A stretch of DNA of 64,000 nucleotides from Gammaproteobacteria bacterium UBA2965 (lineage in GTDB: Bacteria; Pseudomonadota; Gammaproteobacteria; Pseudomonadales; Azotimanducaceae). The stretch is from contig DEBD01000037.1 of NCBI GenBank assembly GCA_002348385.1, positions 129,467 through 193,466 of the forward strand. The letters are read 5' to 3'. Position 1 is the stretch's first letter, and every line of letters begins with the position of its first letter. A model generated the notes under the pieces. The model was given only the letters and a program-made list of their open reading frames with translations, was not told where the DNA came from and searched no databases. Shown here one piece after another: positions 1-64,000 of this stretch. Both the position numbers and the translations under genes were made by a program.

Positions 1-22
1 ACATCACCCGACGGACGTCTGC

Positions 23-409
23 TTGAAGTTCGCCATACTGCATCATCGCGGCTGCGCCGGCACCCGCTTCCACTACCGGATCGACCCGGACGGCGAGTGC
101 CGAGCCGCCCTGCCGGAATCGGAGCCTGGCGAGCACCCGAAGTGCATCGGAATCCTCATTGACGCGGACGCAGACGCGGCCGTGCCTTCAGATGCTCAGA
201 TGGATGCCCTGCGTACGCTCCTGCTCCAGCTCAAAGTCCGCTATCCGGACATTCAGATGGGTGGGCACCGACAGATTCGTGGCGAAGACACCACCTGCCC
301 AGGCAAGCAATTTCCACTGACAGCCATGCGCGAGTGGGCCGGCCACGACCTGGTGGTGGAACGCGATGCGTTGTTGCAGGACATCGTCGACGCCCAGTAT
401 CGCCCGTGA
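23..409 (+). CDS. N-acetylmuramoyl-L-alanine amidase family 2 (Amidase_2/PGRP domain). The frame stays open back to base 2, so the true start may lie off-window.
   Basis: Track ORF. Zinc-amidase hallmarks AILHH near the N-terminus and GHRQI...TCPG near the C-terminus. Confidence 0.7.
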   Translation: MKFAILHHRGCAGTRFHYRIDPDGECRAALPESEPGEHPKCIGILIDADADAAVPSDAQMDALRTLLLQLKVRYPDIQMGGHRQIRGEDTTCPGKQFPLTAMREWAGHDLVVERDALLQDIVDAQYRP

Positions 410-444
410 GCGCCCGCCCCTGCTGAACTAGGCTTCCTAAGCGC

Positions 445-684
445 CTACTGCTCTTTGGACAGCGCCCAGGCCGACTCCAGCTCTTCGGGCGGCGGCGGCT
501 GGTTGCTAATCCACACGCACAGTTGCGGATCGGCTTCGCGCAGCTCGCCGGAGATCCAGCGCCCATCGCGCTTGAACAGCCCTTCATTGTCGCCGTCTAC
601 CACCCGCACGGTCCCATCGGATTGCAGTTCGTATAACGCCCGCGTGAACGGATGCTTGATGGCGGGTTTCAGCTCTTCGCTCAT
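445..684 (-). CDS. Small hypothetical protein (79 aa) translationally coupled to the upstream Rieske oxygenase gene
   Basis: ATG (684-682) directly abuts the TAG stop (687-685) of the oxygenase gene. No family recognised. Confidence 0.5.
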   Translation of the reverse strand: MSEELKPAIKHPFTRALYELQSDGTVRVVDGDNEGLFKRDGRWISGELREADPQLCVWISNQPPPPEELESAWALSKEQ

Positions 685-2043
685 CTATTCGCCCTCCACC
701 CACTCGCCAAGCCTGTGATGCAGCCAGCGCACCTTGGACTCCTGGTAGTTCGCTAGGGTCACCCCGGGCTTGTACGTGGACTCCAGCCCCTGCTGCACCT
801 TGGGCATATTGAAAGCGTCCTGATCGAACACCCGGCCCAGGAAACCCAGCGCGGCCGACCAGGGCTCGTCTTCTTCGAGCCAGCGGATCTCCGCCGGCGG
901 CGGCCGCTCACCGGAAAACGGCGCCATCATAATGCACTCCATGATGGCGGAGCGGTGGTCGTTGCCGTTGGGCCGGAACCGATAGCAGATCTTGTTGAAC
1001 GCACCCCAGGGATGGAAGTTGGGAAACAGCGTGTAGTCCAGATTATCTACCATCTCCGCGTCGCAATACTCGTCAACCAAATCGCCTGCATCGGCCCGGT
1101 TGCCTTCCCGGCTACCCGCGGCCATCCAGGCTCGCGCATTCATGCCTTCGGGCAGGTCCGGCGCGGGTGCACCCTCCGGAATATCCATCATGGCCCGCAC
1201 CATATCCTGCTCGGTGAGCTCGTAATCCAGCAGCGGGCTGGCGGTGAGCGATGGGGTAATCACCCGCGCACAGTTCTCCCACACGTCCACCTGGCTGTTG
1301 ACGCAGCCCAGGCTTCTGAGAATCTGCGGATGCGTGGCGTTCACATGGTAGGCCTCGCAGAACGCTTCCTGAGCGATCTTCCAGTTGGCCGGCATGATCT
1401 TGGCCACGTGGGCCTGCTTATACATCTTGGACAGATCCCAACGCTCGAACTGTGACGCCAGGTCCTTGATGAAGTCGTCGAAGGGATCGCAATTCTGATC
1501 GGGATTGATGAACACGAATCCACCCCATGTAGCCGTCGGGATTTCCGGCAAACCGAATTCAGACGCGTTGACATGCGGAAAGTCCCAGTTAGCCGGCACG
1601 TCCACCAGATCGCCGTCCAAGCTCCAGCAGAAGCCGTGGAACGCACAGCGCAACTCTGACGCACGACCATCGAACTCCTTGAGCATCCGGCCCCGATGCA
1701 GGCAAGCGTTTGGATAGCATTTTATGGTGCCGCCTTCGGTACGCAGAACGATGAAGGAGATGCCCGCGATGTCGTAGCGGATGTGGTCGCCAGCCTCGGG
1801 TATGTCCTCTTCCCGGCACGCCATCTGCCACACGCGTTTCCACAGCCGCTCCACCTCTTTGTCGTGCCACTCCTTGGTGGTGTAACGCTCGATGGAGACA
1901 TCCGCGTCGCCCAGAAATTTGGGCGACTGCAGGCGCAGCACTTCAGGCACCTGGTGGGTGTCAGTGTCCAACAGCTCCTGATAGGTGATGCCCGGCGAGC
2001 GCACCATGTTGTCCGGATCGAGATCCTTGATCGCTTCCGCCAT
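685..2043 (-). CDS. Rieske [2Fe-2S] aromatic-ring-hydroxylating oxygenase, alpha subunit
   Basis: Rieske motif CLHRG...CAFHGFCW. SD GAGGGAA upstream of ATG 2043. Paralogous to 60047-61624. Confidence 0.9.
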   Translation of the reverse strand: MAEAIKDLDPDNMVRSPGITYQELLDTDTHQVPEVLRLQSPKFLGDADVSIERYTTKEWHDKEVERLWKRVWQMACREEDIPEAGDHIRYDIAGISFIVLRTEGGTIKCYPNACLHRGRMLKEFDGRASELRCAFHGFCWSLDGDLVDVPANWDFPHVNASEFGLPEIPTATWGGFVFINPDQNCDPFDDFIKDLASQFERWDLSKMYKQAHVAKIMPANWKIAQEAFCEAYHVNATHPQILRSLGCVNSQVDVWENCARVITPSLTASPLLDYELTEQDMVRAMMDIPEGAPAPDLPEGMNARAWMAAGSREGNRADAGDLVDEYCDAEMVDNLDYTLFPNFHPWGAFNKICYRFRPNGNDHRSAIMECIMMAPFSGERPPPAEIRWLEEDEPWSAALGFLGRVFDQDAFNMPKVQQGLESTYKPGVTLANYQESKVRWLHHRLGEWVEGE

Positions 2044-2181
2044 GTCGAATTCCCTCGTTGTTCAGCTCCAACTCGATGGTCACAGGCTAGCGCCCTTGGG
2101 GGAGAGGTCAAGTCCGCCCCTCGGGCAGGTGTCGATTTACCGGTGACTGCGGGTCGCCCTCCGGAGACGGGTATCGGCCTT

Positions 2182-2967
2182 TTAGTCGCTGACGCTGGAT
2201 TCGCGCAGGCGCTCTATCTGCTTGAGGCTCTCTTCCCGGGGCGTGGGACCCATGCCGAACTCGCAGGACTGCCCGGTGTCGCCGTCGGGGCCCTGGTTGA
2301 CGATGTGCCGGATAGCCGTGTCGACATCACCAACGACCATGCCATTGCCGAGCGCCTGTGGTGCCCACTTCTCCAGCATGGGTGTGTCTGTCGCGCCAAA
2401 GCAGATGCCGTTGACGCGGATGCCTTTGTCCTTCAGTTCCACCGCCCAGTTTTCATTGAGTCGCCACAATGCAAACTTCGCGCAGTCGTAACCTGTTGCG
2501 AAGCCGCCCGTCAGGTAGTGCCCGGGTCGCACGTGATCGGTGAGCACATTTACGATATTGGGTGCCGCAGCCTTTTCCAGCAAAGGGACTGCGGCGCAGG
2601 TGCAGAAATATGCGCCTGTCGCGCAACCACCCATCGCCGCCTCGAATGCCGCGGTCTGCGTTTCCCAATCGCTGCTGGTCAGTAACGTGTCGCCGAACAC
2701 AGCCGCATTGTTGAGCAACAGGTCGATGTGATCGATCTTGCCTTCGAGATCGTCGAAGACCGACCTGACCTGTTGCCTGTCGCCGATATCGCACTCATAA
2801 CCATGAAAAGTACCGCCTGCCGATTCGACCAGGCGGGCTGTCTGCGCATTTTCCTGCGCATCGATATCCAGGCCAACAATCGTTGCGCCTTCTCGACCAT
2901 GGCTCTCCGCGGCGCCGCGACCGATACCAACAGCACTTCCAGTAATGAACACCACATAATTCGACAT
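2182..2967 (-). CDS. Short-chain dehydrogenase/reductase (classical SDR)
   Basis: ITGSAVGIG (TGxxxGxG) and YDCAK (YxxxK). Start trimmed from the track ORF to ATG 2967, which is preceded by GGAGGGAGA. Confidence 0.85.
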   Translation of the reverse strand: MSNYVVFITGSAVGIGRGAAESHGREGATIVGLDIDAQENAQTARLVESAGGTFHGYECDIGDRQQVRSVFDDLEGKIDHIDLLLNNAAVFGDTLLTSSDWETQTAAFEAAMGGCATGAYFCTCAAVPLLEKAAAPNIVNVLTDHVRPGHYLTGGFATGYDCAKFALWRLNENWAVELKDKGIRVNGICFGATDTPMLEKWAPQALGNGMVVGDVDTAIRHIVNQGPDGDTGQSCEFGMGPTPREESLKQIERLRESSVSD

Positions 2968-3158
2968 AGCTCTCCCTCCATTTCGTTGTGTTGCAAAGAT
3001 AGCACCGGTGGTGGCGGGGCAAAACTTTTCTCTCCAGGGCCACCTCGTCCGCTGACATGCGCCCGTCAAGCAACGCGCCTGCCTTGAAATCGCGGAACGC
3101 ATCCAAACCCAGATATAGTGGGGTCAAACTTACAAAGCCGGGGTGCAGGACACACAAA

Positions 3159-3533
3159 ATGACACAAGACAGATTGCAGCGCGGAAAAGCCCGCATGAAG
3201 GAATTGTTTGGTGAAAGTCACCAACCGCCAGAGGAACTCCAAGGTGATTTCATTGATATCACGGTGGGACACCTGCTCGGCGATATCTGGACGAGACCCG
3301 GTCTCGAACTGCGCGAGCGTTCCATGATTACGTGTACTGCTCTGATCGTGCTCGGCAACCAATCTGAGCTGAAAGCGCATCTAGCCGCGGCGTTGAATGT
3401 CGGGATTACGCGCCAAGCAATCGAAGAGATGATGATTCACCTGGCGCACTACTCGGGCTGGCCCACCGCCGTAAACGGGCTGCGCATCGCACGTGAACTA
3501 TTCGCGGAACTCGACGCCAAGCCGTCGGCATAG
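3159..3533 (+). CDS. Carboxymuconolactone decarboxylase (CMD) family protein
   Basis: CMD-domain core ERSMITCTALIVLGNQSELKAHL...IEEMMIHLAHYSGWP. Start trimmed to ATG 3159. Confidence 0.85.
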   Translation: MTQDRLQRGKARMKELFGESHQPPEELQGDFIDITVGHLLGDIWTRPGLELRERSMITCTALIVLGNQSELKAHLAAALNVGITRQAIEEMMIHLAHYSGWPTAVNGLRIARELFAELDAKPSA

Positions 3534-3560
3534 CCCGGCTTGCCGGAAGTCCCCACGCTC

Positions 3561-3657
3561 AGGCCACCCGCCAGAAAGGGAACGACGGCTAGGCGCGGCC
3601 TGCTGTAGGAACCACCGTTGTATCCATCTCGTCGGGTTCCACCCCCAGACAGAGAGG
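3561..3657. repeat. Copy A of a roughly 100-bp diverged direct repeat (copy B at 5151-5252)
   Basis: Hand alignment: aagggaacgacNgctaggcgcNgcctgNtgtNggaaccacNgtNgtNtccatctcNtcNggttc...cccagacaga is shared, with a 5-nt indel at the distal end. Confidence 0.7.
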
Positions 3658-3693
3658 TACAACGGTGCGACGGTTATGGCTGGCATGGTGGGC
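3589..3693 (-). pseudogene. 3'-terminal remnant of a CMD-family gene, paralogous to the 3' end of 5184-5699
   Basis: Minus-strand translation ends ...LCLGVEPDEMDTTVVPTAGRA-stop, versus ...ICLGLEPEEMDTTVVPTPGSA-stop at 5184. An in-frame TGA at 3696-3694 cuts it off, and no CMD similarity is seen upstream of that. Confidence 0.5.
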
Positions 3694-3961
3694 TCAGATC
3701 CTCCAACACTCGCAAATGACGCAACAGGTCTTCGTAGCGAGGCTTTGGAGCGTACGCGATCCGAATCGAGAGTGCACGACTCGTTTCTTCCACGCGCCAT
3801 TCATGATGTGGTGGGCGGGGTGATCAAGTAGAATCCCGCGCGTCAGATTAAGCGCGACAAGAATGAGGCTCAAGGCATCGCCCAGATTCTGCGAATAGGC
3901 AGGTTTATGCAATCGTGAATTCCACGACTATTCAGGCCTATACCAAAGATTGAGGTGACGA

Positions 3962-4900
3962 TTGACGAACAACAGAATTCAATTGCGATATCCGAGTGAC
4001 CAATGTTTGTTCGTATTGGGATGCGACAGGTCAGGTACTACCTTGCTACAGCGCATGCTCAATGCGCACTCGAAAATCATGGTTACCTATGAGTGGAATA
4101 TTCTAAATCGGTATGAACGAGTTTTTCTTGATCATGGGCTGGAAGCACTCGCAGATGTCATCGAAGAAAGCGGTGTACTGAAAGCGCATAGCATCCTCGC
4201 GGACCAGGAACTCCGCGGCCGCGCAGACGATCAGTCATTCGCCGCAGTCATGGCGCGCTTGTTTCGCGAGCAAGCGAAAAGCCAAGGAAAGCAGTATTGG
4301 GGTGACAAGTATCCAGGATACACACGCAAGGTCGGGAGACTGGCAGAGCTCTTCCCAAACGCTTTCTTTGTTCACATTGTTCGAGATCCACGGGCGGTAG
4401 CGCTTTCTTGGGAGAAAACCCGTTGGGGGCCCAACACCGCGCCCGCTGCCGCGACCGCATGGGCTAGGCGTGTTGAACATGCCAGAGTAGCAATGCAGGA
4501 CCTGAGCGCAGAGCGTTCAATAGCCGTGCTGTATGAGGATCTGGTAAATCACCCCGAACAAACGTTGCGCAATATTTGTCGTAAGTTTGGGGTAGATTTC
4601 CAACCACAGATGCTGGAGACCTCGACTAAGACAGGGTTCAATAATCCAAATCTGGACCGGTTACATCCATTGGTGAACCTCGCGCCACAGCGCTCAGTAC
4701 TGGAAAAATGGAAGACTCAATCTCCTCGTGTCTTAACCCACATCGAAGCCCGCTGCTACGACGAAATGCAAAAATGGAACTACGTCCCTTTGAATGCAAA
4801 GCAACCGGTCGTTCCGATCGCTTGGCGCGCCTATTATCGCTTATTAGGGAGATTGCGTTCCCTGCATCGGCGCAAGCACATACCGTTCCTTAGCCGGTAA
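3962..4900 (+). CDS. Sulfotransferase family protein (PAPS-dependent)
   Basis: 5'-PSB loop LGCDRSGTTLLQRML. TTG start 4 nt after GAGGTG. Markedly lower GC than its flanks. Confidence 0.8.
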   Translation: MTNNRIQLRYPSDQCLFVLGCDRSGTTLLQRMLNAHSKIMVTYEWNILNRYERVFLDHGLEALADVIEESGVLKAHSILADQELRGRADDQSFAAVMARLFREQAKSQGKQYWGDKYPGYTRKVGRLAELFPNAFFVHIVRDPRAVALSWEKTRWGPNTAPAAATAWARRVEHARVAMQDLSAERSIAVLYEDLVNHPEQTLRNICRKFGVDFQPQMLETSTKTGFNNPNLDRLHPLVNLAPQRSVLEKWKTQSPRVLTHIEARCYDEMQKWNYVPLNAKQPVVPIAWRAYYRLLGRLRSLHRRKHIPFLSR

Positions 4901-5150
4901 ACACGTTGCACACTGCGCATGAATACGGCAAATCTTTCTCCGAAACAATTTCGCTCAGAGTTTTCGAGAATATGCGAAAGGCATGCTACCCGCGCGCAGG
5001 TCACGTGTGACGTTAAACCTCGAAACACCGGCTGAACGAGTTAACGAATCTGTTACGTGGATCGGTTGAATCTACAATCGTTCGAAGCCATCCCCCATCG
5101 CCGCCGGAACGCCAGCTCTGTAGTAGGAATTGACCTGCTCGACTGAATTC

Positions 5151-5252
5151 AGGCAGCCGAACGCTCCAACAAGGGAACGACCGCTAGGCGCTGCCTGGTG
5201 TGGGAACCACGGTAGTGTCCATCTCCTCCGGTTCGAGTCCCAGACAGATGAG
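5151..5252. repeat. Copy B of the diverged direct repeat (copy A at 3561-3657)
   Basis: Covers the last 22 or so codons plus about 30 nt of 3' flank of the CMD-like gene 5184-5699. Confidence 0.7.
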
Positions 5253-5699
5253 CACTTTGGACATGCCGAGGAAAAGCCCCACGCCCAACGCCATCTCGAC
5301 GATTTCCGCATCGCTGAAGTGCGACTTCAGCGCCTGCCTGGATCCGTGGTCCAGGCTGCCGGGCAGCCCGATAATGGCATCGGCCAGTTTGAGGACCGCG
5401 ACTTCCCGATCTGGCAGCACCGACTCGTAACCATCGGCGATGAGGTCAACCTTCTCTTCTCCCAGCCCCGCCACACGGGCGGAGTCAAAACGCACGTTTT
5501 TTCAGTAGCCGCAGTCGGTGATGCGGGCGTTGCGCATTCGGGTCATCTCTTTGAGCTCGTCGGCGACCACACCGCGCTGCCAGAACTCCGCATACAGCTC
5601 GAAGAACCGGCCGGTGGAGGCTGGTGTGTGCATCATCACCGTAGCGAACTGAGCGGGTTGATCGGGGACGGCGGAAGAGATTCTCGGTTTGGTTGACAT
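5184..5699 (-). CDS. CMD/AhpD-like protein with an in-frame TGA (5504-5502) inside its redox motif. Candidate selenoprotein (C-G-Y-U), otherwise a nonsense pseudogene.
   Basis: Track ORFs 5502-5741 and 5184-5495 are in the same frame, separated only by TGA AAA AAC. ATG 5699 lies 6 nt after GGAG. Joined product reads ...RMRNARITDCGY[TGA]KNVRFDSARVAGLGEEKV... Confidence 0.6.
5466..5484 (-). promoter_or_regulatory. Candidate bacterial SECIS-like hairpin 17 nt downstream of the TGA at 5504-5502
   Basis: Minus-strand RNA CUCCGCC-CGUGU-GGCGGGG: a 7-bp stem (one G-U pair) and a 5-nt loop containing GU. A weaker hairpin AAAAC-GUGC-GUUUU (5500-5487) precedes it. Confidence 0.4.
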
Positions 5700-5724
5700 G
5701 TTGAGCTCCGATTCCGTTTCTATT

Positions 5725-6222
5725 TCACGCCAAAGCGCCATTGCTCAGCGGCGGCGCATCCAGCACGCCGGGTTCGGCGGGCAGATCCAGCACCAACCGC
5801 AAGCGGCACGTGACGTCGAAGAAAGCAAGCGCGGTGAGCAACGACACACAGGCAGGTTCCCCAAAAGCCGCCGTCGCCACCTCCACCTGGGCGTCGGTAA
5901 CCTGATGGTGGCCGTAGGGTATTTGTTCGGCGAGCGCCAGCGCGGCTCGTTCCGGGCCGGTAAAACCTTCCACCTCGCCGGCTCGCAGGCGTTCCTGCTC
6001 GTCAGCATCGAGATTCACTTCCGCATCGCGCAGCAACCATTCTGATTCGCAATCATGAATGGCCGCAACTCGCAGTCGGCACAGCTCCAGCACGCGCCGG
6101 GGCACCAGGCCGTCCGCCCAGAAAGAGCCATAGAAGGCCCGGTAGCGCGCGAGCAGTTCCGGCCGGTGGGCCAGTGCAGCTTCCAGCGCGGTGGGTGCTT
6201 GGGTGGCGTCAATCCAGCTCAT
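5725..6222 (-). CDS. Carboxymuconolactone decarboxylase (CMD) family protein
   Basis: CMD core LELCRLRVAAIHDCESEWLL aligns with the TDCGY[TGA] segment of the downstream paralogue. Start trimmed to ATG 6222. Confidence 0.8.
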   Translation of the reverse strand: MSWIDATQAPTALEAALAHRPELLARYRAFYGSFWADGLVPRRVLELCRLRVAAIHDCESEWLLRDAEVNLDADEQERLRAGEVEGFTGPERAALALAEQIPYGHHQVTDAQVEVATAAFGEPACVSLLTALAFFDVTCRLRLVLDLPAEPGVLDAPPLSNGALA

Positions 6223-6259
6223 AAGGTGGCATCGCAAACGACGATTTCGTTTAATGGCA

Positions 6260-6303
6260 GCGCCAATAACGCTTGGCGCAAGAATGTGCTCCTTTACAGG
6301 AGC
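6260..6303. promoter_or_regulatory. Two adjacent short palindromes in a divergent intergenic region (candidate operators)
   Basis: GCGCCAA-taacgc-TTGGCGC (6260-6279) and GCTCCT-ttac-AGGAGC (6288-6303). Confidence 0.3.
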
Positions 6304-6433
6304 TAACAGTGTAGCCATTTTATGGTGCTGATTGGGATAATGTGCACTAATTCGCTGGCCGCGTGCCGGTATAACGCCCCAAGGAGAGCCAGCCATCTCT
6401 GCCACCATCTACATACATGACATCGGCGTCTAC

Positions 6434-7357
6434 GTGCCCGAGGCGCGCGTGGATAACGACGTATTCTGCAAGCTCACGGGGAAAGATCCGGAATGGTTCA
6501 TTGCCAGAACCGGCATCCATACCCGCTCTCGGGCGGGGCAGGACGAATCCACCACCTCCATGGGCTGCCAAGCCGTAGAGCAGCTGCTGGCCGCCAACCC
6601 TGAGGCTCTGGACGGAGTCGATCTGATCATCGGCTCCAGCTACACGCCTGATGACACGCTGTCCACCCTGCCCGCTCGAGTGCAGCGCCAGTTCAACATC
6701 ACCGACACCAGGGTGTACTTTCTCTCTACCGCTTGCTCGTCCTTCATCAGCGCGCTGGAGATGACGCGGTTGCTGCTGCTAAGCGGTGAGGTAGAAAAAG
6801 CCCTCATCGTGGTCTCCGAACACAACAGTTTCTACAGCGACGACGCCGACCGATTTTCCGGCCACCTGTGGGGCGACGGAGCGGCCGCCATCTTAGTGTC
6901 CATGCACCCGCAGGACGCCATGTTCTCGGTGGACTACGTAAGCTCGCGTGGCGTGGCCTGCGCCGGCAAGGGGCCTGACGCCATCTCCCTCAACCCAGCC
7001 AAAGGCAATCATGGCTTGCAGATGAGCGAGGGCCGCGACGTATTCGCACGCGCCTGTGAATATCTGGGTGATGAGATTCGCGCCGCGCTGGCCAAGCTGA
7101 AGTTGAAGCTGGCCGATATCGATTGGCTGGTACCGCATCAAGCCAACCTGCGCATTCTTACCAATGTAGCAAAGAGCCTGGGGCTACCGATGGAACGCTG
7201 CGTGGTTACCGTGGACACACTGGGCAACACAGGCTGTGCCAGCATCCCCATATCCATTCACCATGTCCTATCGCGCATCAAAGCCGGGGACATGGTGGCC
7301 GCCACCGCGTTCGGCGGCGGCTACTCCACGGGTGCCGCGATTCTTACACGAACCTGA
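6434..7357 (+). CDS. 3-oxoacyl-ACP synthase III (KAS III/FabH-like) family protein. The true start is probably upstream, near 6395.
   Basis: Cys-His-Asn contexts STACSSF, VPHQANLRI and GNTGCASIP. A conserved N-terminal strand (IYIHDIGVYVPE) is encoded upstream of the GTG at 6434. Confidence 0.85.
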   Translation: MPEARVDNDVFCKLTGKDPEWFIARTGIHTRSRAGQDESTTSMGCQAVEQLLAANPEALDGVDLIIGSSYTPDDTLSTLPARVQRQFNITDTRVYFLSTACSSFISALEMTRLLLLSGEVEKALIVVSEHNSFYSDDADRFSGHLWGDGAAAILVSMHPQDAMFSVDYVSSRGVACAGKGPDAISLNPAKGNHGLQMSEGRDVFARACEYLGDEIRAALAKLKLKLADIDWLVPHQANLRILTNVAKSLGLPMERCVVTVDTLGNTGCASIPISIHHVLSRIKAGDMVAATAFGGGYSTGAAILTRT

Positions 7358-7375
7358 CGGATCGAGGATGCGTAC

Positions 7376-7807
7376 ATGAATACAGTGGAGCTCACTCACA
7401 ACCTGGATGTTTCCGCCATTGATGCCTGGGCGGTGCTCGCCGACTTTCCCGGGTTCCTTAAGTGGGCCGGCGGGGGCCAGGGCACCATTGAGATTGAGGG
7501 CACCGGCGTGGGCATGGTTCGACACCTGAACATGCCGGGCACCGGCAAGATGGCCGAGCGGCTGGACCGCCTGGACGATGACACCACCACCATCGGCTAC
7601 TCTCTGATGTACGGCAATCCAGTCGGCATGGCCGAATACCGAGCCGTGGTGAGGTTGGAAGCCACCGAAAAGAACGCCTGCCGCATCCATTGGCACGGCG
7701 AGTTCACACCCGCCGAGGACCAACAGGCAGACGTGGTAAGGGGCAATCTGGAGGCCGCCTATCAGGGCATGGCCACGGCGCTGGCCGCATACGTCAAGGC
7801 GAGCTGA
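7376..7807 (+). CDS. SRPBCC (Bet v1-like / polyketide cyclase-dehydrase fold) family protein
   Basis: 143 aa. WAVLADFPGFLKW...YRAVVRLEA...CRIHWHGEF pattern. SD GAGGA before the ATG. Confidence 0.75.
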   Translation: MNTVELTHNLDVSAIDAWAVLADFPGFLKWAGGGQGTIEIEGTGVGMVRHLNMPGTGKMAERLDRLDDDTTTIGYSLMYGNPVGMAEYRAVVRLEATEKNACRIHWHGEFTPAEDQQADVVRGNLEAAYQGMATALAAYVKAS

Positions 7808-7840
7808 GGCGCGCAAGCGCCCATTCGATACACCACGCAT

Positions 7841-8821
7841 ATGCAGACGCGACAACTCGGCAACCTGTGGCCCGTTTCCGCGCTCACTCTGGGCGGCGGG
7901 GGAATCGGTCAGGTGTGGGGGCAGACTGATCGGCAGGAATCTGTGGCCACGGTGCGCCTGGCCGTGGACAGCGGCGTCACGCTGCTGGATCTGGCACCAG
8001 GGTATGGCCGCGGCGAAGCCGAAGCCGTGGTGGGCGAGGCCTTCGGCGGGCGACTGCCCAACGGCGTTCGCGTCACCACCAAGTGCCAGCTCGGCAGCCC
8101 ACCGGCTGATGAGATTGCCGCAACCATTCGCCGGCGCCTGCAGCACTCGCTGGCCGGGCTGCAGCTCGCACATGTAGATCTGCTGTTTCTGCATTCCAAC
8201 ATCGTTCCCGACGACTACAACTATCCAGATCGGGAGCTGCAGGACCGCTTCGCAACCCGGTGGTCGCTGTACGAGAACGAGGTGATCCCCACATTCCAGG
8301 CACTGCAGCAGGAAGGCTTGATCGGCGCCTGGGGTATTACCGGCGTAGGAATTCCGGCCACGATCCGCGAAGCCCTCGTAAACACCCTCAGACCTGGCGC
8401 GGTGCAGTGCGTGGCCAATTGCCTCGACTCCGCCGGCGACATGCGCCGCTATCCTGAACCGGCGGAGCCCCGCGTGACCATTGCCGCGGCAGCGCAGCAC
8501 GGCGTTGGCGTCATGGGCATCCGCGCGGTGCAGGCTGGGGCGCTGACGGACGGATTCGACCGGGAAATGTCGCCGGGAGAAGATCTGGCCGACTTTGAGC
8601 GCGCCGCTGCCTTTCGCGACCTGGCAGCACAGTGGGGAACCACGCCGGCCCGACTCGCCCACCGCTATGCACTGAGCATGGAATACGTAGACACCGTGGT
8701 ATTAGGCGTGAAGAACACGCAGGAACTGGTCGAGTGCCTGGAAGCAGAATCCGACGGCCCGCTCAGCGCAGATGAAATCCAGGCCATCGACAGCGCCTGC
8801 CAAAACTCAACAGAAAGCTAG
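7841..8821 (+). CDS. Aldo/keto reductase
   Basis: LLDLAPGYGRGEAEAVVGEAF and a downstream AKR barrel pattern. Confidence 0.9.
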   Translation: MQTRQLGNLWPVSALTLGGGGIGQVWGQTDRQESVATVRLAVDSGVTLLDLAPGYGRGEAEAVVGEAFGGRLPNGVRVTTKCQLGSPPADEIAATIRRRLQHSLAGLQLAHVDLLFLHSNIVPDDYNYPDRELQDRFATRWSLYENEVIPTFQALQQEGLIGAWGITGVGIPATIREALVNTLRPGAVQCVANCLDSAGDMRRYPEPAEPRVTIAAAAQHGVGVMGIRAVQAGALTDGFDREMSPGEDLADFERAAAFRDLAAQWGTTPARLAHRYALSMEYVDTVVLGVKNTQELVECLEAESDGPLSADEIQAIDSACQNSTES

Positions 8822-8830
8822 GAAGCAGCC

Positions 8831-9661
8831 ATGCGAATCGGCGTATCCCTCCCTGTCCGGGAGATGCAGAACGACCTCACAGCCATCCGCGACTTCGCGC
8901 AATCCGCCGAAGCACTCGGTTACACGCACCTGCGGGTCCCGGAACAGATCATCCGGCCCGGTAACGGCCACCTGTTCGAACCCATCACCATGATGACCTA
9001 CATAGCCGCCATCACGCAGACAATCGAGCTGGTGCCATCGGTGGTGATCCTGCCCGCACGGCAGACGGCTTTGCTGGCAAAACAGATCGCCTCGCTGGAC
9101 GTGCTGTCCGGCGGCAGGGTGCGACTGGGCATCGGCGTGGGCGGCAGCGAGGAGGAGTACACAGCGCAAGGCCAGGATTTTCATACGCGCGGCGCGCGCT
9201 GCAACGAGCAGATGGCCCTGCTGAAACTCTTGTGGACCCAGGAAACCGTGGATTTCCAAGGCAAGTGGGACACCATCCAGGGGGCAGGGCTGAATCCCCT
9301 GCCCATCCAGCAACCCATCCCGTTGTGGATCGGTGCGCGTTCCGTGCCTGGCCCATCGGTGATCAACCGCATCGGCACACTGGCCAACGGCTGGTTCGTA
9401 CTGTGCTCTCCCGAAGAGTTTCCCGAAGTAAGCGGCGCAATCGGCCAAGCGGCGCAATCGGCCGGCCGAAATCCGAAAGACATCGGCACGGAAGCAGGCG
9501 TTGCGGTGGTAGGTCCCCGAGAGGCCGAGTGGCAGGACCGAGTGCGTGGCTGGCAGCAGATCGGGCTCACCCACCTGTGCCTGAGAACTCTAGGCGGCGA
9601 TCTCACGCCCCAGCAGCACCTCGACAAGCTGGCGGAAGTGGTCGAGCAAATTCCCAGATAA
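8831..9661 (+). CDS. Luciferase-like monooxygenase (LLM class flavin/F420-dependent oxidoreductase)
   Basis: LDVLSGGRVRLGIGVGG signature, TIM-barrel LLM N-terminus MRIGVSLP. Confidence 0.9.
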   Translation: MRIGVSLPVREMQNDLTAIRDFAQSAEALGYTHLRVPEQIIRPGNGHLFEPITMMTYIAAITQTIELVPSVVILPARQTALLAKQIASLDVLSGGRVRLGIGVGGSEEEYTAQGQDFHTRGARCNEQMALLKLLWTQETVDFQGKWDTIQGAGLNPLPIQQPIPLWIGARSVPGPSVINRIGTLANGWFVLCSPEEFPEVSGAIGQAAQSAGRNPKDIGTEAGVAVVGPREAEWQDRVRGWQQIGLTHLCLRTLGGDLTPQQHLDKLAEVVEQIPR

Positions 9662-9699
9662 CCAGCAGACGCCCCTACCGAGGCGTTGGCGCCGGAAAT

Positions 9700-10383
9700 C
9701 TAACGCTGTATCCACCCGCCAGCGAACGGAATCGCTTGGCCTACGAAAAAATCGCTCTCGTCAGAGGCCAGAAACAGCGCAAAGCGCGCATCTTCTTCTG
9801 CCGTGGCCAGCCGACCCAGCGGTACCTGGCGGCGCAGGGAGTTCTGGAACGACTCCTTCTCACGCAACTCAGGGGGATAGTAAACCGGATTTTCCACGTA
9901 GTTCTGAGCGATCAGGTTCACCTGGATGTTGTGCGGCGCCACCTCCACCCCGAGGCTCTGAACGTAACCCACCTGAGCCGCCCGCGCCGCACTGTAGGCC
10001 GCCACGGTGCGCAAACCTTTAAGCGCAACGGCGCTGCCATACACCACGATCTTGCCCTGTCCCCGCTCGATCATCTGCGGCAGCACCGCGCGGCACAGCC
10101 GATGCAGCGGGTGCACCATGGTGTCGAAAGACTGCTGCCACCTGGCGTCATCCAATTCCACGGCCTCGGTTCCGGAATGATTGGGACCCGCAAGATTGGC
10201 CACGAGAATATCAACGCGACCCGAGGCCGACACTAACTCCTCGCACGCGGCGGATCGGGTCAGGTCACTGGTGTCGGCGATGACCTCCGCACCTTGCGCC
10301 GAGAACAATTCCTGAGTGGCCGGGCCCATGTAGTCATCGGCCTGAGTCAAGAGCACCCGCTTGCCTTCCAGTCGTCGTGTCAC
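9700..10383 (-). CDS. Halohydrin dehalogenase-like SDR-superfamily protein
   Basis: T-x4-Y-x-G (TQADDYMG) replaces the Gly-rich NAD motif. S-x12-Y-x3-R (SAVALKGLRTVAAYSAAR) has Arg in place of the SDR Lys. NYVENPVYYPPE resembles the HheC segment PNYLHSEDSPYFYP. Start set to GTG 10383, downstream of GGAAGGTGG. Confidence 0.7.
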   Translation of the reverse strand: MTRRLEGKRVLLTQADDYMGPATQELFSAQGAEVIADTSDLTRSAACEELVSASGRVDILVANLAGPNHSGTEAVELDDARWQQSFDTMVHPLHRLCRAVLPQMIERGQGKIVVYGSAVALKGLRTVAAYSAARAAQVGYVQSLGVEVAPHNIQVNLIAQNYVENPVYYPPELREKESFQNSLRRQVPLGRLATAEEDARFALFLASDESDFFVGQAIPFAGGWIQR

Positions 10384-10482
10384 CGCCGGCCCACCTTCCG
10401 TTTCGCTAACGCGTTCAGCAGGATAATGAACTCGCAGGCGGGGTGCTATGCTCGCTGGTGCCCTGTGCGTCACCGTGGGGGT

Positions 10483-10506
10483 GGCACCCATTCACCAATG
10501 GGTGCC
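10483..10506. promoter_or_regulatory. Perfect 10-bp inverted repeat with a 4-nt spacer
   Basis: GGCACCCATT-cacc-AATGGGTGCC, between the crotonase stop (10588) and the HHDH-like start (10383). No U-tract on either strand. Confidence 0.4.
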
Positions 10507-10587
10507 GAAGATGACAATAACCGGGCTAGCCGCGCGCTAATCCATGCGGCTTCGCGCACGAACCCCGGCACTGGCGGTTTCCATAGC

Positions 10588-11418
10588 CTAGTCGAAGAAC
10601 GGAATCTTCACGCCAGCCTCTTTCATGGCGTCTGCACGCATCCGCTCGAACGAAGATGCATGCCCCACGTGCTGCAGGTTGAAGGCCGCCTGCTGGGCAG
10701 TCCAGAAACCTTGCGCATCCTGGGTCTGGTTGCAGGCCATCTTTGCCAGCTTCAGCGAGTAGCTGGGCCGCTGACCAATCTTCTGCGCCAGCTCAAGCGT
10801 GAAGTCGCCCAGTTCGTCCTTCGGCACGACGTGATTCACCATGCCCAGGTTATAGGCCTCCTGAGCGCTGACCGGGTCACCGGTGAACAGCATCTCTTTC
10901 GCTTTGCGCAGGCCCAGTTCCCAGGGATGGGCGAACCACTCCACACCGTTCACGCCAAAGTTGACGGTCAGATCGATGAACGAAGCCTCTTCGCTGGCGA
11001 CGATGAGATCGCACACCCACATGAGCATGAGCCCGCCGGCAATGGTCTTGCCATGCACCTGCGCGATAGTGGGCTTGGGTAGCGTCTGCCAGCGACGGCA
11101 CATGTTGAGATACACCTCTTCTTCGTACGCCATTAAGCCTTCCGAGCCCGGCTTGCCGATGCCGCCGGAAATGCCAACGCGCTCCGGCACGTAGTCGTCA
11201 GAGCCGGGCTTCATATCATGGCCAGACGAGAAGTGCGGCCCCTCGCCCGACAGAATGATGACCTTCACGTCATCGTCGAAAGCCGCGGCGGTGAACGCAT
11301 CGTTCAACTCATAGGTCATGCGCTGATTCTGCGCGTTACGCGCCTCCGGACGATTCAGCTTGATGTGGGCCACTCCGCCTTCAAGCACCTCATATGCGAC
11401 CGTTTGGTAATCCGTCAT
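10588..11418 (-). CDS. Enoyl-CoA hydratase/isomerase (crotonase) family protein
   Basis: LNRPEARNAQN and GEGPHFSSGHDM. Confidence 0.9.
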   Translation of the reverse strand: MTDYQTVAYEVLEGGVAHIKLNRPEARNAQNQRMTYELNDAFTAAAFDDDVKVIILSGEGPHFSSGHDMKPGSDDYVPERVGISGGIGKPGSEGLMAYEEEVYLNMCRRWQTLPKPTIAQVHGKTIAGGLMLMWVCDLIVASEEASFIDLTVNFGVNGVEWFAHPWELGLRKAKEMLFTGDPVSAQEAYNLGMVNHVVPKDELGDFTLELAQKIGQRPSYSLKLAKMACNQTQDAQGFWTAQQAAFNLQHVGHASSFERMRADAMKEAGVKIPFFD

Positions 11419-11427
11419 CGATATCCC

Positions 11428-12972
11428 CTAGCCTATGCTGCGATCTGTGGGCCAGTATGGCGCCCGCAGCTTACGTTTGTTGATCTTGCCCATGGTATTA
11501 CGGCCGATATCGGCCACGAAATCGTATGAACGCGGGCACTTATAGCCAGCGAGATGCTCGCGGCAGAACGCATCCAGATCGGCTGCATCCGGCGCTGTAG
11601 CCCCTTCTGCCAGCACGATCAGCGCTTTCAGCTCCTCGCCCATTTCCTTATTCGGCACGCCGATCACCGCACAATCCGCAATAGCGTCATGGGTCACCAG
11701 CACCTGCTCGGTTTCCGCCGGATAGATATTCACCCCGCCGGACACAACCATGTCGGAGCTGCGGTCGGTAATGAACAGATAGCCGTCGTCGTCCAGATAG
11801 CCGATCTCTCCCAAGGTAAACACGCCCGGCTGCAGGTGCGCGGCCTCAGTCTTGTCGGGAGCGTTGTGATAGATGATTCCGCGCCCTGTAGTGTCGCGGA
11901 AATAGATCTGCCCTTCCTCGCCGGCGGCCAACCGGTTGCCGTCTTCGTCGAGAATGAGGCATTCGAACGGTGGTAAGGTCTTGCCGACCGAGCCCGGGTG
12001 CTCGAGCCATTCCTCCGAACCGATGGCATTGGTGCTGCCGGCCTCGGTGGCGCCATAGGCTTCAAACAGCACCGGACCAATCCACTCGATCATCGCGCGT
12101 TTGACTTCCACCGGACAGGCGGCGCCCGTATGGCTCACCATCAGCAGGCTGGAAACGTCGTACTTGGCTCGAACGTCTTCCGGCAGTGCCAGCAGGCGTT
12201 GGAAATGAGTGGGCACCATGAGGGTGTTGGTAACGCCGTGCTGCTCGATGGCGCGCAACACGTTCTCGGCATTGAACCGCCCCAGAATCACCAGGGTCTG
12301 GCCCGCGGTCACAGCCCGCACGCTGCCCAGCGGCCCAGTGTGGTACAACGGACTCACTACCAGCGAGACGCCGCCGGCGGCAAACCGGGCGTTCTGACCG
12401 ACAATCTCGAAGTGCTCCGCCACGGTTACCCCACCGGCAAACATGGTGGGCGGGGTTTCGGTACCTTTGGGGCGGCCCGTGGTGCCCGACGTGTAATGCA
12501 GAAACGGCTTGGGGGCCATGTCTGAGGGTGGGTCCGTATCTTCTCCGCGCTCGAGGAAAGCCTCCCAGGACAAGACCCCCGAATCGTCCGGGCAGCGCCA
12601 ACCAACCACCAGGCCAACACCCGCAGCGCGAGCAGCCTCCAGCCCCACCTCGGCAGTTTCCGGCCCCACCAGCACCATGCCGGACTGGGAATCTTCGAGA
12701 ATGTACTGAACCTCTTCGGCCGTGAGGTGGAAATTCACCGGCACCGTGGAAATACCGGCCAGAATCCCCGAGAGGTGGCCCAGCACGGTTTCCGCCGCGT
12801 TTTCCGCAAAAACGGCGATACGCTGGCCCTCGCCAAGGCCCGCCCCCAACAGCGCATTGGTGGCGCGATTGAGCGTGGAGTCCAATTCGGCCCAGGTGAT
12901 TACCACCCGTTCGTCCCCAAGGGCGGTCTCATTCGGAGTCTCGGCTGCCCTTTGTGCCGTGGCTATGGTCAT
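11428..12972 (-). CDS. AMP-dependent acyl-CoA synthetase/ligase
   Basis: AMP-binding motif LHYTSGTTGRPKG. C-terminal KINKRKL. Confidence 0.9.
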   Translation of the reverse strand: MTIATAQRAAETPNETALGDERVVITWAELDSTLNRATNALLGAGLGEGQRIAVFAENAAETVLGHLSGILAGISTVPVNFHLTAEEVQYILEDSQSGMVLVGPETAEVGLEAARAAGVGLVVGWRCPDDSGVLSWEAFLERGEDTDPPSDMAPKPFLHYTSGTTGRPKGTETPPTMFAGGVTVAEHFEIVGQNARFAAGGVSLVVSPLYHTGPLGSVRAVTAGQTLVILGRFNAENVLRAIEQHGVTNTLMVPTHFQRLLALPEDVRAKYDVSSLLMVSHTGAACPVEVKRAMIEWIGPVLFEAYGATEAGSTNAIGSEEWLEHPGSVGKTLPPFECLILDEDGNRLAAGEEGQIYFRDTTGRGIIYHNAPDKTEAAHLQPGVFTLGEIGYLDDDGYLFITDRSSDMVVSGGVNIYPAETEQVLVTHDAIADCAVIGVPNKEMGEELKALIVLAEGATAPDAADLDAFCREHLAGYKCPRSYDFVADIGRNTMGKINKRKLRAPYWPTDRSIG

Positions 12973-13101
12973 GGCGTTGTCCTTCTTTCAGCGCAACCGC
13001 ACAACCTGCCACATGTTCGCGCCGACCACAATTCCCACACCAGCCGCCTGGCCTGTCCCGAGACATCGGGGTAGTCTTGATCTGAGCGTCGGAGGAAGAA
13101 C

Positions 13102-13797
13102 ATGTCAGCCACAACCAAGTACCAATTAACAAGCGCCTATACGTGACCGTGGGTGCAGCGCGCCGTGATCGTAATGCGCGCCAAAGACGTCGATTTTGAA
13201 GTGACCTACATCAATCTGCGCGACAAGCCGGGTTGGTTCCTGAAGATCTCCCCCCACGGCAAGGTGCCCGTGCTCCAGGTCGATGGCGAGCCCCTGTTCG
13301 AGTCCAACGCTATCGCCGAGTACCTAGATGAGGCGGTGGAACCGCGGCTCCATCCGGTAGACCCGGTCAAACGCGCGCGCAACCGGGCCTGGACTGACTT
13401 TGTGCCCACATTCGCGGGCGCTCTGATGGGCCTGTACTACGGCCGAACGAAAGAAAACGCCGAAGACCGCACCAAGGCTGCGCGCCAGAGGCTCAATCGC
13501 CTCGAGGAAGCCATCGCCAACGAGCGGGGTAACGATGGGCCCTATTTCAACGGCCCGCAGCTTTGCCTGGTAGACGCGGCCTACGCTCCGTTTCTGCAGC
13601 GCTTTCTGATCGTGGAGCAGTGGCTGCAAAGCGGCGTGCTCGACGACTATCCGCTGGTGAATGCCTGGGCCCATGCCCTAGTGGAAAGCGACGTCGTGAC
13701 GGGCTCTGTACCCGACAACTTCATGGAGGAGTTTGAAGGCAACATCCGCAGCATGGCGCCAGAAATCGCGGCGCGGATGGACCGCAAAAGCGCCTAA
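13102..13797 (+). CDS. Glutathione S-transferase with an in-frame TGA (13144-13146) at the catalytic-Cys position. Candidate selenoprotein (U-P-W-V). The segment 13153-13797 is certain.
   Basis: GGAGGA (13091-13096) then ATG 13102. The frame reads MSATTKYQLTSAYT[TGA]PWVQRAVIVMRAKDVDFEVTYINLRDKPGWFLKISPHGKVPVLQ. Confidence 0.65.
13158..13181 (+). promoter_or_regulatory. Candidate bacterial SECIS-like hairpin 11 nt downstream of the TGA at 13144
   Basis: GCGCGC-cgugaucguaau-GCGCGC: a 6-bp all-GC stem and a 12-nt loop containing GU. Confidence 0.4.
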
Positions 13798-13800
13798 ACG

Positions 13801-14757
13801 ATGCAGTTCACCACTCTGGGCCGCACCGGCCTTCGCGTCAGTGTGGCCGGATTGGGCTGCGGCGGCCACAGCCGCCTGGGGCAGTCCTACGGCAACAGCA
13901 CGGCCGACAGTGTAGCCGTGGTGTCTGCGGCGCTGGACGCCGGTATCAACTTCATCGACACCGCAGCCGCCTACCGCACAGAGCAGATCGTGGGAGAGGC
14001 ACTGCAGGGTCGGCGTGAATCCGTGGTCATCTCCACGAAATCCGGCGTGCAGAAGCAGGATCGGGGTACGCGCGAGATGCGGCCCATTGCGCCCGCAGAG
14101 CTGCACAAACGCTTAGACGACAGCCTGTCGCGACTGCGCACTGACTACGTAGACGTATACAACCTGCACGGCGTAGTGGAATCGGAACTCGACTACGCCC
14201 ACAACGAACTGCTGCCTGTGCTACAGGCACAGCAGCAACAGGGCAAGATCCGCTTCCTGGGCATCACCGAGCGGTTCATTGCAGACACGGGGCACGCCAT
14301 GCTGCAGCAAGCGCTGCAAAGCGATGTGTGGGATGTGGTGATGGTGGGATTCAATCTGCTGAACCCTTCTGCTCGAGAACGCGTGCTCAACCGCACCCAG
14401 GCTCAAAACGTGGGGGTTCAGGATATGTTCGCCGTGCGGCGTGCCTTGAGCGACCCTGAAGCGCTGGTCGAAGAAATCCAGATTGCCGTCGCAACCGGAC
14501 AGGTGGACGCTGACGCGGTAGACCTCAAAGACCCCCTGGGAAGCATTCTCGAGCAATCCGGGGCAGCATCCGTCGTGGAGCTTGCCTACCGCTTCTGCCG
14601 CCACGAACCCGGCGTGCAAGTGGTGCTCACCGGCACCGGCAAGATTGAGCACCTGCTGCACAACGTGGACGCTATCAATGGGCCGCCGTTACCAGATCAG
14701 ACTCAGTGCGACCTGGCAGACCTGTTTGGTCGCGTAGACTGCCTGTCGGGAAACTAG
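13801..14757 (+). CDS. Aldo/keto reductase
   Basis: FIDTAAAYRTEQIVGEAL. The ATG lies 3 nt after the GST stop. Confidence 0.9.
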   Translation: MQFTTLGRTGLRVSVAGLGCGGHSRLGQSYGNSTADSVAVVSAALDAGINFIDTAAAYRTEQIVGEALQGRRESVVISTKSGVQKQDRGTREMRPIAPAELHKRLDDSLSRLRTDYVDVYNLHGVVESELDYAHNELLPVLQAQQQQGKIRFLGITERFIADTGHAMLQQALQSDVWDVVMVGFNLLNPSARERVLNRTQAQNVGVQDMFAVRRALSDPEALVEEIQIAVATGQVDADAVDLKDPLGSILEQSGAASVVELAYRFCRHEPGVQVVLTGTGKIEHLLHNVDAINGPPLPDQTQCDLADLFGRVDCLSGN

Positions 14758-14838
14758 TAGAACGAGCGCGTCCGACCCTAAAAATTGCCAACATGACCTA
14801 CGCCTGTTACGTTGGAGCGATTGCGGAGGGAGCAACTC

Positions 14839-16104
14839 ATGAGCGCAGAAACGCTAGCCGCTGGCCAATCCCCCAGCGATTTCAGCTACGTGGATCCGGA
14901 TGTCAACAGCAACCCCTGGGCATTTTTCGAATCCGTCCAGCGCGAGTGCCCCGTCTACCAGATCCCCGAGACCGGCACCTTTATCGTTACCAAGTATGAA
15001 GATCTCAGACACGTACTCCGAAACCATGAAATCTTCTCATCAACTGTGACGGCGAGCGCAACGGGAGGCGATCAGGATATCGGCCAGAAGATTATCCGGG
15101 AGGGCGGCGGCTGGGCCCCGGTCTCGACCCTGCAGCGCACGGATCCGCCTGTTCACGGTCGCTATCGCAAGCTGTTGGATCGCGTATTCACCATCAAGCG
15201 CGTGCGGGAGATGACGCCCTACATCGATCAGGTATCCAACGATCTCATCGACAGCTGGATCGATGCCGGAGAGTGCGAGTTCAACAACGATTTTGCGATG
15301 CCAATGCCGGGCATCATCATCGCCGAGCAGCTCGGGCTGGGCCGGGATGAGGTAGCGCGCTTCAAGCGTTGGGCCGACGCCATGCTGGGGGTGGGCTCGT
15401 CGGGAATGCCTACCGAAGACGACATCCGCGCCAATGCGGAAACGGAACTGGAGGCGCAACTGTATCTGGCGGAGGTTTTCGAGGACCGGCGCCAAAACCC
15501 CAAAGACGACCTGATGTCCGCTTTGGTGCACGCACACGGTGACGACGAAGAACCGCTGACCATGCAGGAACTTCAGAGCCTGATGCACCAACTCATTACG
15601 GGCGGCTTCGAGACCACCCAAAGCGCCATCGACCACGGCATGTGGACCCTGGTGCGATTTCCGGAACTGGTTACCCGCCTGCGCGAAAACGATGCGCTGA
15701 TCAAGCCGTTCATCGAAGAGGTTTTGCGCTGGGAGAGCCCGGTGCAGTTTCTCGCACGCAGGACCACACAGGATGTGGAGCTGTCAGGCACGCTGATTCC
15801 CGAGAATTCCATGGTGATGGTCGGCTACGCGCCGGCCAATCGCGATGCGGACAAGTTCGCCTGCCCTCATCAATTCGACATGGAGCGCAAGAACGTGGGC
15901 GCCCACCTGGCCTTCGGCAGTGGCGCCCATTTCTGCGTGGGTGCCTTACTGGCCCGACAGGAAATGATCTCCGCGTTCCGGTTGCTGGTATCCCGCCTGG
16001 ACAACATCCAGCTGAGCCGCCCGCTGCCAACGCCGGTGCATCACTTCAGCATGTTCTTCCAACCCATGCACGACTTCCATATCGCTTTCGATCGGGCGTC
16101 GTAA
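14839..16104 (+). CDS. Cytochrome P450
   Basis: Heme loop FGSGAHFCVGALLARQE and EVLRWESP (ExxR). Start trimmed to ATG 14839, downstream of GGAGGGAG. Confidence 0.9.
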   Translation: MSAETLAAGQSPSDFSYVDPDVNSNPWAFFESVQRECPVYQIPETGTFIVTKYEDLRHVLRNHEIFSSTVTASATGGDQDIGQKIIREGGGWAPVSTLQRTDPPVHGRYRKLLDRVFTIKRVREMTPYIDQVSNDLIDSWIDAGECEFNNDFAMPMPGIIIAEQLGLGRDEVARFKRWADAMLGVGSSGMPTEDDIRANAETELEAQLYLAEVFEDRRQNPKDDLMSALVHAHGDDEEPLTMQELQSLMHQLITGGFETTQSAIDHGMWTLVRFPELVTRLRENDALIKPFIEEVLRWESPVQFLARRTTQDVELSGTLIPENSMVMVGYAPANRDADKFACPHQFDMERKNVGAHLAFGSGAHFCVGALLARQEMISAFRLLVSRLDNIQLSRPLPTPVHHFSMFFQPMHDFHIAFDRAS

Positions 16105-16131
16105 TACGCCGCTCGCCCCGGTGGCGTGAGA

Positions 16132-17133
16132 TCACACCGACTTCAAGCGGGGAGCCACCTCGGTAAACAGGCGTTCCAGGCTAGGCGCCATCTGCTCCGC
16201 CCGGAGCCCGGGCGGCACGGCCATAGTAACGATATCTGTTATTCCGAACTCGGCGATGAAAGTGCGCAGCTGCGCCACGCAGCTGTCTACGTCGCCCACC
16301 ACCCAGGTCTGAGGTACGGGATCGCCATCGCCAAACCCCTCACCGCTCTCATCAAAAAACCGCTGATACAGCCGCATGCGGTACCGCTCTGCCGCACGCA
16401 CCACGGGCCAGTCTGCCTCCTTGTCATCGGTAACTAGAACGCTCCGGATGATTCCCACGCGGTGATCAGACGGCGTACGACCCTGAGCACGCACCGCCGC
16501 CACCCATGGATCGAACGACTTGGCCCTCGCCCCCTGAGGAAGAAAGTGTGTACCGTAGCCGGCAGCCCGCAGCGCACCCGGTTCTGACATGGCCGCTATC
16601 CACAAGGGCGGTCCGCCCTCCTGGACGTAGCTGGGCGTGATCTGCACGTCCTCCAATTGGTAGCGCTTACCCTGATAACTGAATCGCTCACCGGTAAAAC
16701 AATGCTGAAGCACCTCAATACCCTCGTTCATGAGGGACACACGCCGGCTTGCCGGTAGGCCGAAGCCCCGGAACTCGTGGGGCGCATAGCCCATCCCCAC
16801 GCCCAGCTCCACGCGCCCGCCCGAGAGGTTATCGAGCACGGCCAGATCCTCCGCCAGGCGTACCGGGTGATTGAACGGCATCAGACAGATGTCGGTGCCA
16901 AAGCGCACCCGTTCGGTCACCGCGGCCATGGCACCAGCCACTGGCACCCAGCTCGGCAGGTAAGCGTCTTCCACAAAGTGATGCTCAGTAAACCAGACCA
17001 GGTCGGCTCCGATGGCATCTAACCAGCGAACCTGCTCCAGCACCTCATCGTACAACTGCCGGTGGCTCACGCCGGAGTCCGGAGGGTTACGAAAGTCGTA
17101 ACACACTCCCATTCGAAGCTCATGCCCATTCAC
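16132..17133 (-). CDS. Luciferase-like monooxygenase (LLM class flavin-dependent oxidoreductase)
   Basis: LDNLSGGRVELGVGMGY. GTG start 7 nt after AAGGAG. Confidence 0.9.
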   Translation of the reverse strand: MNGHELRMGVCYDFRNPPDSGVSHRQLYDEVLEQVRWLDAIGADLVWFTEHHFVEDAYLPSWVPVAGAMAAVTERVRFGTDICLMPFNHPVRLAEDLAVLDNLSGGRVELGVGMGYAPHEFRGFGLPASRRVSLMNEGIEVLQHCFTGERFSYQGKRYQLEDVQITPSYVQEGGPPLWIAAMSEPGALRAAGYGTHFLPQGARAKSFDPWVAAVRAQGRTPSDHRVGIIRSVLVTDDKEADWPVVRAAERYRMRLYQRFFDESGEGFGDGDPVPQTWVVGDVDSCVAQLRTFIAEFGITDIVTMAVPPGLRAEQMAPSLERLFTEVAPRLKSV

Positions 17134-17289
17134 ACAACCACTCCTTAGCCACTCACCGCTTCGAGTTTATTCCGTCAGTTGACTCAAAAAAAATGATCTA
17201 TATTGTTTTTCTGCCGATCCAATCCGTGCATCAACACGGCAAGGCGGCGCCTAAGTAAAGCACTGTCTAAAACTTGAGAGGGACAGGAC

Positions 17290-18717
17290 ATGGCCAAGAT
17301 CGAGCGCGACCTGCTGGAGTGGCCCGAGCGCACCGAGAGGTCGTTTCCAACACCCGCGTTTATTCCGCGGGTGGGCAACGTTGACCTCGGCCTAGATCGG
17401 CTAGACGGCGAGCGCTACTACTCGCCAGAGTTCATGCAGGCCGAGTGGGACAAGGTGTGGACGAAAACCTGGCAGCTGGCGGCGCGCGTCGACGAGTTCT
17501 CCGAACCCGGCGCTTTCTACGTGCACGAACTCGGAAAGGAGTCGTTCCTCTTCGTCAGAGGCGACGACGACGAGATTCGCGGCTTCTACAATTTGTGCCA
17601 GCACAGGGGCAACGTGCTGTGCCAGGCCGATACCGGGGTGCTCGACACCTTTACTTGCCCTTTCCACGGCTGGCAGTGGAACAACGATGGAACACTCAAA
17701 CGCGCGGCAGGAGCCGAACTGTTCCGCCAGTTCGACAACGGCATTCCCACCGAAGAGCTTGGCTTGCCGGCGGTGAAAGTGGACACCTGGGGCGGCTGGT
17801 TGTGGTTCAACATGGACCTGGAAGCAATTCCGGTAAAGGACTACCTTGGAGAAGCGGGTCGACAGCTCGAAGTGTACGGGTTTGAGGGCTGGCACCTGAT
17901 CAACTACCAGACGTTCGAGTGGAACGGCAACTGGAAGCACGCGTGGGATGCGTTCAACGAGAGCTATCACTTCGCGGAACTGCACCCGGACATGATTGAA
18001 TTCGGCGAAGGGCACGACATTCCAATCGAACTGCTCGGCATCCACTCAAGGATGCTCAACTTCAATCGTACGGTGAGCCAGGTTGTCGAAGATCGGGACA
18101 CCATGACGGACCTGCGCGCACACATGATGCTCAGAGCTCAAGAAGGCTGGCGGGACAAAGAGACCGCTTCTTTCAGCGGCAAGGCAAAAGACGTGCACCT
18201 CGAGGAAATTCGCCACCGTCGCTCCATCGAAGAAGACACCTACCTGCCTTACAAGCAGATGAATGACGAGCAATTGGTGCACCAGTACCACTACAGCTTC
18301 TTTCCCGGTGCCACGATGACACAGACCCCGGAAGGGGGCGCAGTCTTTCGCTACCGACCGCACGCTACCGACCCGAACATTTGCTACTACGACTTCTTCA
18401 TCCTGGCCCACCTTCCGCCCGGCATACCAAAGATAGAAAGGCCCCCACACCGCGTGCATCGTCACGTGGATGGCATCGACTATGCCGCGGCATTCGGAAA
18501 CACCTTCGACCCGATCCTGGCCAACGTGCTGCGACAGGACGGCTCCAACATGACTACCATGCAGGCAGGCGTTAAGTCGGATGCCTTCAAGGGTATGATC
18601 CTTTGCGATCAGGAGCTGCGGATCCGGCACTTTCACATGATGATCGACGAGTTCATCGCCGGCAGCATAACCACCGACAGCCTGCCGCCCGGTGATGCAT
18701 ATCTGCTAAAGGACTGA
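17290..18717 (+). CDS. Rieske [2Fe-2S] oxygenase, alpha subunit
   Basis: CQHRG...CPFHGWQW. Paralogous to 55763-57115. Confidence 0.9.
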   Translation: MAKIERDLLEWPERTERSFPTPAFIPRVGNVDLGLDRLDGERYYSPEFMQAEWDKVWTKTWQLAARVDEFSEPGAFYVHELGKESFLFVRGDDDEIRGFYNLCQHRGNVLCQADTGVLDTFTCPFHGWQWNNDGTLKRAAGAELFRQFDNGIPTEELGLPAVKVDTWGGWLWFNMDLEAIPVKDYLGEAGRQLEVYGFEGWHLINYQTFEWNGNWKHAWDAFNESYHFAELHPDMIEFGEGHDIPIELLGIHSRMLNFNRTVSQVVEDRDTMTDLRAHMMLRAQEGWRDKETASFSGKAKDVHLEEIRHRRSIEEDTYLPYKQMNDEQLVHQYHYSFFPGATMTQTPEGGAVFRYRPHATDPNICYYDFFILAHLPPGIPKIERPPHRVHRHVDGIDYAAAFGNTFDPILANVLRQDGSNMTTMQAGVKSDAFKGMILCDQELRIRHFHMMIDEFIAGSITTDSLPPGDAYLLKD

Positions 18718-18778
18718 TACCCAGACGCGGTCAATGAAGGTCGCGTGGAACCATCAATAAAATAACAAAGGGAACCAC

Positions 18779-19390
18779 ATGGCTAACACAACACTCTACG
18801 GCGTATCGGGATCGCGAGCGATCCGTTCCATTTGGGCCATCGAAGAGGTCGGCATTGAGTACGAGCACGTGCCAGTGCACTTTCGAAACGCTTCCACGGA
18901 TATCGACTACCTGAAGGTCAATCCCAACGGCCGTATCCCGGCCTTGGTGGATGGCGACCTGGTGCTGTGCGAATCCATGGCCATCAACCTGTATCTGGCC
19001 AAGACCTATGGAGGCGATCTGTATCCAGACAATCCAGCCGATGAAGCCCAGACCATTCAGTGGAGCGTATGGGCCATCAGCGAGATCGAGCCCGTGCAGA
19101 TGCGCGCGGTGATTCACAAGTTCTTCGTTCCCGCCGATCAGCAGGACCCGGCCGTGATCGAGGAGGCAGCCAAGGATCTGCAGCGCCCGCTCAAAGTGCT
19201 GGACGCCCACTTGGCGGAGCGCCAGTATCTATTGGGTGATCGTTTCACCATCGCCGACCTGAATCTGTCCGGCGTCATGCTGCTGCTGAACATGGTTGGT
19301 CAGGACTACTCTGAGCACACGCAGGTGAAGCGCTGGGCCGACGCATGCTACGCCCGCCCATCCCTGGCGGCGGCCCAGGCGAAAGATTAG
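18779..19390 (+). CDS. Glutathione S-transferase (Ser/Tyr type, no recoding)
   Basis: NPNGRIPALVDGDLVLCESMAINLYL and a C-terminal GST helical domain. Confidence 0.9.
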   Translation: MANTTLYGVSGSRAIRSIWAIEEVGIEYEHVPVHFRNASTDIDYLKVNPNGRIPALVDGDLVLCESMAINLYLAKTYGGDLYPDNPADEAQTIQWSVWAISEIEPVQMRAVIHKFFVPADQQDPAVIEEAAKDLQRPLKVLDAHLAERQYLLGDRFTIADLNLSGVMLLLNMVGQDYSEHTQVKRWADACYARPSLAAAQAKD

Positions 19391-19398
19391 ATAGTGCT

Positions 19399-19425
19399 GG
19401 CTAGCGGGACATCCTGCGGCTAGCC
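19399..19425. terminator. Hairpin between convergent genes (possible bidirectional terminator)
   Basis: GGCTAGC-13 nt-GCTAGCC. The 3' arm overlaps the stop of the minus-strand MFS gene. No clear U-tract. Confidence 0.3.
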
Positions 19426-20775
19426 GTCACGGGCCTCGATCTGCGCCTGCAGCTCACGCTGCTGCTTCTCGTCGAGCTTGAAGTCCTTGATGAACAGGTA
19501 CGCGAGCACCATGGCCAACGTGGGCACCACCACGTAGATGAGCCGGAAGGAGAACAGGGTGTCTTCCGAATTCCCTCCCTGGGCGTCGAATCCAACCAGG
19601 GCCAACAGCGGATAGGTAATCCCGATAGCGATGGCGCCGCCCGCCTTGGCCGTGATCGCCAACAGCGCGAAATACAGGCCCGTGCGCTGACCGCCCGTTT
19701 GCACGTTGTCGTAGTCCACCACATCCGCCGCCATGGACCGCAACAAGAAGTTCAACCCTGAGTGAGTGAAACCCGTAGCGAACAACAAGGCAGCGAATAG
19801 CCCGACGTCTCCGTATCCAGGAATGAAGAAGAGCGCGGTGGTCACGCAGAAGCACAGCGCGCTGATGCCAAAGGTCCTGTGCTTTCCAATGCGATACGCG
19901 ATACGCACCCACATGGGCACACCCACGATGTGGGCAATAAAGAAACCGATCAGCGCCAAAGAGTTGAACTGCGCGCTACCGAGCAACTCGGCCTGGTAAA
20001 AGATGAACAGCCCGGACATCACAGAACCGGGAATGGCCGCCGCAGCGTCCGCCAGCAGCAACCGACGCATATGCGGGTTCTGCACCACCACCTTGAGGCC
20101 ATCGATGAACCCGATGCGGGGCGCCGGCGCCGTTTTGCGCTCACCTACCAGAGTCACCGCCATGAACACGCAGATGGGTGCGAATACCAGGGCCATGGTG
20201 CCGAAAAAGGTGAGCGCCTCGCGCCCCGCCGGCGGCGTGCCCGAATACTCCAGATACGCCAACGGACCCAGAATCAGCAGCGAGCCCATATAGCCGGCAA
20301 AGGAGTTGTATCCCGCAATGCGCGAGCGCTGGTCGTAATTGGAGGACAACTCCGCGGACCAGGCCTGATGGGAAATCGTCTTCATGGTGGTGCCCGCGTA
20401 AAGAACAACCAGCCAGAAGCCCAGATACCAGATGGAAGGCGATCCCTGGGGTATGAACGCCATGAACACCCCCAGCATCATGAACGGCAGCGCGATCACC
20501 AGCCAATGGCGGCGGCGCCCCCAGCGGCTGTCGTAACGATCTCCCACCATGCCCATCAACGGATCAGTGATGATGTCGAAGGCCCTCACCAGCATGAAGA
20601 CGAAGCCGACTTCTGCGAGCCCTAGTCCAAGCGTTTTCGTATAGAACGGCGGCAGGAATATTCCGAGCGGCAGCGTCATACCCGCCGAGGGGAAAGCAAT
20701 CGATGCGAAAGCTGCCAGGCGCCACCCGGGAACGCGCCCGTCCTTTTCGTAACGGGTCGAAGTCGCTTCAGCCAT
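19420..20775 (-). CDS. MFS transporter, glycoside-pentoside-hexuronide (GPH):cation symporter family
   Basis: DPLMGMVGDRYDSRWGRRRHW loop motif and a 12-TM pattern. Confidence 0.9.
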   Translation of the reverse strand: MAEATSTRYEKDGRVPGWRLAAFASIAFPSAGMTLPLGIFLPPFYTKTLGLGLAEVGFVFMLVRAFDIITDPLMGMVGDRYDSRWGRRRHWLVIALPFMMLGVFMAFIPQGSPSIWYLGFWLVVLYAGTTMKTISHQAWSAELSSNYDQRSRIAGYNSFAGYMGSLLILGPLAYLEYSGTPPAGREALTFFGTMALVFAPICVFMAVTLVGERKTAPAPRIGFIDGLKVVVQNPHMRRLLLADAAAAIPGSVMSGLFIFYQAELLGSAQFNSLALIGFFIAHIVGVPMWVRIAYRIGKHRTFGISALCFCVTTALFFIPGYGDVGLFAALLFATGFTHSGLNFLLRSMAADVVDYDNVQTGGQRTGLYFALLAITAKAGGAIAIGITYPLLALVGFDAQGGNSEDTLFSFRLIYVVVPTLAMVLAYLFIKDFKLDEKQQRELQAQIEARDG

Positions 20776-20778
20776 AAG

Positions 20779-21978
20779 TCAGCCCACCGCCTCGGCCGCG
20801 CGCAGGCGCGCCAGTTCCGCCGCATCCACCCCGACCAGCTCCATCAGCACACGCTCGGTGTCCTGACCCAGTTCCCCCACGTCCGTGAGTTCTGGGGGCT
20901 CGATGTCGCGAAAACGCAGTGGCGTGTGCATCTGGGCAATTGCGCCGAAATGCTCATGAGCTCGCAGCTCCAGCGTGCCCCTGGCTTGTAGCTGTGGGTC
21001 GCTGATCACGTCGTCGAGGTTCTTGACCGGAGCGCAGATCACACCGTGTTCCTGGCACTGCTCGAAAACCTGCTCCTTGCCCAGTTGGCTGGTCCACGCC
21101 GTCACCACCTCGTCCACCGCCTCCATGTTGGCGGCCCGCGTTGCCGCATCGACGAAGCGTTCGTCTTGCCCCAGCTCGGGGCGACCCATGGCCTCGCACA
21201 GCTTGCGCCAGTGGCCCTCGCGGATGCAGATGATCGCAACGTGACCGTCAGCAGCCTCGTACACGTTGTAGGGAGCCAGACCGCGGCCAGGATGGTGGTT
21301 GCCGGCCCGCGGAAGCTGCTCGCCGGCCAGGTAGTAGGAACCCATGGCGGTTGCCAACGTGGGATACACACAATCCTGCATGGAGATGTCCACTGTGGCG
21401 CCCTCACCAGTCTGCTCGCGGGAATACAGCGCGCTGACGATACCCGCGTACAGGTGGGTGCCAGCGATAAAATCGGCAAACGCGGCCGCCGTCTTCATAG
21501 GCGGGCCGCCATCCTCGCCGGTGATGCTCATCACACCGGTCATTGCCTGCAGGGTGATGTCCATGCCGAGAAAATCCCGATATGGGCCCACGGTCCCGTA
21601 ACCGGTGCTGGAGGCATAAATCAGACGCGGATTCTCGGCCCGCAACCCTTCCGCCCCGATGCCGAATTTGTCCATGGTGCCTGGCGCGAAGTTCTCGAAC
21701 ACCACGTCCACCTCGCGTGCCAGCTGCTTGACGAGCTCCCTGCCGTCTTCGGACTTGAGGTTGAGCGCGATGCACTCCTTGTTGGAGTTGAGCATGGCAA
21801 AGGGATAACTGGCGCTGGAGCGAGCACCGCGAGCGCGCAAGGTTTCACCAACGAGAGATTCCACCTTTATCACGCGCGCACCGGCCTGAGCCAGCAGAAA
21901 TCCGCAATAGGGCCCGTTATAGACCTGACCGAAATCCAGAACGCTCACCCCGTGCAAGGGCTGCTGGTTCATAGACAA
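20779..21978 (-). CDS. Family III CoA-transferase (CaiB/BaiF family)
   Basis: LHGVSVLDFGQVYNGPYCGFLLAQAGARVIKVE. Confidence 0.9.
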   Translation of the reverse strand: MSMNQQPLHGVSVLDFGQVYNGPYCGFLLAQAGARVIKVESLVGETLRARGARSSASYPFAMLNSNKECIALNLKSEDGRELVKQLAREVDVVFENFAPGTMDKFGIGAEGLRAENPRLIYASSTGYGTVGPYRDFLGMDITLQAMTGVMSITGEDGGPPMKTAAAFADFIAGTHLYAGIVSALYSREQTGEGATVDISMQDCVYPTLATAMGSYYLAGEQLPRAGNHHPGRGLAPYNVYEAADGHVAIICIREGHWRKLCEAMGRPELGQDERFVDAATRAANMEAVDEVVTAWTSQLGKEQVFEQCQEHGVICAPVKNLDDVISDPQLQARGTLELRAHEHFGAIAQMHTPLRFRDIEPPELTDVGELGQDTERVLMELVGVDAAELARLRAAEAVG

Positions 21979-22031
21979 TACCTCCCGACCAGCCAGTGTA
22001 TGCCATTGGCCAAGCCTTGCTCAACGAGCAG

Positions 22032-22538
22032 CTATGCGCTCGGCGAGGTGGGCCTTCGAACCACCGCTGTGCCCGCCGCGTAATCGTGCAGACAACGGCG
22101 GTTTCTGGCGAACGCGAATATCTGGTCGAGCACCGGAATCAGGGCCACCCAGGGAATCACGACGGCAACCACCAGCAGAAAGAGCAACGGGAAGAACAGC
22201 GCACGAATGAAGATCAGCTTCCACAGTGGGACGGGGTGTAGTTCTGCGGCGCTCGAGCCAACGGCGGCAGCCGGCACGATGGCGATGCCGAGCAGCAACT
22301 TGCCCAGCGTCTGGCCCCGGCGCATGAGCGTATAGCCATTGAGTATCAGGTAGCTGAGCACTGCCACCGCGAAAACGCGCAGCACCAATACCCACCAGGG
22401 ATTGGCCCAGTCTTCAGCGTCCTCAACCACGTCGGAAGCCATCATCACGATGAGCGTCAGACTCGGTACCAGCACCATGTCGATGGCGGTGGCCAGCAGG
22501 CGCCGGATGCGGCCGGCGAGTATCACGTCGTTACTCAT
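22032..22538 (-). CDS. RDD family membrane protein
   Basis: AGRIRRLLATAIDMVL...RRCLHDYAAGTAVV. ATG 22538 overlaps the upstream stop by 8 nt (ATGAGTAA). GGAGG lies 6 nt upstream. Confidence 0.8.
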   Translation of the reverse strand: MSNDVILAGRIRRLLATAIDMVLVPSLTLIVMMASDVVEDAEDWANPWWVLVLRVFAVAVLSYLILNGYTLMRRGQTLGKLLLGIAIVPAAAVGSSAAELHPVPLWKLIFIRALFFPLLFLLVVAVVIPWVALIPVLDQIFAFARNRRCLHDYAAGTAVVRRPTSPSA

Positions 22539-24126
22539 CGCCCGCCTCCAGTTGAAACACCAGAAATGCGTTTCCGCCGCGTTGTTGCCCCACATAGGTG
22601 TACCCGGACGACACCAGCAGCAGGTCGTCGGCGAGCATGGGGCCGTGCCCGTCGAAAGCACCGCCGACGGTTTCGATCCCGTTGACCGAATCGTAGGCAC
22701 GCCAGGCATCGTGTGACCACAGCCGCTCCCCGCTCTCGGCCGAATACACCTCCAGGTAGCCATCGATGGTCCCCGACACCACCACATCGTTGGCTGCAAT
22801 GATGGCCGACGACAGACCAAATACGCATTCGGTTGCCTCGCAGCGCGACGGGCGCGTGTATTTCCAGCGCAGCGCCCCCGTGGCAATGTCCAGGGCGTAC
22901 ATTCCCGGTTTCGGCTCCCCAGGCGACGGGAAGGACTCGATACCCTTGTCGCTGATGGGCACGAACACCAGGCCCATGGCTTCATTGGCGGCAAGCCCCC
23001 AATGCACACCGCCAATGATGCCTCCGCGGCCCAGGTTGGTGGTCCACACCACCTCACCGGTGTCCGGATCCATGGCGTGGGCGTCCGCCGACTTTTGGCC
23101 TGCCACCACCAGCTCACGGCCTTCCAGGGTGCGCAGCAACTGGGTGGCCCCCCCAAAGTCCACATCCGGCCCAGTCGGCTTGGCGCAGTTGGGATGGTTG
23201 AGGGAAGCCACGTTGCACGCAGCCGTGTAGGCATCGTTGGCCGTGTGTTGACGCACCCACCTCACCTTTCCGGTTTTTGCTTCTACCGCAAAGATGGCGT
23301 CACTCGTGTCGGTTGTGGGGTGCGTGAAGTTCTGGCCAGTACCGAAGTACACCAGATCGCGGGCAGCGTCGTAGCTGGGCGCCGCCCAAACCGGCGCGCC
23401 GCTGGGCCCGTGTTTCTGCACCAGGCCGAAAAAGTGGCTTCCGGCCGGCTTTGCTTCTTCTTCGATGGTGGGCAGGTACCACAACTGCTCTCCGGTATTG
23501 ATGTCGATGGCGGCCAGCCCACCGCTCGTGGTGCAGCATCCATAGAACGGATTCACCGCAAGCCCCACCTCCATGGAGGCCACCGGCGCAAACACCACAT
23601 CCGCAGTGACTAATGGGGTTCCCGAATAGGTGGGAACCGGCTCCTCTCTCACCGCCCAGTGCCAGATGAACTCACCCGTCACCGCGTCCACGGCGAACAC
23701 CCCTTCGGAACGATCGTTGAAGATCAGCACCCTGCGATCGCCGATCCAACCCTCCAGAATCGCACTGCTCATCTGTCCTTCATGCTCGAACACCCATCGT
23801 TGGCAACCGGTTTCCCGCTCCAGGGCAACCAGCCCGCGGCCAGTGTCACCGATGAAGATGGTATCTTCGGTCACCAGGGGATAGGAGCGCGGCGTGGGAT
23901 TGCCCAGGCCGTACACCCATTTGAGCTTCAGGCGGTGAACGTTGTCTGCACTCAGGGACGACGCTGGTTGGAAACGGGTGTTGCGTTCGTCTATTCCCCA
24001 TCCGTTGGCGTAGGACTTCTCGAAATGGGGGACGGAGTCCACGTTCTCACACGCGGCGTGCGCCGCCAGAGCCAGCAACCAGGCACCAAGACCAACCCAA
24101 AGCCTCGCGGACCTACATGCAGACAT
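22531..24126 (-). CDS. Secreted PQQ-like beta-propeller repeat protein (quinoprotein dehydrogenase-like fold)
   Basis: Signal peptide ...LLALAAHAA, repeated propeller blades with conserved W/G, AAGGAG before the ATG. Confidence 0.8.
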   Translation of the reverse strand: MSACRSARLWVGLGAWLLALAAHAACENVDSVPHFEKSYANGWGIDERNTRFQPASSLSADNVHRLKLKWVYGLGNPTPRSYPLVTEDTIFIGDTGRGLVALERETGCQRWVFEHEGQMSSAILEGWIGDRRVLIFNDRSEGVFAVDAVTGEFIWHWAVREEPVPTYSGTPLVTADVVFAPVASMEVGLAVNPFYGCCTTSGGLAAIDINTGEQLWYLPTIEEEAKPAGSHFFGLVQKHGPSGAPVWAAPSYDAARDLVYFGTGQNFTHPTTDTSDAIFAVEAKTGKVRWVRQHTANDAYTAACNVASLNHPNCAKPTGPDVDFGGATQLLRTLEGRELVVAGQKSADAHAMDPDTGEVVWTTNLGRGGIIGGVHWGLAANEAMGLVFVPISDKGIESFPSPGEPKPGMYALDIATGALRWKYTRPSRCEATECVFGLSSAIIAANDVVVSGTIDGYLEVYSAESGERLWSHDAWRAYDSVNGIETVGGAFDGHGPMLADDLLLVSSGYTYVGQQRGGNAFLVFQLEAGDE

Positions 24127-24273
24127 ACTGACTCCTTTATGAACCCGCGGGACTCGCCGACGCCGGGCAAAACCCCCATCGTATCACTACCTAGCCGTGT
24201 GAACGCCGTCGCGCTGGCGCACCCCTGCCATCCGTGCTTTATTGACCCACCCAAGTCGAAGGCCACACAGGCC

Positions 24274-25860
24274 ATGGCCACATCGCCCCTGCCCAGCTTC
24301 GAACGTCCGTTCCTACCCATCATCCGCAATGCGTTCACGCGCTATGCCGAGGATGAGTTTCTGCACTTCCAGGGGCGCGGCTACAGCTATGCGGAAACTG
24401 CCAGGCTGTCCGGCCAGATCGCGGCACGGCTGCACGAGGGCGGATTCCAACCCGGCATGAAGGGCGCCGTGTACAGCACGAACTCGGCGATTTCTTTCAT
24501 CGCCACCCTAGGCATCCTGTTGGCCGGCGGCACCTGGATCCCGGTGAACCCGCGTAACGCACCCAAAGAAAACGTGGGCATTCTGCGCAAGTTCTCCGTG
24601 GAGGCGTTGTTTTTCGAAGCCGCTTTTGGCGATCCGGCAGGCGAGTTTCTGAAAACCAGCAACGGATGCACGGTGGCGTGCTTGGACGGAAATGAAGGCC
24701 CACACCCCGAACTGTTTCACTGGATTGGCGACGCAACCGGCAAACCGCCCGAAATCAATCCGGCCCCGGCGGATCTCATTTCCATTCCGCTCACCGGCGG
24801 CACCACGGGCTTACCCAAGGGCGTAATGCTCAGCAACCGAAACTTCTGCGCCATCGAATACGCAACTCGGCATATGTACGAAGGCCGCCGCCCGGTCATC
24901 TTGTGCGCTGCCCCCATGACCCACGTATCAGGCCGCATAGCGTTGGCCGGCATGTCATCGGGAGCGCGCTGCATCATTTTACCTAAGGTGGATTCTCAGC
25001 TCATCCTGAATGCCATCGAAGCGCACGGCGTCACCGACTTCTTTCTACCCCCAACCGGCATCTACACGCTGCTCGACCAACCGAACGTCAACGACTTTGA
25101 TTTTTCCACGGTACGCACCATCAGCTACGGGTCCGCGCCCATGTCGACAGCGCGACTGAAGCAGGCGCTGGAAACCATGGGGCCCGTCATGCGGGGCGGC
25201 TACGGCCAGACAGAGAGCCCCATGTTCATTGCTCGCCTGCACCCACACGAACACTACGTGAACAACGACATCGCAGCGCCCATCGCAGACGATCAGCGGC
25301 TGAAGAGCGTGGGGCGCCACACGGTGATTTCCACAATAGGCATCGTGGATGACGATCAGAACGAACTGCCGAGCGGCGCCACCGGCGAGATTGCGGTGAA
25401 GGGGCCGATGGTTTCGGAGGGGTACTACTTGAGCCCGGAAGAGACAGCCAGGGTGCGCAAGAAGGGCTGGCACCTTACCGGGGATATCGGTTACCTGGAC
25501 AATGAGGGCTATCTCTACATCGTGGATCGAAAGAAAGACATGATCATATCCGGCGGGTTCAACGTGTATTCCACGGAGGTGGAACGGGCATTGCTAGATA
25601 TTGAGGACGTGCTGCTAGCGGCGGTGATCGGCGTGCCGGATGACAAATGGGGAGAGGCCGTGGCCGCCTTTGTGCAACTGGTGCCGCAAAGCGATTTGGA
25701 CGCTCAAGCCATCCTGAACCAGGCAAGAGAATCCTTAGGTGGCGTCAAGGCACCCAAACAAGTCACCATTGTAGACGACCTGCCGCGCACGCCTGTAGGA
25801 AAGATCGACAAGAAGCCCCTGCGCGAAGCCTCCTGGGCAGGGATGGGACGAAAAATCTAA
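24274..25860 (+). CDS. AMP-dependent acyl-CoA synthetase/ligase
   Basis: IPLTGGTTGLPKGV and GKIDKKPL. Start trimmed to ATG 24274, because the upstream part of the track ORF is antisense to the PQQ-like gene. Confidence 0.85.
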   Translation: MATSPLPSFERPFLPIIRNAFTRYAEDEFLHFQGRGYSYAETARLSGQIAARLHEGGFQPGMKGAVYSTNSAISFIATLGILLAGGTWIPVNPRNAPKENVGILRKFSVEALFFEAAFGDPAGEFLKTSNGCTVACLDGNEGPHPELFHWIGDATGKPPEINPAPADLISIPLTGGTTGLPKGVMLSNRNFCAIEYATRHMYEGRRPVILCAAPMTHVSGRIALAGMSSGARCIILPKVDSQLILNAIEAHGVTDFFLPPTGIYTLLDQPNVNDFDFSTVRTISYGSAPMSTARLKQALETMGPVMRGGYGQTESPMFIARLHPHEHYVNNDIAAPIADDQRLKSVGRHTVISTIGIVDDDQNELPSGATGEIAVKGPMVSEGYYLSPEETARVRKKGWHLTGDIGYLDNEGYLYIVDRKKDMIISGGFNVYSTEVERALLDIEDVLLAAVIGVPDDKWGEAVAAFVQLVPQSDLDAQAILNQARESLGGVKAPKQVTIVDDLPRTPVGKIDKKPLREASWAGMGRKI

Positions 25861-25880
25861 ACGCAAACCGGACTCACCGC

Positions 25881-27107
25881 ATGCCCAGCAGCGCCACGTC
25901 AGACTCCCAGCGCGACCCAGCCTACGGTTGGGTCATGGTGTTCGTGGTATTTACGCTGACGGCCCTGGCCTTTGGCGCCATGGGCTCCATTTCCGTGTTC
26001 TTGAAACCCCTTGCCGCCGAGTTCGGATGGAGCCGCGGCGCAACCGCCATGGGGTACACGGCCACTTCGTTCGCTTCCGCCATCGCCGGCGTTTTCTGGG
26101 GCTACGTGGCAGACCGGGTAGGCACCCGCTGGTTCGGACTGGTGGGCGCCTTCGCCATGGCCGTAAGCCTGTGGCTACTCAGTAAGCAGACCAGCCTCAG
26201 CCATTTCTACGCGCTGTACTTCCTCTATGGGGCGCTTGGCAACGCCATCGTGAGTTCTCCCCTCTACGCCAACGTAGGATTCTGGTTCCATACCAATCCC
26301 GGCTTGGCCATGGGAGTGACGGCCGCAGGCGGCGCTTTCGGACAAGGCCTCGTGCCCTATCTGGTGGGGATGATCATCGACACCGAGGGCTGGCGGGCAG
26401 CCTATGTAGCCATGGCCTGGAGCTACCTGGCCATCGCGCTTCCTCTGGCACTGCTCATTCGCGAATCCCCTTCCCGCACGCAGGCGCGCACCACCCCAAG
26501 CAGCCCACCACCGGACGCTCCGGTTTCAGAGGTGGAGGCCGTGGCATGGGTCAGCATTGCCGTAGTGTTCTGTTGCACCTGCATGGCTGTGCCCATCGTT
26601 CACCTGGTGCCGTTGCTCACCGACGCCGGCCATACGGTAGAGTACGCCACCCGCGCGCTCATGGTGCTGATGTTCACCGGCGTGCTGGGGCGCATCATGG
26701 GCGGCAAGCTGGCGGACAGCATCGGCGCCCTGCGCGCCTACATGATGATGTCGCTGGGTCAGACCGTGTCGGTATTCTGGTTTTGCCAGGTGGCCGACAC
26801 GGTAAGCCTGTATGCCCTGGCCGTGTTCTTCGGCTTCACCTATTCCGGGGTGATGACCACATCCGTAGTGTGCGTGCGCATGATGATCTCTGCCGGGTTT
26901 GCGGGGAGGGCGTTGGGTATTACGTCGTTCTTCGGCTGGGTTGGCATGGGCCTGGGCGGATTTTTCGGCGGTTTGATATACGATGCGGCCGGGGGCTACA
27001 CGTGGTCGTTCGCTTTCGCGGTGCTGGCCGGGTGCGTAAACTTGGCTATCCTATGCGGGTTTTATTTGCGCATTTCCCTCCAACAGAGTCGGCCTCAAGC
27101 AGCCTGA
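25881..27107 (+). CDS. MFS transporter (oxalate/formate antiporter or monocarboxylate-like)
   Basis: 12-TM pattern. Start trimmed to ATG 25881. Confidence 0.85.
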   Translation: MPSSATSDSQRDPAYGWVMVFVVFTLTALAFGAMGSISVFLKPLAAEFGWSRGATAMGYTATSFASAIAGVFWGYVADRVGTRWFGLVGAFAMAVSLWLLSKQTSLSHFYALYFLYGALGNAIVSSPLYANVGFWFHTNPGLAMGVTAAGGAFGQGLVPYLVGMIIDTEGWRAAYVAMAWSYLAIALPLALLIRESPSRTQARTTPSSPPPDAPVSEVEAVAWVSIAVVFCCTCMAVPIVHLVPLLTDAGHTVEYATRALMVLMFTGVLGRIMGGKLADSIGALRAYMMMSLGQTVSVFWFCQVADTVSLYALAVFFGFTYSGVMTTSVVCVRMMISAGFAGRALGITSFFGWVGMGLGGFFGGLIYDAAGGYTWSFAFAVLAGCVNLAILCGFYLRISLQQSRPQAA

Positions 27108-27122
27108 ACTCCCGGGCAAGAC

Positions 27123-29552
27123 ATGGATCACCGTTCAACCAAGCACGCACTTTTCGCCGCAGCGTTGGCCGTCATGTTATTCCAGACGGCAGACGCGCGG
27201 TCCGCGGATCTTGCCGCGGACACCCAATACACCGTGGCTGGGCTGCGGCAGCCGGCAGAGATAATCGTTGATCATTGGGGTATCCCGCACATATACGCCG
27301 GCACCCACTACGATGCGTTTTTTGTTCAGGGATTCAACGCGGCCCGCGACCGCCTGTGGCAAATCGACCTTTGGCGCAGGCGCGGATTGGGATTGCTCTC
27401 CGAAGTACTCGGCGCGGACTACGTAGAGCAGGATCGCGCAGCAAGGTTGTTTCTGTATCGCGGCGACATGTACCGCGAGTGGCTGGCTTACGGCTCGGAT
27501 GCCAAGCAGATCGCCAGCGCCTTCACGGCGGGCATCAACGCCTACGTGGAGATGCTGCAGGAGCGGCCTGAGCTCATGCCACCGGAGTTTGCACTGCTCG
27601 GCTACGGCCCGGCACGCTGGCAGCCCGAGGACGTGGTGCGAATCCGCAGTCACGGCCTTTGGCGCAACGTGGCCCGTGAAGTGAAGCGGGCACGCATAAC
27701 GTGCGCTTTGGGCGTGCAGGCAGCCGACTGGTGGAAGGTAATGGAACCCACGTGGAAGGCAACGGTGCCCGAGGGGCTGAACCCGTGCGCCATACCGGAC
27801 GGTGTCCTGGAAGTATATCTGCTCGCCACTGCCCCGGTATCGTTCGCACCACGCGATGGCCAAGCCACCGCCGATCTCTCAAGCGCTCTGCAGCACACGG
27901 AACATCTGGGCAGCAACAACTGGGCCGTGGCGCCCTCGCGAACCAGCACAGGGCGACCCATACTGGCCGACGACCCTCATCGCAGCCACGCGGTACCGTC
28001 GCTACGCTACATAGCCCACCTGAGCGCTCCCGGCCTGGATGTGATCGGCGCCGGCGAGCCGGCACTGCCGGGAATCTCCATCGGGCACAACCAGCGCATC
28101 GCTTTCGGGCTCACCATCTTTCCTATCGACCAGGAAGACCTCTATGTGTACCAAACGATACAGCCGCGACGGCGTCGAAATAGCAACAGCAATCCGCCCG
28201 CTTACCTGTACGGCGGCAAACCCGAAGCACTGCGGGTCATATCCGAGCAGATTCCAGTAAGGGGCGAGGATCCTCGGCAGGTTTCCCTCAAGTTCACACG
28301 CCACGGTCCGGTGGTGTTCGAATCCCAAGATCACACATTCGCCGTGCGCGCCGCCTGGCTGGAGCCGGGAATGGCCCCGTACTTCGGCAGCATTGAATAT
28401 ATGCGAGCGCAAAACTGGAGAGAGTTCAAGGGCGCCCTGAATCGCTGGGGTGCACCATCGGAAAACCAGGTATTCGCGGACGTCGATGGCAACATCGGAT
28501 TCAAACCCGCGGGTCTGTTTCCTCGCCGCACCACGTGGGACGGCTTGTTCCCCGTACCAGGGGATGGTCGCTTCGAATGGGAAGGCTATTTCGACATGGA
28601 TGCCCTGCCCGAGGAGTTCAATCCCAGCCGCGGATTCGTGCTGAGCGCAAACGCCCTCAATCTGCCCGCTGACTATCCCATCGACGAGCGGCGGGTGGGA
28701 TTCGAATGGTCGGCGCCATGGCGCCAACTGCGTCTGTGGGGAGTGCTAGGGTCGCAACCGGATCACACCCTCACCGATTCCCACGACCTGCAGCGCGACT
28801 ACCAGTCGGTGCTGGCCCGCCGCCTGGTGCACAAGTTGCCCAACGCAGCGCGCGGGTCGCATCCGGCGCTCGCCATGCTGAAGAACTGGAATGGACGCAT
28901 GCTGGAGCATTCAGCGGCCGCAGCATTATTTGCCGTCTGGTATCACCGCCATCTGCAGCCGGCGCTGCTCGCAGCGCTGCCCGAGTTCGACGACCGCCGT
29001 GAGGCGGCGGCGCAGCGCATCGACCAACTCGACTCGTTGGCCATACTCAAAGCCCTCGACACGCCCTTTGCCCTGGCCGCCGCCACCGCGAGTCTTGTGC
29101 CGGCCTGGGAAGAGACGCAGGCGTTACTGGGCAGCGTGCCAAGCCGCTGGCGCTGGGGCGATCTGCATCAGATCAAGTTCACCCATCCGCTGCTTCATCT
29201 GGCCACCGACGAGTTGGCCGAACTGATGGCCTACCGGCCCCACGGGCGGGGCGGTAGCGCCAACACGCCCAACAATACCGGCTTCACCCGGGACAACTTC
29301 GACGTGCGCTCCGGCGCCTCGTTCCGCATGGTGCTCGACGTCGGTCTGTGGGACGACGCGGAGGTAACCAACGCGCCCGGACAATCAGGCGACCCGCGCT
29401 CGCCCTTCTACGCGAACCTCTTGGAGGGCTGGGCTCAGGATTCGTCGATTCCGCTGCTGTACTCCCGCGACGCCATAGAGGCCAACGAAGCATTCCGGGT
29501 GGAACTTTTCCCCGTCGCACCGGCTTCCCAGGACGAAGAATCACAACCTTGA
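27123..29552 (+). CDS. Penicillin acylase family Ntn-hydrolase (AHL/penicillin acylase type)
   Basis: WGIPHIYA, nucleophile context LGSNNWAV, signal peptide. Confidence 0.9.
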   Translation: MDHRSTKHALFAAALAVMLFQTADARSADLAADTQYTVAGLRQPAEIIVDHWGIPHIYAGTHYDAFFVQGFNAARDRLWQIDLWRRRGLGLLSEVLGADYVEQDRAARLFLYRGDMYREWLAYGSDAKQIASAFTAGINAYVEMLQERPELMPPEFALLGYGPARWQPEDVVRIRSHGLWRNVAREVKRARITCALGVQAADWWKVMEPTWKATVPEGLNPCAIPDGVLEVYLLATAPVSFAPRDGQATADLSSALQHTEHLGSNNWAVAPSRTSTGRPILADDPHRSHAVPSLRYIAHLSAPGLDVIGAGEPALPGISIGHNQRIAFGLTIFPIDQEDLYVYQTIQPRRRRNSNSNPPAYLYGGKPEALRVISEQIPVRGEDPRQVSLKFTRHGPVVFESQDHTFAVRAAWLEPGMAPYFGSIEYMRAQNWREFKGALNRWGAPSENQVFADVDGNIGFKPAGLFPRRTTWDGLFPVPGDGRFEWEGYFDMDALPEEFNPSRGFVLSANALNLPADYPIDERRVGFEWSAPWRQLRLWGVLGSQPDHTLTDSHDLQRDYQSVLARRLVHKLPNAARGSHPALAMLKNWNGRMLEHSAAAALFAVWYHRHLQPALLAALPEFDDRREAAAQRIDQLDSLAILKALDTPFALAAATASLVPAWEETQALLGSVPSRWRWGDLHQIKFTHPLLHLATDELAELMAYRPHGRGGSANTPNNTGFTRDNFDVRSGASFRMVLDVGLWDDAEVTNAPGQSGDPRSPFYANLLEGWAQDSSIPLLYSRDAIEANEAFRVELFPVAPASQDEESQP

Positions 29553-29640
29553 TCTAGGAACTGGCACATGTTCCACTAACACCGTGCAAGCAACGCGCAT
29601 ATCATCTTCACGTTGCGTCCCGAACCCGGAGGAAGGAAGC

Positions 29641-30915
29641 ATGCAGCAGGAACAGATAGATACGTTACGCAAACTCATGGAGTACGAGGCGGGCCGCACC
29701 ACGCCCCCCGAAGGGTTTCCGGCGCTACCCGATATTCCCGGAGGGCGCTATACGGATGCGCGCTTTTTCGAGCTGGAAAAAGAGCACATCTGGCGAAAAT
29801 CCTGGCTGCTGGCATCCCACATAGACGAGGTGCCCGAGCCCGGCTGCTTCCGGTTGTGGGAAAACGCCGGACAACCGGTGGTCATCGTTCACGCCGACAG
29901 CGGCGCCATCAACGCTTTCTACAATACCTGCAGCCACCGGGGCGCGCCGGTAATCACCGAAGCGTCAGGACAGCGCCCGAGGCTCACCTGCAAGTACCAC
30001 GGCTGGAGCTACACCCACGATGGTGAGCTGGTCGCCATCCGCGATCCGGAGGATTTTCGCGATCTGGATTTTTCCTGCCGCGGCCTGCGACCGGTGCGCT
30101 GCGAGCGCTTCGGCAATCTCATTTTCGTCAACTTCGACGATGACGCACCCTCCCTGATGGAGTGGCTCGGCCCCATCGCAGACGAATGGAAGGAGTTTCA
30201 GTTCGAGAACTGCCGCCTGGCCGCACGCCACATTTTTGATCTCGACTGCAACTGGAAGGTGGCCATGGAGGCCAATACCGAGGTCTACCACGTTCGCAGC
30301 ATTCATCCCAAGACCGTTTACCCAATGCTCGACGATCGACGCAACATCAACACCCTCTACCCCAATGGGCACGGCCGCATGGTCGCGCCAGCACAGAAAG
30401 GCGCCGAGGCTATGCGAGCCGGACGCATGGGCGAGTACCCCGAGGTGGAAACCGTGGGGGAAATCGGTCGCACCTGCACCCAGTCTTACGGAATCTTTCC
30501 CAATTGGGTGTCACCGCTGAGCCATCGTGCCATCCCGCCGCTGATTTTCTGGCCCAACGGCATCAACAAGTGCCGGCTGGAAACCTGGACCATGGCACCG
30601 GATTGGGGCGACCTGCCGGCACCGGACTCCTGGACCGTGAATCAGGGAGAGAGCCTGAATGCGGTGCTGTTGGAAGACACCGAGTTTGGCGGGTGGATCC
30701 AGAAATCCATGCAGTCATACGGCTTCCAGGGCGTGCCGCTGAGCTATCAGGAGGCGCGCATCTACCACTGGAATCAGTCCGCCGACAAGATGATCGGCAT
30801 CGACAACATTCCCCCGGAACTGCGGGTCGCACAGGTGATCGGAGACGAATGGGTATACCCCAACGACCCGCGCATCGAGCTGGCGGAAAAGGAGCTCGCG
30901 CAGTCCGCAGGCTGA
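29641..30915 (+). CDS. Rieske [2Fe-2S] oxygenase, alpha subunit
   Basis: CSHRG...CKYHGWSY. ATG 29641 follows GGAGGAAGGAAGC. Confidence 0.9.
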   Translation: MQQEQIDTLRKLMEYEAGRTTPPEGFPALPDIPGGRYTDARFFELEKEHIWRKSWLLASHIDEVPEPGCFRLWENAGQPVVIVHADSGAINAFYNTCSHRGAPVITEASGQRPRLTCKYHGWSYTHDGELVAIRDPEDFRDLDFSCRGLRPVRCERFGNLIFVNFDDDAPSLMEWLGPIADEWKEFQFENCRLAARHIFDLDCNWKVAMEANTEVYHVRSIHPKTVYPMLDDRRNINTLYPNGHGRMVAPAQKGAEAMRAGRMGEYPEVETVGEIGRTCTQSYGIFPNWVSPLSHRAIPPLIFWPNGINKCRLETWTMAPDWGDLPAPDSWTVNQGESLNAVLLEDTEFGGWIQKSMQSYGFQGVPLSYQEARIYHWNQSADKMIGIDNIPPELRVAQVIGDEWVYPNDPRIELAEKELAQSAG

Positions 30916-30923
30916 GCCGCTCC

Positions 30924-31586
30924 ATGGCCGAGCCAAAGCAAAGGCCCCTCACCAGGCTGCAGCGTCAACGCAGGGAGCGGATTCTGCAGGCGGTCCGCGA
31001 CCAGCTTGAAAGCGGGGGTTATTCGGGGGTGAGCATGCGCGACCTGGCGGAGCTCGCCGAGGTATCCCCGACCACGCTGTACAATCTGTTCGACAACAAG
31101 GACACGCTGATCATGGCGGCGCTGACCGACTTGTTGGATCAGCTCAGCAACGCGGCTGGGCAACGTATGCTGAGCGGTATCGATCGCATGCTGACCAACT
31201 ACCAGGTGACAGCGGCTCAGATCAAGGCAAGCCCGCACTACGCCCAGGCCATGACCCGCATGCTGTTCAACGCGGGCCCCGATGACCCGGTCACCCGTAT
31301 CCTGCTGCACGACCCCATCGCCAGCACCAAGCAACGGGTCATGGAGATGCAGGAAGATGGTGACATATGCGGCAACATCGACGTAGACCTGCTGGCAAGA
31401 CGAATCAGCTCCAGTAACTGGTCGGTGAACATGTTATGGATGAAGAATCTGCTCCACATCGATGAGCTGGCACGAGAGTACAAGCGCAACCTGATCCTCA
31501 TCCTGCGGCCTTTCATGGCTCCAGCCACGGCACGCAAATACCAAAGTGCGGTGTTGGGCGAAGCTCCCCTCGCCTCGGCGTCCTGA
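30924..31586 (+). CDS. TetR/AcrR family transcriptional regulator
   Basis: HTH VSMRDLAELAEVSPTTLYNLFDNKDTL. ATG lies 8 nt after the Rieske stop. Confidence 0.9.
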   Translation: MAEPKQRPLTRLQRQRRERILQAVRDQLESGGYSGVSMRDLAELAEVSPTTLYNLFDNKDTLIMAALTDLLDQLSNAAGQRMLSGIDRMLTNYQVTAAQIKASPHYAQAMTRMLFNAGPDDPVTRILLHDPIASTKQRVMEMQEDGDICGNIDVDLLARRISSSNWSVNMLWMKNLLHIDELAREYKRNLILILRPFMAPATARKYQSAVLGEAPLASAS

Positions 31587-31605
31587 CCGCGGGAAGGCCT
31601 TGCTC

Positions 31606-32793
31606 GTGCGATCCGGCATTGCATTAGTGCGCATTGCGACTCGTTTGGCGGCCACAATCCCGACGCTGCTGTTTCCCATCGCACACGCGCATTTCGGCGA
31701 TGGGCCCCACCCCGTGGCGCCTGCGGAAATCCTCACCTGGAACGACGAGCAGCGCAGCGTAGGATTTCGCAGCTACGCCGACATCTTCCCCACCCGCACT
31801 ATCCGCGCGGGGGAAATCACGAGCCCACTGGTTGAGAACCACCAAGACCTGTCGGGCGTCAGCTACTCGTGGGAAGGCAAGACCTTTACGCTGGACGACT
31901 ACCTGCAAGCCAACCGGGTGGCCGGCATTATCGTCGTGCAGGGAGGGCGAATTCGCTTTGAGCGCTACCGACTCGACAGCGGCCCCTCCACGGTGTGGGT
32001 CAGCTACTCCATCGCCAAGTCCGTGGTGAGCATGCTATTCGGTGCCGCCATCGCGGACGGCTACATCGAGGGCGTGAAAGACCCAATTACCCGTTACCTG
32101 CCTCGGCTCGCAGGCGGCGCCTACGAAGGCGTATCCGTCGAGCAACTGCTGCAGATGTCTTCCGGTGTGACCTGGCAAGAGGACTACGTGGACCCGCAAG
32201 CAGACGTGTCCCGACTACCCAGCAGGATTCTGCCGCTCATCGACTACATGCAGGCGCTCCCGCGCGCAGCCAAGCCCGGAACCAAATTCAATTACTCCAC
32301 CGGAGAGACCCATCTGGCAGGCGCCGTGCTGCGCGCCGCCATCGGTAACAATCTGGCCGACTACCTCACCCACAAGATCTGGCAACCGTTCGGCATGGAG
32401 GCCGACGGCAACTGGATGCTGGGCACCAGAGGCGGCGCGGAGCACGCCGGATGCTGCATCAGCGCCACCCTGCGCGACTACGCCCGGCTAGGCCTGTTCG
32501 CCATGGGCGGCGGGGTAGCCGCGGACGGCTCCCGTATTCTGCCGCCCGACTGGATGGCCGCGTCAACTTCGCCCTCGCCCAACTTTCCGGGATACGGATA
32601 CTTCTGGTGGCTGCGCGAGGGCGGCGCGTTTGCCGCGGTAGGCATCTACGGCCAACTCATCTGGGTCGACCCGAACAACGAGATCGTCATTGCCATGCAG
32701 AGCGCATGGCCCAGCGCTGGAAGCCGCGCGCTGGCGGGCCAACGTTGGGCCGTTGTCGACGCCATCGCCACAGCCGTGAACGCGGAGAATTGA
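31606..32793 (+). CDS. Serine hydrolase, beta-lactamase/transpeptidase-like (class C/esterase family)
   Basis: S-x-x-K YSIAKSV, FNYSTGE. The start is uncertain: GTG 31606 lies after GGGAAGG and gives a signal-peptide-like N-terminus ending AHA. Confidence 0.8.
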   Translation: MRSGIALVRIATRLAATIPTLLFPIAHAHFGDGPHPVAPAEILTWNDEQRSVGFRSYADIFPTRTIRAGEITSPLVENHQDLSGVSYSWEGKTFTLDDYLQANRVAGIIVVQGGRIRFERYRLDSGPSTVWVSYSIAKSVVSMLFGAAIADGYIEGVKDPITRYLPRLAGGAYEGVSVEQLLQMSSGVTWQEDYVDPQADVSRLPSRILPLIDYMQALPRAAKPGTKFNYSTGETHLAGAVLRAAIGNNLADYLTHKIWQPFGMEADGNWMLGTRGGAEHAGCCISATLRDYARLGLFAMGGGVAADGSRILPPDWMAASTSPSPNFPGYGYFWWLREGGAFAAVGIYGQLIWVDPNNEIVIAMQSAWPSAGSRALAGQRWAVVDAIATAVNAEN

Positions 32794-32901
32794 TGTGAGC
32801 CGACTACCCGCGGGCGCAGAAGCTTTGTTTTCATAAACGCGGGCGACGACGCGGGCACAAGAAACCGCATACACTTTGCATCGGACACGACGGGGGCCCC
32901 T

Positions 32902-34053
32902 ATGCAATTTTCGTTTTCTGAAGAGCAGCAGCAATTTCGTGACATGCTGCGGCGGTTTCTGGCGGAAACTTCACCGACCACCGAAACGCGCCGTCTCATG
33001 GAGACCGAACAGGGTTTCGATCGCGATGTATGGGCGCGCATGAGTCAGGAATTGGGGCTGGCAGGCCTTGGTATTCCCGAGGCGCACGGAGGGGCTGGCT
33101 TCGGTATGGTGGAGGTGTGCGTCGCCCTGGAGGAAATGGGACGCGGCATTACCTGCACCCCGTACTTCGCCACCAGCGTCTTGGCCGCCAAGGCCATCGA
33201 ACACGTAGCCAGCGCCACCGTGCAGGCACATCTGCTGCCGCAGATTGCGTCCGGCGAGCTCACGGCCACCCTGGCAGTTACCGAACCCGATGGCAGCCCG
33301 AACCTGGCAGATGTGAAGACGTCGGCGGTGCCAGCAGACGACGGCTACGTTCTCAATGGCGATAAGCGTTTCGTCATCGACGGCTGCAGCGCGGAGCTGC
33401 TGCTGGTGGTCGGTCGCACTCCAGAAACTTCCGGCACACACGGCCTGTCGCTGTTTCAGGTAGCCCCGGACGCGAGCGGCCTCACGCGCTCCCCTTTGGA
33501 GGTGATGGACCCAACCCGCAAGCTGGCACACCTGCACCTGGAAAACACCCCGGCCACTCTGCTGGGCGTCGCGGACGCCGCCGCTAGCGGGCTGCAGCAC
33601 ACGCTCGATCTGGCCGCACTGGCACTGGCCAACGAGATGGTGGGCGGCGCCGAGCGACTGCTGGAGGATACCGTGGAGTACACGAAACTGCGGGTGCAAT
33701 TCGGCCGCACCATCGCCTCGTTTCAGGCCATTAAGCACCGATGTACTGAAATGCTACTGGCGGTGGAACTGGCCAAGTCCACGGCTTACTACGCCGCCGA
33801 AGCCGCAGACGAACAGTCACCCGAGCTTGCCGCACTAGCCAGCCAGGCGAAAGCCATGGCGGCAGACACCTACGTGCAGCTGGCCAAGGAAGCCGTTCAG
33901 CTGCATGGGGGGATCGGCTTCACCTGGGATAACGACACCCACTTGTGGTTCAAGCGTGCCAAGAGTTCGGAGGTGCTGCTGGGTGATCCAGCCTGGCACC
34001 GCGAACGCATGATCCAGAATACGGTCGATCACATGCAGGTGGCGCAGGCATGA
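32902..34053 (+). CDS. Acyl-CoA dehydrogenase family protein
   Basis: QLHGGIGFTWDNDTHLWFKRAK. Overlaps the next ACAD by 4 nt. Confidence 0.9.
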   Translation: MQFSFSEEQQQFRDMLRRFLAETSPTTETRRLMETEQGFDRDVWARMSQELGLAGLGIPEAHGGAGFGMVEVCVALEEMGRGITCTPYFATSVLAAKAIEHVASATVQAHLLPQIASGELTATLAVTEPDGSPNLADVKTSAVPADDGYVLNGDKRFVIDGCSAELLLVVGRTPETSGTHGLSLFQVAPDASGLTRSPLEVMDPTRKLAHLHLENTPATLLGVADAAASGLQHTLDLAALALANEMVGGAERLLEDTVEYTKLRVQFGRTIASFQAIKHRCTEMLLAVELAKSTAYYAAEAADEQSPELAALASQAKAMAADTYVQLAKEAVQLHGGIGFTWDNDTHLWFKRAKSSEVLLGDPAWHRERMIQNTVDHMQVAQA

Positions 34054-35303
34054 GCGAATCCAACGAAGAACAAGTGCGAACCGAGGTACGCGAATGGCTG
34101 GCCGCCAACTGGAACCCATCATTGTCACTGCAGGAGTGGCGTAACAGGCTGGTGGACAGTGGCTGGGGAATGGCCGACTGGCCATCCGAGTGGCACGGCC
34201 GTGACCTGCCCGCACGTCTTGTACGTTTGGTGGAAGACGAGTTTGCTGCAGCCGGTGCGGTGGGTGCCGCCCGTCAGGGAATTCGGCTGCTGGCGGCCGC
34301 CACACTGCTGGAACACGGCAGCGACGCCCACAAAGCGCAATTCCTGCGCCGCATCCTCACTGGCGAAGATACCTGGTGCCAGCTGTTCAGCGAGCCTGGC
34401 AGCGGCTCGGATCTGGCAGGCGCCACCACGCGCGCGGAGCTCAAAGGCGACAAGTGGATCATCAACGGACAAAAGCTATGGACTACCAGCGCGCACCACG
34501 CAGACTGGGGGCTGCTGCTGGCCCGGACCAACCTGGATGTCCCGAAGCACGAGGGGATGACCTATTTCGTTATCAACATGCGACAACCCGGGGTAGAGGT
34601 GCAACCGCTCAAACAAATGAACGGGCACGCGTCTTTCAACCAGGTGTTTTTCACCGACGCCGAGGTTCAGCGCGACCACCTCGTTGGAGAGCTTAACAAG
34701 GGTTGGACCGTGGCCATGACCACGCTGGCCCATGAGCGGCGGCGGGCCGACGGCGCCCGCGCCACGGCCGAACAAGAAGGTGGGCCAGTGCGGCAAGGCC
34801 GAATCTACGAAGAGGAAGCCGCCGAGAGCGCCACCCTGCTCGAACCCTACAAGTGGTATCCCCAGCGTGCCGGGCGGGTCGACCTGGCGCTGCCCAGAGC
34901 AGTTGAAACGGGCCGCATCGACGACCCAGTGGTGCGCCAGGAACTGGCCAAGCTGCTCAGCCTGGCCCGCGCCACCGAGTGGACCGCCCGGCGCGCCAGG
35001 GCAGAGCAGCAACGAGGCCAGCCGCCTGGGCCGGGCGGATCGTTAGGCAAGCTGGCCGCCAGCCACGTGGCCAGGGCGGCGGCTCATGTTCACACCATCA
35101 TCTCTGGCGCCGATGCATTGTTGTCCGGCGACCATTCACCCCATGACGGCACCATCGCCGAGATCCTGGTGTCGGTGCCCGGGGGCTCCATCGCTGGCGG
35201 TACAGATGAGATTCAGCGCAACATCATTGCCGAAAGAGTGCTGCTCATGCCCAAGGAAGCCCGGTTCGATACCGGGCCCTTTAGGGAAGTGAGAAGGAAC
35301 TGA
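34050..35303 (+). CDS. Acyl-CoA dehydrogenase family protein
   Basis: LFSEPGSGSDLAG, INGQKLWTT, GGTDEIQRNIIAERVL. Confidence 0.9.
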   Translation: MSESNEEQVRTEVREWLAANWNPSLSLQEWRNRLVDSGWGMADWPSEWHGRDLPARLVRLVEDEFAAAGAVGAARQGIRLLAAATLLEHGSDAHKAQFLRRILTGEDTWCQLFSEPGSGSDLAGATTRAELKGDKWIINGQKLWTTSAHHADWGLLLARTNLDVPKHEGMTYFVINMRQPGVEVQPLKQMNGHASFNQVFFTDAEVQRDHLVGELNKGWTVAMTTLAHERRRADGARATAEQEGGPVRQGRIYEEEAAESATLLEPYKWYPQRAGRVDLALPRAVETGRIDDPVVRQELAKLLSLARATEWTARRARAEQQRGQPPGPGGSLGKLAASHVARAAAHVHTIISGADALLSGDHSPHDGTIAEILVSVPGGSIAGGTDEIQRNIIAERVLLMPKEARFDTGPFREVRRN

Positions 35304-35593
35304 CAGGTGGAGAGGTTCGGCTTGATGCCACGCCCTTGAAGCCAACTACCCTGCGCAAAAGGCGTGAATCACCAGAGCAGTACGGGGTCTACTAACAAGG
35401 CGCTGCAGCAAACGGACCCGCCGGTTCACTAGTGAGTCGACGGACCGCCTCTTCCATGATGAGCAGCGCTTTCTCCCTCACCACCGGGAAAGCAACGTGG
35501 TAGGCGGCGAATACAGGTACACGCTGTCTTTCGGCGCGTCCTCCATAGTAGGCTAGGGGTTCGCTGCCAGACCAACCCTGTAAGGGAGCTCAA

Positions 35594-36403
35594 ATGTTCG
35601 AATCCGATTCCGCGGCCCTGGGCTTCGAGCTCGACGACGGCGTGGCCACCATCACATTCAATCGCCCCGAAGCGCGCAACGCTCTGAACGACGACGTGAC
35701 GCGCAACTTCGCGCCAGCCCTGGCCTGGTGCGCGGAGTCCGACGACGTGAGAGCGGTAATTCTCACCGGGGCCGGCGGCGCATTCTGCGCGGGGGCCGAC
35801 GTGGGGCGGCGGCGTCCGGGAGAGCAGGAAGAGCCGCCCACCATCGAGGCGCAATTCCAGGCCATGAAAGAACGCCACCGCTCAATGGGAACTGCCTTGT
35901 ACGCGCTGCGCAAACCCACCATCGCCGCGGTGCCCGGCGCGGCCGCGGGCGCCGGAATGACCTTTGCGCTGGCGTGCGATATGCGCCTTGCCGCTACCAG
36001 CGCCTTTTTCACCACGGCCTATGCCCGCATCGGCCTGTCCGGCGATTACGGCGTTGCCTGGCTACTGTCTCGGGTGGTGACCCCGGCCTATGCCCGCCAG
36101 CTCCTCCTCACCTCCGAACGCGTCAGCGCCGAGCAGGCGCTCGCCAAGGGGCTTGTGAACTACGTGTATCCCGACGACGCACTCATGGACGAGGCGCGCA
36201 GCCTGGCGAAGCAGTTTGCCGCCGGCCCCCCCATTGCCTATCGCTACATCAAAGACAACCTGGACGAAGCCTTTCTGCTGGATCACCCCACCGCCGTGGC
36301 TCACGAAACCCAACGCGTGGTCAAATCGGGCTCAACCCACGACTCCCGCGAAGCACGGGCCGCATTTGCAGAGAAGCGCAAGCCGAAGTTTCAGGGACGC
36401 TAA
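35594..36403 (+). CDS. Enoyl-CoA hydratase/isomerase family protein
   Basis: FNRPEARNALN and LTGAGGAFCAGADV. Confidence 0.9.
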   Translation: MFESDSAALGFELDDGVATITFNRPEARNALNDDVTRNFAPALAWCAESDDVRAVILTGAGGAFCAGADVGRRRPGEQEEPPTIEAQFQAMKERHRSMGTALYALRKPTIAAVPGAAAGAGMTFALACDMRLAATSAFFTTAYARIGLSGDYGVAWLLSRVVTPAYARQLLLTSERVSAEQALAKGLVNYVYPDDALMDEARSLAKQFAAGPPIAYRYIKDNLDEAFLLDHPTAVAHETQRVVKSGSTHDSREARAAFAEKRKPKFQGR

Positions 36404-36429
36404 TCATCAGCCACGACCGGGAGAACGCG

Positions 36430-37839
36430 CTACTCAGCGTCGCCCCATAGCGCCTGGTGCATTGTGGCGTAGATTTCATTCTGGTCCATCACCCCGTTGA
36501 CGCCGTCCGCTCCAGGGCCGCGGGCATATGCGGGCACGTCCTCCCCTGCATGGGTTTCCACAGGTAGAGGAACGGCCGCGATCTGGCGATAGGTGTGCGC
36601 CGTGGTATCCACGTCGGTGAGGTCAGGCAACTCCTTTAAGTACCCCGGCCCATTGGCATAACTCAACGTGGTGTAGGGCCGACCCTCTGCGTCTAGCTGC
36701 TCCTGGCCGCCAACGGCTACTTTTCCGAGGATGGGATTGCCCCTGCTCGGGTAACCGCTGATGGTGAAGGTGTGGCTGTGATCCGCGGTCACGATGATCA
36801 ACGTATCCGCGGCGCTGGTGAGATTCACGGCGCGCTGAACGGCATCCGAAAGGGCCACCGTGTCAACCAGGGCGCGATAGGCGTTGGAAAAGTGATGCGC
36901 GTGATCAATGCGGCCAGCCTCTACCATGAGGAAATAGCCCTCACCGTCTCTGCGCAATCGACGAATAGCGAACTCGGTCATGTCCGCCAGCGAGGGCTCG
37001 CCGCCCGCGTCTGCCCGCCGATCCGCCTCGAATTCCAGATGAGAGCGCTCGAAAAGGCCAAGCACCTGGCCGACAGCCTCAGGGCGAACGGCTGCGAATT
37101 CTTCACTGTTCCAGACGTAGCTACGGTTTTCAGCACCGCTCAACCAGTCTGCGACCAGATCGCGGCCGTCTTCACGACTGCCATGTCTGCCGGGGTCTTC
37201 TGGATCCGCCTGCTCGCGCGCAATAAAGTGAGCTCGACCACCACCCAACATGACATCTAAGCCGTCGCCTTGTGGGAACTCCACAAGCTGCCTGGCGATG
37301 TCCACACACCCGGCCTCTATCGCCGCTGCCGGCATCATCGCATCGGCTTCCCAATTGCGTTCGGGCGAATGTGCGTACGTTGCCGCAGGGGTCGCGTGAG
37401 TGATAGTGGCCGTGGAAACAATGCCAGTGGCCATTCCCCGTTCTTCGGCCTGTTCGAGGATGGTGGGCAAGGGGTTGTCCAGCGCCGCCTCGCAATCACC
37501 TCGCCCAACATCCGCAGCCACACTGATGGCTCCTGCGCGCACCTTCCTACCGGTGACCATGGCGGTCATGGTGCCGGCAGAGTCCGGCACCTGCATATCT
37601 GTATTGTACGTCTTGACCAGCGCGGAGGCCGGGAAGCGCTCGAAGCTCAGGTAGTTCTCTTCGCCGCTGTCTCCGCGCGTCTGTCCCTCGTATATCCGGG
37701 CGGCGGTGACGGTGGAGACGCCCATACCATCGCCAACGAACAGGATCACGTTGAGCGCCCTGTTGGACTCAGCTTCGCCCGTCGGCCCGCCGGCGCAACC
37801 GCACACCACAACCAGCATGGCGATCATCATTCCTTTCAT
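36430..37839 (-). CDS. Alkaline phosphatase (PhoA family), secreted
   Basis: FVGDGMGVSTVTAAR, nucleophile context DSAGTMTAM, hydrophobic N-terminal signal. Confidence 0.9.
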   Translation of the reverse strand: MKGMMIAMLVVVCGCAGGPTGEAESNRALNVILFVGDGMGVSTVTAARIYEGQTRGDSGEENYLSFERFPASALVKTYNTDMQVPDSAGTMTAMVTGRKVRAGAISVAADVGRGDCEAALDNPLPTILEQAEERGMATGIVSTATITHATPAATYAHSPERNWEADAMMPAAAIEAGCVDIARQLVEFPQGDGLDVMLGGGRAHFIAREQADPEDPGRHGSREDGRDLVADWLSGAENRSYVWNSEEFAAVRPEAVGQVLGLFERSHLEFEADRRADAGGEPSLADMTEFAIRRLRRDGEGYFLMVEAGRIDHAHHFSNAYRALVDTVALSDAVQRAVNLTSAADTLIIVTADHSHTFTISGYPSRGNPILGKVAVGGQEQLDAEGRPYTTLSYANGPGYLKELPDLTDVDTTAHTYRQIAAVPLPVETHAGEDVPAYARGPGADGVNGVMDQNEIYATMHQALWGDAE

Positions 37840-37870
37840 TGCGACTTCCTCGCGCTACGCTGCAACACAG

Positions 37871-38596
37871 CTAGTTCAGATTCCGGGTGAACAGATCGAG
37901 CACCCGATCCCAGTGCTTTTCGGACGCCTCTCGGTGATAACGCTCACCGCTGGGAGCAAACCCGTGTATCGCACCTTCCATGAAGTCGATGCGATAGTTG
38001 ACGCCGGCGTCGGACAGCGCCTTGTCCATGATGTGCATTTCTTCTTCCGTAGCGGTGGGATCGTTGTCGGCCCATGCGAAGTACACTTCCGCGCTGATGT
38101 TGTCCAACTGAGTGTGCGGCGAGTCTGCCTGGTCGGTGACCACCCAAGCTCCGTGAACCGACGCGATGGCGCCCACCCGCTCGCCCATGGTCTGGGCCAG
38201 CGCCATCACCAGCGGCCCGCTCATGCAGAATCCTACCGCGCCGATCTTGGCGGCGAGATCCGCCTTGTCGCTGGTGGCAGCGTGAGCAAGCAGCGCCTGC
38301 GCATCGGGTACGATCCCTTCGCGGGTCACCCCCGCCATGAGTTCGCGGCGCAGGTGCATGTCCTCGTCGCTGGCCCCAAACTCGCGGTAGGGGCTCTGTC
38401 GGTAGTAGAGAAAGGGCATCAGCACATAGTAGCCGGCACTTGCCATCCGAGCCGCCATGTCCTTCAGCGCCGGGCGGATACTGGGCGCATCCATCAGATA
38501 GAGGACTATCGGATATGGCCCGCCATCCTCGGGGTGATATTCGAACGTCGTCATGCTGCCATCCGGCGTCTGCACTTGGATCTCACGCTCGATCAT
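37871..38596 (-). CDS. Dienelactone hydrolase family protein
   Basis: Nucleophile elbow VGFCMSG. Start trimmed to ATG 38596, downstream of GAGG. Confidence 0.85.
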   Translation of the reverse strand: MIEREIQVQTPDGSMTTFEYHPEDGGPYPIVLYLMDAPSIRPALKDMAARMASAGYYVLMPFLYYRQSPYREFGASDEDMHLRRELMAGVTREGIVPDAQALLAHAATSDKADLAAKIGAVGFCMSGPLVMALAQTMGERVGAIASVHGAWVVTDQADSPHTQLDNISAEVYFAWADNDPTATEEEMHIMDKALSDAGVNYRIDFMEGAIHGFAPSGERYHREASEKHWDRVLDLFTRNLN

Positions 38597-38668
38597 GGGT
38601 ACCTCGCTGGTCAGTGACCGTTGTGCGCCATCAATCGTGCAGGTGCGGCTAGTGGCACGCAACGGGCA

Positions 38669-39823
38669 TCAAGTAGACAGAATGGTCACGCCGCTGATAC
38701 CGGGCGCCCCATACACGTGGGTGTACGCCACCTTGGGATTACCCGGCACCTGACGCTCACCAGCACCACCCCGGAGCTGCAGCACGTTCTCGTAGACCTG
38801 ACGCAGCCCCGACGCACCGATGGGCTCGCCGTTGGCAATGCAGCCGCCGTCCGTATTCACCGGAAAACGACCATCGATTTCAGTCTCGCCACGCTCCAGC
38901 ATCCACTCCTGCTCGCCGTCCTCGCAGAAACCGTTCTCGGCCATGTGCATGATCTCAGCACCCGACTCCGTGTCCTGCAACTGCGCCACATCAACATCTT
39001 CGGGCCCGATGCCGGCGAACTCGAAGGCCGCTTTGGAGGCATCCATGGTAGGCCCATCACACTCGTCGTTGGACAGATAGGAGGCCTTGACCTCGAAACT
39101 CCCGTAACGTCTCGAGCGCATCACAGCGGCTTTCAGATAGATGGGCTTGGAAGTGTATTTGTGGGCCTGGTCCGCCCGACACAACACCATAGCCACCCCG
39201 CCCTCTCCCGGAGAGCAGAACATATACTGAGTCAGCGGATAGGCCAGCATGCGCGACTGCAGAATCTCGTCTTCGGTGAACGCCTGCTTGCGCCAGGCCA
39301 TGGGGTTCATGGAGCCGTTGCGTGTGGCCTTGGCAGCCACACGAGCCAGCGTGCGGTGACTGATCTGGTGCTTTTGCATGTAGCGATTGATCTTCATGGC
39401 AAAAAACTGCGGGTTGATGGCCATACCGCTGCCGCCGTACCAGTCCGCCCCGCCGTCAACAGGATGCACAGGGCGGTCGCTGGCGAAGGCTCCGCGAGGA
39501 TGCTTATCGAAGCCGACGGCTATGCCAATGTCCTGGATGCCCGCCATGATCATGTTGTAGGCAGTGGACAGTGCCGTGCCGCCAGTAGCACAACCGTTGA
39601 CCACATTGACGAACTGCAGTCCCGTAAGCCCCATCATGCTCACCATCTGATCCGGTGCCCCCGCCGCCATGCTGCCACCTACGGCAAAGCCAAGGTCTTT
39701 CCAACCGATGCCGGCATCCCTGCAGGCTTCACGCGCTGCTATAGCCCCCTGCTCCATGCCGGTGACACCTTCATGCCGGCCGAACGGGTGCATGCCGATG
39801 CCGACGATTGCTACTTCATTCAT
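38669..39823 (-). CDS. Thiolase-like protein, SCP-x/nonspecific lipid-transfer-protein type
   Basis: VAIVGIGMHPFGR and NGCATGG. Start trimmed to ATG 39823, downstream of AGGAG. Confidence 0.9.
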   Translation of the reverse strand: MNEVAIVGIGMHPFGRHEGVTGMEQGAIAAREACRDAGIGWKDLGFAVGGSMAAGAPDQMVSMMGLTGLQFVNVVNGCATGGTALSTAYNMIMAGIQDIGIAVGFDKHPRGAFASDRPVHPVDGGADWYGGSGMAINPQFFAMKINRYMQKHQISHRTLARVAAKATRNGSMNPMAWRKQAFTEDEILQSRMLAYPLTQYMFCSPGEGGVAMVLCRADQAHKYTSKPIYLKAAVMRSRRYGSFEVKASYLSNDECDGPTMDASKAAFEFAGIGPEDVDVAQLQDTESGAEIMHMAENGFCEDGEQEWMLERGETEIDGRFPVNTDGGCIANGEPIGASGLRQVYENVLQLRGGAGERQVPGNPKVAYTHVYGAPGISGVTILST

Positions 39824-39848
39824 TGCGTTCTCCTGCTTGTCCGGTGCG

Positions 39849-40274
39849 TTACTCCACGGGCGCAAAGGCAAAGGTAACGACCTCATTGCCGTCATCGTCG
39901 GCATAAAGGGGTTCGACAGTCAGCTGCATTTCCATGCCATCGCGCAGGTGCTCGGGCTGCGACTCGGTCAGCCTGGCCTCCACCTTGAGCTCGGGAAGCT
40001 CAACATAGCCCACTCCGAAGGGTTGGAAATTCTCCGGGTCGTTCTCGCCCAGGTAGGGCGGGTCCTTGGGTGGAAAACCCTGCACCGTCCATGCCCACAG
40101 CGTACCGCGACTGCTCAGCGGCACGGACTCCACGTTCGCACCGGCGCAGTGCGCGCAACCCGACAGCAGCGGGAAGGTGTGGTGGCCGCAATCCTTGCAG
40201 CGGCCGCCCATCAGCCTGGGCTCATCCCCGGAAATATCGAGTACGAATTCGTTGATTGATACCTGCTGGCCCAT
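39849..40274 (-). CDS. DUF35 Zn-ribbon/OB-fold protein (thiolase-associated)
   Basis: CKDCGHHTFPLLSGCAHC zinc ribbon followed by an OB-fold region. Confidence 0.85.
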   Translation of the reverse strand: MGQQVSINEFVLDISGDEPRLMGGRCKDCGHHTFPLLSGCAHCAGANVESVPLSSRGTLWAWTVQGFPPKDPPYLGENDPENFQPFGVGYVELPELKVEARLTESQPEHLRDGMEMQLTVEPLYADDDGNEVVTFAFAPVE

Positions 40275-40368
40275 AGCGCTCTACCCCCCAGTTCACGTCT
40301 CCCATTCTGCAACAGACCGACATGGTTCGGTAGCCGGCATCCTCCTGCAGCTCGCGACGGCACATGTC

Positions 40369-41535
40369 CTAATAGGAGCGTGGCAGCTCCAGCACGTGCT
40401 CGCTGACGTAATTTTGAATCATCTCCTGGGAGATCGGCGCGATCTTCATCAGCCGCGCCTCGCGCCAGTATCGCTCCACGTGGTACTCGCTGGCATAACC
40501 AAAGCCACCCAGGGTCTGCACAGCCCGATCAGCCGCAAAGAACCCCGCATCGGCCGCCAGCCATTTGGCCATGTTGGCCTCGGCGCCACAGGGCAGGCCC
40601 TGATCCAGCAGCCAGGAGGCCTTGCGGATCATGAGCTCCGCCGCATCTAGGCGCATCCTGGCCTCGGCCAGCGGAAAAGCGATCCCCTGGTTCTTGCCAA
40701 TGGGGCGGTTGAACACCACCCGCTCGTTGGCGTAATCCACCGCACGCTTCAGCGCCACCCGCCCGATGCCCAGCGCTTCCGCCGCGATCAGCACACGCTC
40801 CGCGTTGAGGCCGTCGAGCAGGTAACGAAACCCCTTGCCTTCGTCACCCACCCGATCGGTCACCTGAACGGGTAGGTCGTCGTAGACCACTTCGCAGGTG
40901 GCCACCGCGTTTCGGCCCACCTTATCGATGGGCGAGATGCTCACCTCGTCGCGCTGCAGTTCCGCCAGCAGCAGGGTCAAACCGTCGGTGCGGCGCTCCA
41001 CAGCTTCTTTGGGGGTGGTGCGAACCAGCAGCAGCACCCGCTCGGATTGCAGCGCCTTGGTGGTCCACACCTTGCGGCCCTTAACTAGGTAGGTGTCTCC
41101 CTCACGGCGAGCGGTGGTTGTGATAGAGGTCGTGTCCGTTCCCGCATCCGGCTCGGTCACGCCGAATGCCACATGCAGGTCACCCCGGGCCACGCGAGGC
41201 AGATAAGCCTGTTTCATCTCCTCGGAACCGTACTTCACCACCGGGTGCATGCCGAAAATAGACAGATGCAGGGGCGTTGCGCCGTTCATGGCGGCGCCGC
41301 TGGCAGCCACCTCCTCCAACACCAGGCTTGCCTCGGTGATACCGCGACCGCTGCCCCCATAAGCCTCCGGGATGGCTATGCCGAGCCACCCTGCCTGGGC
41401 CATGGCGTCGTAGAAATCCCACGGAAACTCATGGGCTTTGTCCTTGGCGGCCCAATAGGTGTCCGGAAAGTCGGCGCACAGCTTGCCCACAGACTCGCGG
41501 ATGAGCTGCTGCTCGTCGGTTAGTGCAAAGTCCAT
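40369..41535 (-). CDS. Acyl-CoA dehydrogenase family protein
   Basis: MDFALTDEQQLIRESV N-terminus and QTLGGFGYASEYHVERYWREARL. Start trimmed to ATG 41535. Confidence 0.9.
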   Translation of the reverse strand: MDFALTDEQQLIRESVGKLCADFPDTYWAAKDKAHEFPWDFYDAMAQAGWLGIAIPEAYGGSGRGITEASLVLEEVAASGAAMNGATPLHLSIFGMHPVVKYGSEEMKQAYLPRVARGDLHVAFGVTEPDAGTDTTSITTTARREGDTYLVKGRKVWTTKALQSERVLLLVRTTPKEAVERRTDGLTLLLAELQRDEVSISPIDKVGRNAVATCEVVYDDLPVQVTDRVGDEGKGFRYLLDGLNAERVLIAAEALGIGRVALKRAVDYANERVVFNRPIGKNQGIAFPLAEARMRLDAAELMIRKASWLLDQGLPCGAEANMAKWLAADAGFFAADRAVQTLGGFGYASEYHVERYWREARLMKIAPISQEMIQNYVSEHVLELPRSY

Positions 41536-41549
41536 AGCTCCCCGCCCCC

Positions 41550-42026
41550 TCAGCCGGTCAGACCCAGTTGCTCGAGGCCGCGCTGCCGGCCCAGCTCCAT
41601 GATGTGCCGGTTGCCTCGGCTCCAAAACACATTGAGCGTGACCGCTCTGATGCGCCAGCCGGAATCGGTTCGGACAAGGCGGTCGTGATAGTAGCCCCCC
41701 AGCGCAAAGTCGAAGCTGCCAGCGTCATTGTTCAGAAAATGCTCCGCCTTCATGTACATCTTCAGCTCGGCCTGGTCGGCGTGCACATCCACGATAGGGT
41801 TGGTCATTACATGCTGGGTGGCATCCAGTCCGGTAAACAGCGGTTTCAGCCCTTCTACCCAGTCGTCGGCGGCCATGGACGAGCCCGGCGCGCCGCTGTA
41901 GGACGAAAAATCCATCTCTATCCGATCGGTAAAGATGCTGCGGTGCAGATCCCAATCCCGCGTGTCGATGCTGATGGCGTACTCGTAACGGCGCCGAACG
42001 ATCTGCTGGTAGTCATCGAATTGCAC
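41550..42026 (-). CDS. NTF2-like / SnoaL-like family protein
   Basis: 158 aa with a SnoaL_4-type pattern (RYEYAISIDTRDWDL...). GTG start 7 nt after GAGGAG. Confidence 0.75.
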   Translation of the reverse strand: MQFDDYQQIVRRRYEYAISIDTRDWDLHRSIFTDRIEMDFSSYSGAPGSSMAADDWVEGLKPLFTGLDATQHVMTNPIVDVHADQAELKMYMKAEHFLNNDAGSFDFALGGYYHDRLVRTDSGWRIRAVTLNVFWSRGNRHIMELGRQRGLEQLGLTG

Positions 42027-42038
42027 CGCCGAACTCCT

Positions 42039-42893
42039 CTAGCCTGCGTCCGCTTGTCGGTAGGCGAATACCTCGCTGGGCGCGTCGTCCGCACAGCTGG
42101 TCAGCACCATGGCCGGGGCGCTGTCGCGCCGTACCTGCACGTGCACACGCTCCGACGCATCCGAGAATGTGACCGCGGCTTTGTCCGCGTCACCGTTCAC
42201 ATGCAGCAGGCGCAGACCGTTACGCCCCGAAAACGCCTCGGCAGCCTGCACGTGCTTGGGATACGTGGTGCGACCACGCAGCCAATGGAAACCCAGCTCG
42301 CCACGGTCTACGCGTCCAACGAAATCCGACACATCGCCGGTCTGCAACCGCCCGTACAGGGCCGACTGAGGTAGTGCGAGCACGTTGGGCGCGAATCTGT
42401 GCCCGCCCAGGTGGGTGATCTGCCAGGCGCGCTCGCCCACCACCTCACGCAGCCGGTTGTAGACGGGGAGGCCGAAACGCGCGCAACACAGGTCCCGCTG
42501 ACCGTTGGTGCAGACGAAATACTGAGGCTCGCTGATTACCTCGCCGCGAGACAGGGATTCAGGATCGGTAAGGTCCAGCGACTGCAAAAAGTCGTACCCC
42601 GAGCCAGACCACATGTGCAGCGCGCCGTCGATTCCTGCCAGCAGACGCACGTCGTCCCGATCCACCTCGGGTTGGCGAATCAGCTGAGCTCTGGCCTTCA
42701 ATCCGCGCTCGGCAAACCCATCCAACATACGCGCCATCCATGCCCTGGCCGGTTCCGCCAGGTCGCCCTCCTCCAGGGCCTTGGCCTTCCAAACCGGCCG
42801 GTATTCCAACAGCAGCCAGACGTCCACCTCCACAGCGGTACCCGCCAGGGGGTCGTCGGCGGCTGCCTCTGCGCAGTAGATTCGCTCAGCCAT
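42039..42893 (-). CDS. Sucrase/ferredoxin-like (thioredoxin-like [2Fe-2S]) family protein
   Basis: VCTNGQRDLCCARFG and HLGGHRFAPN. Confidence 0.7.
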   Translation of the reverse strand: MAERIYCAEAAADDPLAGTAVEVDVWLLLEYRPVWKAKALEEGDLAEPARAWMARMLDGFAERGLKARAQLIRQPEVDRDDVRLLAGIDGALHMWSGSGYDFLQSLDLTDPESLSRGEVISEPQYFVCTNGQRDLCCARFGLPVYNRLREVVGERAWQITHLGGHRFAPNVLALPQSALYGRLQTGDVSDFVGRVDRGELGFHWLRGRTTYPKHVQAAEAFSGRNGLRLLHVNGDADKAAVTFSDASERVHVQVRRDSAPAMVLTSCADDAPSEVFAYRQADAG

Positions 42894-42904
42894 CTGCTTG
42901 CCCT

Positions 42905-44365
42905 CTACGCCCCCGCACTGGTCTCACCCTCAACATCTGCCATCCCGCGGCGCTGAGTAAGCACCTCGCCGATCTCGGTCATCCGCTCACGGCTGAGCTC
43001 ATAGAAAAGGAAAAAGCTCATGCTCGCGATGCCGATGGCCATCACGGGTGGGCCGGCGATCAAACCGAGATGGTAGATCATTTCCGGGTCGATGGATCCC
43101 ACCTCTGCACCCCTGGGAAAGCCGATGAGATCCAGAGCCACACCACCAAGGATGGTGGCGAGACCCCCGGCCGTTTTGGAGCAGAAAGAGCGAGCCGAAT
43201 AAATGATGCCTTCCTGACGCACGCCCGCTTTGAACTCCAGTTCATCGGCCACATCGGCGAACATGGAGTTGAAGTTCACCAGCATGGCGGGCGACATCAG
43301 GCCTGATAGGAACGACGAGCAAAGGAACAAGACAAACAACAGCGGATCGCCGTTCTCCGGCAGCACATCGGTGAACAGCCGCAGTATGAGCAGGATGTTC
43401 ATGTTGATCTGCACCACGAGCCCCATTCCGATAAGCAGCTTCTGCTTGTCGAAGAGCTTGGTGAGATGGGGAATCATGATCACCGAGATGGGCAGTCCCA
43501 TCAGCATGGTGGGGCCCAGCCAACGCATCCACTCCGTAGGCAGCTCCCAGAAGTGCACGTACAGATAGACGATAAACGTGGCTTCCACACCAAGCACCAG
43601 CAGAATGATGATCATGCCGAACAGCAGCATGCGATAAGACTTGCTGGACAGCGCCTGGCGTACCTCGCGCCACAACCGGCCAACCCCCAGCCGTTCGTGC
43701 TCCGGCTGCCACGTGGGCAGATAAGGCACCTCCTTCTTGGTGCTCCACACGCACAGCGCGATGGTCACCACGATAGCGGCGGCCGCAATGCCCGACATCT
43801 GCGGATACCCCGCCGCATTGAGCAAACCGTGGGTACCGTCTTCAGGCGTGGGAAAGATAAAGCTGTACATCAGAAACGGAAACCCAGCTGTAGCCAGCGT
43901 GCTGAATGCCTGGCTGTAGCTGAACACGCGGGTTCGGTCGGTGTAGTCGTGGGCCATCTCAGCCCCCAGCGCCAGATGGGGCACGTGATACAGAGTGAGA
44001 AACAAGCGAGCTAACACCGCGAACACCATGAGCCAACCGAAGTAGAACACCTCCGGCATGTCCGACGGGGGGTTGAACAGGGCAATGACGCTCACAGCCA
44101 GAGGCAGCGCAGAACCGGCCATCATGGGCAGACGGCGGCCCCATTTGTGCGCCAGCCGATCCGAGATGGAGCCGGCCAGTGGGTCGCTCACCGCATCGAA
44201 AACCATGGCCACGGCAAGAGCCACCGCACTCAGGCTGGCCGACACCCCGAGCACCTGGTTGTAGAAGAACAAGGTGAAGGTGCCGAAGATGACACCGGTG
44301 ATACCTTCGCCCACCTGTCCGACGCCGAAACCCAGCTTTGAGCTCAGCGGGAGCCTTCTACTCAT
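42905..44365 (-). CDS. MFS transporter, GPH:cation symporter family
   Basis: DPLAGSISDRLAHKWGRRLP loop motif, 12-TM pattern, GGGAGGAAGG before the ATG. Confidence 0.9.
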   Translation of the reverse strand: MSRRLPLSSKLGFGVGQVGEGITGVIFGTFTLFFYNQVLGVSASLSAVALAVAMVFDAVSDPLAGSISDRLAHKWGRRLPMMAGSALPLAVSVIALFNPPSDMPEVFYFGWLMVFAVLARLFLTLYHVPHLALGAEMAHDYTDRTRVFSYSQAFSTLATAGFPFLMYSFIFPTPEDGTHGLLNAAGYPQMSGIAAAAIVVTIALCVWSTKKEVPYLPTWQPEHERLGVGRLWREVRQALSSKSYRMLLFGMIIILLVLGVEATFIVYLYVHFWELPTEWMRWLGPTMLMGLPISVIMIPHLTKLFDKQKLLIGMGLVVQINMNILLILRLFTDVLPENGDPLLFVLFLCSSFLSGLMSPAMLVNFNSMFADVADELEFKAGVRQEGIIYSARSFCSKTAGGLATILGGVALDLIGFPRGAEVGSIDPEMIYHLGLIAGPPVMAIGIASMSFFLFYELSRERMTEIGEVLTQRRGMADVEGETSAGA

Positions 44366-44456
44366 TCAGACACCTTCCTCCCGGCAACCGACCGAGCCTA
44401 TAACGGCACATAGGGAATTGGCAAAGGTGGCTGACTGTTCGTTCGCCCGGCTAACG

Positions 44457-44479
44457 GATGGTCACGGCGGATGACCATC
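44457..44479. promoter_or_regulatory. Inverted repeat in a divergent promoter region
   Basis: GATGGTCA-cggcgga-TGACCATC. Confidence 0.3.
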
Positions 44480-44600
44480 AATGATACGGCCGCTGGCTTG
44501 CGCGGGCGCTGCCCAATCCGGTGCAGGCAGCTACATCTTCCCAGCAGCGGCCGACCTAGGTAGCCTTGGCAAGTAGATTGAACGGGAGGAGACAGAGCGC

Positions 44601-44987
44601 GTGAATATCACTCGAATCAACCACGCCGCGGTAAACGTGCTGGGCAAGGTGGAAGAAGCCCACGATTTCTACACCAAGCTGCTCGGACTTCCTCAGGTGC
44701 CCATCCAGCTACCCGGTCAGCCGCCGGTCATGGAGTCGGACATCGGCTTCTGGGTGGAGCAGCATGGTGTGCAGCTACACGTCATCGGGCGCGAGCCCAT
44801 GGGCGGCACACCGGATCCTACGCAGACCCACGTGTCCTGGTACGTTGAGGATATCGACGAGGTAACCCGGAAACTCGAAGCCCAGAACATCGAATCGAGG
44901 GTCATGGGAGAAGGACAAGCAAGGATCATCTGGGTGCTGGATCCGGCGGGGAATATCGTGGAGTTTCAGCAGGATCCGGAGTGCTAG
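44601..44987 (+). CDS. VOC family protein (glyoxalase/bleomycin resistance/dioxygenase fold)
   Basis: INHAAVNV...HVSWYVEDIDE...DPAGNIVEF. GTG start after GGGAGGAG. Confidence 0.85.
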   Translation: MNITRINHAAVNVLGKVEEAHDFYTKLLGLPQVPIQLPGQPPVMESDIGFWVEQHGVQLHVIGREPMGGTPDPTQTHVSWYVEDIDEVTRKLEAQNIESRVMGEGQARIIWVLDPAGNIVEFQQDPEC

Positions 44988-45218
44988 CCGGCACGCACTG
45001 CGACCGGATCCGGCGCAGCTCAACCGTCAACCTACATTCCAGGCAATATTCGCCTTAGACTTTTAGCGCAAGGTTGTTGAGCGCAGCCTAATTCGTCTGA
45101 AGGATCTGGATCGCCAGATAAACGAGCGTTCCAAGCATGCCGATGGGTCCCACCATTCTCCGATGCAACCGAGCTCGCTAATGGCCATGGTTCGGCCCCA
45201 TTGGTTTCAATCCAAGTG

Positions 45219-46550
45219 TCAGCGACCCGCCAATTGCGCCCTAATCTCCGTGTGCCGCGCCCGGGTGATAGGGTAGCCGATGATGAGCGCGGCAGACGCT
45301 AGGTAAAAGAGCACCGGTACCAACGCAAACCAGGCACGCAAAGAGAAGAGCTGCTCCGACTCGTTCACGATAGTGGGATCGAATCCCAGATAAGCCAGCG
45401 CCGGAAGCGATATCCCAACCCCCAGCGCGCCCACCATCTTGGTTGCCGTCGACCAGGCCGCGAAAAACAGGCCTGCGCGGTCCTCGCCGCTCTCCAGCGC
45501 GTCCAAATCGATCACGTCTGCCTTCATGGACGTGGGCACTACGGCCATGTTGCCGCCGCCGATGCCCACCACGAACAGAAAAAACGCGGCCAGCCACGCA
45601 TCTCCCGCACCCAGCCAGAGAAACTGAGGAAACATAAGCCCCATGAGGCTGATGGAGCACAGCCAGGTGATGTGCTTGTCGGTTTTCTGCGCCAGCCAGA
45701 CCCAGAAGGGAATGCCCAGCAGATTACCCGCGTAGTAACCGAGCACCACACGGGGTGCGGCAGTGGGATCTTCGATCACATGGGAGATGAAGATCACGAA
45801 TAGCGGCGCGGACAACGCCACTGCCAGGGAACTCAGAACGAAGGCGAACAGCAACCGCCGAAACGGACCATTGCTCCACATGATCTTCAGCCCGGCGATG
45901 ATGTTCATCTGGGCGGGCACGAAGTCTTTGCGCTCCGGCACCGCTACCAACGCAGGCACCACCATCAGGGGTGTAAGCAACAGCACGCCGATACCGATCA
46001 TATAGATCATCTCGCCGCTGCGTCCGCCCCATCCGAACAGTTCCTGACTGGCCGCCGGTATGGCGATGGCGATCAGGGTGCCAAGCAGTCCGGCCGTGGT
46101 GCGCCAACCGGTAACCCGGGTTCGCTCCGTATATGAAGACGATAGCTCCGCACCCCAGGCGAAATAGGGAATGTTGAATAGCGTCCAGCCAAACCACAGC
46201 ACCATGATCCAGATCAGCAGATAAGTCTCGTCTACGCCTTCCGGCGGGAAGAACAGGTAGTAGATGGAGACCATGACGATGGGCACCGACGCGATGATCC
46301 AGGGTTTGCGCCGCCCGATGGGGCTGCGGGTGCGGTCGGTGAAATATCCGATTAACGGGTCCGTCACCACGTCCCAGAAGCGCGACAGCATCAGAATGGC
46401 GCCCACCGCCGCCATTCCAAGGCCCAGATCCTGGGTGTAGAACGCCGGAATGAACAGGCTCACCGGCGTGCTCGCCATGGACATGGGAAACTCGGCCGCG
46501 CTGTATGAGAACAGCTTGCCGCGCGGCAGCTTGGTCTGGGCTTCCGCCAC
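45219..46550 (-). CDS. MFS transporter, GPH:cation symporter family
   Basis: DPLIGYFTDRTRSPIGRRKPW loop motif and a 12-TM pattern. Confidence 0.9.
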   Translation of the reverse strand: MAEAQTKLPRGKLFSYSAAEFPMSMASTPVSLFIPAFYTQDLGLGMAAVGAILMLSRFWDVVTDPLIGYFTDRTRSPIGRRKPWIIASVPIVMVSIYYLFFPPEGVDETYLLIWIMVLWFGWTLFNIPYFAWGAELSSSYTERTRVTGWRTTAGLLGTLIAIAIPAASQELFGWGGRSGEMIYMIGIGVLLLTPLMVVPALVAVPERKDFVPAQMNIIAGLKIMWSNGPFRRLLFAFVLSSLAVALSAPLFVIFISHVIEDPTAAPRVVLGYYAGNLLGIPFWVWLAQKTDKHITWLCSISLMGLMFPQFLWLGAGDAWLAAFFLFVVGIGGGNMAVVPTSMKADVIDLDALESGEDRAGLFFAAWSTATKMVGALGVGISLPALAYLGFDPTIVNESEQLFSLRAWFALVPVLFYLASAALIIGYPITRARHTEIRAQLAGR

Positions 46551-46555
46551 GATGC

Positions 46556-46993
46556 CTAGCCGACTTCAACCAGCTCGATGATGTTACCTTCCGGATCGGC
46601 AAAGAAGCACAGCCGTAGCGGCCGTTCGGGATCAATGAGCGTGCGGTCGGAGCGCAAGGTCGCTCCCTTGGCTTCCGCCGCCGCCAGGGTGTCGTGCAGA
46701 TCACTGCAGTAAAAGGTCAGGTAGCCAATCCCCCCGCGAGTAGCCAGGTGCTGCCCCGCCTGGTGGGGTTGCGGAGCCGCCGGGGGCTGCATCAGCTTGA
46801 TGATCTCTCCCCCGGGGGTCTCCAACCATACGTTCACGTACCCGTCCGGCGCCACCGCGAGCTGGTTGCTGAGCTGCGCCGGAATATCGGCCCGACGGGA
46901 TTCCTTGCAGCCCAGCACGCTGCAGTAGAAATCCAACATGGCATCCAGGTCGGTAACCGGAATACCGCACTCCATGGGCTGTGTTTGTTGCAT
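46556..46993 (-). CDS. VOC family protein (glyoxalase/dioxygenase fold)
   Basis: CGIPVTDLDAMLDFY...YLTFYCSDL...DPEGNIIEL. Confidence 0.85.
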   Translation of the reverse strand: MQQTQPMECGIPVTDLDAMLDFYCSVLGCKESRRADIPAQLSNQLAVAPDGYVNVWLETPGGEIIKLMQPPAAPQPHQAGQHLATRGGIGYLTFYCSDLHDTLAAAEAKGATLRSDRTLIDPERPLRLCFFADPEGNIIELVEVG

Positions 46994-47145
46994 CTGAAAT
47001 CCCCCGTTAAATACAAATCGTTAGCTCTGGCGAAGCGCAGGCATGTCCTGGATGCTGGACACCTCGCTGGCCCCAAATGGCCGCTCGATGAACCTAGCAT
47101 GCTACATTATAAGTCCAGTTCGACAGCATCAATGTTGGATTGCCC

Positions 47146-47859
47146 ATGCAGATAGAAGGGCCTCCCTCACAGCCCATTCGCGAAGAATTCGACGTGCTCT
47201 CGGAGCTCGTGCCGTTGGACGGCGCGCGGATTCTTGAGCTGGGTTGCGGTGCGGCGGAGAAGACGCGTCAGATCGCGGAGACATTCCCCCGCTGCCAGAT
47301 CGTTGCGTCAGAGGTGGATCAGATTCAGCAAGGCGAGAACCTCCTCATCGACGACCTGCCCAACGTGTCGTTTCAATCCTTCGGTGCCGAGAGCATCGAC
47401 GCGGCTGACCAAAGCTTTGACGCAGTATTGATGTTCAAATCTCTTCACCACGTACCCGTTGAGGCGATGGACGCCGCACTCGATGAGATTGTTCGCGTAT
47501 TGAAGCCTAAGGGACTCGCCTATATTTCCGAACCCGTATTCGCCGGCGCCTTCAACGAGATCGTGCGTCTATTTCACGATGAGTCAGAGGTGCGCAAGGC
47601 TGCGTTCGCGGCACTACGGCGGTGTGTAACCGCGAACAAACTGGCGCTTGCCGGCCAGCACTTCTTCTACAATAGACTCCGGCTCAAGTCGTTCGCTCAG
47701 TTCGAGCAAGGCGTGGTCAACGTCACCCACACCGACCACCAATTGAGCGCCGAGCTATTCGAGGAGGTGCGCGCGCGCTTCGAAGATCACGCCAGCGACC
47801 AGGGGTACCGTTTTGAGATTCCCAACCGGGTTGACCTCTTGAGGAAAGCGCCGCTCTAA
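47146..47859 (+). CDS. Class I SAM-dependent methyltransferase
   Basis: Motif I ILELGCGAAEKT. Post-I/II region VLKPKGLAYISEP. A TTG at 47140 is an alternative start. Confidence 0.85.
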   Translation: MQIEGPPSQPIREEFDVLSELVPLDGARILELGCGAAEKTRQIAETFPRCQIVASEVDQIQQGENLLIDDLPNVSFQSFGAESIDAADQSFDAVLMFKSLHHVPVEAMDAALDEIVRVLKPKGLAYISEPVFAGAFNEIVRLFHDESEVRKAAFAALRRCVTANKLALAGQHFFYNRLRLKSFAQFEQGVVNVTHTDHQLSAELFEEVRARFEDHASDQGYRFEIPNRVDLLRKAPL

Positions 47860-47878
47860 TGCGGCAAACGGTTGTGTC

Positions 47879-48886
47879 CTACAGCTTCAACAACTGCTTT
47901 CCGAAGTTCTGACCAGAAAACAAACGCATCAATGTAGTCGGCGCATTCTCGAAGCCGTGTTGAATATCTTCCTTGTAGACAATTCGGCCAGCGCGAATCC
48001 ATTCCTCCATCCGCGCCAGCGCCGCGGCATGCTCGCTTTCGTAGCCGCTCAGCAAGAACCCTTGAATAGTCGCTTGCCGGAATACGATGTTGAAGTAGTT
48101 GGCCGGCCCCGGCGGCAGAGTTTCCTGCTCGTAGCGGGAGATGCCGCCACAGATGACAATTCGTGCGTGGGGCGCAATGCGCGTGAGCGCGTCATTGAGT
48201 ACATCGCCGCCCACATTGTCGAAAAACACATTGATCCCGGCGGGACACAGCTCCTTCAACCGGCCCTTGATGCTCTCGTTTTTGTAGTCGATGGCCGCAT
48301 CAATGCCTGCCTCTTCGACCAGCCAGGCACATTTCTTAGGACCGCCAGCAACACCTATCACCCGACAGCCAGCAATCTTGGCAATCTGACAAACCATCGA
48401 TCCCACGGCACCCGCAGCACCCGACACCACAACGGTGTCTCCCGGTTCCGGACGACCCACTTTCAGCAGGCCGAAGTAGGCTGTCAGCCCGGTGCTGCCG
48501 AGCGGTCCAAGCCGGGTCAGCATGAGGTCATCTTCCGGTAACACGGTGAGGGCGCTGCGCGGCATATCGGCAAACTCCTGCCAGCCCACATAGCCGAACA
48601 CCTTGCTCCCCAAAGCCAGCTTGGCATCCTGCGACTCGATCACCTCGCCCATACCGCGGCCGATCATCACATCGCCGATCTTGGCACCACCGGAGTAACC
48701 GGAGATGTTTTCGAGCTTACCCTTCTGCGAAGGCTCAAAACTGAGGTATTCCACCTTCACGCGGACGCGCCCTTTCTCCAGTGGGCCCAACTCCACCTCG
48801 TTCAGCGCAAAGTCGGATGGCTCAAGGGCCCGTCCGCGGGGACTTCCATTGATCACCCATTGTCGATTGATGGAACGCTCAGACAT
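47879..48886 (-). CDS. NADP-dependent oxidoreductase, MDR superfamily (zinc-independent alkenal/enone reductase type)
   Basis: VVVSGAAGAVGSMVCQIAKIAGCRVIG. GGAGGA before the ATG. Confidence 0.9.
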   Translation of the reverse strand: MSERSINRQWVINGSPRGRALEPSDFALNEVELGPLEKGRVRVKVEYLSFEPSQKGKLENISGYSGGAKIGDVMIGRGMGEVIESQDAKLALGSKVFGYVGWQEFADMPRSALTVLPEDDLMLTRLGPLGSTGLTAYFGLLKVGRPEPGDTVVVSGAAGAVGSMVCQIAKIAGCRVIGVAGGPKKCAWLVEEAGIDAAIDYKNESIKGRLKELCPAGINVFFDNVGGDVLNDALTRIAPHARIVICGGISRYEQETLPPGPANYFNIVFRQATIQGFLLSGYESEHAAALARMEEWIRAGRIVYKEDIQHGFENAPTTLMRLFSGQNFGKQLLKL

Positions 48887-49026
48887 CTATCCTCCAGATT
48901 TCTTGCCGGGCTTTTGCGGGAGCACACGCAGACCCGGAGCCAATCGGCCCGCAGTCGCTCGCCAGTGGCTACTTTAGCGCCCAGATGGCTCATGTATGTG
49001 GACGCCATCAACTCCGTTTTAGGGTA

Positions 49027-49875
49027 CTAGTCGAAGCCTTCCTCCTTGAACGCGCCGTCGCGCCAAGCCAGCGCGGCCTTCAGGCCGCCCCCTTCTCGGG
49101 CCGCGTTGCCGAAATCGCCCGCACCGGGACGCAGCCGCGAACTCAACGCGTGCCACTGCCAACCAGTCGCCAGGGCCGTGCGAAAGCCCATGATCTCGTA
49201 TGCCTGGTTAACCGAATGCTTGTTGGCTGCCAGCAAGTCTGGGGCAATCTGCGACATCGGCCGCAGTTCACGCATCACCTGCTCGTCTAGTTCGTCCGCA
49301 GGGAACGACTTGGCCACCCAGCCCATCTCGGCGGCCTCTTTACCGGTAACTGAGTTACCCGTGAGCTGCAGATATTTGGCTTGAGCCATGGACATCTTCC
49401 ATGGAAAGTACAAGGTATCCGGCGAGGTCATGCCTCGCATGGGCGGGTACCCGATGCGTGCATCGTCCGCCACGAAGGCGATGTCGGCCATGGAGAGAAT
49501 CTCGGTGCCGCCGGCCACACAGTGACCGTGGGCCTTCACCACCACCGGCTTGAGTAGCTCCCACATGGTCATCCAGTCGCGCACACAGCTGCGCGCGAAC
49601 TGATCGGTCCAGCTGTCGAAGTGCTCGGAACGGACCCAACCCTCCTTCTGGTAATCCTGCTCGGTAGGCGCCAGGTCGTAGCCCGAGCAGAACGACGAGC
49701 CTGCGCCCTCGATGAGCACCACGCTCACTGCGTCGTCCGCCTCTGCGGTTTTCAATGCGGACACGAACTCGTCTCGCATGCGAAACGACAGCGCGTTGCG
49801 CTTCTCCGGTACGTTGAGCGTGATCCGGGCGATCCGGTCTTCTACTGAATAGAGTATCGAATGGTAGTCGGACAT
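49027..49875 (-). CDS. Enoyl-CoA hydratase/isomerase family protein
   Basis: LNVPEKRNALS and IEGAGSSFCSGYDL. Start trimmed to ATG 49875. Confidence 0.85.
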   Translation of the reverse strand: MSDYHSILYSVEDRIARITLNVPEKRNALSFRMRDEFVSALKTAEADDAVSVVLIEGAGSSFCSGYDLAPTEQDYQKEGWVRSEHFDSWTDQFARSCVRDWMTMWELLKPVVVKAHGHCVAGGTEILSMADIAFVADDARIGYPPMRGMTSPDTLYFPWKMSMAQAKYLQLTGNSVTGKEAAEMGWVAKSFPADELDEQVMRELRPMSQIAPDLLAANKHSVNQAYEIMGFRTALATGWQWHALSSRLRPGAGDFGNAAREGGGLKAALAWRDGAFKEEGFD

Positions 49876-50021
49876 TTGTATGCATCCCTCCCTGTGAACG
49901 CCTGACATTAGCACACTGGCACCTCATTCCGCGCCGGCGACCGCTGCAGTGGTGATCGCAAATTTGTGCGGCTACGGCGTTTTCTGCGAGACTGCGCGCC
50001 CGCTTAATCAGCACGGCAACT

Positions 50022-51254
50022 GTGACGGAGCACACCCAGCAAACCAGACCCTGGACGGCATTCACCTACCGCGACTACCGCCTGTTGTGGACGGTGATGA
50101 TGGCGTCTTCCATGGTGAACTGGATGCGCATTCTGGGTACCTCCCAGTGGCTATTGGACGTTACCGGATCCGCCGTACTGGTGGGTCTGATCGGCGTGGT
50201 GCAGCTGGTGGTGCAAATTCCCGCACTGCTCTGGGGCGGCGCACTGGCGGACCGCATGGATCGAAAACGCCTGATGCTGGTTTCCTACGGCGTAACGGCA
50301 GCGTCTCTGGTGGGGTTGGGACTTCTGGATCGCAGCGGCGCCCTGACACCGGCCATGGTTTACGCGGGTATCGCGGTCAGCGCGGCGGCGCACATGCTGG
50401 CAAGCCCCGCGCGCTCGGCACTCATCCCCATCGTCATCCCGGAGCGCCATCTGCTGATTGCGACTTCCACCGACACGGCCTCCGCCAATGCCGCCGCCAT
50501 CATCGGTCCGCTGCTGTTTGCCGCCGTGGCCGTCAGCCTCGGCCTCGACGCGGTGTTTCTCATTGCCGGCGGCCTGGCTTTCGTTGCTGCGGTGCTACCT
50601 CCCACGATGCGGGCTGCCGGCGTGGCCGACGGCGGCAACAAAGGCGCCTCCATGCTGCACCAAACCCGTGAAGGGTTCAGCTACGTGGCCAAGCATCCCA
50701 TCCTGCCGGGTCTCTTTCTCCTCGACATCGGTATCACCACGGCCTCCTTCTACCGGGAGATATTGCCCGTACTGGCGCTGGGATTGTTTGCCGGCGGCGC
50801 CACCGCCACCGGCATGCTAGGAGCCGCCAACTCCACCGGAGCCATCATCGGGTCGTTCGTTGCGCTGTTTTTTGCCGCTTACCGAGCCAAGGGTATGCTT
50901 GTGCTCTACGCCTCGTTCGCCTACGGATTCATTCTGTTCGGATTCGGTGCGGCCAACACGCTTTGGATGGGCATGCTCATGATCGGGCTGCTGGGCGCGG
51001 CAGACGCAGTCACCGTGGCCGTGCGGCAGACGACCGTGATGCTCACCACCCCGGATCACATGCGTGGTCGAGCGTTCGCTCTCATGATTCTGGCGGCTCA
51101 AACGGCAAACAACATTGGCACCATCTGGGTGGGAGCATGGGCGGGTGCCATCGGCGCCGCCAATACCATGCTCCTCGGAGGCGTGATCTCGATATTAGCC
51201 ACCGCATTGATCTGGCGGCTGTGGCCGCAGATCCGACGGTTCCGATCTTCTTGA
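50022..51254 (+). CDS. MFS transporter (EntS/MFS_3-like)
   Basis: 12-TM pattern, DRMDRKRLM loop. Confidence 0.85.
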   Translation: MTEHTQQTRPWTAFTYRDYRLLWTVMMASSMVNWMRILGTSQWLLDVTGSAVLVGLIGVVQLVVQIPALLWGGALADRMDRKRLMLVSYGVTAASLVGLGLLDRSGALTPAMVYAGIAVSAAAHMLASPARSALIPIVIPERHLLIATSTDTASANAAAIIGPLLFAAVAVSLGLDAVFLIAGGLAFVAAVLPPTMRAAGVADGGNKGASMLHQTREGFSYVAKHPILPGLFLLDIGITTASFYREILPVLALGLFAGGATATGMLGAANSTGAIIGSFVALFFAAYRAKGMLVLYASFAYGFILFGFGAANTLWMGMLMIGLLGAADAVTVAVRQTTVMLTTPDHMRGRAFALMILAAQTANNIGTIWVGAWAGAIGAANTMLLGGVISILATALIWRLWPQIRRFRSS

Positions 51255-51261
51255 GCCCCGC

Positions 51262-54200
51262 TCAGCCGCCGTCGGCCCCCACGGCGATCACCTCATCTCC
51301 CCGCGCGGCGCGACGCCGACGCAGATAGGCGAACCAGTCTTCCATGATCATATAGAGGGAAGGAATCAGCAGCAGCGTAATGAAAGTGGCGAACAGGACA
51401 CCGAACGCCAGCGATACTGCAACCGGCACGATGAACCCGGTCGCCATGCTAGCGGTCGCGATCAATGGCAACAAGCCAAGGAACGTAGTCACAGAGGTCA
51501 GCAGTATGGGACGAAACCGGACCACACCGGCCATGGTGACTGCATCGAGCAGCCCAATGCCTTCCCGCCGCTGGCGATTGACGTAGTCCACCAGCACAAG
51601 GCTGGAGTTCACCACCACGCCGGACAGCGCCACCATGCCGATGATGGACGGGAATACCAACTTAAACCCGGTGACGTAGTGACCGAGAATCGCACCCACC
51701 GCGCCGAACGGGATGACGCTCATAATCACCAGGGGTTGGATGTAGGATTTAAGCGGGATCGCCAGTAGCGCGTAGATAATCAGAAGCGCCAGCGGCAACA
51801 GCATGAGCAGCCCCTGCATGGACTTCAGGCGCTCCTCCAACTCACCCGACACGCTAGAGCGCAGGCCGGGATACTTCGCAAATAGCCGCGGCAGGATTTC
51901 CATCTGCACGGTCTGGGCAATCTCTTCAGGCTGCGCCACCGAGCGATCGATGTCTCCCGTGACGGTCACCACCCGCCGGCGGTCATAGCGCGAGATATTG
52001 CTGTAGCCCCTTCCCAGCGACACCTCCGCTACGCTGGCAAAGGGCACCTCGGTGCCGTTGCGTGTGCGAATTCGCATGTCTTCCAGATCACCCAGCGAGC
52101 GTCGCTCGGATTCCGGATAACGAACCATGACCCGCACGTCATCCGTGCCGCGCTGGATTCGTTGGGCCTGCTCGCCATAAAAGGCCTGGCGCACCTGGTA
52201 TCCCAGATCATTGAGGGTGAGCCCCAGCGTCTTGGCCTCAGGCTTGATCGCGAGCTTCACTTCTTGCTTGCCCGCGCGAAAAGAGTCCGCAACATCGAAC
52301 ACACCATCAAAGCGACTGAGCTCCGCCCGCAATTCCGCCGCCGCCATACGCAAGTCTTCGACGTTACGCGCGGTAAGCTGAAACGACAGCGGCTTGCCGA
52401 AGCTGAATGCGTCCGCGGTAAAGGTGAGCTCCACGGCATCGGTAACCGAACCAGTAAGCTCGCGCCAGCGATTCGCCAGTTCCTTGGTGCTCATCCCGCC
52501 CCGCTCGCCGGGCGGCGCGAATTCAATGGCAACCTCGGCATAGTGCGAGACACCGGCGTTGGCGCCGACGAAACCAGGACCCCCACCCCGCCCCACCCAG
52601 GTGCCGACGGAGGTCAGCACATGCTTCATCGCCGGCGGATCGTCAGCATCCAGCTGACCCTGCACCTCTTCACCCAGCAAACGTGCACCCCGCTCGATAC
52701 GCTTGGTTGCCTCTACGGTCCGCTCAACGGCCACGCCTTCCGGCATGGTGAGAGACGCAAAGATGTGGTTGCCTTCAACAGACGGGAAAAATCCGAACAC
52801 AATGCGCCCCGACATGACCATCCCCATGGTCACAAACAGCACCGCCAATCCGCACATCAATGTGAGGTAGCGCCACTCGACGCAACGCAATAGGAACGGC
52901 CGATAGCGGTCACTGGCGAAGTGCTCAAGCCCGAGCGCCAAGCGCTCCTGCAGGGCGGTCCAGCGGGCCACGAAAGCGTTGGGTTCGCCCGCACTAGACG
53001 CCTTTCTGTGGGCCAGATGGGAAGGCAGGATCAGCTGCGACTCCACCAGGCTGAATACCAGGCAGACAACCACAACGAAGCCTACGATCAGGAAGATTCC
53101 CCCAAGGCGACCGGCGCCCAACAGCAATGGGATGAATGCGGCTACGGAGGTGAGCACGCCGAATATGACCGGCAGCACCACCTCATGAGTGCCAGCTATG
53201 GCCGCGTGCTCCTGGCTCTCAGCACTGCGCTCATGAGCGTAGATCCGCTCGCCCACCACGATGGCATCGTCCACCACGATGCCAAGGGCAAGCAGAAAGC
53301 CCACCACCGACATGGAGTTGATGGAAAGCCCCGCGATGGGAAACAGGATGGCAGGCGCCAGCAGCGCCACCAGAATGCCCACCGCCACCCAGAAAGCGAG
53401 CCGAAAGCGCAGGAACACCGTAAGCACGATGAGCACCAGAAGCAGTCCGCCCGCCGCATTGCCTACCAGAGCATCCAGGCGCGTACGCAACTCCTCCGAG
53501 CCATCGAGCCAGATGGTCATGTGAATGCCGTCCGGCAGCACGCGTTGCTTCTCTGCCATATACGCTTTCACACGCTCAGCAATATCGATCAGATCTTCCT
53601 CGCCCACGCGAAACACCCGAATCATCACCGCGGGCTCGCCGTCGAAACGTACGCGAAGGTCGCCTTCCTGAAAGCCGTCGACGATATTGGCGATCTCGCT
53701 CAGCAACAGATTCGTGCCGTCTGCCCGAGTGAGCACCACGATGTCTTCGAACTCCTGCCCCCGATAGGCCTGGCCCTTGGTGCGCAGGAGAATCTCGCCA
53801 CCCCGGGTTTTGATAGAGCCGCCCGGCATGTCCAATGAAGATCGGCGGATGGCGTCGGCCACCTGGCCCAACGTGAGGTCGTGGCGCCGAAGAGTTTGCT
53901 CCGAGACCTCCACCGAGATCTCGAATGGCCTCGTGTAGTCAAGCTCTACCTGTGAAACGTTTTCCAGGGCGGCAATGTCCTCACGCACCTCCTGACCAAT
54001 AAGCTTCAGCGTGTACTCATCGGCGTTGCCGTGAATGGCAATGTCCAATACCGTGTTGCGAAATATCAGGGCCGACACGATGGGTTTTTCGGTCTCTACC
54101 GGCAGCGTAATGATGCCGTCCACCTTGGACTTGATGTCGTTCAGCGCCCGGTTGGTGTCGTAGGACTCTTCCAGCGTCACCGACATGGAGCACATGCCTT

Positions 54201-54462
54201 CCGCCGCGGTGGTGTTGATGTGCTGAATCCCCTCGGAGCCTTCTATGGCTTCTTCCACCCGGATGCAGACGCCCTCCTCCACCTCCACAGGAGCAGCCCC
54301 AAGATAGGGCACCGAGATTCGAATGATCTTCGGATCGATGTTGGGAAAATCTTCCTGGTGGCGTGTCGCCAGCGACCCTAAGCCCCCGATGATCAGCACC
54401 CACATGAGCAGGTTCGCTGCGACAGGGTTCCTCACAAACCAGGCAATGGGGCCACTGCCCAC
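51262..54462 (-). CDS. RND efflux transporter permease (AcrB/AcrD/AcrF family)
   Basis: 1066 aa. N-terminus IAWFVRNPVAANLLM. The GTG start overlaps the adaptor gene's stop by 1 nt. Confidence 0.95.
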   Translation of the reverse strand: MGSGPIAWFVRNPVAANLLMWVLIIGGLGSLATRHQEDFPNIDPKIIRISVPYLGAAPVEVEEGVCIRVEEAIEGSEGIQHINTTAAEGMCSMSVTLEESYDTNRALNDIKSKVDGIITLPVETEKPIVSALIFRNTVLDIAIHGNADEYTLKLIGQEVREDIAALENVSQVELDYTRPFEISVEVSEQTLRRHDLTLGQVADAIRRSSLDMPGGSIKTRGGEILLRTKGQAYRGQEFEDIVVLTRADGTNLLLSEIANIVDGFQEGDLRVRFDGEPAVMIRVFRVGEEDLIDIAERVKAYMAEKQRVLPDGIHMTIWLDGSEELRTRLDALVGNAAGGLLLVLIVLTVFLRFRLAFWVAVGILVALLAPAILFPIAGLSINSMSVVGFLLALGIVVDDAIVVGERIYAHERSAESQEHAAIAGTHEVVLPVIFGVLTSVAAFIPLLLGAGRLGGIFLIVGFVVVVCLVFSLVESQLILPSHLAHRKASSAGEPNAFVARWTALQERLALGLEHFASDRYRPFLLRCVEWRYLTLMCGLAVLFVTMGMVMSGRIVFGFFPSVEGNHIFASLTMPEGVAVERTVEATKRIERGARLLGEEVQGQLDADDPPAMKHVLTSVGTWVGRGGGPGFVGANAGVSHYAEVAIEFAPPGERGGMSTKELANRWRELTGSVTDAVELTFTADAFSFGKPLSFQLTARNVEDLRMAAAELRAELSRFDGVFDVADSFRAGKQEVKLAIKPEAKTLGLTLNDLGYQVRQAFYGEQAQRIQRGTDDVRVMVRYPESERRSLGDLEDMRIRTRNGTEVPFASVAEVSLGRGYSNISRYDRRRVVTVTGDIDRSVAQPEEIAQTVQMEILPRLFAKYPGLRSSVSGELEERLKSMQGLLMLLPLALLIIYALLAIPLKSYIQPLVIMSVIPFGAVGAILGHYVTGFKLVFPSIIGMVALSGVVVNSSLVLVDYVNRQRREGIGLLDAVTMAGVVRFRPILLTSVTTFLGLLPLIATASMATGFIVPVAVSLAFGVLFATFITLLLIPSLYMIMEDWFAYLRRRRAARGDEVIAVGADGG

Positions 54463-55613
54463 TAGGCGTCTACCTCGTCATCCGAACGGGCACTGACGCG
54501 CATACCTTCCACCACCGTCTGCAGCGGAGAAATACAGACGCGCTCACCGGCATTCAAACCTGAGACGATATAGACCTTGTTGCGGTACACCCGAAGCAGC
54601 TCAACGTCGCGGTATTGCAGGCGATCCTGGTCGTCCAAGATGAGCACGCGGTCGTCGTTGCGCATGGCACCCCGGGGCAGCACAACAATCCCGTCAGCCG
54701 AACGCCCCTCGATGTCGGCTCTGACAAATTGCCCTACGCGCAACGGTGAGGTCATCCTCACGTTTTCTACTCGCGCAACCAGATGCACCATCCGACTCTG
54801 CGCGTCGATTTCCGCCTCGGCGCGCACCACCCGGGCGGCCCACTCGTGTTCTTGCCCCCCATACAGCGCGCGCAGCGTGGCGCCCGGCGCTACGGCAGCC
54901 TCGAACTCCCCTATATGTGACAGCGGAATGTTGAGGTAGGCAAGCTGCTCGTCTGCGATGGGCAGACGAACTTCCACGGAGTCAGTGGCGTACACCGTAG
55001 CAATGCGATTTCCGCGATTGACAAATTGTCCCACGTCCACATTCTTGCTGCGGACCAACCCGTTGAAGGGCGCGCGAATGTTGGTTCTCTCGTGATCAAG
55101 CTTCGCGCGCTCCAGGGCAAATCGCGCATCGTCCAGATTTGCGGCCGAAATGCGCGCCACCCTCAGGGCATTTTCCATCTGGGAGCGGCTGGCCAACTGG
55201 CGGGACTCCAATTGCTCCAACCGGCGCAGCTCGAAGCGCGCGTGCTCATTGTCTGCCCGAGCCCGCTGCAGCGCCGCTCGCGCCCGCCCCGCGGCAGCAG
55301 CGTAATCCCGCTCGTCGATGCGCAGCAGCAGCTCACCCTCGTGGAACGCGCCACCAGAAACGAGGGTAGGAGAAATCCATACGACCTTGCCTGCCACCTC
55401 CGGCACGAGATCAGACTCGGTGCGGGGAGCGGCCGTACCCTGGGAATGCACCACCATTCGCACTTGCTGGGGCGTCACCTCGGTCACACGCACCGCGGTG
55501 GGGATCGCTTCCGGCCTTGTGGGTTGCACACGCGCACTGGTGGCCAGCAGGCTGATGGTTGCCAATAAGGTAGCGACCACAACAGCCGCCGGGAGGGCGA
55601 CTTTCAACCGCAT
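54462..55613 (-). CDS. RND efflux periplasmic adaptor (membrane fusion protein)
   Basis: Coiled-coil hairpin and beta-barrel pattern. AAGGAG lies 8 nt before the ATG. Confidence 0.9.
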   Translation of the reverse strand: MRLKVALPAAVVVATLLATISLLATSARVQPTRPEAIPTAVRVTEVTPQQVRMVVHSQGTAAPRTESDLVPEVAGKVVWISPTLVSGGAFHEGELLLRIDERDYAAAAGRARAALQRARADNEHARFELRRLEQLESRQLASRSQMENALRVARISAANLDDARFALERAKLDHERTNIRAPFNGLVRSKNVDVGQFVNRGNRIATVYATDSVEVRLPIADEQLAYLNIPLSHIGEFEAAVAPGATLRALYGGQEHEWAARVVRAEAEIDAQSRMVHLVARVENVRMTSPLRVGQFVRADIEGRSADGIVVLPRGAMRNDDRVLILDDQDRLQYRDVELLRVYRNKVYIVSGLNAGERVCISPLQTVVEGMRVSARSDDEVDA

Positions 55614-55704
55614 TAGCGATACTCCTTAGTAACCCTAAATCATACGAGTCTGGCTCCGATAACCGCGCAGCGCCGGGGGGCACACCGCATCAGCGGAACA
55701 ACGC

Positions 55705-55734
55705 CTATTAACTCGCGTACTATTAACTCGCGTA
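55705..55734. repeat. Perfect tandem duplication of a 15-bp unit
   Basis: ctattaactcgcgta x2 (55705-55719 and 55720-55734), upstream of the RND operon. Confidence 0.9.
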
Positions 55735-55762
55735 TATGGCTCGAGCCGTTGCGTTGTAGCGC

Positions 55763-57115
55763 TTACTTCCTACCCGGCGGGTTTCCATTCAGGTAGTCGT
55801 GAAGCACTTCATGGAAGCGTCGTACACGAGTTTCCTGGTTGGCAAGATAAGGCTCCTGGTAGCCACGAGAACGCCAACCGGTAGTCTGCCCTGCATTAAG
55901 CTGCCAGTCCTGGAAGACGACCTGGTCGTCTAAGTCCTGCACACCGTTGCCGTTGTCGTACTCGCGGTAGTCGTACTCAGCCTCTTCGAACTTCAGCCCA
56001 TAACGGGCCGTGCGGTGGACATAGGATTCGACACCTTCCACCGGATAAGCCATAGACCACTCGTCAAAGAAGCATTTCTCTGGATCTGTGGGATGGGGCT
56101 CCCACCGAAACACACCAAAGCCATCCGCAGATGCCCCAAACGCGATGTTGGGGAAGATGGTGGTAAAAGGGCTTTCCGTGAGCTCCTCGTCAGTTAGGTT
56201 CTCGTAATGGAGATGGCCCTTCTCTTTCCAGAGTTTTCGTTTGGCCGCCTTCAGATCCAGCCATCCTTGGATGGCCTTGGTCTCGTAGTCAGGATATTCA
56301 TTCGGATCGATACCCCAATATTCGAGCTCCCGATCCCACGGGTGAGGCTCGCCTTCCGGCACCCGATCGCGAACCGATGGGCGGCCCATCTGCACGATTC
56401 GATTGTTGCCCATGGGATACATCTCGTAGTACGAGGAAAAGTGATCCTGGTCGATGATGGGCGGCACCTGAGGGTGCGCGGTGCGAGTATGGTACGACTC
56501 ATTGAAGTTGTCGGACCAGAACTTCCAATTGCACTCCAGCGCCACCCGAATCCACCGGGCTCGCACGGTTTTTTCAAACTGGTGGTTTTTGTAGATCTCT
56601 GGCCAAGGCTCTAAATACTTGTACAAGTCTGGGGCCTCATCATCCATGGTGTACCACACCAGGCCTGCCCAGGTATCCACGCGCACTTCCACGAGGCGTA
56701 TCTTGCCCACCGGATCTTCCGGGTAGTCATCTCGGTCGCATGCATCGAGCAGCGAACCATCCATGTCCCACTTCCAGCCGTGGTACGGACAGAACAGGCT
56801 CTCCTGCGAGCCATACTGTCCCCACACCAATCGTTGTGCCCGGTGGCCGCAGGCGTTGTAAAAACCTTTGAGGGAACCATCTTTCTGCTTTGCGATAATT
56901 ACCGACTCATGCATGAAATCATGCACGATGTAGTCGCCGGGCTCCTGCAGCTGCTGCTCACGCCCTGCAATGTGCCAGATCTTGGTCCACAGCTGGTCCC
57001 ATTCCTTCTCCATCCACTCCTTGCTGTAGTAGCGCTCGGGAGTGATCGGATCACCGCGCAGATTAGTGCGGTCTTTACCGTCCATGGCCAATGGATGCTT
57101 GAGCGCGTCGTTCAT
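55763..57115 (-). CDS. Rieske [2Fe-2S] oxygenase, alpha subunit
   Basis: CGHRA...CPYHGWKW. Confidence 0.9.
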   Translation of the reverse strand: MNDALKHPLAMDGKDRTNLRGDPITPERYYSKEWMEKEWDQLWTKIWHIAGREQQLQEPGDYIVHDFMHESVIIAKQKDGSLKGFYNACGHRAQRLVWGQYGSQESLFCPYHGWKWDMDGSLLDACDRDDYPEDPVGKIRLVEVRVDTWAGLVWYTMDDEAPDLYKYLEPWPEIYKNHQFEKTVRARWIRVALECNWKFWSDNFNESYHTRTAHPQVPPIIDQDHFSSYYEMYPMGNNRIVQMGRPSVRDRVPEGEPHPWDRELEYWGIDPNEYPDYETKAIQGWLDLKAAKRKLWKEKGHLHYENLTDEELTESPFTTIFPNIAFGASADGFGVFRWEPHPTDPEKCFFDEWSMAYPVEGVESYVHRTARYGLKFEEAEYDYREYDNGNGVQDLDDQVVFQDWQLNAGQTTGWRSRGYQEPYLANQETRVRRFHEVLHDYLNGNPPGRK

Positions 57116-57383
57116 ATGCTATTCCCCTTCCCCTGCGGTCAAAGAAAACCGGATGCTTATCAGGACTGTAACAGCGAAAACACCCCATGTCGCGACCTCA
57201 TATGATACTCAAGACGCATAAATACCTCCGACCAACACAACTGTTCCAGAAACCCCCAATGATGGTGCGCCGCGGAGCAGGTCAGGCGTCGTTTTTCACT
57301 CGCAAAACACCGAATTTCGCGCTTCCGATAGCGCCCAAAGAACATCATCGCCAGCCACCTGATGCCTCTGTTTGAAACGTCAA

Positions 57384-57445
57384 AAAAGCAGTGTTTTTGC
57401 TGTCAAAAGCGGTATATTTGCTGTTGGAAGCAGTAATTTTTACCT
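57384..57445. promoter_or_regulatory. Three direct repeats phased at 21 bp upstream of the TonB-dependent receptor (candidate regulator binding sites)
   Basis: aaaagcagtgtttttgctgt (57384-57403), aaaagcggtatatttgctgt (57405-57424) and ggaagcagtaatttttacct (57426-57445). Each has an AGCA-N7-TGCT-like core. Confidence 0.45.
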
Positions 57446-57502
57446 GGTAGATGGTTGTCCTGCGGTCTCCGCCTTACCAACGTAATCTAACCTCGAGGGA
57501 AA

Positions 57503-59929
57503 ATGATGCGTAGCCGAATATTACAGATTGCAATCAGTGCGGCCGTTCTTGCCGCCATAGTCGTTATAGACACTGTCCCGATACAAGCCGCCGAAATCGA
57601 AGAAATTATCGTCACCGCTCGTAAGCGGGAGGAGTCGCTGCAAGACGTTCCCGTAGCCATTCAAGCGATAACCAGAGAGAAAATTGAGCGCTACGACGCC
57701 GACAATCTCTCGGAAATCGCCGACATGGCCAACAACGTGATCATCGCGGGTGGCACCAATGGCGCAGGCGGGTCATTCATCATCCGCGGGCTCGGTTCTA
57801 ACGCCGGGGATTCAGGAATCTCCGCTAGCGTGGCGACTAACATAGACGGTGTGCAGTCGGAACGAGGCTTTATCGCTCGCACCGCGTTCTTCGACGTGGA
57901 ATCGGTGCAATTCCTCAAGGGACCTCAGGCACTTTTCTTCGGCAAGAATAGCCCGGCCGGCGTGGTAGGTGTGGTAACCGCCAACCCCAGCGACCAATTT
58001 GAAGCCAAGGTCAGTGTTGGCTACGAACCGGAAGCGAACGAGCAGGTCTATGAGGGGATGATCTCGGGCCCGCTGACCGACACCTTGGGCGCGCGCCTGG
58101 CGTTTCGCTACACCGATATCGGTGGCTGGATCAAGAACAATGCGGAATTTGTGGAGAACAGCAACGGCGAGGCAATTCAGGGCACTGCCGACAATCCTTT
58201 CATGGTATTGGGTTTCTGGCCCGCCGACGAGAGCTACTATGACTTGCCCGGCGCCACTAGGGATATTGGCGAGGTAACCGCAATAACGGCACGCCTTACC
58301 TTAGAGTGGAACCCTACCGATAATTTTCGCGCGCGCGCCAAACTCACAATCGCCGACGAGGAAAGCGATGGCTTGGTGGCTGGTGAATTCGCAAGTTGCA
58401 CCGACCCGACCAATCCCAGGGTCGCGCCCATCGCCCGACCCATCCTGTCGTCGCCGAACCATGACTGCAAGTTGAACAATCAAACGTCCCAGGGAAACCT
58501 GCCTCCAGAGGTGGCGGCAGGCTGGAATAACAATCAAAACGGCGAGTTGGGCGACGGCTATTTCAGTAATTACGAAGCCCAGATATTCACACTGGATCTG
58601 CAGTACCAGCAGGATTGGGGAACGATCAACGCAGTCACCGGTTACTTGGCCTACGATTTCGACGGTTGGGACAATTTTGGCGGTTTGGACTACCCCTTCT
58701 TCGTCGGCTTCAATCCGGATGACCACGAACAGTTTTCTCAGGAAATTAGACTCGCTACGACCCTGGATAGCCCGTTCAACTTCATGATCGGTGCTTATTA
58801 CGAAACTTTTGAACGCCAACACGAAAACGCCAGCAAGCTGGGATTGTTCGGGCGCGATCCTGTAAGAGGATTCACCAACGACCAACACGTAGTCCAGTTT
58901 ACCGAGGGCGATGCCTGGTCGGTATTCGGACAGGTGATTTGGGACATTACCGATCAGTGGGAACTTGCAGCGGGCTTGCGCTACGTTGACGACGAAAAAG
59001 ACGGAACTCAGCGTCACGAATATGTGCACCCATTCTTGGCCATCATAGGCTGGTATCCTGAAGGGGTAGACATCGTCGCCGGCACAAGCGACACCGATGT
59101 CGCCCCGGAGGTTACCCTGACATGGCGCCCGAATGCCGATGTCACGGTATGGGGTGCATGGAAAAATGGCTACAAGGCTGGCGGCTACTCAGCCCCCACG
59201 GTGCTAACCAATACATTCGGACCTGACAACATTACCTTTGGTGAGGAAGACGCCGAGGGTTTCGAGATTGGCGTGAAAACGACCCTGTTGGAAGGCCGTA
59301 TGCGCCTGAATATCACTGCCTACGACTATGAGTTCAGAGATCTTCAGGTAAGCCAATTCCGCCCAGAGACGACGACCTTCGTCATCGGGAATGCGGCATC
59401 AGCATCCACAAAAGGCATCGAATTCGACGTGGCTTTTCAGGCTACAGATCAACTTCAGCTGTATGCCGAGTTTGGTTTTAACAACGCCAAACAGGATAGC
59501 TATCCGAATGTTGCCTGCTATGCCTTCCAAACCGTGGAAGCGGGCTGTATCGATGGCTTCCAGGACCTTAGCGGGAAGAGACTGGCAAACGCACCGAAAC
59601 TAACCGGTTCTATGGGATTCGAGTTTGTCCGGCCCGTAGGCGCTAACTGGATCGCGACGATTTCGGGTGAAACCATTTATACCGACAAATACAAAACCGC
59701 GGCCAATGGCGAGCCCCGCGCGGTGCAGCCCAGCTTCTGGCGCCTTCGCGCCAGAGCCGGAATATCGAGCGCGGACGGCACGTGGGACTTCTCTGTAATC
59801 GGCCGTAATCTCACAGACAAGATTTGGCCAATCGGGGGGGCACGCCCAGGCGCGCTTACTACCGCTGACCAGGGTGGAGGCGGCAACAGACCGCGCTCGA
59901 TCCTGTTTCAGGCGACTTATAGGATCTAA
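57503..59929 (+). CDS. TonB-dependent receptor
   Basis: Signal peptide, plug region IEEIIVTARKREESLQDVPVAIQAI, long beta-barrel with an aromatic-rich C-terminus. Confidence 0.95.
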   Translation: MMRSRILQIAISAAVLAAIVVIDTVPIQAAEIEEIIVTARKREESLQDVPVAIQAITREKIERYDADNLSEIADMANNVIIAGGTNGAGGSFIIRGLGSNAGDSGISASVATNIDGVQSERGFIARTAFFDVESVQFLKGPQALFFGKNSPAGVVGVVTANPSDQFEAKVSVGYEPEANEQVYEGMISGPLTDTLGARLAFRYTDIGGWIKNNAEFVENSNGEAIQGTADNPFMVLGFWPADESYYDLPGATRDIGEVTAITARLTLEWNPTDNFRARAKLTIADEESDGLVAGEFASCTDPTNPRVAPIARPILSSPNHDCKLNNQTSQGNLPPEVAAGWNNNQNGELGDGYFSNYEAQIFTLDLQYQQDWGTINAVTGYLAYDFDGWDNFGGLDYPFFVGFNPDDHEQFSQEIRLATTLDSPFNFMIGAYYETFERQHENASKLGLFGRDPVRGFTNDQHVVQFTEGDAWSVFGQVIWDITDQWELAAGLRYVDDEKDGTQRHEYVHPFLAIIGWYPEGVDIVAGTSDTDVAPEVTLTWRPNADVTVWGAWKNGYKAGGYSAPTVLTNTFGPDNITFGEEDAEGFEIGVKTTLLEGRMRLNITAYDYEFRDLQVSQFRPETTTFVIGNAASASTKGIEFDVAFQATDQLQLYAEFGFNNAKQDSYPNVACYAFQTVEAGCIDGFQDLSGKRLANAPKLTGSMGFEFVRPVGANWIATISGETIYTDKYKTAANGEPRAVQPSFWRLRARAGISSADGTWDFSVIGRNLTDKIWPIGGARPGALTTADQGGGGNRPRSILFQATYRI

Positions 59930-59989
59930 CAACACACACCCCGACGATTGGCTCAAAGCTTTCGGTTGTTGGGGTGGTCTTATCGATTG

Positions 59990-60017
59990 CTGGTGCGGCC
60001 GAGTCCGGCCGCACCAG
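59990..60017 (+). terminator. Strong hairpin 60 nt after the receptor stop (terminator-like, lacks a U-tract)
   Basis: CTGGTGCGGCC-gagtcc-GGCCGCACCAG, an 11-bp perfect stem. Confidence 0.45.
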
Positions 60018-60046
60018 TTGACTGACAGCAAATTGGGAGGCACACC

Positions 60047-61624
60047 ATGGCTACGTCGCAGAAAGCCCTGCGCACCATCGACGACCCGTTCCACGCGCTG
60101 CTTGAGGCCGACACCCACGCCAGCAATATCACCTCGGCCATGCACGTCGACAATCCCATCGAGCCGGGTCCCGCACTCATCGACAAGAACCGCTACATCT
60201 CGCGCGAATACCACGAGCTAGAGAAGAAGCACCTGTGGTCACGCGTGTGGCAGCAGGCTGCACACGAAGACGACTTTCCCAATGTGGGTGATGTGGTGCC
60301 CTACGACATTGTCGACCAATCATACCTAGTGGTTCGTATTGGGGAGGACGAGTACAAGGCCTATCACAATGCTTGCCTGCACCGTGGGCGCAAGCTCCGT
60401 GAATCCCGCGCCAAGGGACTCGATGAATTGCGCTGCGCGTTCCACGGCTGGGCATGGGAATTGGACGGCAGCCTCAAGCAGGTGCCTTGTGCATACGACT
60501 ACACGGACTTGGATCGGGAGGCGGAAAGCCTGCCGGAAGTAAACATCGGCCGTTGGGGCCGTTACATCTTCATCAACCCGGATCCGAACTGCGAGCCGCT
60601 GGAAGAATATCTGGGCGACCTGTCCGGCGAGTTCGAGGTTTTTCCCTATGAACGCCGCTACAAGCGCGCCCACGTATCCAAAGTGATTCGCGCCAACTGG
60701 AAGGTGGTCCAGGAAGCATTCATGGAATCGTACCATGTGCTACTCACACATCCCCAGGGTCTTAGCGGCGGGGCCAACGACATGTGCACGAAATATGACG
60801 TGTTCGGTAACTACTCGCGCGCGATACGCACGGGCGCACTGGACGGTGCGGGCGTTCCGGAGTGGGAAGAGCTGCCTGACACCGGAAACGCCGTGCTCCG
60901 CCATCCGCTCAACGGCATGGTCTACGAAGACGCGGGCAACGAAACCGTCCGGGTCACCACACCCAAGGGATTGAGCGGCCTGTTCACAGCCAAGGGCAAA
61001 TATATCGAAGGCGAGCTCAAGGACGCCAATCAACATCTGTGCATTCTCGTGGGCGGCCGCAAGGTGGCAGGCGTCTCGCTTACCCAAGGTGCCATGGCAA
61101 GAGTGCCCGAAAACGAAGCAGCGCGAATGATGGAGAAGCTGGGCAACAACGCCTCCCCGCGAGCTTTAGCGGCAGAGTCCATGCGGCAAGGTCTAGCCGA
61201 AGTAATACCTTCGGTCGCCGACACGATTCCAGACGTTGAGCTAACGTCATCCATATATCTCACTGTGTTCCCCAACTTCCACCCCTGGGGCTCATTCAAC
61301 GAGATCAACTACCGCTTCCGGCCCAACGGCGACAACCACGAAGAATGCATCATGGAAGTAATGATGATGGCCCCCATGCCCGACGACGGAAACTTTGAGC
61401 CCACGCGGGAGATCCGCTACCTGGACATAGACGACGATTTTGTCGAGGCGGAAGCCGAGCTGGGTGGATTGGGCCCTGTGTTCAATCAGGACACGCTCAA
61501 TATGCCATTCGTACATCAGGGCATGAAGGCGAGCGCAAGGACTCACACACGGCTTGCGGAATATAACGAAACCAAGCTGCGCCACTTCCACGGTCTCTAC
61601 GACAAATGGGTAGACCTGAAGTAA
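60047..61624 (+). CDS. Rieske [2Fe-2S] oxygenase, alpha subunit
   Basis: CLHRG...CAFHGWAW. Shares FPNFHPWG..INYRFRPNG with 685-2043. Confidence 0.9.
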   Translation: MATSQKALRTIDDPFHALLEADTHASNITSAMHVDNPIEPGPALIDKNRYISREYHELEKKHLWSRVWQQAAHEDDFPNVGDVVPYDIVDQSYLVVRIGEDEYKAYHNACLHRGRKLRESRAKGLDELRCAFHGWAWELDGSLKQVPCAYDYTDLDREAESLPEVNIGRWGRYIFINPDPNCEPLEEYLGDLSGEFEVFPYERRYKRAHVSKVIRANWKVVQEAFMESYHVLLTHPQGLSGGANDMCTKYDVFGNYSRAIRTGALDGAGVPEWEELPDTGNAVLRHPLNGMVYEDAGNETVRVTTPKGLSGLFTAKGKYIEGELKDANQHLCILVGGRKVAGVSLTQGAMARVPENEAARMMEKLGNNASPRALAAESMRQGLAEVIPSVADTIPDVELTSSIYLTVFPNFHPWGSFNEINYRFRPNGDNHEECIMEVMMMAPMPDDGNFEPTREIRYLDIDDDFVEAEAELGGLGPVFNQDTLNMPFVHQGMKASARTHTRLAEYNETKLRHFHGLYDKWVDLK

Positions 61625-61662
61625 GGCGAGTTAGGCAACGAAAGCGACCGGCCGACAAACCG

Positions 61663-62985
61663 ATGAGCGAAGCGAGAACCAGTCCGCAAGACTACAATCT
61701 GCTGGGCCGGGAAAAAGAGACCATGCGCGACCCGTATGCGCTGTACAAACTGCTGCTGGCGGGCGCCCCGGTATTCAAAGAGCCCGAGCACGGCATCTAT
61801 CTGGTATCGCGCTACGAAGATATCGTGGAAATGAAGCGCCAGCCCAGACGCTTCTCCAACCGCATGCCCACCGGGCCCATGCGCATGCCGAACGTGGAGG
61901 ACCTGCCGCCGGAACTCATAGATAAGGTGCAGCAGCTCATGGCCGACAGCAGCACCCCGAACGCCACGCAGAACTATCAGCAGATCGCCACCCTACTGGC
62001 CGCTGACCCTCCCAATCACACCCGGTACCGGGGCATGACAAACAAGTTGTTCAACACACGAACGGCGAAGGGGTGGGAGCCGAGAATTAGGGAAATCGCC
62101 GACGAGCTGATGGCGGGCGTGATCGAACAGGGTAACGTCGACTGGGTGACTGCCTTTGCACATCCCCTGCCGCTGCGGACGGTGGGAGAGATCCTGGGCG
62201 TTCCCACCGACGACGAGGAACTCCTGGACAAGCTGTTCGGCGGGAAGACGGCGGGAGACGCTATCGGGAATCCGGATGTCATGCTCGAACGCCTGGTGGA
62301 CCAGGTGAATACCGGCACTTCCACGCGCAACGAGTACTACCTGTTCTTCAACGACCGCATCCGGGAGCTACGCAAACGACCCATACCCGGGGATTTCCTG
62401 TCCGATCTGATTCAGCTTCCCGACGACGAAGGCAACACGCTGAGCGACGACGAGATACTGAGCGTAGTGAGTCACTTTCAGGTGGCAGGTCATGAGACCT
62501 CCACGAAAATGATCACTCAAGCGATGTATCAACTGGCCACGAACTTGGACCTGTTCGCCGAGATCAAGAAAAATCGCAACCTCGTCGAGAACCTGGTGGA
62601 GGAGTCGCTACGCTATGAGGCGCCCGTTCAGGGACTGTTCCAGATCGCAGAAGAAGACGTTGAAGTAGGCGGCGAACCGATCCCCAAAGGGTCTATGCTG
62701 ATGACGATCTACGGCGCCGCCAATCGTGATCCGAGCCGGTTCGAGCACCCCGACACCTTCGACGTGCACCGCCACAATGTCCGCGCTCACCTGAGCTTCG
62801 GGGGCGGCATCCACTCCTGTCCGGGCAAACCTTTCGCCCGTGCCGAAGGGGTTCAGGGATTTCACAGCCTGTTCGATCGGGCCACGAGCGTGACGCTGAA
62901 CGAAGACGAAGATGGCCTCGCGCGATCGCTGAGCTATATCCTGCGAGGCATATCAGAGCTGAACATCACAGTTATGGCCGCCTAG
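61663..62985 (+). CDS. Cytochrome P450
   Basis: Heme loop FGGGIHSCPGKPFARAE and ESLRYEAP. Start trimmed to ATG 61663. Confidence 0.9.
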   Translation: MSEARTSPQDYNLLGREKETMRDPYALYKLLLAGAPVFKEPEHGIYLVSRYEDIVEMKRQPRRFSNRMPTGPMRMPNVEDLPPELIDKVQQLMADSSTPNATQNYQQIATLLAADPPNHTRYRGMTNKLFNTRTAKGWEPRIREIADELMAGVIEQGNVDWVTAFAHPLPLRTVGEILGVPTDDEELLDKLFGGKTAGDAIGNPDVMLERLVDQVNTGTSTRNEYYLFFNDRIRELRKRPIPGDFLSDLIQLPDDEGNTLSDDEILSVVSHFQVAGHETSTKMITQAMYQLATNLDLFAEIKKNRNLVENLVEESLRYEAPVQGLFQIAEEDVEVGGEPIPKGSMLMTIYGAANRDPSRFEHPDTFDVHRHNVRAHLSFGGGIHSCPGKPFARAEGVQGFHSLFDRATSVTLNEDEDGLARSLSYILRGISELNITVMAA

Positions 62986-63130
62986 CCAATAACATTACCC
63001 CGCCAGACAGCGACGTTTTCAAGGCTCGGAAACAAAGCGCCCGCACAAGACGGAGCGCTCGAATCGAAAGACCCATGCAGGATAATAGAACATGTTTCAA
63101 GCGTGCAGCCCCTCCAACACAAGGCAAAAC

Positions 63131-64000
63131 ATGTCACCCCGCTTACGCGGCCGCAATCTCCTAAAACGGACGGTACGAAGCGCGTGGCCGCTAGTTTTAG
63201 CCGGAAGCTGCGTCGCCACAGCCGGTGAGCATCCCACCCTCATTCACGCAGGCAAGCTTATCGACGTAGTCGCAGGCAAGGTCCTGGAAACACAAAGCAT
63301 CGTGATCGCCGACGGCAGGATTCAAGCTGTGGAAGCGGGCTATCGGGAAGCGGCGGACGCCATCGATCTGACCAACGCCACCGTCATGCCCGGCTGGCTC
63401 GACATGCACGTTCACATCGCGAGCGAAAACAATCCGAACCGGCGCACCGAGCGGTTTACCATGAACCCGGCGGATCACGCGTACCGCTCCGTGGTATACG
63501 CTGAGCGAACCTTGATGGCCGGCTTCACCACCGTACGCGACCTGGGCACCATGCACGGGTTGGCGCAATCGCTGCGCAATGCCATCAATCAGGGCTGGGT
63601 GGTGGGCCCGCGGGTCTTCACCGCCGGCAAGAGTCTGGCCACCACAGGGGGCCACGCCGACCCCAGCAACGGCGTGAACGCCAAGCTCAGCGAAGATCCA
63701 GGCCCGGCTGAGGGCGTGGTGAACTCTGTCAGCGATGCTTACAAGGGCGTGCGCGCCCGCTACAAGGAGGGGGCGGACCTCATCAAGATCACCGCCACCG
63801 GCGGCGTTTTGAGCCAGGCCAAGAGCGGTCAGAACCCGCAGTTCACGTTGGAAGAGATTCAGGCCATCGTTGCAGCGGCCGAGGACTACGGATTCAAAGT
63901 AGCCGCCCATGCACACGGCGCCGAGGGCATGAAGCGCGCGGTGCTTGCCGGGGTGCACTCCATCGAGCACGGCACGCTGATGAGCGACGAAGTGATGCGT
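63131..64000 (+). CDS. Amidohydrolase family metal-dependent hydrolase, 3' partial (runs off the window)
   Basis: Not in the track because it has no stop. My translation is open for 290 codons and shows DMHVHI (HxH), KITATGG, AAHAHG and IEHG. Confidence 0.8.

Follow-up and report, generated by a model that had tools for sequence, protein, structure and literature searches.

The 64-kb stretch of DNA analysed here, referred to as the window, carries on its minus strand a reading frame that runs from ATG 5699 to TAG 5184 and, as read from the sequence, is interrupted only once, by TGA 5504-5502 (Table 1). The two minus-strand ORFs 5502-5741 and 5184-5495 share this frame and are separated by the TGA and the codons AAA and AAC, after which the second ORF opens with GTG 5495. 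Joining positions 5699-5184 gives a product of 171 residues that contains one internal stop, ...MRNARITDCGY[TGA]KNVRFDSARVAGLGEEK..., and the sequence around the stop reads C-G-Y-[TGA]-K-N-V-R-F. The first-pass annotation had already placed both ORFs in one frame split by TGA AAA AAC, and each of its coordinates was checked and found to be correct. It had also set the start at ATG 5699, with a GGAG 6 nt upstream. In the alignment the homologues begin with a conserved MST.PR, and ATG 5699 was therefore preferred as the start over the upstream ATG 5741.

Gene callers and the NCBI annotation split the gene into two entries of 65 aa and 103 aa, both named 'hypothetical protein'. Marine metagenomes (TARA and others) yielded 13 independent contigs with the identical 103-aa ORF, and the longest of these measured 208 kb.

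Directly upstream lies a gene for a second CMD/AhpD-like protein, which is probably co-transcribed with the interrupted gene. The two products are paralogues (BLASTP E value 6e-9), with ...IHDC of the upstream protein aligned with ...ITDC of the interrupted one. The score of the upstream protein for the Pfam CMD family was 22.2 bits, slightly under the cut-off of 23. Most gammaproteobacterial loci have a paralogue in the same place, as do the Dehalococcoidia locus L009 and three loci of the Cys form (L015, L108 and L110). The first Cys of the motif had been described as conserved in the paralogue. This holds for its close relatives, but more distant paralogues read IHGQQ or IHGL at this point and have no Cys.

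The surroundings within the 64 kb consist of catabolic and redox genes. These include five Rieske oxygenase alpha subunits, two P450s, short-chain and aldo-keto reductases, luciferase-like monooxygenases, genes of acyl-CoA metabolism and one sulfotransferase. No ahpC or peroxiredoxin neighbour was found in the window. A genome-wide reassignment of UGA was excluded, since 16 of the 45 Pfam-supported ORFs of the window end in TGA.

A GST-like gene on the plus strand likewise contains an in-frame TGA. Its full-length homologues read T-C-P-W at the TGA column, and this Cys supports the earlier proposal that the gene encodes a selenoprotein candidate; many homologues are cut short at this point, with lengths of 207-218 aa. 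When the window was scanned for further selenoprotein candidates with an N-terminal TGA, the GST-like gene was the only plausible one.

Table 1. Positions of the genes, codons and RNA elements discussed in the text, in window coordinates
Feature	Position	Strand	Description
Predicted AhpD-like selenoprotein CDS	5184..5699	-	171 residues; ATG 5699-5697; putative Sec codon 66; TAG 5186-5184
Shine-Dalgarno-like GGAG	5706..5709	-	6 nt upstream of ATG 5699; sequence reading
In-frame TGA, read as Sec codon	5502..5504	-	residue 66; motif C63-G-Y-U66
Small hairpin AAAAC-GUGC-GUUUU	5487..5500	-	proposed in the first-pass annotation; probably not functional
Putative bacterial SECIS core hairpin	5466..5484	-	7-bp stem 5484-5478/5472-5466; loop CGUGU 5477-5473
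CMD/AhpD-like paralogue	5725..6222	-	165 aa, without CxxC; 25 nt upstream of the predicted selenoprotein gene
GST-like gene	13102..13797	+	in-frame TGA 13144-13146, putative T-U-P-W; MSATTKYQLTSAYT[TGA]PWVQRAV...

The TGA codon in the AhpD-like family

For Pfam scoring, U was written as C in the joined product. The score for the CMD family (PF02627), 24.3 bits (E value 3.2e-5), is marginally above the gathering score of 23, and many homologues carry a precomputed PF02627 assignment. The match to the NCBIfam model TIGR01926 'peroxidase-related enzyme' was weak, with 32.4 bits and a cut-off of 81.8. The models NF053654, NF041238 and TIGR04169 scored far under their cut-offs, and none of the NCBIfam (seleno)protein models touched was passed. 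The best solved relatives by sequence were PA0269 (2ijc, 2o4d and 7xw1; E value about 3e-11) and also Atu0492 (2gmy).

For the structure, an AlphaFold2 model was used of the homologue P0002, a Cys form with 56% identity (pLDDT 92, pTM 0.87). The best Foldseek matches of this model in the PDB were 2gmy, 2ijc, 3c1l, 6k40 and 2prr, with E values from 4e-6 to 1e-4 and TM-scores of 0.6-0.8; by name, the best fold matches were Atu0492, PA0269, Mlr4105 and AhpD of D. radiodurans. The model of the Cys homologue predicts an all-helical AhpD-like fold for the interrupted protein as well. The original assignment to the CMD/AhpD family is thus confirmed by the Pfam E value, the match to PA0269 and the predicted structure of the Cys homologue.

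In the alignment with PA0269, residues Glu51, Cys63, Tyr65 and the putative Sec66 correspond to Glu36, Cys48, Tyr50 and Cys51. Where the catalytic CxxC motif has its second Cys, the gene has the TGA; the motif lies on a conserved helix with the Glu upstream. In AhpD from M. tuberculosis the second Cys of CxxC is the attacking nucleophile. The proton relay of PA0269 comprises Glu36, Cys48, Tyr50, Cys51 and His55, and for the AhpD-like family the His four residues past the second Cys (His55 in PA0269, His137 in AhpD of M. tuberculosis) has been described as both invariant and essential (PMC3141380). At the position of His55 the window protein has Arg70, which is invariant in the aligned Sec and Cys forms of its family. 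Because the catalytic His is replaced by an invariant Arg, peroxidase-type chemistry is not assured.

The search for homologues covered 5.8 billion proteins and gave two classes of matches. The first class consisted of full-length proteins of 154-194 aa with 43-57% identity, among which those of 171-194 aa align over their whole length. The second comprised dozens of proteins of 101-114 aa with 60-96% identity, all of which start with MRFDSAR, that is, at the GTG just past the TGA. The first-pass annotation had suggested an alignment with Cys homologues and had raised the possibility that these lack a Cys at the TGA column. Without exception, the full-length homologues aligned have the second Cys of CxxC in this column: Cys is present in 26 of 26 Cys-form proteins, which share the motif C-G-[FY]-C-[KR]-x-V-R-F. 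At the DNA level, the corresponding codon was TGC in five Cys-form loci.

Of 101 related loci, 99 had a TGA at the same codon; they represent three phyla, with members of the Gammaproteobacteria, Acidimicrobiia and Dehalococcoidia. This ratio overstates the share of Sec forms, because the search pattern for the metagenomes was derived from the alignment of the Sec clade (A2) and is biased to TGA forms. Among the GTDB species genomes the TGA was present in 19 of 21 loci, and the N-terminal half was kept in frame upstream of it. These loci belong, among others, to Gammaproteobacteria/Pseudomonadales (OM182, K189A), one Dehalococcoidia MAG and several Acidimicrobiia. All usable metagenome loci carried the TGA (79/79), in a search that favoured the Sec clade. 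For the 34 codons upstream of the TGA, comparison with the window sequence gave a median dN of 0.16 and a median dS of 1.14. The resulting dN/dS of about 0.14 indicates that the N-terminal part is under purifying selection.

Hairpins downstream of the TGA

Two hairpins had been proposed downstream of the TGA at first pass. The larger one, CUCCGCC-CGUGU-GGCGGGG (5484-5466), has a loop that begins 24 nt after the UGA and a folding energy of -12.2 kcal/mol in context. The published model of bacterial SECIS (bSECIS) elements describes an apical loop of 3-9 nt, a stem of 4-16 bp, a distance of 16-37 nt between UGA and loop, and a minimum free energy of -7.5 kcal/mol or lower; the loop has a G within its first two positions, usually followed by G or U (PMC13188914, Fig. 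2). With a 5-nt loop that has G-U at its positions 2 and 3, 7 bp in the stem, and the distance and energy given above, the hairpin agrees with this model in each respect. An energy of -7.5 kcal/mol or lower was obtained in 65 of 75 orthologues.

Covariation was analysed in a set of 75 distinct orthologous 48-mers. In the main stem 89.7% of the cells pair and 71 cells are changed on both sides, and none of 500 shuffles reached the observed values. The pair 27-33 is C-G in 41 sequences, U-A in 33 and another combination in one. At the pair 24-36, 33 sequences have C-G and 27 have U-A, and A-U, G-C and U-G variants occur in addition. The covarying stem sites are synonymous third codon positions. 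A shared GC3 was considered as the source of the C-G/U-A covariation and was rejected: when the 3' partners were slid by three columns, which keeps the codon position, pairing fell to 47-58%, and for each third-position column of the 5' arm the mutual information peaked at the partner predicted for it (0.99, 0.64 and 0.43 bit).

The Arg codon of the loop is CGU in 73 of the 75 sequences, whereas six codons occur about evenly for the other invariant Arg, which lies five codons upstream. At the corresponding offset, the divergent loci L018 and L020 carry hairpins that are unrelated in sequence. The hairpin is missing from five genes of the Cys form, in which only two to four of the seven pairs are in register and the CGUGN loop is absent. 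The second hairpin of the first-pass annotation is therefore upheld by both the bSECIS evaluation and the covariation of its stem.

The folding energy of a 71-nt segment was no better than that of shuffled sequences (z = +0.96); such a shuffle test is uninformative for a 19-nt hairpin in GC-rich coding sequence. It is the covariation, and not the folding energy, that supports the main hairpin. A scan of the window at Rfam gathering thresholds gave no match, which says little, as a model for an element of this kind is not expected in Rfam.

The smaller hairpin, AAAAC-GUGC-GUUUU, lies at the positions given for it, 5500-5487, but comparison of the orthologues does not favour it: only 70.7% of its cells pair, and the pair 8-15 is unpaired in 57 of 75 sequences. 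Judged by these sequences, it is probably non-functional.

Interpretation of the TGA codon

We consider it very probable that positions 5699-5184 form one gene for a predicted AhpD-like thiol/selenol oxidoreductase of the CMD superfamily in which UGA66 is decoded as Sec by means of a functional bSECIS element. The proposal of a C-x-x-U selenoprotein made at first pass is supported by the Cys at the aligned column in 26/26 homologues, the TGA in 99/101 loci and the covarying hairpin of the bSECIS type.

An alternative that we judge very improbable is readthrough of the UGA without selenium, either by a near-cognate tRNA for Trp or Cys or through a signal unrelated to SelB, possibly after loss of the Sec machinery in this lineage. 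Pfam detected no selA, selB or selD domain among the about 48 ORFs of the window, and no sel genes were present in the 4.8 kb seen beyond the window start. ARAGORN, run on the window and on 60 related loci, detected no tRNA-Sec and reported only tRNA-Val, in three of the loci. These results would agree with selenium-free readthrough, as would one public protein record (P0003) that shows W at the homologous position. However, the W in this record is due to the translation table of the depositor, and the DNA has a TGA followed by a hairpin with 7/7 pairs. UGA also serves as the terminator of 16 of the 45 Pfam-supported genes of the window, and the downstream element fits the model of a SelB-type bSECIS including the G-U in the loop (PMC13188914). 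The affected site is moreover a redox Cys position, the classic place for replacement by Sec. Finally, the GST-like gene provides a second Cys/TGA pairing in the same window. With two such independent genes inside 8 kb, the host very likely decodes Sec.

Synthesis of two separate products, a peptide of 65 residues ending at the UGA and a part of 103 residues started at GTG 5495, appears highly improbable. The GTG 6 nt past the TGA is conserved, and the dozens of database 'proteins' of 101-109 aa starting with MRFDSAR derive from it. This GTG is, however, the Val codon of the invariant V-R-F, which is present in the unsplit Cys forms too, and the bases preceding it, UGAAAAAAC, contain no purine-rich ribosome-binding site. 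In the case of two products the break would fall within the catalytic helix and separate its two redox residues, and the covarying hairpin and the fixed CGU codon in its loop would have no explanation. A nonsense mutation in a former Cys-type AhpD-like gene, or a sequencing or assembly error, would account for the split into two hypothetical proteins by gene callers and NCBI, but is for practical purposes ruled out by the recurrence of the same TGA, with both halves conserved in frame, at 99 loci that stem from independent samples and span three phyla, by the purifying selection upstream of the TGA and by the exact 103-aa ORF on 13 independent contigs.

If UGA66 is decoded as Sec, as we favour, insertion would proceed by the known bacterial pathway. 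The hairpin 20-38 nt past the UGA, with its 7-bp stem and CGUGU loop, would be bound by SelB together with GTP and Sec-tRNA(Sec), and with the ribosome at the UGA this complex would insert Sec in place of termination. The redox centre C63-G-Y-U66 would then lie on the CxxC helix, with Glu51 and Tyr65 at two other positions of the proton relay. With Sec at the position of the second Cys, the enzyme may cycle between a selenol/thiol and a selenenylsulfide form, and the target to be reduced could be a peroxide, a peroxiredoxin partner or another oxidised small molecule. The selenoprotein is probably made together with the upstream paralogue that lacks CxxC.

A more specific, and in our view unlikely, possibility is that the protein represents a distinct subfamily rather than a classical AhpD-like peroxidase, and that its selenol acts on a small organic substrate, like the thiol of Bmp8, and not in the reduction of peroxide or AhpC. 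This idea is based on the Arg in place of the catalytic His, on the failure to pass any curated model, on the location nearly always directly after a degenerate paralogue without CxxC, with which a hetero-oligomer might be formed, and on the setting amid genes for aromatic and xenobiotic catabolism.

The main value of the result is in annotation. The 65-aa and 103-aa mis-calls, dozens of 'MRFDSAR' clusters and a family without an NCBIfam model are concerned, and the alignment together with the covarying SECIS could seed a model that mends hundreds of records. In combination with the GST-like gene, it marks an uncultured marine gammaproteobacterium as a likely user of selenium. The change from His to Arg and the conserved paralogue partner pose small questions on the role of AhpD-like selenoproteins. 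The current understanding of Sec decoding is unchanged, and we regard the finding as a correction of annotation rather than a discovery.

Comparison with known proteins and SECIS elements

PA0269 from P. aeruginosa, an AhpD-like weak hydroperoxidase, is the best relative by sequence and among the best by fold. It has Cys and His55 where the window protein has the putative Sec66 and Arg70, and the window protein is longer by about 45 N-terminal residues. With AhpD from M. tuberculosis (1gu9) the window protein shares a CxxC-type centre on a conserved two-helix motif and the concept of a proton relay (PMC3141380). By fold, however, the two are matched no more than distantly (Foldseek E value about 1.3), and the topology differs; the M. 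tuberculosis enzyme is a trimer with the motif at its C terminus, and the window has no ahpC neighbour.

The hairpin resembles the SECIS element of E. coli fdhF in its location within the coding sequence just 3' of the UGA and in the G-U of a small apical loop. In fdhF this G-U is at +23/+24 counted from the U of the UGA, whereas here its position is +29/+30, and a conserved bulged U is not apparent.

The debrominase Bmp8 (6ohi, 6ohj) is likewise a marine bacterial protein with an AhpD-like fold, matched by the P0002 model with a Foldseek E value of 3e-4. Its catalytic Cys acts on a small organic substrate; at only 19-20% sequence identity, Bmp8 is no more than a pointer that the fold is not confined to peroxide chemistry.

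The window protein has the putative CxxU motif, and its homologues carry the JGI name 'alkylhydroperoxidase family enzyme', which corresponds to the name of COG2128. The first-pass annotation had stated that Sec-containing AhpD- and CMD-like proteins are known from marine metagenomes, and such proteins have indeed been published since 2005 (PMC1088965, PMC2398784, PMC13188914). In the Sargasso Sea data, AhpD-like CxxU proteins were described as a new selenoprotein family with 27 sequences, along with a CxxU 'CMD domain-containing protein' and a GST selenoprotein (PMC1088965). Among the families of the GOS survey, 'AhpD-like 1' (COG2128, CxxU) ranked fourth in abundance with 299 genes, and 'AhpD-like 2' (pfam02627, CxxU) comprised 70 (PMC2398784). 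AhpD-like (TIGR01926), CMD-like (PF02627) and GST-like (PF13409) selenoproteins are also listed in a 2026 review, according to which the functions of such selenoproteins are largely uncharacterised (PMC13188914).

Judged by the description of the published AhpD-like CxxU family (exemplars AACY01418594 and MCB9421940.1), the predicted window protein shares with it the CMD/AhpD superfamily, Sec as the second redox residue of CxxU, a bSECIS element just downstream and an origin in marine bacteria. In view of the low score against TIGR01926 given above and of the Arg in place of His, it may form a separate subfamily within this kind. It is a member, routinely mis-annotated, of this known and abundant marine kind of AhpD-like CxxU protein, and not of a new kind.

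Conserved gene pair and downstream hairpins

The selenocysteine (Sec) gene, which encodes the AhpD-like protein with the C-G-Y-U motif, and the CMD/AhpD-like paralogue preceding it form a conserved two-gene cassette. In most of the related loci (L001-L101 and the Cys-form loci L108 and L110), the gene directly preceding the Sec or Cys gene codes for a paralogue of the non-CxxC type, which may assemble with the Sec (or Cys) protein into a hetero-oligomer. The first-pass annotation had proposed that the paralogue keeps the first Cys of the motif. This was confirmed for close relatives, where the Cys is part of IH[DG]C, but it does not extend to the other paralogues, which carry IHGQQ or IHGL. 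For the third CMD-family gene (3057-3533), no CxxC motif was detected within the aligned region. The protein as called comprises 124 aa, with gene callers using an internal ATG as start.

The TGA is retained in two distant family members, L018 (Ilumatobacteraceae) and L020 (Gammaproteobacteria UBA11873). Both exhibit a hairpin 20-40 nt after the TGA, at the same offset as in the other members but unrelated to their hairpin in sequence; that of L020 is AUCCAUC-GGU-GAUGGAU. The downstream hairpin is conserved in structure and not in sequence.

Features of the window and of the Sec gene product
Feature	Position	Strand	Remark
Residue 70 of Sec gene product	codon 5492-5490	-	Arg of V-R-F
CMD/AhpD-like paralogue without CxxC	5725-6222	-	directly upstream of Sec gene
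Third CMD-family gene	3057-3533	+	Pfam PF02627, E 6e-18; ~1.7 kb from Sec gene
GST-like gene	13102-13797	+	in-frame TGA 13144-13146 = codon 15, motif T-U-P-W
Rieske ring-hydroxylating oxygenase alpha subunit, 1 of 5	685-2043
Rieske alpha subunit, 2 of 5	17290-18717
Rieske alpha subunit, 3 of 5	29584-30915
Rieske alpha subunit, 4 of 5	55763-57115
Rieske alpha subunit, 5 of 5	60047-61624

Genomic surroundings and database records

The window, from an uncultured marine gammaproteobacterium, has a GC content of 60.6% and is densely packed with catabolic genes. In addition to the Rieske oxygenases, it encodes two P450s, several SDR, AKR and luciferase-like oxidoreductases, acyl-CoA dehydrogenases, hydratases, a thiolase and a penicillin amidase, as well as a TonB-dependent receptor and an RND pump. 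GST-like selenoproteins are an already known family (PMC1088965, PMC13188914). Full-length homologues of the GST-like gene read T-C-P-W, with Cys at the TGA column, and many homologues are truncated forms of 207-218 aa. Beginning 11 nt 3' of the TGA is a GCGCGC/GCGCGC stem (-10.1 kcal/mol), whose 12-nt loop exceeds the 3-9 nt allowed by the bSECIS model, the published consensus for bacterial SECIS hairpins.

Treatment of the Sec gene family in public records is inconsistent (L112, P0003; clusters P0001, P0026-P0120). Gene callers usually yield a 101-114-aa "hypothetical protein" starting from a GTG after the TGA, together with a separate 65-79-aa ORF, and one public translation (P0003; L112, an ENA ERZ976280 contig) has W at the TGA. 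No NCBIfam model attains its cut-off for the family.

Comparison with characterized AhpD-fold proteins

In the proton relay of AhpD-like proteins, a His is described as invariant and essential (His55 in PA0269; PMC3141380). The Sec gene product carries Arg70 instead at the equivalent position, and this residue is invariant in the aligned Sec and Cys forms of its family. Foldseek matches of the AlphaFold2 prediction md38669c1a355, a model of a Cys homologue with 56% identity to the Sec gene product, included Bmp8 (6ohi, 6ohj; E 3e-4). Bmp8 is a marine debrominase with an AhpD fold and a halogenated pyrrole as substrate, a reminder that this fold extends beyond peroxide chemistry.

Follow-up and report, generated by a model that had tools for sequence, protein, structure and literature searches.

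GST-like selenoproteins and CMD/AhpD-like selenoproteins with a CxxU motif have been listed since 2005 (PMC1088965; PMC2398784; PMC13188914). The GST-like proteins were described from the Sargasso Sea (Zhang, Fomenko and Gladyshev, 2005; PMC1088965) and subsequently from the GOS (Zhang and Gladyshev, 2008; PMC2398784), as 4 and 12 metagenomic sequences with no motif stated, and a GST entry under PF13409 is included in a 2026 review (PMC13188914). As published, they combine a GST fold and an in-frame UGA, occur in marine bacteria and have widespread Cys homologues. The second family (CMD domain-containing or AhpD-like 2; CxxU, pfam02627) is characterized by a CMD fold, selenocysteine (Sec) as the second Cys of the motif, and a G in the apical loop of the downstream hairpin. 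We describe here one gene of each type from a window of 64,000 nucleotides in the genome of a marine gammaproteobacterium, and we consider it highly probable (roughly 0.94) that both are genuine bacterial selenoprotein genes. Since both families are established as selenoprotein families, the two genes do not represent new kinds of selenoprotein, and knowledge of Sec decoding is unchanged by them.

The GST-like gene lies on the forward strand at 13102..13797 and its full-length frame specifies 231 aa, with a sole internal stop, the TGA at 13144..13146 (codon 15), placing the predicted Sec at residue 15 in the motif Y-T-U-P-W-V-Q-R. The CMD/AhpD-like gene lies on the reverse strand at 5184..5699 (171 aa) and is also interrupted once, by a TGA at 5504-5502 that turns its redox motif into C-G-Y-U (CxxU, within D-C-G-Y-U); the two TGAs are separated by 7.6 kb. 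An initial annotation of the window had claimed that each full-length frame begins with a proper Shine-Dalgarno sequence and ATG, that its one internal stop falls on a redox-active Cys codon, and that a GC-rich hairpin follows within about 25 nt. All three observations stand. Read from the sequence, GGAGGA at 13091..13096 on the forward strand precedes the ATG at 13102 by a 5-nt spacer, and GGAG at 5706..5709 on the reverse strand precedes the ATG at 5699 by a 6-nt spacer; the alignments and hairpins are taken up below.

In the GST-like protein, Pfam detects both an N-terminal thioredoxin-like GST domain and a C-terminal helical GST domain (GST_N_2, 69 bits; GST_N_3, 68 bits; GST_C_2, 28 bits; GST_C, 25 bits; all above their cut-offs), in addition to GST_N. 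Among proteins of the PDB, it matches the Omega-class, Cys-type enzymes GSTO1 and Leishmania TDR1 (PDB 1eem and 4ags), where U15 falls on the catalytic Cys, which in human GSTO1 is Cys32, and U15-P-W on the C-P-F motif that opens helix alpha1, an instance of the C-P-[FYW] pattern that all three share; the V-P and E-S glutathione-binding motifs are aligned as well. Unlike these enzymes, to which its identity is low, the protein has Sec in place of Cys and 14 residues before U, compared with 31 before Cys32. The N-terminal extension of the Omega class is thus absent, and for that reason we call the protein "Omega-like" rather than Omega class; by its alignments, it is a Cys-type, Omega-like glutathione transferase with Sec for Cys. 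Both this protein and the CMD-type protein are presumably active enzymes. In the former, Sec would replace the nucleophilic Cys and would form a selenenylsulfide with glutathione, and given this predicted chemistry a thiol transferase or reductase is more likely than a conjugating GST. Neighbours of the GST gene showed no conservation at the other loci compared, so no operon-based function can be deduced from them. While it agrees with the published GST-like family in the features listed above, the subfamily here is defined by T-U-P-W-V-Q-R-A-V-I, and was set beside the published examples by description only.

This subfamily is mostly of the Sec form: among the 80 closest loci, all species representatives, the codon at U is TGA in 69, TGT or TGC in 10, and unresolved in one. 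Each of the eight orthologues from the same family has a single TGA, located at T-U-P-W, and among orthologues the reading frame is maintained together with the TGA. Nine distant homologues (32-39% identity) have C-P-Y/F-V-Q-R where U stands. On the 5' side of the UGA, the residues K-Y-H-L-I-S-S-x-T are kept as their codons change synonymously, and the orthologues start 9-13 residues ahead of U. The GTG at 13153, which gene callers take as the start of the GST, is GTC, GTT or GTA in most orthologues.

The CMD-type gene has a marginal match to Pfam CMD (PF02627), scoring 24.3 bits against a gathering cut-off of 23. Its PDB match is PA0269 (2ijc, 2o4d; E = 2.6e-11), in which C-A-Y-C is aligned to C-G-Y-U, such that U coincides with the second Cys of the CxxC motif. 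PA0269 and M. tuberculosis AhpD carry this redox motif in the equivalent position of the CMD fold; in contrast to them, the protein here has CxxU, a 45-residue N-terminal extension, and no AhpC partner nearby. The protein would thus be an AhpD-type oxidoreductase with Sec as the second member of its CxxC redox pair, and a peroxidase or reductase role may be proposed for it. None of the curated NCBIfam models of AhpD type reached its cut-off on this gene: NF053654 (YciW-related) scored 24.7 against 310 bits, NF041238 (AhpD_rel_CFYUT) 15.4 against 175, and TIGR01926 32.4 against 81.8. Scores so far under the cut-offs set the gene in a separate subfamily; going by its profile matches, it is a member of the AhpD/CMD family (PF02627) outside the NF053654, NF041238 and TIGR01926 subfamilies. 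An N-terminus of M-S-T-x-P-R is common to orthologues at 45-74% identity. Of 14 orthologues from sister genera, 13 retain the TGA and one has Cys; in a wider search of the GTDB species set, 20 of 22 resolved loci retain it and two have Cys. CMD loci with Cys are L040, L047, L153 and L154.

These conservation data bear directly on the most obvious objection, namely that each TGA reflects an inactivating nonsense mutation or a mistake in assembly, both genes being pseudogenes or truncated. Gene callers do handle both as truncated, and the genome is a draft assembly of 48 contigs. Against this, a TGA at the same codon recurs in the GST and CMD loci counted above, across separate assemblies and several phyla; the protein is conserved, with synonymous variation, on either side of the TGA; and the alternative GTG starts are unconserved. 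We regard this explanation as very improbable, and the argument of the initial annotation, that recoding is simpler than two chance nonsense mutations on catalytic Cys codons, is strengthened by these counts. Its refuting condition, intact Cys versions in close relatives, did not arise: relatives keep the TGA, and Cys is confined to the smaller share of orthologues and to more remote homologues.

Downstream of each UGA is a conserved hairpin with a G in its apical loop, which we regard as a predicted bacterial SECIS element. That of the GST gene (13158..13181, forward strand) begins 11 nt past the UGA and consists of GCGCGC, a 12-nt loop (CGUGAUCGUAAU) and GCGCGC; that of the CMD gene (5466..5484, reverse strand) begins 17 nt past the UGA and reads CUCCGCC / CGUGU / GGCGGGG. 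Both resemble the bSECISearch model and the fdhF SECIS of E. coli in being stem-loops that start 11-17 nt after the UGA with a G (and U) early in the apical loop, and they differ from these in that the loops open with CGUG, the GST loop spans 12 nt unless inner pairs form, and the elements here are predicted ones. The CGUG loop start was seen in four SECIS elements of this genome. Scanning positions 5000-14000 of the window against Rfam gave no match at E up to 10. The folding energies of the two hairpins were no better than those of shuffled sequences (z = +0.25 to +1.4); folding energy alone is consequently not evidence for the elements, and the evidence lies in their conservation.

For the CMD stem, that evidence takes the form of pair counts. 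RNAalifold predicted no consensus structure from 33 CMD sequences, and explicit counts with slid and shuffled controls were therefore used instead, on a structure specified from this one sequence. The stem positions were paired in 84-94% of cells, compared with 33-58% in the slid controls (84% versus 33-55% for the 33 distinct Sec forms), and 28 double-sided changes were distributed over four of the seven pairs in those 33 forms; none of 500 shuffles was as high as the observed value. The stem is lost among Cys orthologues. The GST stem offers little variation on which to test covariation, showing one compensatory, double-sided change (G-C to A-U) along with G-C to G-U changes. Here, the signal is one of constraint on silent positions: in codons +4 to +7 (CAG CGC GCC GTG), synonymous sites are invariant in 67-69 of the 69 Sec forms, the same codons vary among the 10 Cys forms, and fourfold-degenerate neighbours are free to vary. 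As with CMD, the hairpin is missing from the Cys forms of the GST.

The genome also encodes the machinery with which such elements would operate. The initial annotation had suggested looking for tRNA-Sec and selB; both are present, as are selA and selD. Contig C43 carries all three protein genes, each scoring higher than its curated cut-off (selA, 522 bits; selB, 419 bits; selD, 266 bits), and a tRNA-Sec with anticodon UCA (Rfam, 74 bits) lies 12 nt past selB. selA, selB and tRNA-Sec form one compact cluster, with selD about 4 kb off as an Ndh-SelD fusion gene whose N-terminal oxidoreductase domain scores 426 bits with TIGR03169 against a cut-off of 310. Within the same family, 44 of 48 genomes have selA, as against 4 of 32 in the order's other families; this marine gammaproteobacterial family thus appears to keep the Sec trait nearly universally. 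selA is present in each of the 18 relatives that carry TGA forms. In the mechanism we propose, a ribosome reaching the in-frame UGA would meet a hairpin that recruits SelB, presumably by direct binding, together with Sec-tRNA(Sec), itself made by SelA with selenophosphate from the Ndh-SelD fusion protein; Sec would be inserted, and translation would run on to the true stop.

That Sec is the residue actually inserted in GST and CMD is our inference, and the UGA could conceivably be read through by other means, through near-cognate Trp or Cys insertion or through Cys carried on tRNA-Sec when selenium is scarce, giving a product with largely Cys or Trp. Selenium is scarce in the sea, orthologues with Cys are viable (10 of the 80 GST loci), and the identity of the inserted residue is deduced here from sequence. 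Such a product is nonetheless improbable, because the TGA forms are accompanied by a Sec pathway that is complete and conserved and by SECIS hairpins specific to each gene, and because the UGA always sits at the redox Cys position, a known site of Sec use.

A third explanation, in which TGA has become a sense codon throughout the genome (for Trp or Gly, say), we consider next to impossible. Further long frames do open when TGA is read as sense, among them a fused one of 795 aa at 6434-8821, but in fused frames the Pfam domains stop at each TGA and new ones start beyond it, and the aligned homologues of our two genes carry Cys, neither Trp nor Gly. Moreover, TGA is the commonest ordinary stop, ending 734 of 1654 long coding ORFs (44%), and the genetic code is therefore not reassigned. 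The initial annotation had made the same point from the TGAs at 407-409 and 30913-30915, which indeed close coding-like frames.

Its expectation of more selenoproteins elsewhere in the genome was likewise realized. When the genome was scanned by codon usage, 205 candidate in-frame TGAs emerged, and windows around 140 of these were concatenated and searched against Pfam. Nearly all were adjacent genes in the same frame, with one domain stopping at the TGA and the next starting beyond: the frame at 6434-8821 consists of KAS III, SRPBCC cyclase and aldo-keto reductase genes, and a thiolase/hydrolase pair near position 38669 of the window is another case of neighbouring genes in one frame. Candidates A002, A008, A156 and B011 were dropped as having no domain across the TGA. 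At least six further selenoprotein genes were found, comprising two of CMD type and genes for Prx, UGSC, SelW-like and PrdB-like proteins. The PrdB-like gene was missed by the short windows and recovered through hairpin ranking, which makes the total of eight a lower bound. No Sec-type formate dehydrogenase was found in the genome scan. The resulting redox selenoproteome, eight genes or more, fits the picture drawn from ocean metagenomes, here tied to a single genome.

Because each catalytic-site UGA, predicted to encode Sec, is taken as a stop, gene callers split both genes into fragments. The truncated GST and two CMD pieces that had been foreseen are exactly what the public protein collections hold: the GST appears as 214- and 207-aa products, and the CMD as separate proteins of 103 aa and 65 or 79 aa. 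The stored GST has lost strand beta1 and its nucleophile, and the stored CMD is split in two; accordingly, two enzymes, along with dozens of orthologues in public MAGs, are deposited as catalytically dead fragments. No curated NCBIfam protein or selenoprotein model, of AhpD type or any other, attains its cut-off on the GST or on the CMD, so model-based selenoprotein annotation is unlikely to retrieve either. Many records would be put right by a profile that covers the GSTs of the T-U-P-W clade and the CMD proteins of the T-D-C-G-Y/F-U clade. Beyond the Pseudomonadales, T-U-P-W GSTs occur in many alphaproteobacterial MAGs.

Directly 5' of the Sec-CMD gene lies a Cys-only CMD-like gene (5725..6408, reverse strand; probable start at ATG 6222) with the motif A-I-H-D-C-E-S-E-W and a weak match to Pfam CMD. 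Proteins of this type conserve just one Cys, within H-D/E/G-C-x-x-E-W, and a homologue occupies the same place in 24 of 36 orthologous loci; from this arrangement, the gene and the Sec-CMD probably share an operon. Such pairing in proteobacteria sets the gene apart from the published CMD/AhpD-like 2 family, which it resembles in fold, Sec position and loop. A more ambitious joint reading, which we offer tentatively and think will more probably fail than hold, is that the two CMD genes are an obligate pair in proteobacteria whose products assemble into an AhpD-type redox enzyme, a hetero-oligomer in which one subunit bears the selenol; that the T-U-P-W GST is a mostly-Sec clade common to Alpha- and Gammaproteobacteria, lacking a curated model and so truncated in essentially every public annotation; and that the CGUG loop start is a lineage-specific signature for SelB recognition.

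The span 5184-13797 contains, besides the two selenoprotein genes, eight unrelated genes between them: the CMD-like partner, those for KAS III, SRPBCC cyclase and aldo-keto reductase, and those for a luciferase-like oxidoreductase, an SDR, an enoyl-CoA hydratase and an acyl-CoA synthetase.

Two genes of the window, with in-frame TGA codons 7.6 kb apart, are best explained by standard bacterial decoding of UGA as Sec (U). The first is a GST-like frame of 231 codons on the forward strand (ATG 13102, end 13797), preceded by the Shine-Dalgarno sequence GGAGGA at 13091-13096 and broken by a sole internal stop at 13144-13146. With this TGA read as U, the local motif is Y-T-U-P-W-V-Q-R and the protein contains N- and C-terminal GST domains (Pfam GST_N_2, 69 bits; GST_C, 25 bits). 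Among solved structures it matches Leishmania TDR1 (E = 5e-29) and human GSTO1 (E about 1e-22), and alignment sets U15 opposite the catalytic Cys in their C-P-F motif. From homology it is best read as a putative glutathione transferase, Cys-type and Omega-like, in which a selenol would be the nucleophile. The second is a CMD-like frame of 171 codons on the reverse strand (ATG 5699, end 5184; Shine-Dalgarno GGAG at 5709-5706), whose only internal stop, at 5504-5502, yields the motif D-C-G-Y-U. The protein scores 24.3 bits against Pfam CMD (cut-off 23) and matches the AhpD-like structure PA0269 (E = 2.6e-11), its C-G-Y-U lying opposite C-A-Y-C; it is best described, again from homology, as a probable AhpD-type CxxU oxidoreductase. 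Coordinates, motifs and alignments thus agree with the initial annotation, which had placed a single in-frame TGA at the catalytic-Cys position of each gene. Directly upstream of the Sec-CMD gene is a Cys-only CMD-like gene (5725-6408, reverse strand, probable start 6222; motif A-I-H-D-C-E-S-E-W). A homologue stands directly 5' in 24 of 36 orthologous loci, namely most of the proteobacterial ones and that of one Dehalococcoidia MAG, and no such gene is found upstream in the 10 Actinomycetota loci. The Cys-only protein may be a hetero-oligomer partner of the Sec-CMD protein.

The Sec trait genes were sought throughout the genome (3.34 Mb in 48 contigs, with the window at C5:129467-193466) by profile and tRNA searches, and all were found above their cut-offs in a compact cluster outside the window, on contig C43 (C43:327431-330797 and 334754-337048). 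selA (522 bits, cut-off 268) and selB (419 bits, cut-off 242) overlap by 4 nt, tRNA-Sec with anticodon UCA follows 12 nt past selB (ARAGORN; Rfam RF01852, 74 bits against 47), and selD lies about 4 kb from these three (266 bits, cut-off 125). The N-terminus of SelD is fused to a pyridine-nucleotide oxidoreductase domain and its active-site loop, C-G-G-C, is of the Cys form; an Ndh-SelD fusion of the same type was described in the GOS study (PMC2398784). A changed genetic code, already discounted in the initial annotation, is excluded because TGA is the commonest ordinary stop of the genome, ending 734 of 1654 long coding ORFs, as well as 16 of 45 in the window, the two examples first cited among them.

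The distribution of the TGA across relatives bears out the earlier argument that recoding is simpler than two chance nonsense mutations. In a search of 80 related genomes in which stop codons were translated through, the GST orthologues of eight same-family genomes (61-72% identity) all carry exactly one TGA, always within T-U-P-W-V-Q-R-A-V-I; homologues from other families (32-39% identity) have L/I-C-P-Y/F-V-Q-R. Among the 80 closest GST loci of a wider search over one genome per GTDB species (59-73% identity; hosts are Pseudomonadales MAGs and many Alphaproteobacteria MAGs), the codon is TGA in 69, TGT or TGC in 10 and unresolved in 1. CMD orthologues of sister genera have TGA in 13 of 14, within T-D-C-G-Y/F-U-K/R-x-V-R-F, and Cys in the other; a wider scan gave TGA in 20 of 22 resolved loci, including Acidimicrobiia and a Dehalococcoidia MAG, and Cys in 2. 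Relatives thus mostly keep the TGA, intact Cys versions being the minority at both genes. Moreover, the Sec trait goes together with the TGA forms: the 18 relatives in which a TGA form occurs all have selA, as do 44 of 48 same-family genomes (of the four lacking it, one is only 57% complete and the others 85-93%), against just 4 of 32 genomes outside the family but within the order. Neither independent nonsense mutations nor sequencing errors can give this pattern of conservation and co-occurrence.

Sequence on both sides of the UGA is translated in a single frame. The nine residues preceding U in the GST, K-Y-H-L-I-S-S-x-T, where alignment with GSTO1 places strand beta1, are conserved in the 69 Sec forms, and their codons vary synonymously (TAT 36 times, TAC 29; four Ser and three Thr codons). 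Downstream re-initiation is ruled out as the conserved feature since the GTG at 13153, the GST start in gene-caller output, is GTC, GTT or GTA in most orthologues, and the GTG following the CMD UGA is likewise unconserved.

Each UGA is followed by a candidate SECIS hairpin. That of the CMD gene (5484-5466, reverse strand) starts 17 nt after the UGA and has a 7-bp stem and 5-nt loop (CUCCGCC / CGUGU / GGCGGGG). With the structure for the pair counts taken from this genome's own sequence, 93.9% of cells are paired in 14 family orthologues, against 39-58% with slid partners, and at two pairs synonymous substitutions in both arms of the stem turn C-G into U-A. Across 33 distinct Sec forms, drawn from three phyla, the figures are 84% against 33-55%, with 28 double-sided changes at four of the seven pairs and an observed score matched by none of 500 shuffles. 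The stem is gone from three Cys-form orthologues (L040, L153 and L154). The GST hairpin (GCGCGC / CGUGAUCGUAAU / GCGCGC; 13158-13181, forward strand) begins 11 nt past the UGA; since the protein is highly conserved there, covariation is scarce, with one pair turned from G-C to A-U and some turned from G-C to G-U. At GST codons +4 to +7 (CAG CGC GCC GTG) synonymous sites are nearly invariant in the 69 Sec forms (0-0.19 bit entropy, against 1.6-1.8 bit at fourfold-degenerate codons nearby) and variable in the 10 Cys forms. This constraint is on the nucleotides and goes with having the UGA. Folding energies of both hairpins are no better than those of shuffled sequence, Rfam has no match in the region that contains them, and RNAalifold gave no consensus structure on the wide CMD set. 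The Sec-GST clade also includes Alphaproteobacteria MAGs of Rhodospirillaceae, Hyphomicrobiales, Methyloligellaceae and Paracoccaceae, 59-73% identical to the gammaproteobacterial protein, and its SECIS sequence is near-identical throughout. This high identity and shared SECIS suggest that gene and element spread horizontally.

That further selenoproteins lay hidden in the genome proved correct. A genome scan based on codon usage, for in-frame TGAs flanked 5' and 3' by coding sequence, yielded 205 candidates, from which a Pfam/NCBIfam domain across the TGA, combined with hairpin ranking, selected eight genes; as the scan is non-exhaustive, the genome has at least eight. Besides the GST (T-U-P-W, TGA C5:142610) and CMD (C-G-Y-U, TGA C5:134968) genes, there are six: two CMD/AhpD-like CxxU genes of CMD type, both on the reverse strand (C-R-Y-U, TGA C19:48574, gene C19:48202-48756; C-F-T-U, TGA C46:533, gene C46:239-937); an AhpC/TSA peroxiredoxin (T-G-G-U, a TxxU motif; TGA C4:54431, gene C4:54242-54769, forward); a UGSC-family protein (PF24696, E = 8e-31; TGA C48:16701, gene C48:16455-16988, reverse); a SelW-like Rdx protein (C-A-Q-U, CxxU; TIGR02174, 61 bits against 34; TGA C15:14770, gene C15:14581-14802, reverse); and a PrdB-like protein (U-P-V-C, UxxC; TGA C38:2832, forward), whose TIGR04483 score of 166 bits is under the 300-bit cut-off. 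The remaining candidates are ordinary neighbouring genes in a common frame, and no Sec formate dehydrogenase was seen in the scan. Seven of the eight genes have a stem of some 7 bp closed by a loop of 5 nt and starting 10-17 nt past the UGA, the exception being the GST (6-bp stem, 12-nt loop). CGUG begins the loop in four, those of GST (13164-13169), CMD (5477-5473), peroxiredoxin and UGSC, and could be a motif recognized by SelB in this lineage specifically.

The prediction that gene callers would output a truncated GST and two CMD fragments is matched in public records. Exact-sequence look-up across NCBI, ENA, JGI/IMG, Tara and Logan collections found the GST as N-terminally truncated proteins of 214 and 207 aa and the CMD protein as separate fragments, C-terminal (103 aa) and N-terminal (65 and 79 aa). 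All cluster members share these truncated lengths, the only one with a descriptive name being labelled a gammaproteobacterial hypothetical protein. Neither full-length protein reaches the cut-off of any curated NCBIfam model, so model-based selenoprotein annotation is unlikely to recover them. Sec genes, TGA conservation and truncated entries together support the initial interpretation of a Sec-decoding host with systematic mis-annotation. The Sargasso Sea (PMC1088965) and GOS (PMC2398784) data sets had already yielded GST-like, AhpD-like and CMD-domain CxxU selenoproteins, which also appear in a 2026 review that describes the same annotation problem (PMC13188914). The present genes are further members of these families and no new kind of system; they contribute a genomic setting, a sharp definition of two subfamilies together with their SECIS elements, and a tally of the public records affected, a modest value mainly for annotation.

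The neighbours of the GST gene are not conserved in other GST loci. Here, a run of lipid/polyketide-type genes separates it from the CMD gene (6434-12972: KAS III, SRPBCC cyclase, aldo-keto reductase, luciferase-like oxidoreductase, SDR, enoyl-CoA hydratase and AMP-binding acyl-CoA synthetase). The first three (6434-8821, forward; KAS III-like, SRPBCC polyketide cyclase-like and aldo-keto reductase) share one frame with TGA stops between them; a 795-aa read-through protein was rejected, as the Pfam domains end at each TGA, marking ordinary adjacent genes. Outside the run lie a sulfotransferase (3962-4900) and a second aldo-keto reductase (13801-14757).

Follow-up and report, generated by a model that had tools for sequence, protein, structure and literature searches.

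Halohydrin dehalogenases (HHDHs) are valued biocatalysts for the preparation of chiral epoxides, β-substituted alcohols and, more recently, oxetanes. The motif pair T-X4-F/Y-X-G and S-X12-Y-X3-R separates these enzymes from the short-chain dehydrogenases (SDRs), which harbor T-G/A-X3-G/A-X-G and S-X10-14-Y-X3-K (PMC4989007, PMC11976700). The HHDH pair retrieved 37 HHDH genes, and all 19 of those tested gave active enzymes (PMC4989007). In HheD8, mutation of S117, Y130 or R134 abolishes activity, with all ten triad mutants inactive (PMC11782660), and the general HHDH mechanism, including its reversibility and the acceptance of small anions, has been summarized (PMC4989007).

We analyzed a gene in a 64,000-nucleotide stretch of contig DEBD01000037.1 from Gammaproteobacteria bacterium UBA2965, hereafter the window, which on its sequence and a modeled structure very probably encodes a cofactor-free B-subtype HHDH, a halohydrin hydrogen-halide lyase on the short-chain dehydrogenase fold. 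HheB from Corynebacterium sp. N-1074 (4zd6, 5b12) is likewise 227 residues long and harbors both motifs with a Tyr in motif 1; the two proteins differ in 43% of their residues and in the halide-site loop, which reads H-W-T in HheB and N-Y-V in the window protein, and their hosts are an actinobacterium and a marine gammaproteobacterium, respectively. HheD2 (gamma proteobacterium HTCC2207, 7b73) and HheD8 (Thauera aminoaromatica S2, 8xxb), structures identified in PMC9629495 and PMC11782660, share with the window HHDH both motifs and a short chain without the β2-β3 insert, and the S117/Y130/R134 numbering is identical in HheD8; the motif-1 aromatic residue is Phe in HheD2 and HheD8, whereas it is Tyr in the window HHDH. 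HheC from Agrobacterium radiobacter AD1 (1pwx/1zmt), the mechanistic reference, has the same triad, motif 1 and an N-Y-[LV] halide-site loop, but is longer (254 residues), with a β2-β3 segment and a Trp249 C-terminal extension that the window HHDH lacks; the HheC gene lies beside an epoxide hydrolase gene, unlike the one studied here. Finally, five B-type HHDHs from marine metagenomes, HheB3 to HheB7, are collected in Table S1 of PMC4989007, where activity papers are cited for all five. Under GenBank entries EBL02020, EBP61646, ECR06649, EDB56284 and EDD65701, they correspond to the window HHDH in subtype and habitat. Their source papers are reportedly Schallmey 2014 and Koopmeiners 2016. HheB3 to HheB7 and the window HHDH are probably members of one marine branch, and the five metagenomic enzymes may be near-orthologues of the window HHDH.

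Motifs and active-site residues

The features of the locus are collected in Table 1. Regular-expression matching locates TQADDYMG (residues 13-20), S-AVALKGLRTVAA-Y-SAA-R (117-134) and IAQNYVENPVYYPPE (158-172), and neither the Gly-rich dinucleotide motif TGxxxGxG nor the lysine of YxxxK was found in the window HHDH by such matching or by alignment. The original prediction had described just this replacement of the Gly-rich motif by a T-x4-Y-x-G element, the presence of S-x12-Y-x3-R with Arg for the SDR Lys, and a third segment resembling the halide-site region of HheC; the motif criteria on which it drew agree with those in the literature (PMC4989007, PMC11976700).

Table 1. Positions of features in the window and of epoxide hydrolase genes elsewhere in the same genome
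Feature	Position	Strand	Remarks
B-type HHDH, coding sequence (predicted)	9700-10383	(-)	227 aa; GTG start 10383-10381; TAG stop 9702-9700
Motif 1, T13-Q-A-D-D-Y18-M-G20 (T-x4-F/Y-x-G)	10324-10347	(-)	replaces SDR Gly-rich TGxxxGxG
Motif 2, S117-x12-Y130-x3-R134	9982-10035	(-)	Ser-Tyr-Arg triad; R134 in the SDR Lys column
Loop I158 to E172, IAQNYVENPVYYPPE	9868-9912	(-)	aligns with HheC halide-site loop IGPNYLHSEDSPYFYPTE
Shine-Dalgarno-like GGAAGGTGG	10391-10399	(-)	ends 7 nt 5' of the HHDH GTG; read from sequence
Upstream extension of the HHDH open frame (rejected)	10384-10491	(-)	36 codons, from ATG 10491
Gap between ECH and HHDH	10384-10587		204 nt
Enoyl-CoA hydratase (ECH)	10588-11418	same as HHDH	upstream
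Acyl-CoA ligase (ACS)	11428-12972	same as HHDH	upstream
Luciferase-like oxidoreductase (LLM)	8831-9661	converges on HHDH	downstream
Two Rieske ring-hydroxylating alpha subunits, P450 and two luciferase-like oxidoreductases	685-2043, 8831-9661, 14812-16104, 16132-17133, 17290-18717		within about 19 kb
Four EHN-type (microsomal-like) epoxide hydrolase genes, own genome (G000)	C29:6482-6799, C19:74520-74831, C5:250846-251157, C35:143250-143561		none adjacent to HHDH

These readings hold up in a MAFFT alignment of the window HHDH with eight ordinary SDRs and four HHDH structures. Q14 and Y18 occupy the two Gly columns of the SDR TGxxxGxG motif, and R134 shares a column with the Lys of all eight SDRs and the Arg of HheB, HheC, HheD2 and HheD8, so that the residue at the catalytic position is Arg rather than Lys in a proper alignment as well; the alignment outcome that the original prediction had named as a refutation, Lys at this position, is not observed. 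The alignment further reveals that 29 residues between β2 and β3 are missing in the window HHDH, HheB, HheD2 and HheD8 and kept in the SDRs and HheC, and that N161-Y162-V163 aligns with N-Y-L in the HheC loop IGPNYLHSEDSPYFYPTE. We take the loop comprising residues 158-172 to be the putative halide-binding site on the basis of what is known of the HheC structure.

The motif combination is specific to this gene within its own genome (3.34 Mb in 48 contigs), where both HHDH motifs with neither SDR motif occur only in the window ORF among 74 SDR-like ORFs; the Gly-rich motif and S-x10-14-Y-x3-K are found together in 48 of these 74. A homologue search covering 1.8 billion cluster representatives returned near matches with both HHDH motifs, followed down the ranking by a clean switch to the Gly-rich motif and Lys in distant SDRs. 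Both HHDH motifs were scored in 118 of the 120 closest homologues, with one of the two exceptions (P0097) harboring an N-terminal extension that puts motif 1 beyond the first 60 residues scanned, and in all 20 of the more distant D/E-like homologues from other families. In a set of 26 homologues sharing 71-86% identity with the window HHDH, the triad residues S117, Y130 and R134 are invariant, as are T13, D17 and G20 of motif 1, residues 156-165, Y168 and P170; Y18 of motif 1 varies.

By homology to HheB, HheC and HheD8, Ser117 and Tyr130 would hydrogen-bond the substrate hydroxyl, with Arg134, which replaces the SDR lysine, lowering the pKa of Tyr130 such that the latter could abstract the hydroxyl proton. 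The resulting alkoxide would displace the vicinal halide intramolecularly to form an epoxide, and the leaving halide would be received by a pocket that takes the place of the NAD(P) site of SDRs; motif 1 (T13...Y18.G20) and loop residues 158-170 would line this pocket. In the reverse direction, the epoxide would be opened with halide, azide, cyanide, nitrite or similar anions. The alignments show that the pocket differs from that of HheB, with S70 in place of F71, L124 in place of Q125 and N161-Y162 in place of H-W. F71 and Q125 are known to steer the selectivity of HheB; given these differences, substrate range and enantioselectivity are not transferable from HheB to the window HHDH, which adds a B-type sequence with distinct pocket residues and is thereby a candidate for screening.

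Homology, phylogeny and predicted fold

A phmmer search of the PDB returned HHDHs as the top four matches, with HheB (4zd6) first at E 6e-79 and 57% identical without gaps across residues 3-225, followed by an engineered HheB variant (5b12, E 6e-78), HheD2 (7b73, E 2e-71, 52% identity) and HheD8-M3 (8xxb, E 4e-70, 51% identity); the next match reaches only E 4e-31. The identity to HheC is 30%, and that to ordinary SDRs about 30%. In a maximum-likelihood tree (IQ-TREE, LG+C20+F+G4) of 54 rows, in which HheB, HheC, HheD2 and HheD8 serve as HHDH references, all HHDH-motif proteins split from the SDRs at 100/98. The window HHDH, its close relatives and HheB form a single 13-row clade with 98/95 support, HheD2 and HheD8 are found in a separate D-type clade, and HheC groups with 6a41 in a third. 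A phylogeny, which the original prediction had proposed as a check, places the protein with HheB, and since this clade is distinct from the D-type and HheC clades, the subtype, which had been left open, is B as judged from the tree.

An AlphaFold2 model built with 26 homologues is of moderate confidence (pLDDT 78.8, pTM 0.82); its confidence is low for the C-terminus and for two active-site loops, 118-123 and 161-164. With this model as query, the top nine Foldseek matches in the PDB are chains of HheB, HheD2 and HheD8 (TM 0.80-0.85, E 1e-20 to 1e-23), among which HheB is the best match (TM 0.83-0.85); SDRs come next at E 1e-15, with E-values weaker by roughly five or more orders of magnitude.

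Public annotation presents the protein differently, as an ordinary NAD(P)(H)-dependent SDR. Pfam matches the window HHDH only to adh_short_C2 (1e-35) and adh_short (5e-27), no HHDH-specific family came up for it in Pfam or NCBIfam, and the source names of its homologues are all of the SDR type (“SDR family oxidoreductase,” “NAD(P)-dependent dehydrogenase” and “2-keto-3-deoxy-L-fuconate dehydrogenase”). Against this assignment stand the absent Gly-rich motif and the Lys-to-Arg exchange in a proper alignment, the 29-residue deletion between β2 and β3, which removes part of a region kept by SDRs, the NCBIfam SDR models, all of which fall below cut-off (best, 121 bits versus a cut-off of 312), and an identity of 57% to the cofactor-free HheB compared with about 30% to any SDR. 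We consider an ordinary SDR extremely improbable on these grounds. The generic names are explained by the fact that Pfam sees only adh_short and adh_short_C2 and that no NCBIfam model reaches its cut-off, and the B-type HHDH clade appears to be systematically misannotated as generic SDR. The assignment as an HHDH rather than an NAD(P)-dependent SDR, advanced from the motifs in the original prediction, is therefore upheld by the motif pair itself, by the identity to HheB, by membership in the HheB clade and by fold matches led by HHDHs. For the window protein, we infer from sequence HHDH catalysis, a lack of NAD(P)H binding and a tetrameric state.

Start codon and distribution

The HHDH open frame on the minus strand extends from ATG 10491 to position 9700, corresponding to 263 residues, and encodes 227 residues when read from GTG 10383. 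The GTG had been chosen in the original prediction over a listed reading frame said to be 36 codons longer, a difference that is exact for a start at ATG 10491. An identical 227-residue protein is present in public collections (NCBI, ENA, Logan, JGI, Tara), and the 263-residue form was not found in public protein collections. Nearly all of the 120 closest homologues (the best 120 of 2,933 clusters) are 227 residues long. Of 92 related loci, 57 have an ATG or GTG codon opposite residue 1, usually behind a GGAGG-like sequence, and several loci harbor an in-frame stop 1-16 codons 5' of the aligned start without an alternative start; the open frame 5' of HHDH in relatives ranges from 0 to 69 codons and is broken by stops. 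GTG 10383 is thus supported as the likely start by homologue length, by the exact 227-residue record, by the aligned starts in related loci and by GGAAGGTGG located 7 nt upstream. ATG 10491 is rejected in view of the absent 263-residue form, the 227-residue homologues and the stops in the upstream frames of relatives.

The window HHDH matches 2,933 clusters (90% identity) at E 1e-20 or better, the best 120 of which are 76-100% identical and derive mostly from marine metagenomes; when clusters are formed at 50%, no more than 74 representatives score E 1e-30. Relatives are encoded by 321 genomes among the GTDB species representatives. Copies in the best 80 of these 321 genomes are 71-82% identical, and almost all of these genomes are marine Pseudomonadales MAGs (HTCC2089/“Azotimanducaceae,” K189A clade); over 80 species-level genomes retain an intact, conserved gene. 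Within the family of the window organism, 12 of 24 sampled relatives encode an HHDH: eight harbor a copy of 73-78% identity and four more a second HHDH type of about 50% identity. An order-wide scan identified some HHDH in 26 of 301 genomes, and all copies reaching 73% identity belonged to the window's own family. As far as these homologues tell, the window HHDH family is narrow in sequence space, rare globally and common in this marine lineage. The earlier description of a rare family is accordingly accurate on the global scale and does not apply to the bacterial family of the window, where half of the sampled relatives harbor an HHDH.

B-type HHDHs are thus common, not rare, in one family of marine Pseudomonadales, and because they are common in this marine group the find is an ordinary one: the identity call is correct, and on sequence the window HHDH is a further member of a known and already mined B subtype. 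These results leave the current understanding of the HHDH family unchanged.

The second HHDH type is found at loci L016-L019, in sister genera (G024, G005, G012, G015), and harbors both motifs. These sequences form their own well-supported clade outside of the B and D clades in the tree and may represent the E type, which we understand to be known from IMCC3088 and marine metagenomes. Copies of the B-type gene with 75-78% identity also occur in a MAG labeled Nitrosopumilus sp. (L023) and in one labeled Deltaproteobacteria (L095), labels for which binning contamination is a more likely explanation than gene transfer.

Gene neighborhood and natural role

The window HHDH gene follows the ACS and ECH genes on the same strand, and an aldo/keto reductase (AKR) gene downstream converges on it, as does the LLM gene. 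Further out in the window are a GST, a second AKR, a P450, another LLM, a Rieske oxygenase and a second GST. A promoter and terminator scan of positions 9500-10800 returned no promoter-like site, no site of either kind in the ECH-HHDH gap and two terminator-like sites inside the HHDH coding sequence, which is the level expected by chance. A conserved operon, either with ACS and ECH or with the downstream LLM and AKR, was considered and rejected, as no window neighbor recurs beside HHDH in 91 related loci. Arrangements across these loci are very diverse; in the commonest, HHDH is preceded by genes for a branched-chain amino-acid ABC transporter or malate synthase and followed, in variable combination, by those for an HpaB-family protein, an M48 peptidase, glyoxalase I, a GST and an RND efflux pair. 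No epoxide hydrolase or other dehalogenase gene adjoins HHDH in the window, and this, together with the unconserved neighborhood, means that the context lends no independent support to a haloalcohol pathway. Hints from gene context to the natural role of B-type HHDHs are weak and inconsistent.

One reading of this context is that the protein has the HHDH fold and triad and catalyzes a natural reaction without halohydrins, with dehalogenation a laboratory side activity; epoxides or larger cyclic ethers might be opened or formed with a non-halide anion, or the enzyme might use a CoA-linked substrate from the upstream acyl-CoA ligase and enoyl-CoA hydratase. Pairing of an HHDH gene with an epoxide hydrolase gene in an operon is rare, only two HHDH genes being known to lie beside one, and other physiological functions have been considered possible (PMC4989007); HheD8 both forms and opens oxetanes (PMC11782660). 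The position of HHDH behind ACS and ECH, with no terminator-like site in the intervening gap, favors such a role, as does an HpaB-family (4-hydroxyphenylacetate 3-hydroxylase-like) gene directly downstream of HHDH in 25 related loci. However, none of the 91 related loci shares the ACS-ECH context of the window, the neighborhoods occur in many arrangements, the halide-site loop is invariant among homologues, and in one relative (L094) the gene immediately behind HHDH encodes an EHN-type epoxide hydrolase, the classical partner enzyme, in agreement with the classical halohydrin to epoxide to diol route. A role without halohydrins strikes us as very unlikely.

Of 77 B-type loci, 51 have a GST gene within 6 kb of HHDH, and these represent at least three arrangements; a rate of about 6% is expected from the GST density in the window's own genome. 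Many B-type loci (L020-L099, e.g., L021:8001-14742) consist of HHDH, glyoxalase I (GloA), GST, an RND membrane-fusion protein (MFP) and an RND pump, all on one strand. Such an arrangement raises the idea that the B-type HHDH of this marine family is part of a glutathione-linked electrophile defense rather than of a catabolic halohydrin to epoxide to diol route. HHDH would convert natural bromo- and chlorohydrins to epoxides, or the reverse, the neighboring GSTs would conjugate the epoxides, and the products could be exported via the adjacent RND pump; if true, this would explain why HHDH genes rarely adjoin epoxide hydrolase genes. Among D/E-like loci from other families, only 2 of 20 have a GST within 6 kb, a background level for which the GST association was set aside as functional evidence, and we read the signal mostly as inherited lineage synteny. 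A literature search for the HHDH-GST link found no paper joining all terms. We regard a role in defense as very unlikely.

The genome of the window organism harbors four EHN-type (microsomal-like) epoxide hydrolase genes (Table 1), the nearest of which is about 111 kb from HHDH on the same contig. EHN-type genes are found in only 1 of 14 control genomes, and the four copies suggest broad epoxide handling by this organism. In L094 (L094:8001-9951; Pseudomonadales MAG chromosome OY761542.1), the B-type HHDH, which shares 71% identity with the window HHDH, is separated by about 135 nt from a downstream epoxide hydrolase gene of the same strand encoding a 377-residue protein with EHN and alpha/beta-hydrolase regions (Pfam EHN, 1.5e-42). 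Finally, about 19 kb of the window contains, in addition to the oxygenase and oxidoreductase genes listed in Table 1, two AKRs, two GSTs, a CoA-transferase and an MFS transporter, and looks like an oxygenase-rich catabolic or xenobiotic neighborhood.

Follow-up and report, generated by a model that had tools for sequence, protein, structure and literature searches.

The stretch of DNA analysed here, 64 kb of contig DEBD01000037.1 and referred to below as the window, carries on its forward strand (13102-13797) a gene that very probably encodes a 231-residue Cys-type, omega-like glutathione S-transferase (GST), in which the catalytic residue would be a selenocysteine (Sec) translated from the UGA at 13144-13146. 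The gene is a further member of a selenoprotein family known since 2005, and our analysis confirms and extends what is known of that family rather than reporting a discovery. The 214-aa ORF that gene callers place at 13153-13797 is an artefact of taking the TGA for a stop codon. The features of the corrected gene model are as follows.

13091-13096, + strand: GGAGGA, Shine-Dalgarno-like, followed by a 5-nt spacer and then ATG 13102 (direct sequence reading)
13102-13797, + strand: full coding sequence of the predicted GST-like selenoprotein, 231 codons, with Sec as codon 15 and stop codon TAA at 13795-13797 (by translation)
13144-13146, + strand: in-frame TGA, the predicted Sec codon, at the catalytic-Cys position just ahead of helix alpha1
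13153-13797, + strand: GTG-started ORF of 214 aa from the mechanical ORF list, the gene-caller product, which starts at residue 18
13158-13181, + strand: SECIS-like hairpin with arms 13158-13163 and 13176-13181 and loop 13164-13175 (CGUGAUCGUAAU)

Gene model and GST fold

Direct translation from ATG 13102 gives MSATTKYQLTSAYT, then TGA 13144-13146, and then PWVQRAVIV. The GGAGGA with its spacer and start codon, the frame through the TGA, the GTG-started ORF and the two GCGCGC repeats all lie where an earlier, sequence-only reading of this DNA had placed them, and in other genomes the initiating Met is found at the equivalent place, 12-14 codons ahead of the TGA. The 214-aa ORF starts inside helix alpha1, past the first turn of that helix, and has neither strand beta1 nor the catalytic residue; it is this truncated product that is deposited as the public protein P0001. 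The central claim of the sequence-only reading, that the locus encodes a Sec-containing Cys-type GST and not a truncated one, is borne out by a complete GST obtained on read-through, by the position of the TGA at the catalytic Cys, and by the recurrence of the TGA in most of the related genomes (69/80, see below).

With the Sec residue written as Cys, the 231-aa product matches the Pfam model GST_N_3, profile position 1 of which falls on residue 9, and further matches GST_N_2, GST_N and three GST C-terminal models. In a sequence comparison with solved structures it scores best against Leishmania TDR1 (4ags, E 5e-29) and GST omega-1 and omega-2 (E ~1e-22), and the catalytic Cys of the C-P-F motif of both GSTO1 and TDR1 falls on the TGA column, opposite the U of the predicted U-P-W of the window protein. 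The structure was modelled with AlphaFold on a Cys-containing homologue, P0029, which is 71% identical to the window protein (pLDDT 93.6). In this model beta1 spans residues 5-10, the catalytic residue is Cys13 and alpha1 spans residues 14-25, corresponding to residues 7-12, 15 and 16-27 of the window protein, respectively; Cys13 accordingly stands after beta1 and one residue ahead of alpha1. The Foldseek neighbours of the P0029 model are Tau and Omega GSTs together with TDR1 (TM 0.76-0.81), and at the glutathione site V55-P56 and E67-S68 do not vary within the family alignment (A1).

The window protein thus resembles GSTO1, GSTO2 and TDR1 in its combination of a thioredoxin-like N domain with a helical C domain (TM 0.75-0.80), and the family conserves the cis-Pro and the E-S motif of the glutathione site seen in GSTO1 and TDR1. 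It differs from GSTO1 and TDR1 in the predicted Sec that replaces Cys and in an overall identity of only ~25-28%. Omega-class GSTs carry an N-terminal extension of ~19 residues that packs on a C-terminal helix. In contrast, the window protein has no such extension, its residue 10 corresponding to residue 27 of GSTO1 and its beta1 beginning at about residue 7; moreover, Tau-class GSTs, which are of the Ser type, are equally near to it in fold. By this sequence and model comparison the window protein is best described as omega-like and Cys-type, and not as a strict member of the omega class, because the omega N-terminal extension is missing.

TGA, Cys and a hairpin across related genomes

The comparison at the DNA level was made with the 80 best species-representative genomes of 556 genome hits, all of which are MAGs of Alpha- or Gammaproteobacteria. 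The exact codon is TGA in 69/80 of these species-level genomes and TGT or TGC in 11/80, and full-length relatives read T-C-P-W-V-Q-R, so that the column of the TGA is a Cys column in homologues, as had been anticipated from the sequence of the window. The 120 closest database proteins are bimodal in length: one class of 231-233 aa begins M..YHLISSxTCPWVQRAVI, and the other, of 205-221 aa, begins VQRAVI, VIVLRAK or MRAK, just past the Cys. Roughly half of these closest database proteins share the truncation seen in the window.

Conservation extends to both sides of the codon. In the TGA forms the residues of the upstream K-Y-H-L-I-S-S-x-T are 91-100% conserved, except for the Ile (75%) and the variable x, whereas the codons that specify them have a synonymous entropy of 0.65-1.6 bits. 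Since the upstream peptide is conserved and its codons are variable, the stretch before the TGA is translated in frame with the rest of the protein; downstream of the TGA, conservation runs along the whole sequence. Selection at the protein level thus spans the TGA. When ordered by neighbour joining, the Cys forms fall mostly into one clade, with two standing apart, a split that implies several switches between Sec and Cys.

The hairpin proposed earlier for the region 3′ of the TGA is present: starting 11 nt past the TGA, GCGCGC at 13158-13163 and GCGCGC at 13176-13181 can form 6 G-C pairs around a 12-nt loop containing GU. Folding of the single sequence was not significant against dinucleotide shuffles, either for 13144-13190 (z = +0.93) or for 13155-13184 (z = -0.55), and it is only the comparison with other genomes that gives the hairpin its significance. 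The consensus of 70 TGA forms is TGA CCN TGG GTN CAG CGC GCC GTG ATY NNN NTG CGY GCN, and the stem tested in the alignment pairs columns 15-20 with columns 33-38. Among 56 distinct TGA sequences 99.1% of the stem cells are paired, compared with 81.8% in the 11 Cys forms, 9 of which have at least one broken stem pair. Within the same 56 TGA sequences one stem pair alternates between G-C (26) and G-U (30), three pairs are invariant, and no double compensatory change in the stem was found.

The codons that form this region tell the same forms apart. In the TGA forms, codons +4 to +7 (Q, R, A, V) have a synonymous entropy of 0.19, 0, 0.19 and 0.19 bit, while Arg, Ala and Val codons elsewhere in these genes carry 1.0-2.1 bits. 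The Cys forms vary at codons +4 to +7, with CGC, CGG or CGA and with GTC, GTG or GTT, and the difference between Sec and Cys forms is marked at codon +5 (Fisher p = 1.5e-6) and at codon +7 (p = 8.5e-6). Two loop nucleotides, G13165 and U13166 (columns G22 and U23), are invariant in 70/70 TGA forms. At two loci (L064 and L070) three coordinated synonymous changes are found and the register of the fold is shifted by one. Taken as sequence evidence, these patterns support a SECIS-like element through its Sec-specific conservation and not through covariation.

The consensus for bacterial SECIS elements (bSECISearch, Zhang and Gladyshev; PMC13188914, Figure 2) asks for a spacing of 16-37 nt between UGA and loop, a stem of 4-16 bp, a loop of 3-9 nt with a G in its first two positions, and a minimum free energy of -7.5 kcal/mol or lower, and some real SECIS elements are known to depart from this model (PMC13188914). 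The window hairpin agrees with the model in lying within the coding region just 3′ of the UGA, in its spacing of 17 nt, its 6-bp stem and its minimum free energy of -10.8 kcal/mol, and in a loop that begins C-G-U-G, with G and then U at positions 2 and 3. It differs in the loop conserved across the family, which is 12 nt long instead of 3-9 nt; two extra pairs, C13164-G13171 and G13165-C13170, would reduce it to 4 nt in the window, though not across the family. A search of the whole window against Rfam gave no match at the gathering threshold, and on 13080-13260 with E up to 10 it returned no SECIS family, only a chance match to a snoRNA.

A second split gene and the reading of the UGA

Another gene of the window, on the opposite strand, shows a comparable arrangement.

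5184-5699, - strand: AhpD/YciW-like gene of 171 aa, from ATG 5699 to TAG 5184, with TGA 5502-5504 at the predicted U of D-C-G-Y-U-K-N-V-R-F

In 36/38 full-length homologues of the AhpD-like protein a C-x-x-C, mostly C-G-[FY]-C, is found at this place, and the TGA corresponds to its second Cys. Among the top 120 homologues, 82 are truncated calls that begin [MV]RFDSAR. At loci L089-L092, from two other genomes, the TGA recurs between conserved flanks, and a hairpin CUCCGCY-CGUGY-GGCGGGG is common to the window and these loci; its loop starts with C-G-U-G, as does that of the GST hairpin. NCBIfam gave weak matches to TIGR01926 and to NF053654, "YciW-related (seleno)protein," both below the curated cut-offs. 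The gene resembles known AhpD-like and YciW-like CxxU selenoproteins in that CxxU would stand at the CxxC of alkylhydroperoxidase-family homologues, and differs from them in belonging to a distinct subgroup of ~171-181 aa with D-C-G-[FY]-[CU]-K-N-V-R-F. A scan of third-position GC content (GC3) across the window for more TGA-split ORFs was noisy, and a redox motif was found only in the AhpD-like gene. Two redox genes less than 8 kb apart, each with a TGA at a redox Cys, would be the picture expected of an organism that decodes Sec.

These observations bear on the possibility that the UGA is translated as something other than Sec, whether by near-cognate insertion of Trp or Cys, by Cys recoding with a tRNASec-like molecule, or under a reassigned genetic code, which we regard as very unlikely. 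What speaks for it is the outcome of the searches for Sec machinery. ARAGORN found no tRNA-Sec in the window or in 60 related loci, and no tRNA gene of any kind is present in the 64-kb window; selA, selB, selC and selD were not found in the window or in the 10 kb beyond either end; and in 1.52 Mb of related loci tblastn returned no matches, either with a Sargasso SelD fragment or with E. coli SelA and SelB, the latter two serving as probes only. On the other side, TGA terminates 13/46 long ORFs of the window, so that the genetic code is standard and a reassigned code is out. Furthermore, the homologous column holds Cys and never Trp or Gly, SelB-dependent recoding has as its signature a TGA-linked hairpin at SECIS distance, and TGA at the redox-active Cys of two different redox genes is the classic selenoprotein pattern. 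From these patterns we infer that the source genome decodes Sec.

The sequence-only reading had itself named a nonsense mutation as the alternative to Sec. Under this explanation the TGA would mark a pseudogene, yielding either nothing functional or, by restart at GTG 13153, a truncated GST. TGC and TGT are indeed one substitution away from TGA, an in-frame GTG follows two codons past it, and the 214-aa product is what both gene callers and public records annotate. However, the same TGA is carried by the 69/80 species-level genomes and by six independent assemblies of the window's own species, which show a Q/H polymorphism upstream of it and are listed here.

Same-species assemblies with TGA: ENA ERZ27286373, ERZ23498633, ERZ23498664, ERZ23498660 and ERZ17293375; NCBI GCA_001757145.1

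The 12-14 upstream codons are moreover conserved in frame as protein with synonymous variation, a product started at V18 would have neither beta1 nor the catalytic residue nor the start of alpha1 (judged by the AlphaFold model of the homologue), and the conservation of the hairpin is specific to the TGA forms. The nonsense explanation is on these grounds extremely improbable and has been set aside in favour of Sec. A sequencing or assembly error in place of a true TGC or TGT, for which the one base that separates the codons is the sole argument, has a practically negligible probability and is ruled out because six independent assemblies from separate samples carry the identical TGA, which is also found in 69 other genomes.

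A known selenoprotein family and its possible chemistry

The predicted Sec-containing GST of the window has a clear precedent. "Glutathione S-transferase" (COG0625) was among the 15 new selenoprotein families reported from the Sargasso Sea (Zhang, Fomenko and Gladyshev, 2005; PMC1088965), and the supplement of that study contains the sequences AACY01041448, MTSKYHLISFVT-U-PWVQRAVIVLRAK..., and AACY01726075, MAKNIHLISSVT-U-PWVQRAVIVLRTK... (PMC1088965). The window protein is 68% identical to AACY01726075 over 152 residues. Around the Sec, the Sargasso proteins read ...HLISSVT-U-PWVQRAVIVLR..., with a U-P-W-V-Q-R motif identical to that predicted for the window, and AACY01041448 has the same DNA downstream, TGA CCA TGG GTC CAG CGT GCC GTG ATA GTT TTG CGC GCA. 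The setting is marine proteobacterial in both cases, and we see no essential difference between them, the window gene adding one more full-length member, from a Gammaproteobacteria-type MAG. The second Sec-GST subgroup of the 2005 set (PMC1088965), with RR-U-PYAIRAR, is unrelated and does not include the window gene. In the GOS study, 12 Sec-GSTs stood against 1,036 Cys homologues, and a "GST-like" selenoprotein appears in reviews from 2022 and 2026 (PMC9312934; PMC13188914), the 2026 review adding that nearly all such families are bioinformatic finds whose functions are largely uncharacterised. Our literature search turned up no experimental work on a Sec-GST, including any on Se incorporation for a member of the family. 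To this record the present analysis adds a corrected gene model, evidence that Sec dominates in the closest relatives, a hairpin conserved specifically in Sec forms, and a second predicted selenoprotein gene.

By analogy with established bacterial Sec biology, SelB with GTP and Sec-tRNASec would bind the hairpin as a bacterial SECIS element, and at a ribosome positioned on the UGA Sec would then be inserted and release of the chain avoided. By analogy with GSTO1, TDR1 and DHAR, the selenolate, standing before alpha1 and beside the glutathione site of V55-P56 and E67-S68, would attack a glutathionylated or oxidised substrate; an Se-SG intermediate of the enzyme would form, to be resolved by a second glutathione. 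Resolution of the Se-SG by glutathione would make the protein a thiol-transferase or reductase and not a conjugating GST, and this is the activity we predict.

The surroundings of the gene are rich in oxygenases. An aldo/keto reductase ATG lies 3 nt past the GST stop at 13795-13797, and a P450, a luciferase-like monooxygenase, a Rieske oxygenase, an acyl-CoA-ligase and a second, ordinary GST are encoded nearby. No flanking family is common to more than ~10 of 80 loci, and the aldo/keto reductase, the P450 and the acyl-CoA-ligase are not conserved, so that the neighbourhood gives no firm clue to the substrate. The scan for promoters and terminators gave nothing above chance.

Re-annotation would give back a complete enzyme in place of the 214-aa GST, and the Sec-GST family offers a natural Sec/Cys pair for asking what selenium adds to omega-type GST catalysis. 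We further suggest, as a tentative idea drawn from the genomes compared, that Sec may be the dominant and possibly the ancestral state in this GST subfamily, and that the hairpin may represent an atypical SECIS class, having a 6-bp GC stem and a 12-nt loop that opens with C-G-U-G, kept nearly unchanged at the base level in Alpha- and Gammaproteobacteria, with a loop start that recurs in the second predicted selenoprotein gene of the window. If this idea, which we would not yet call probable, is true, a Sec-GST cassette has spread laterally, the motif recognized by SelB is lineage-specific, and the population of systematically mis-annotated Sec-GSTs is far above the 12 sequences counted in the GOS study. 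The occurrence of two predicted selenoenzymes, one GST-like and one AhpD-like, in an oxygenase-rich cluster points to thiol redox chemistry that depends on selenium in marine Proteobacteria degrading hydrocarbons or lipids.

An AhpD/YciW-like candidate selenoprotein and its upstream ORF

In addition to the predicted selenocysteine GST-like gene (Sec-GST), a second selenoprotein gene is predicted in the window; here, as in the two further genomes retrieved, it has an ORF directly upstream on the same strand.

Window 5184-5699 (-): AhpD/YciW-like gene, 171 aa, in-frame TGA at 5502-5504
Window 5725-6222 (-): ORF of ~165 aa, directly upstream
L089 2291-2788, strand of the AhpD-like gene: counterpart of the ~165-aa ORF, directly upstream
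L092 2316-2765, strand of the AhpD-like gene: counterpart of 149 aa, directly upstream
Window 3057-3533 (+): gene of the CMD family, resembling 4-carboxymuconolactone decarboxylase PcaC (TIGR02425)

Gene callers divide the AhpD/YciW-like gene into two ORFs of 65 and 103 aa, and read through the TGA the product is ...RITDCGY-U-KNVRFDSAR..., containing a CxxU motif where most full-length homologues carry C-G-[FY]-C. This TGA is also present in the two further genomes (loci L089-L092), in which a conserved hairpin, CUCCGCY-CGUGY-GGCGGGG, is found 18 nt past it. The upstream ORF has no Pfam match, and since its arrangement with the AhpD-like gene is the same in all three genomes, the two are suggested to form a conserved gene pair. 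Selenoproteins with a CMD domain do exist; the separate CMD-family gene (E 2.5e-23 against TIGR02425, under the cut-off) has no in-frame TGA and is not a selenoprotein.

Hairpin variants and neighbors of Sec-GST

Sequence comparison of the SECIS-like hairpin following the Sec-GST TGA revealed two loci with coordinated changes.

L064 5985-6032: Sec-GST hairpin region
L070 1781-1828: Sec-GST hairpin region

In both, three codons beneath the hairpin have changed synonymously and in a coordinated way (CAG to CAA, GCC to GCG and GTG to GTC), and on folding the register is shifted by one, despite which the loop residues G22-U23 are retained.

An aldo/keto reductase ATG (13801) lies 3 nt past the Sec-GST stop TAA (13795-13797), suggesting co-transcription of the two genes in the genome of the window; this pairing was found again in only one of 80 related genomes (L008), where the genes are non-adjacent. 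A second, ordinary GST, without in-frame TGA, is located 5 kb downstream of Sec-GST.

Window 18779-19390 (+): GST of 203 aa, GST_N and GST_C domains

Oxygenase-rich surroundings

The window is dense in oxygenases, with four Rieske ring-hydroxylating alpha subunits, two P450s and luciferase-like monooxygenases. CoA-transferases and one acyl-CoA ligase are also encoded.

Oxygenase-rich set: 685-2043 (-), 14812-16104 (+), 16132-17133 (-), 17290-18717 (+), 55763-57115 (-), 60047-61624 (+), 61663-62985 (+)
51262-55613: RND efflux pump
57506-59929: TonB-dependent receptor

Overall, the window resembles a catabolic island for the breakdown of hydrophobic substrates.
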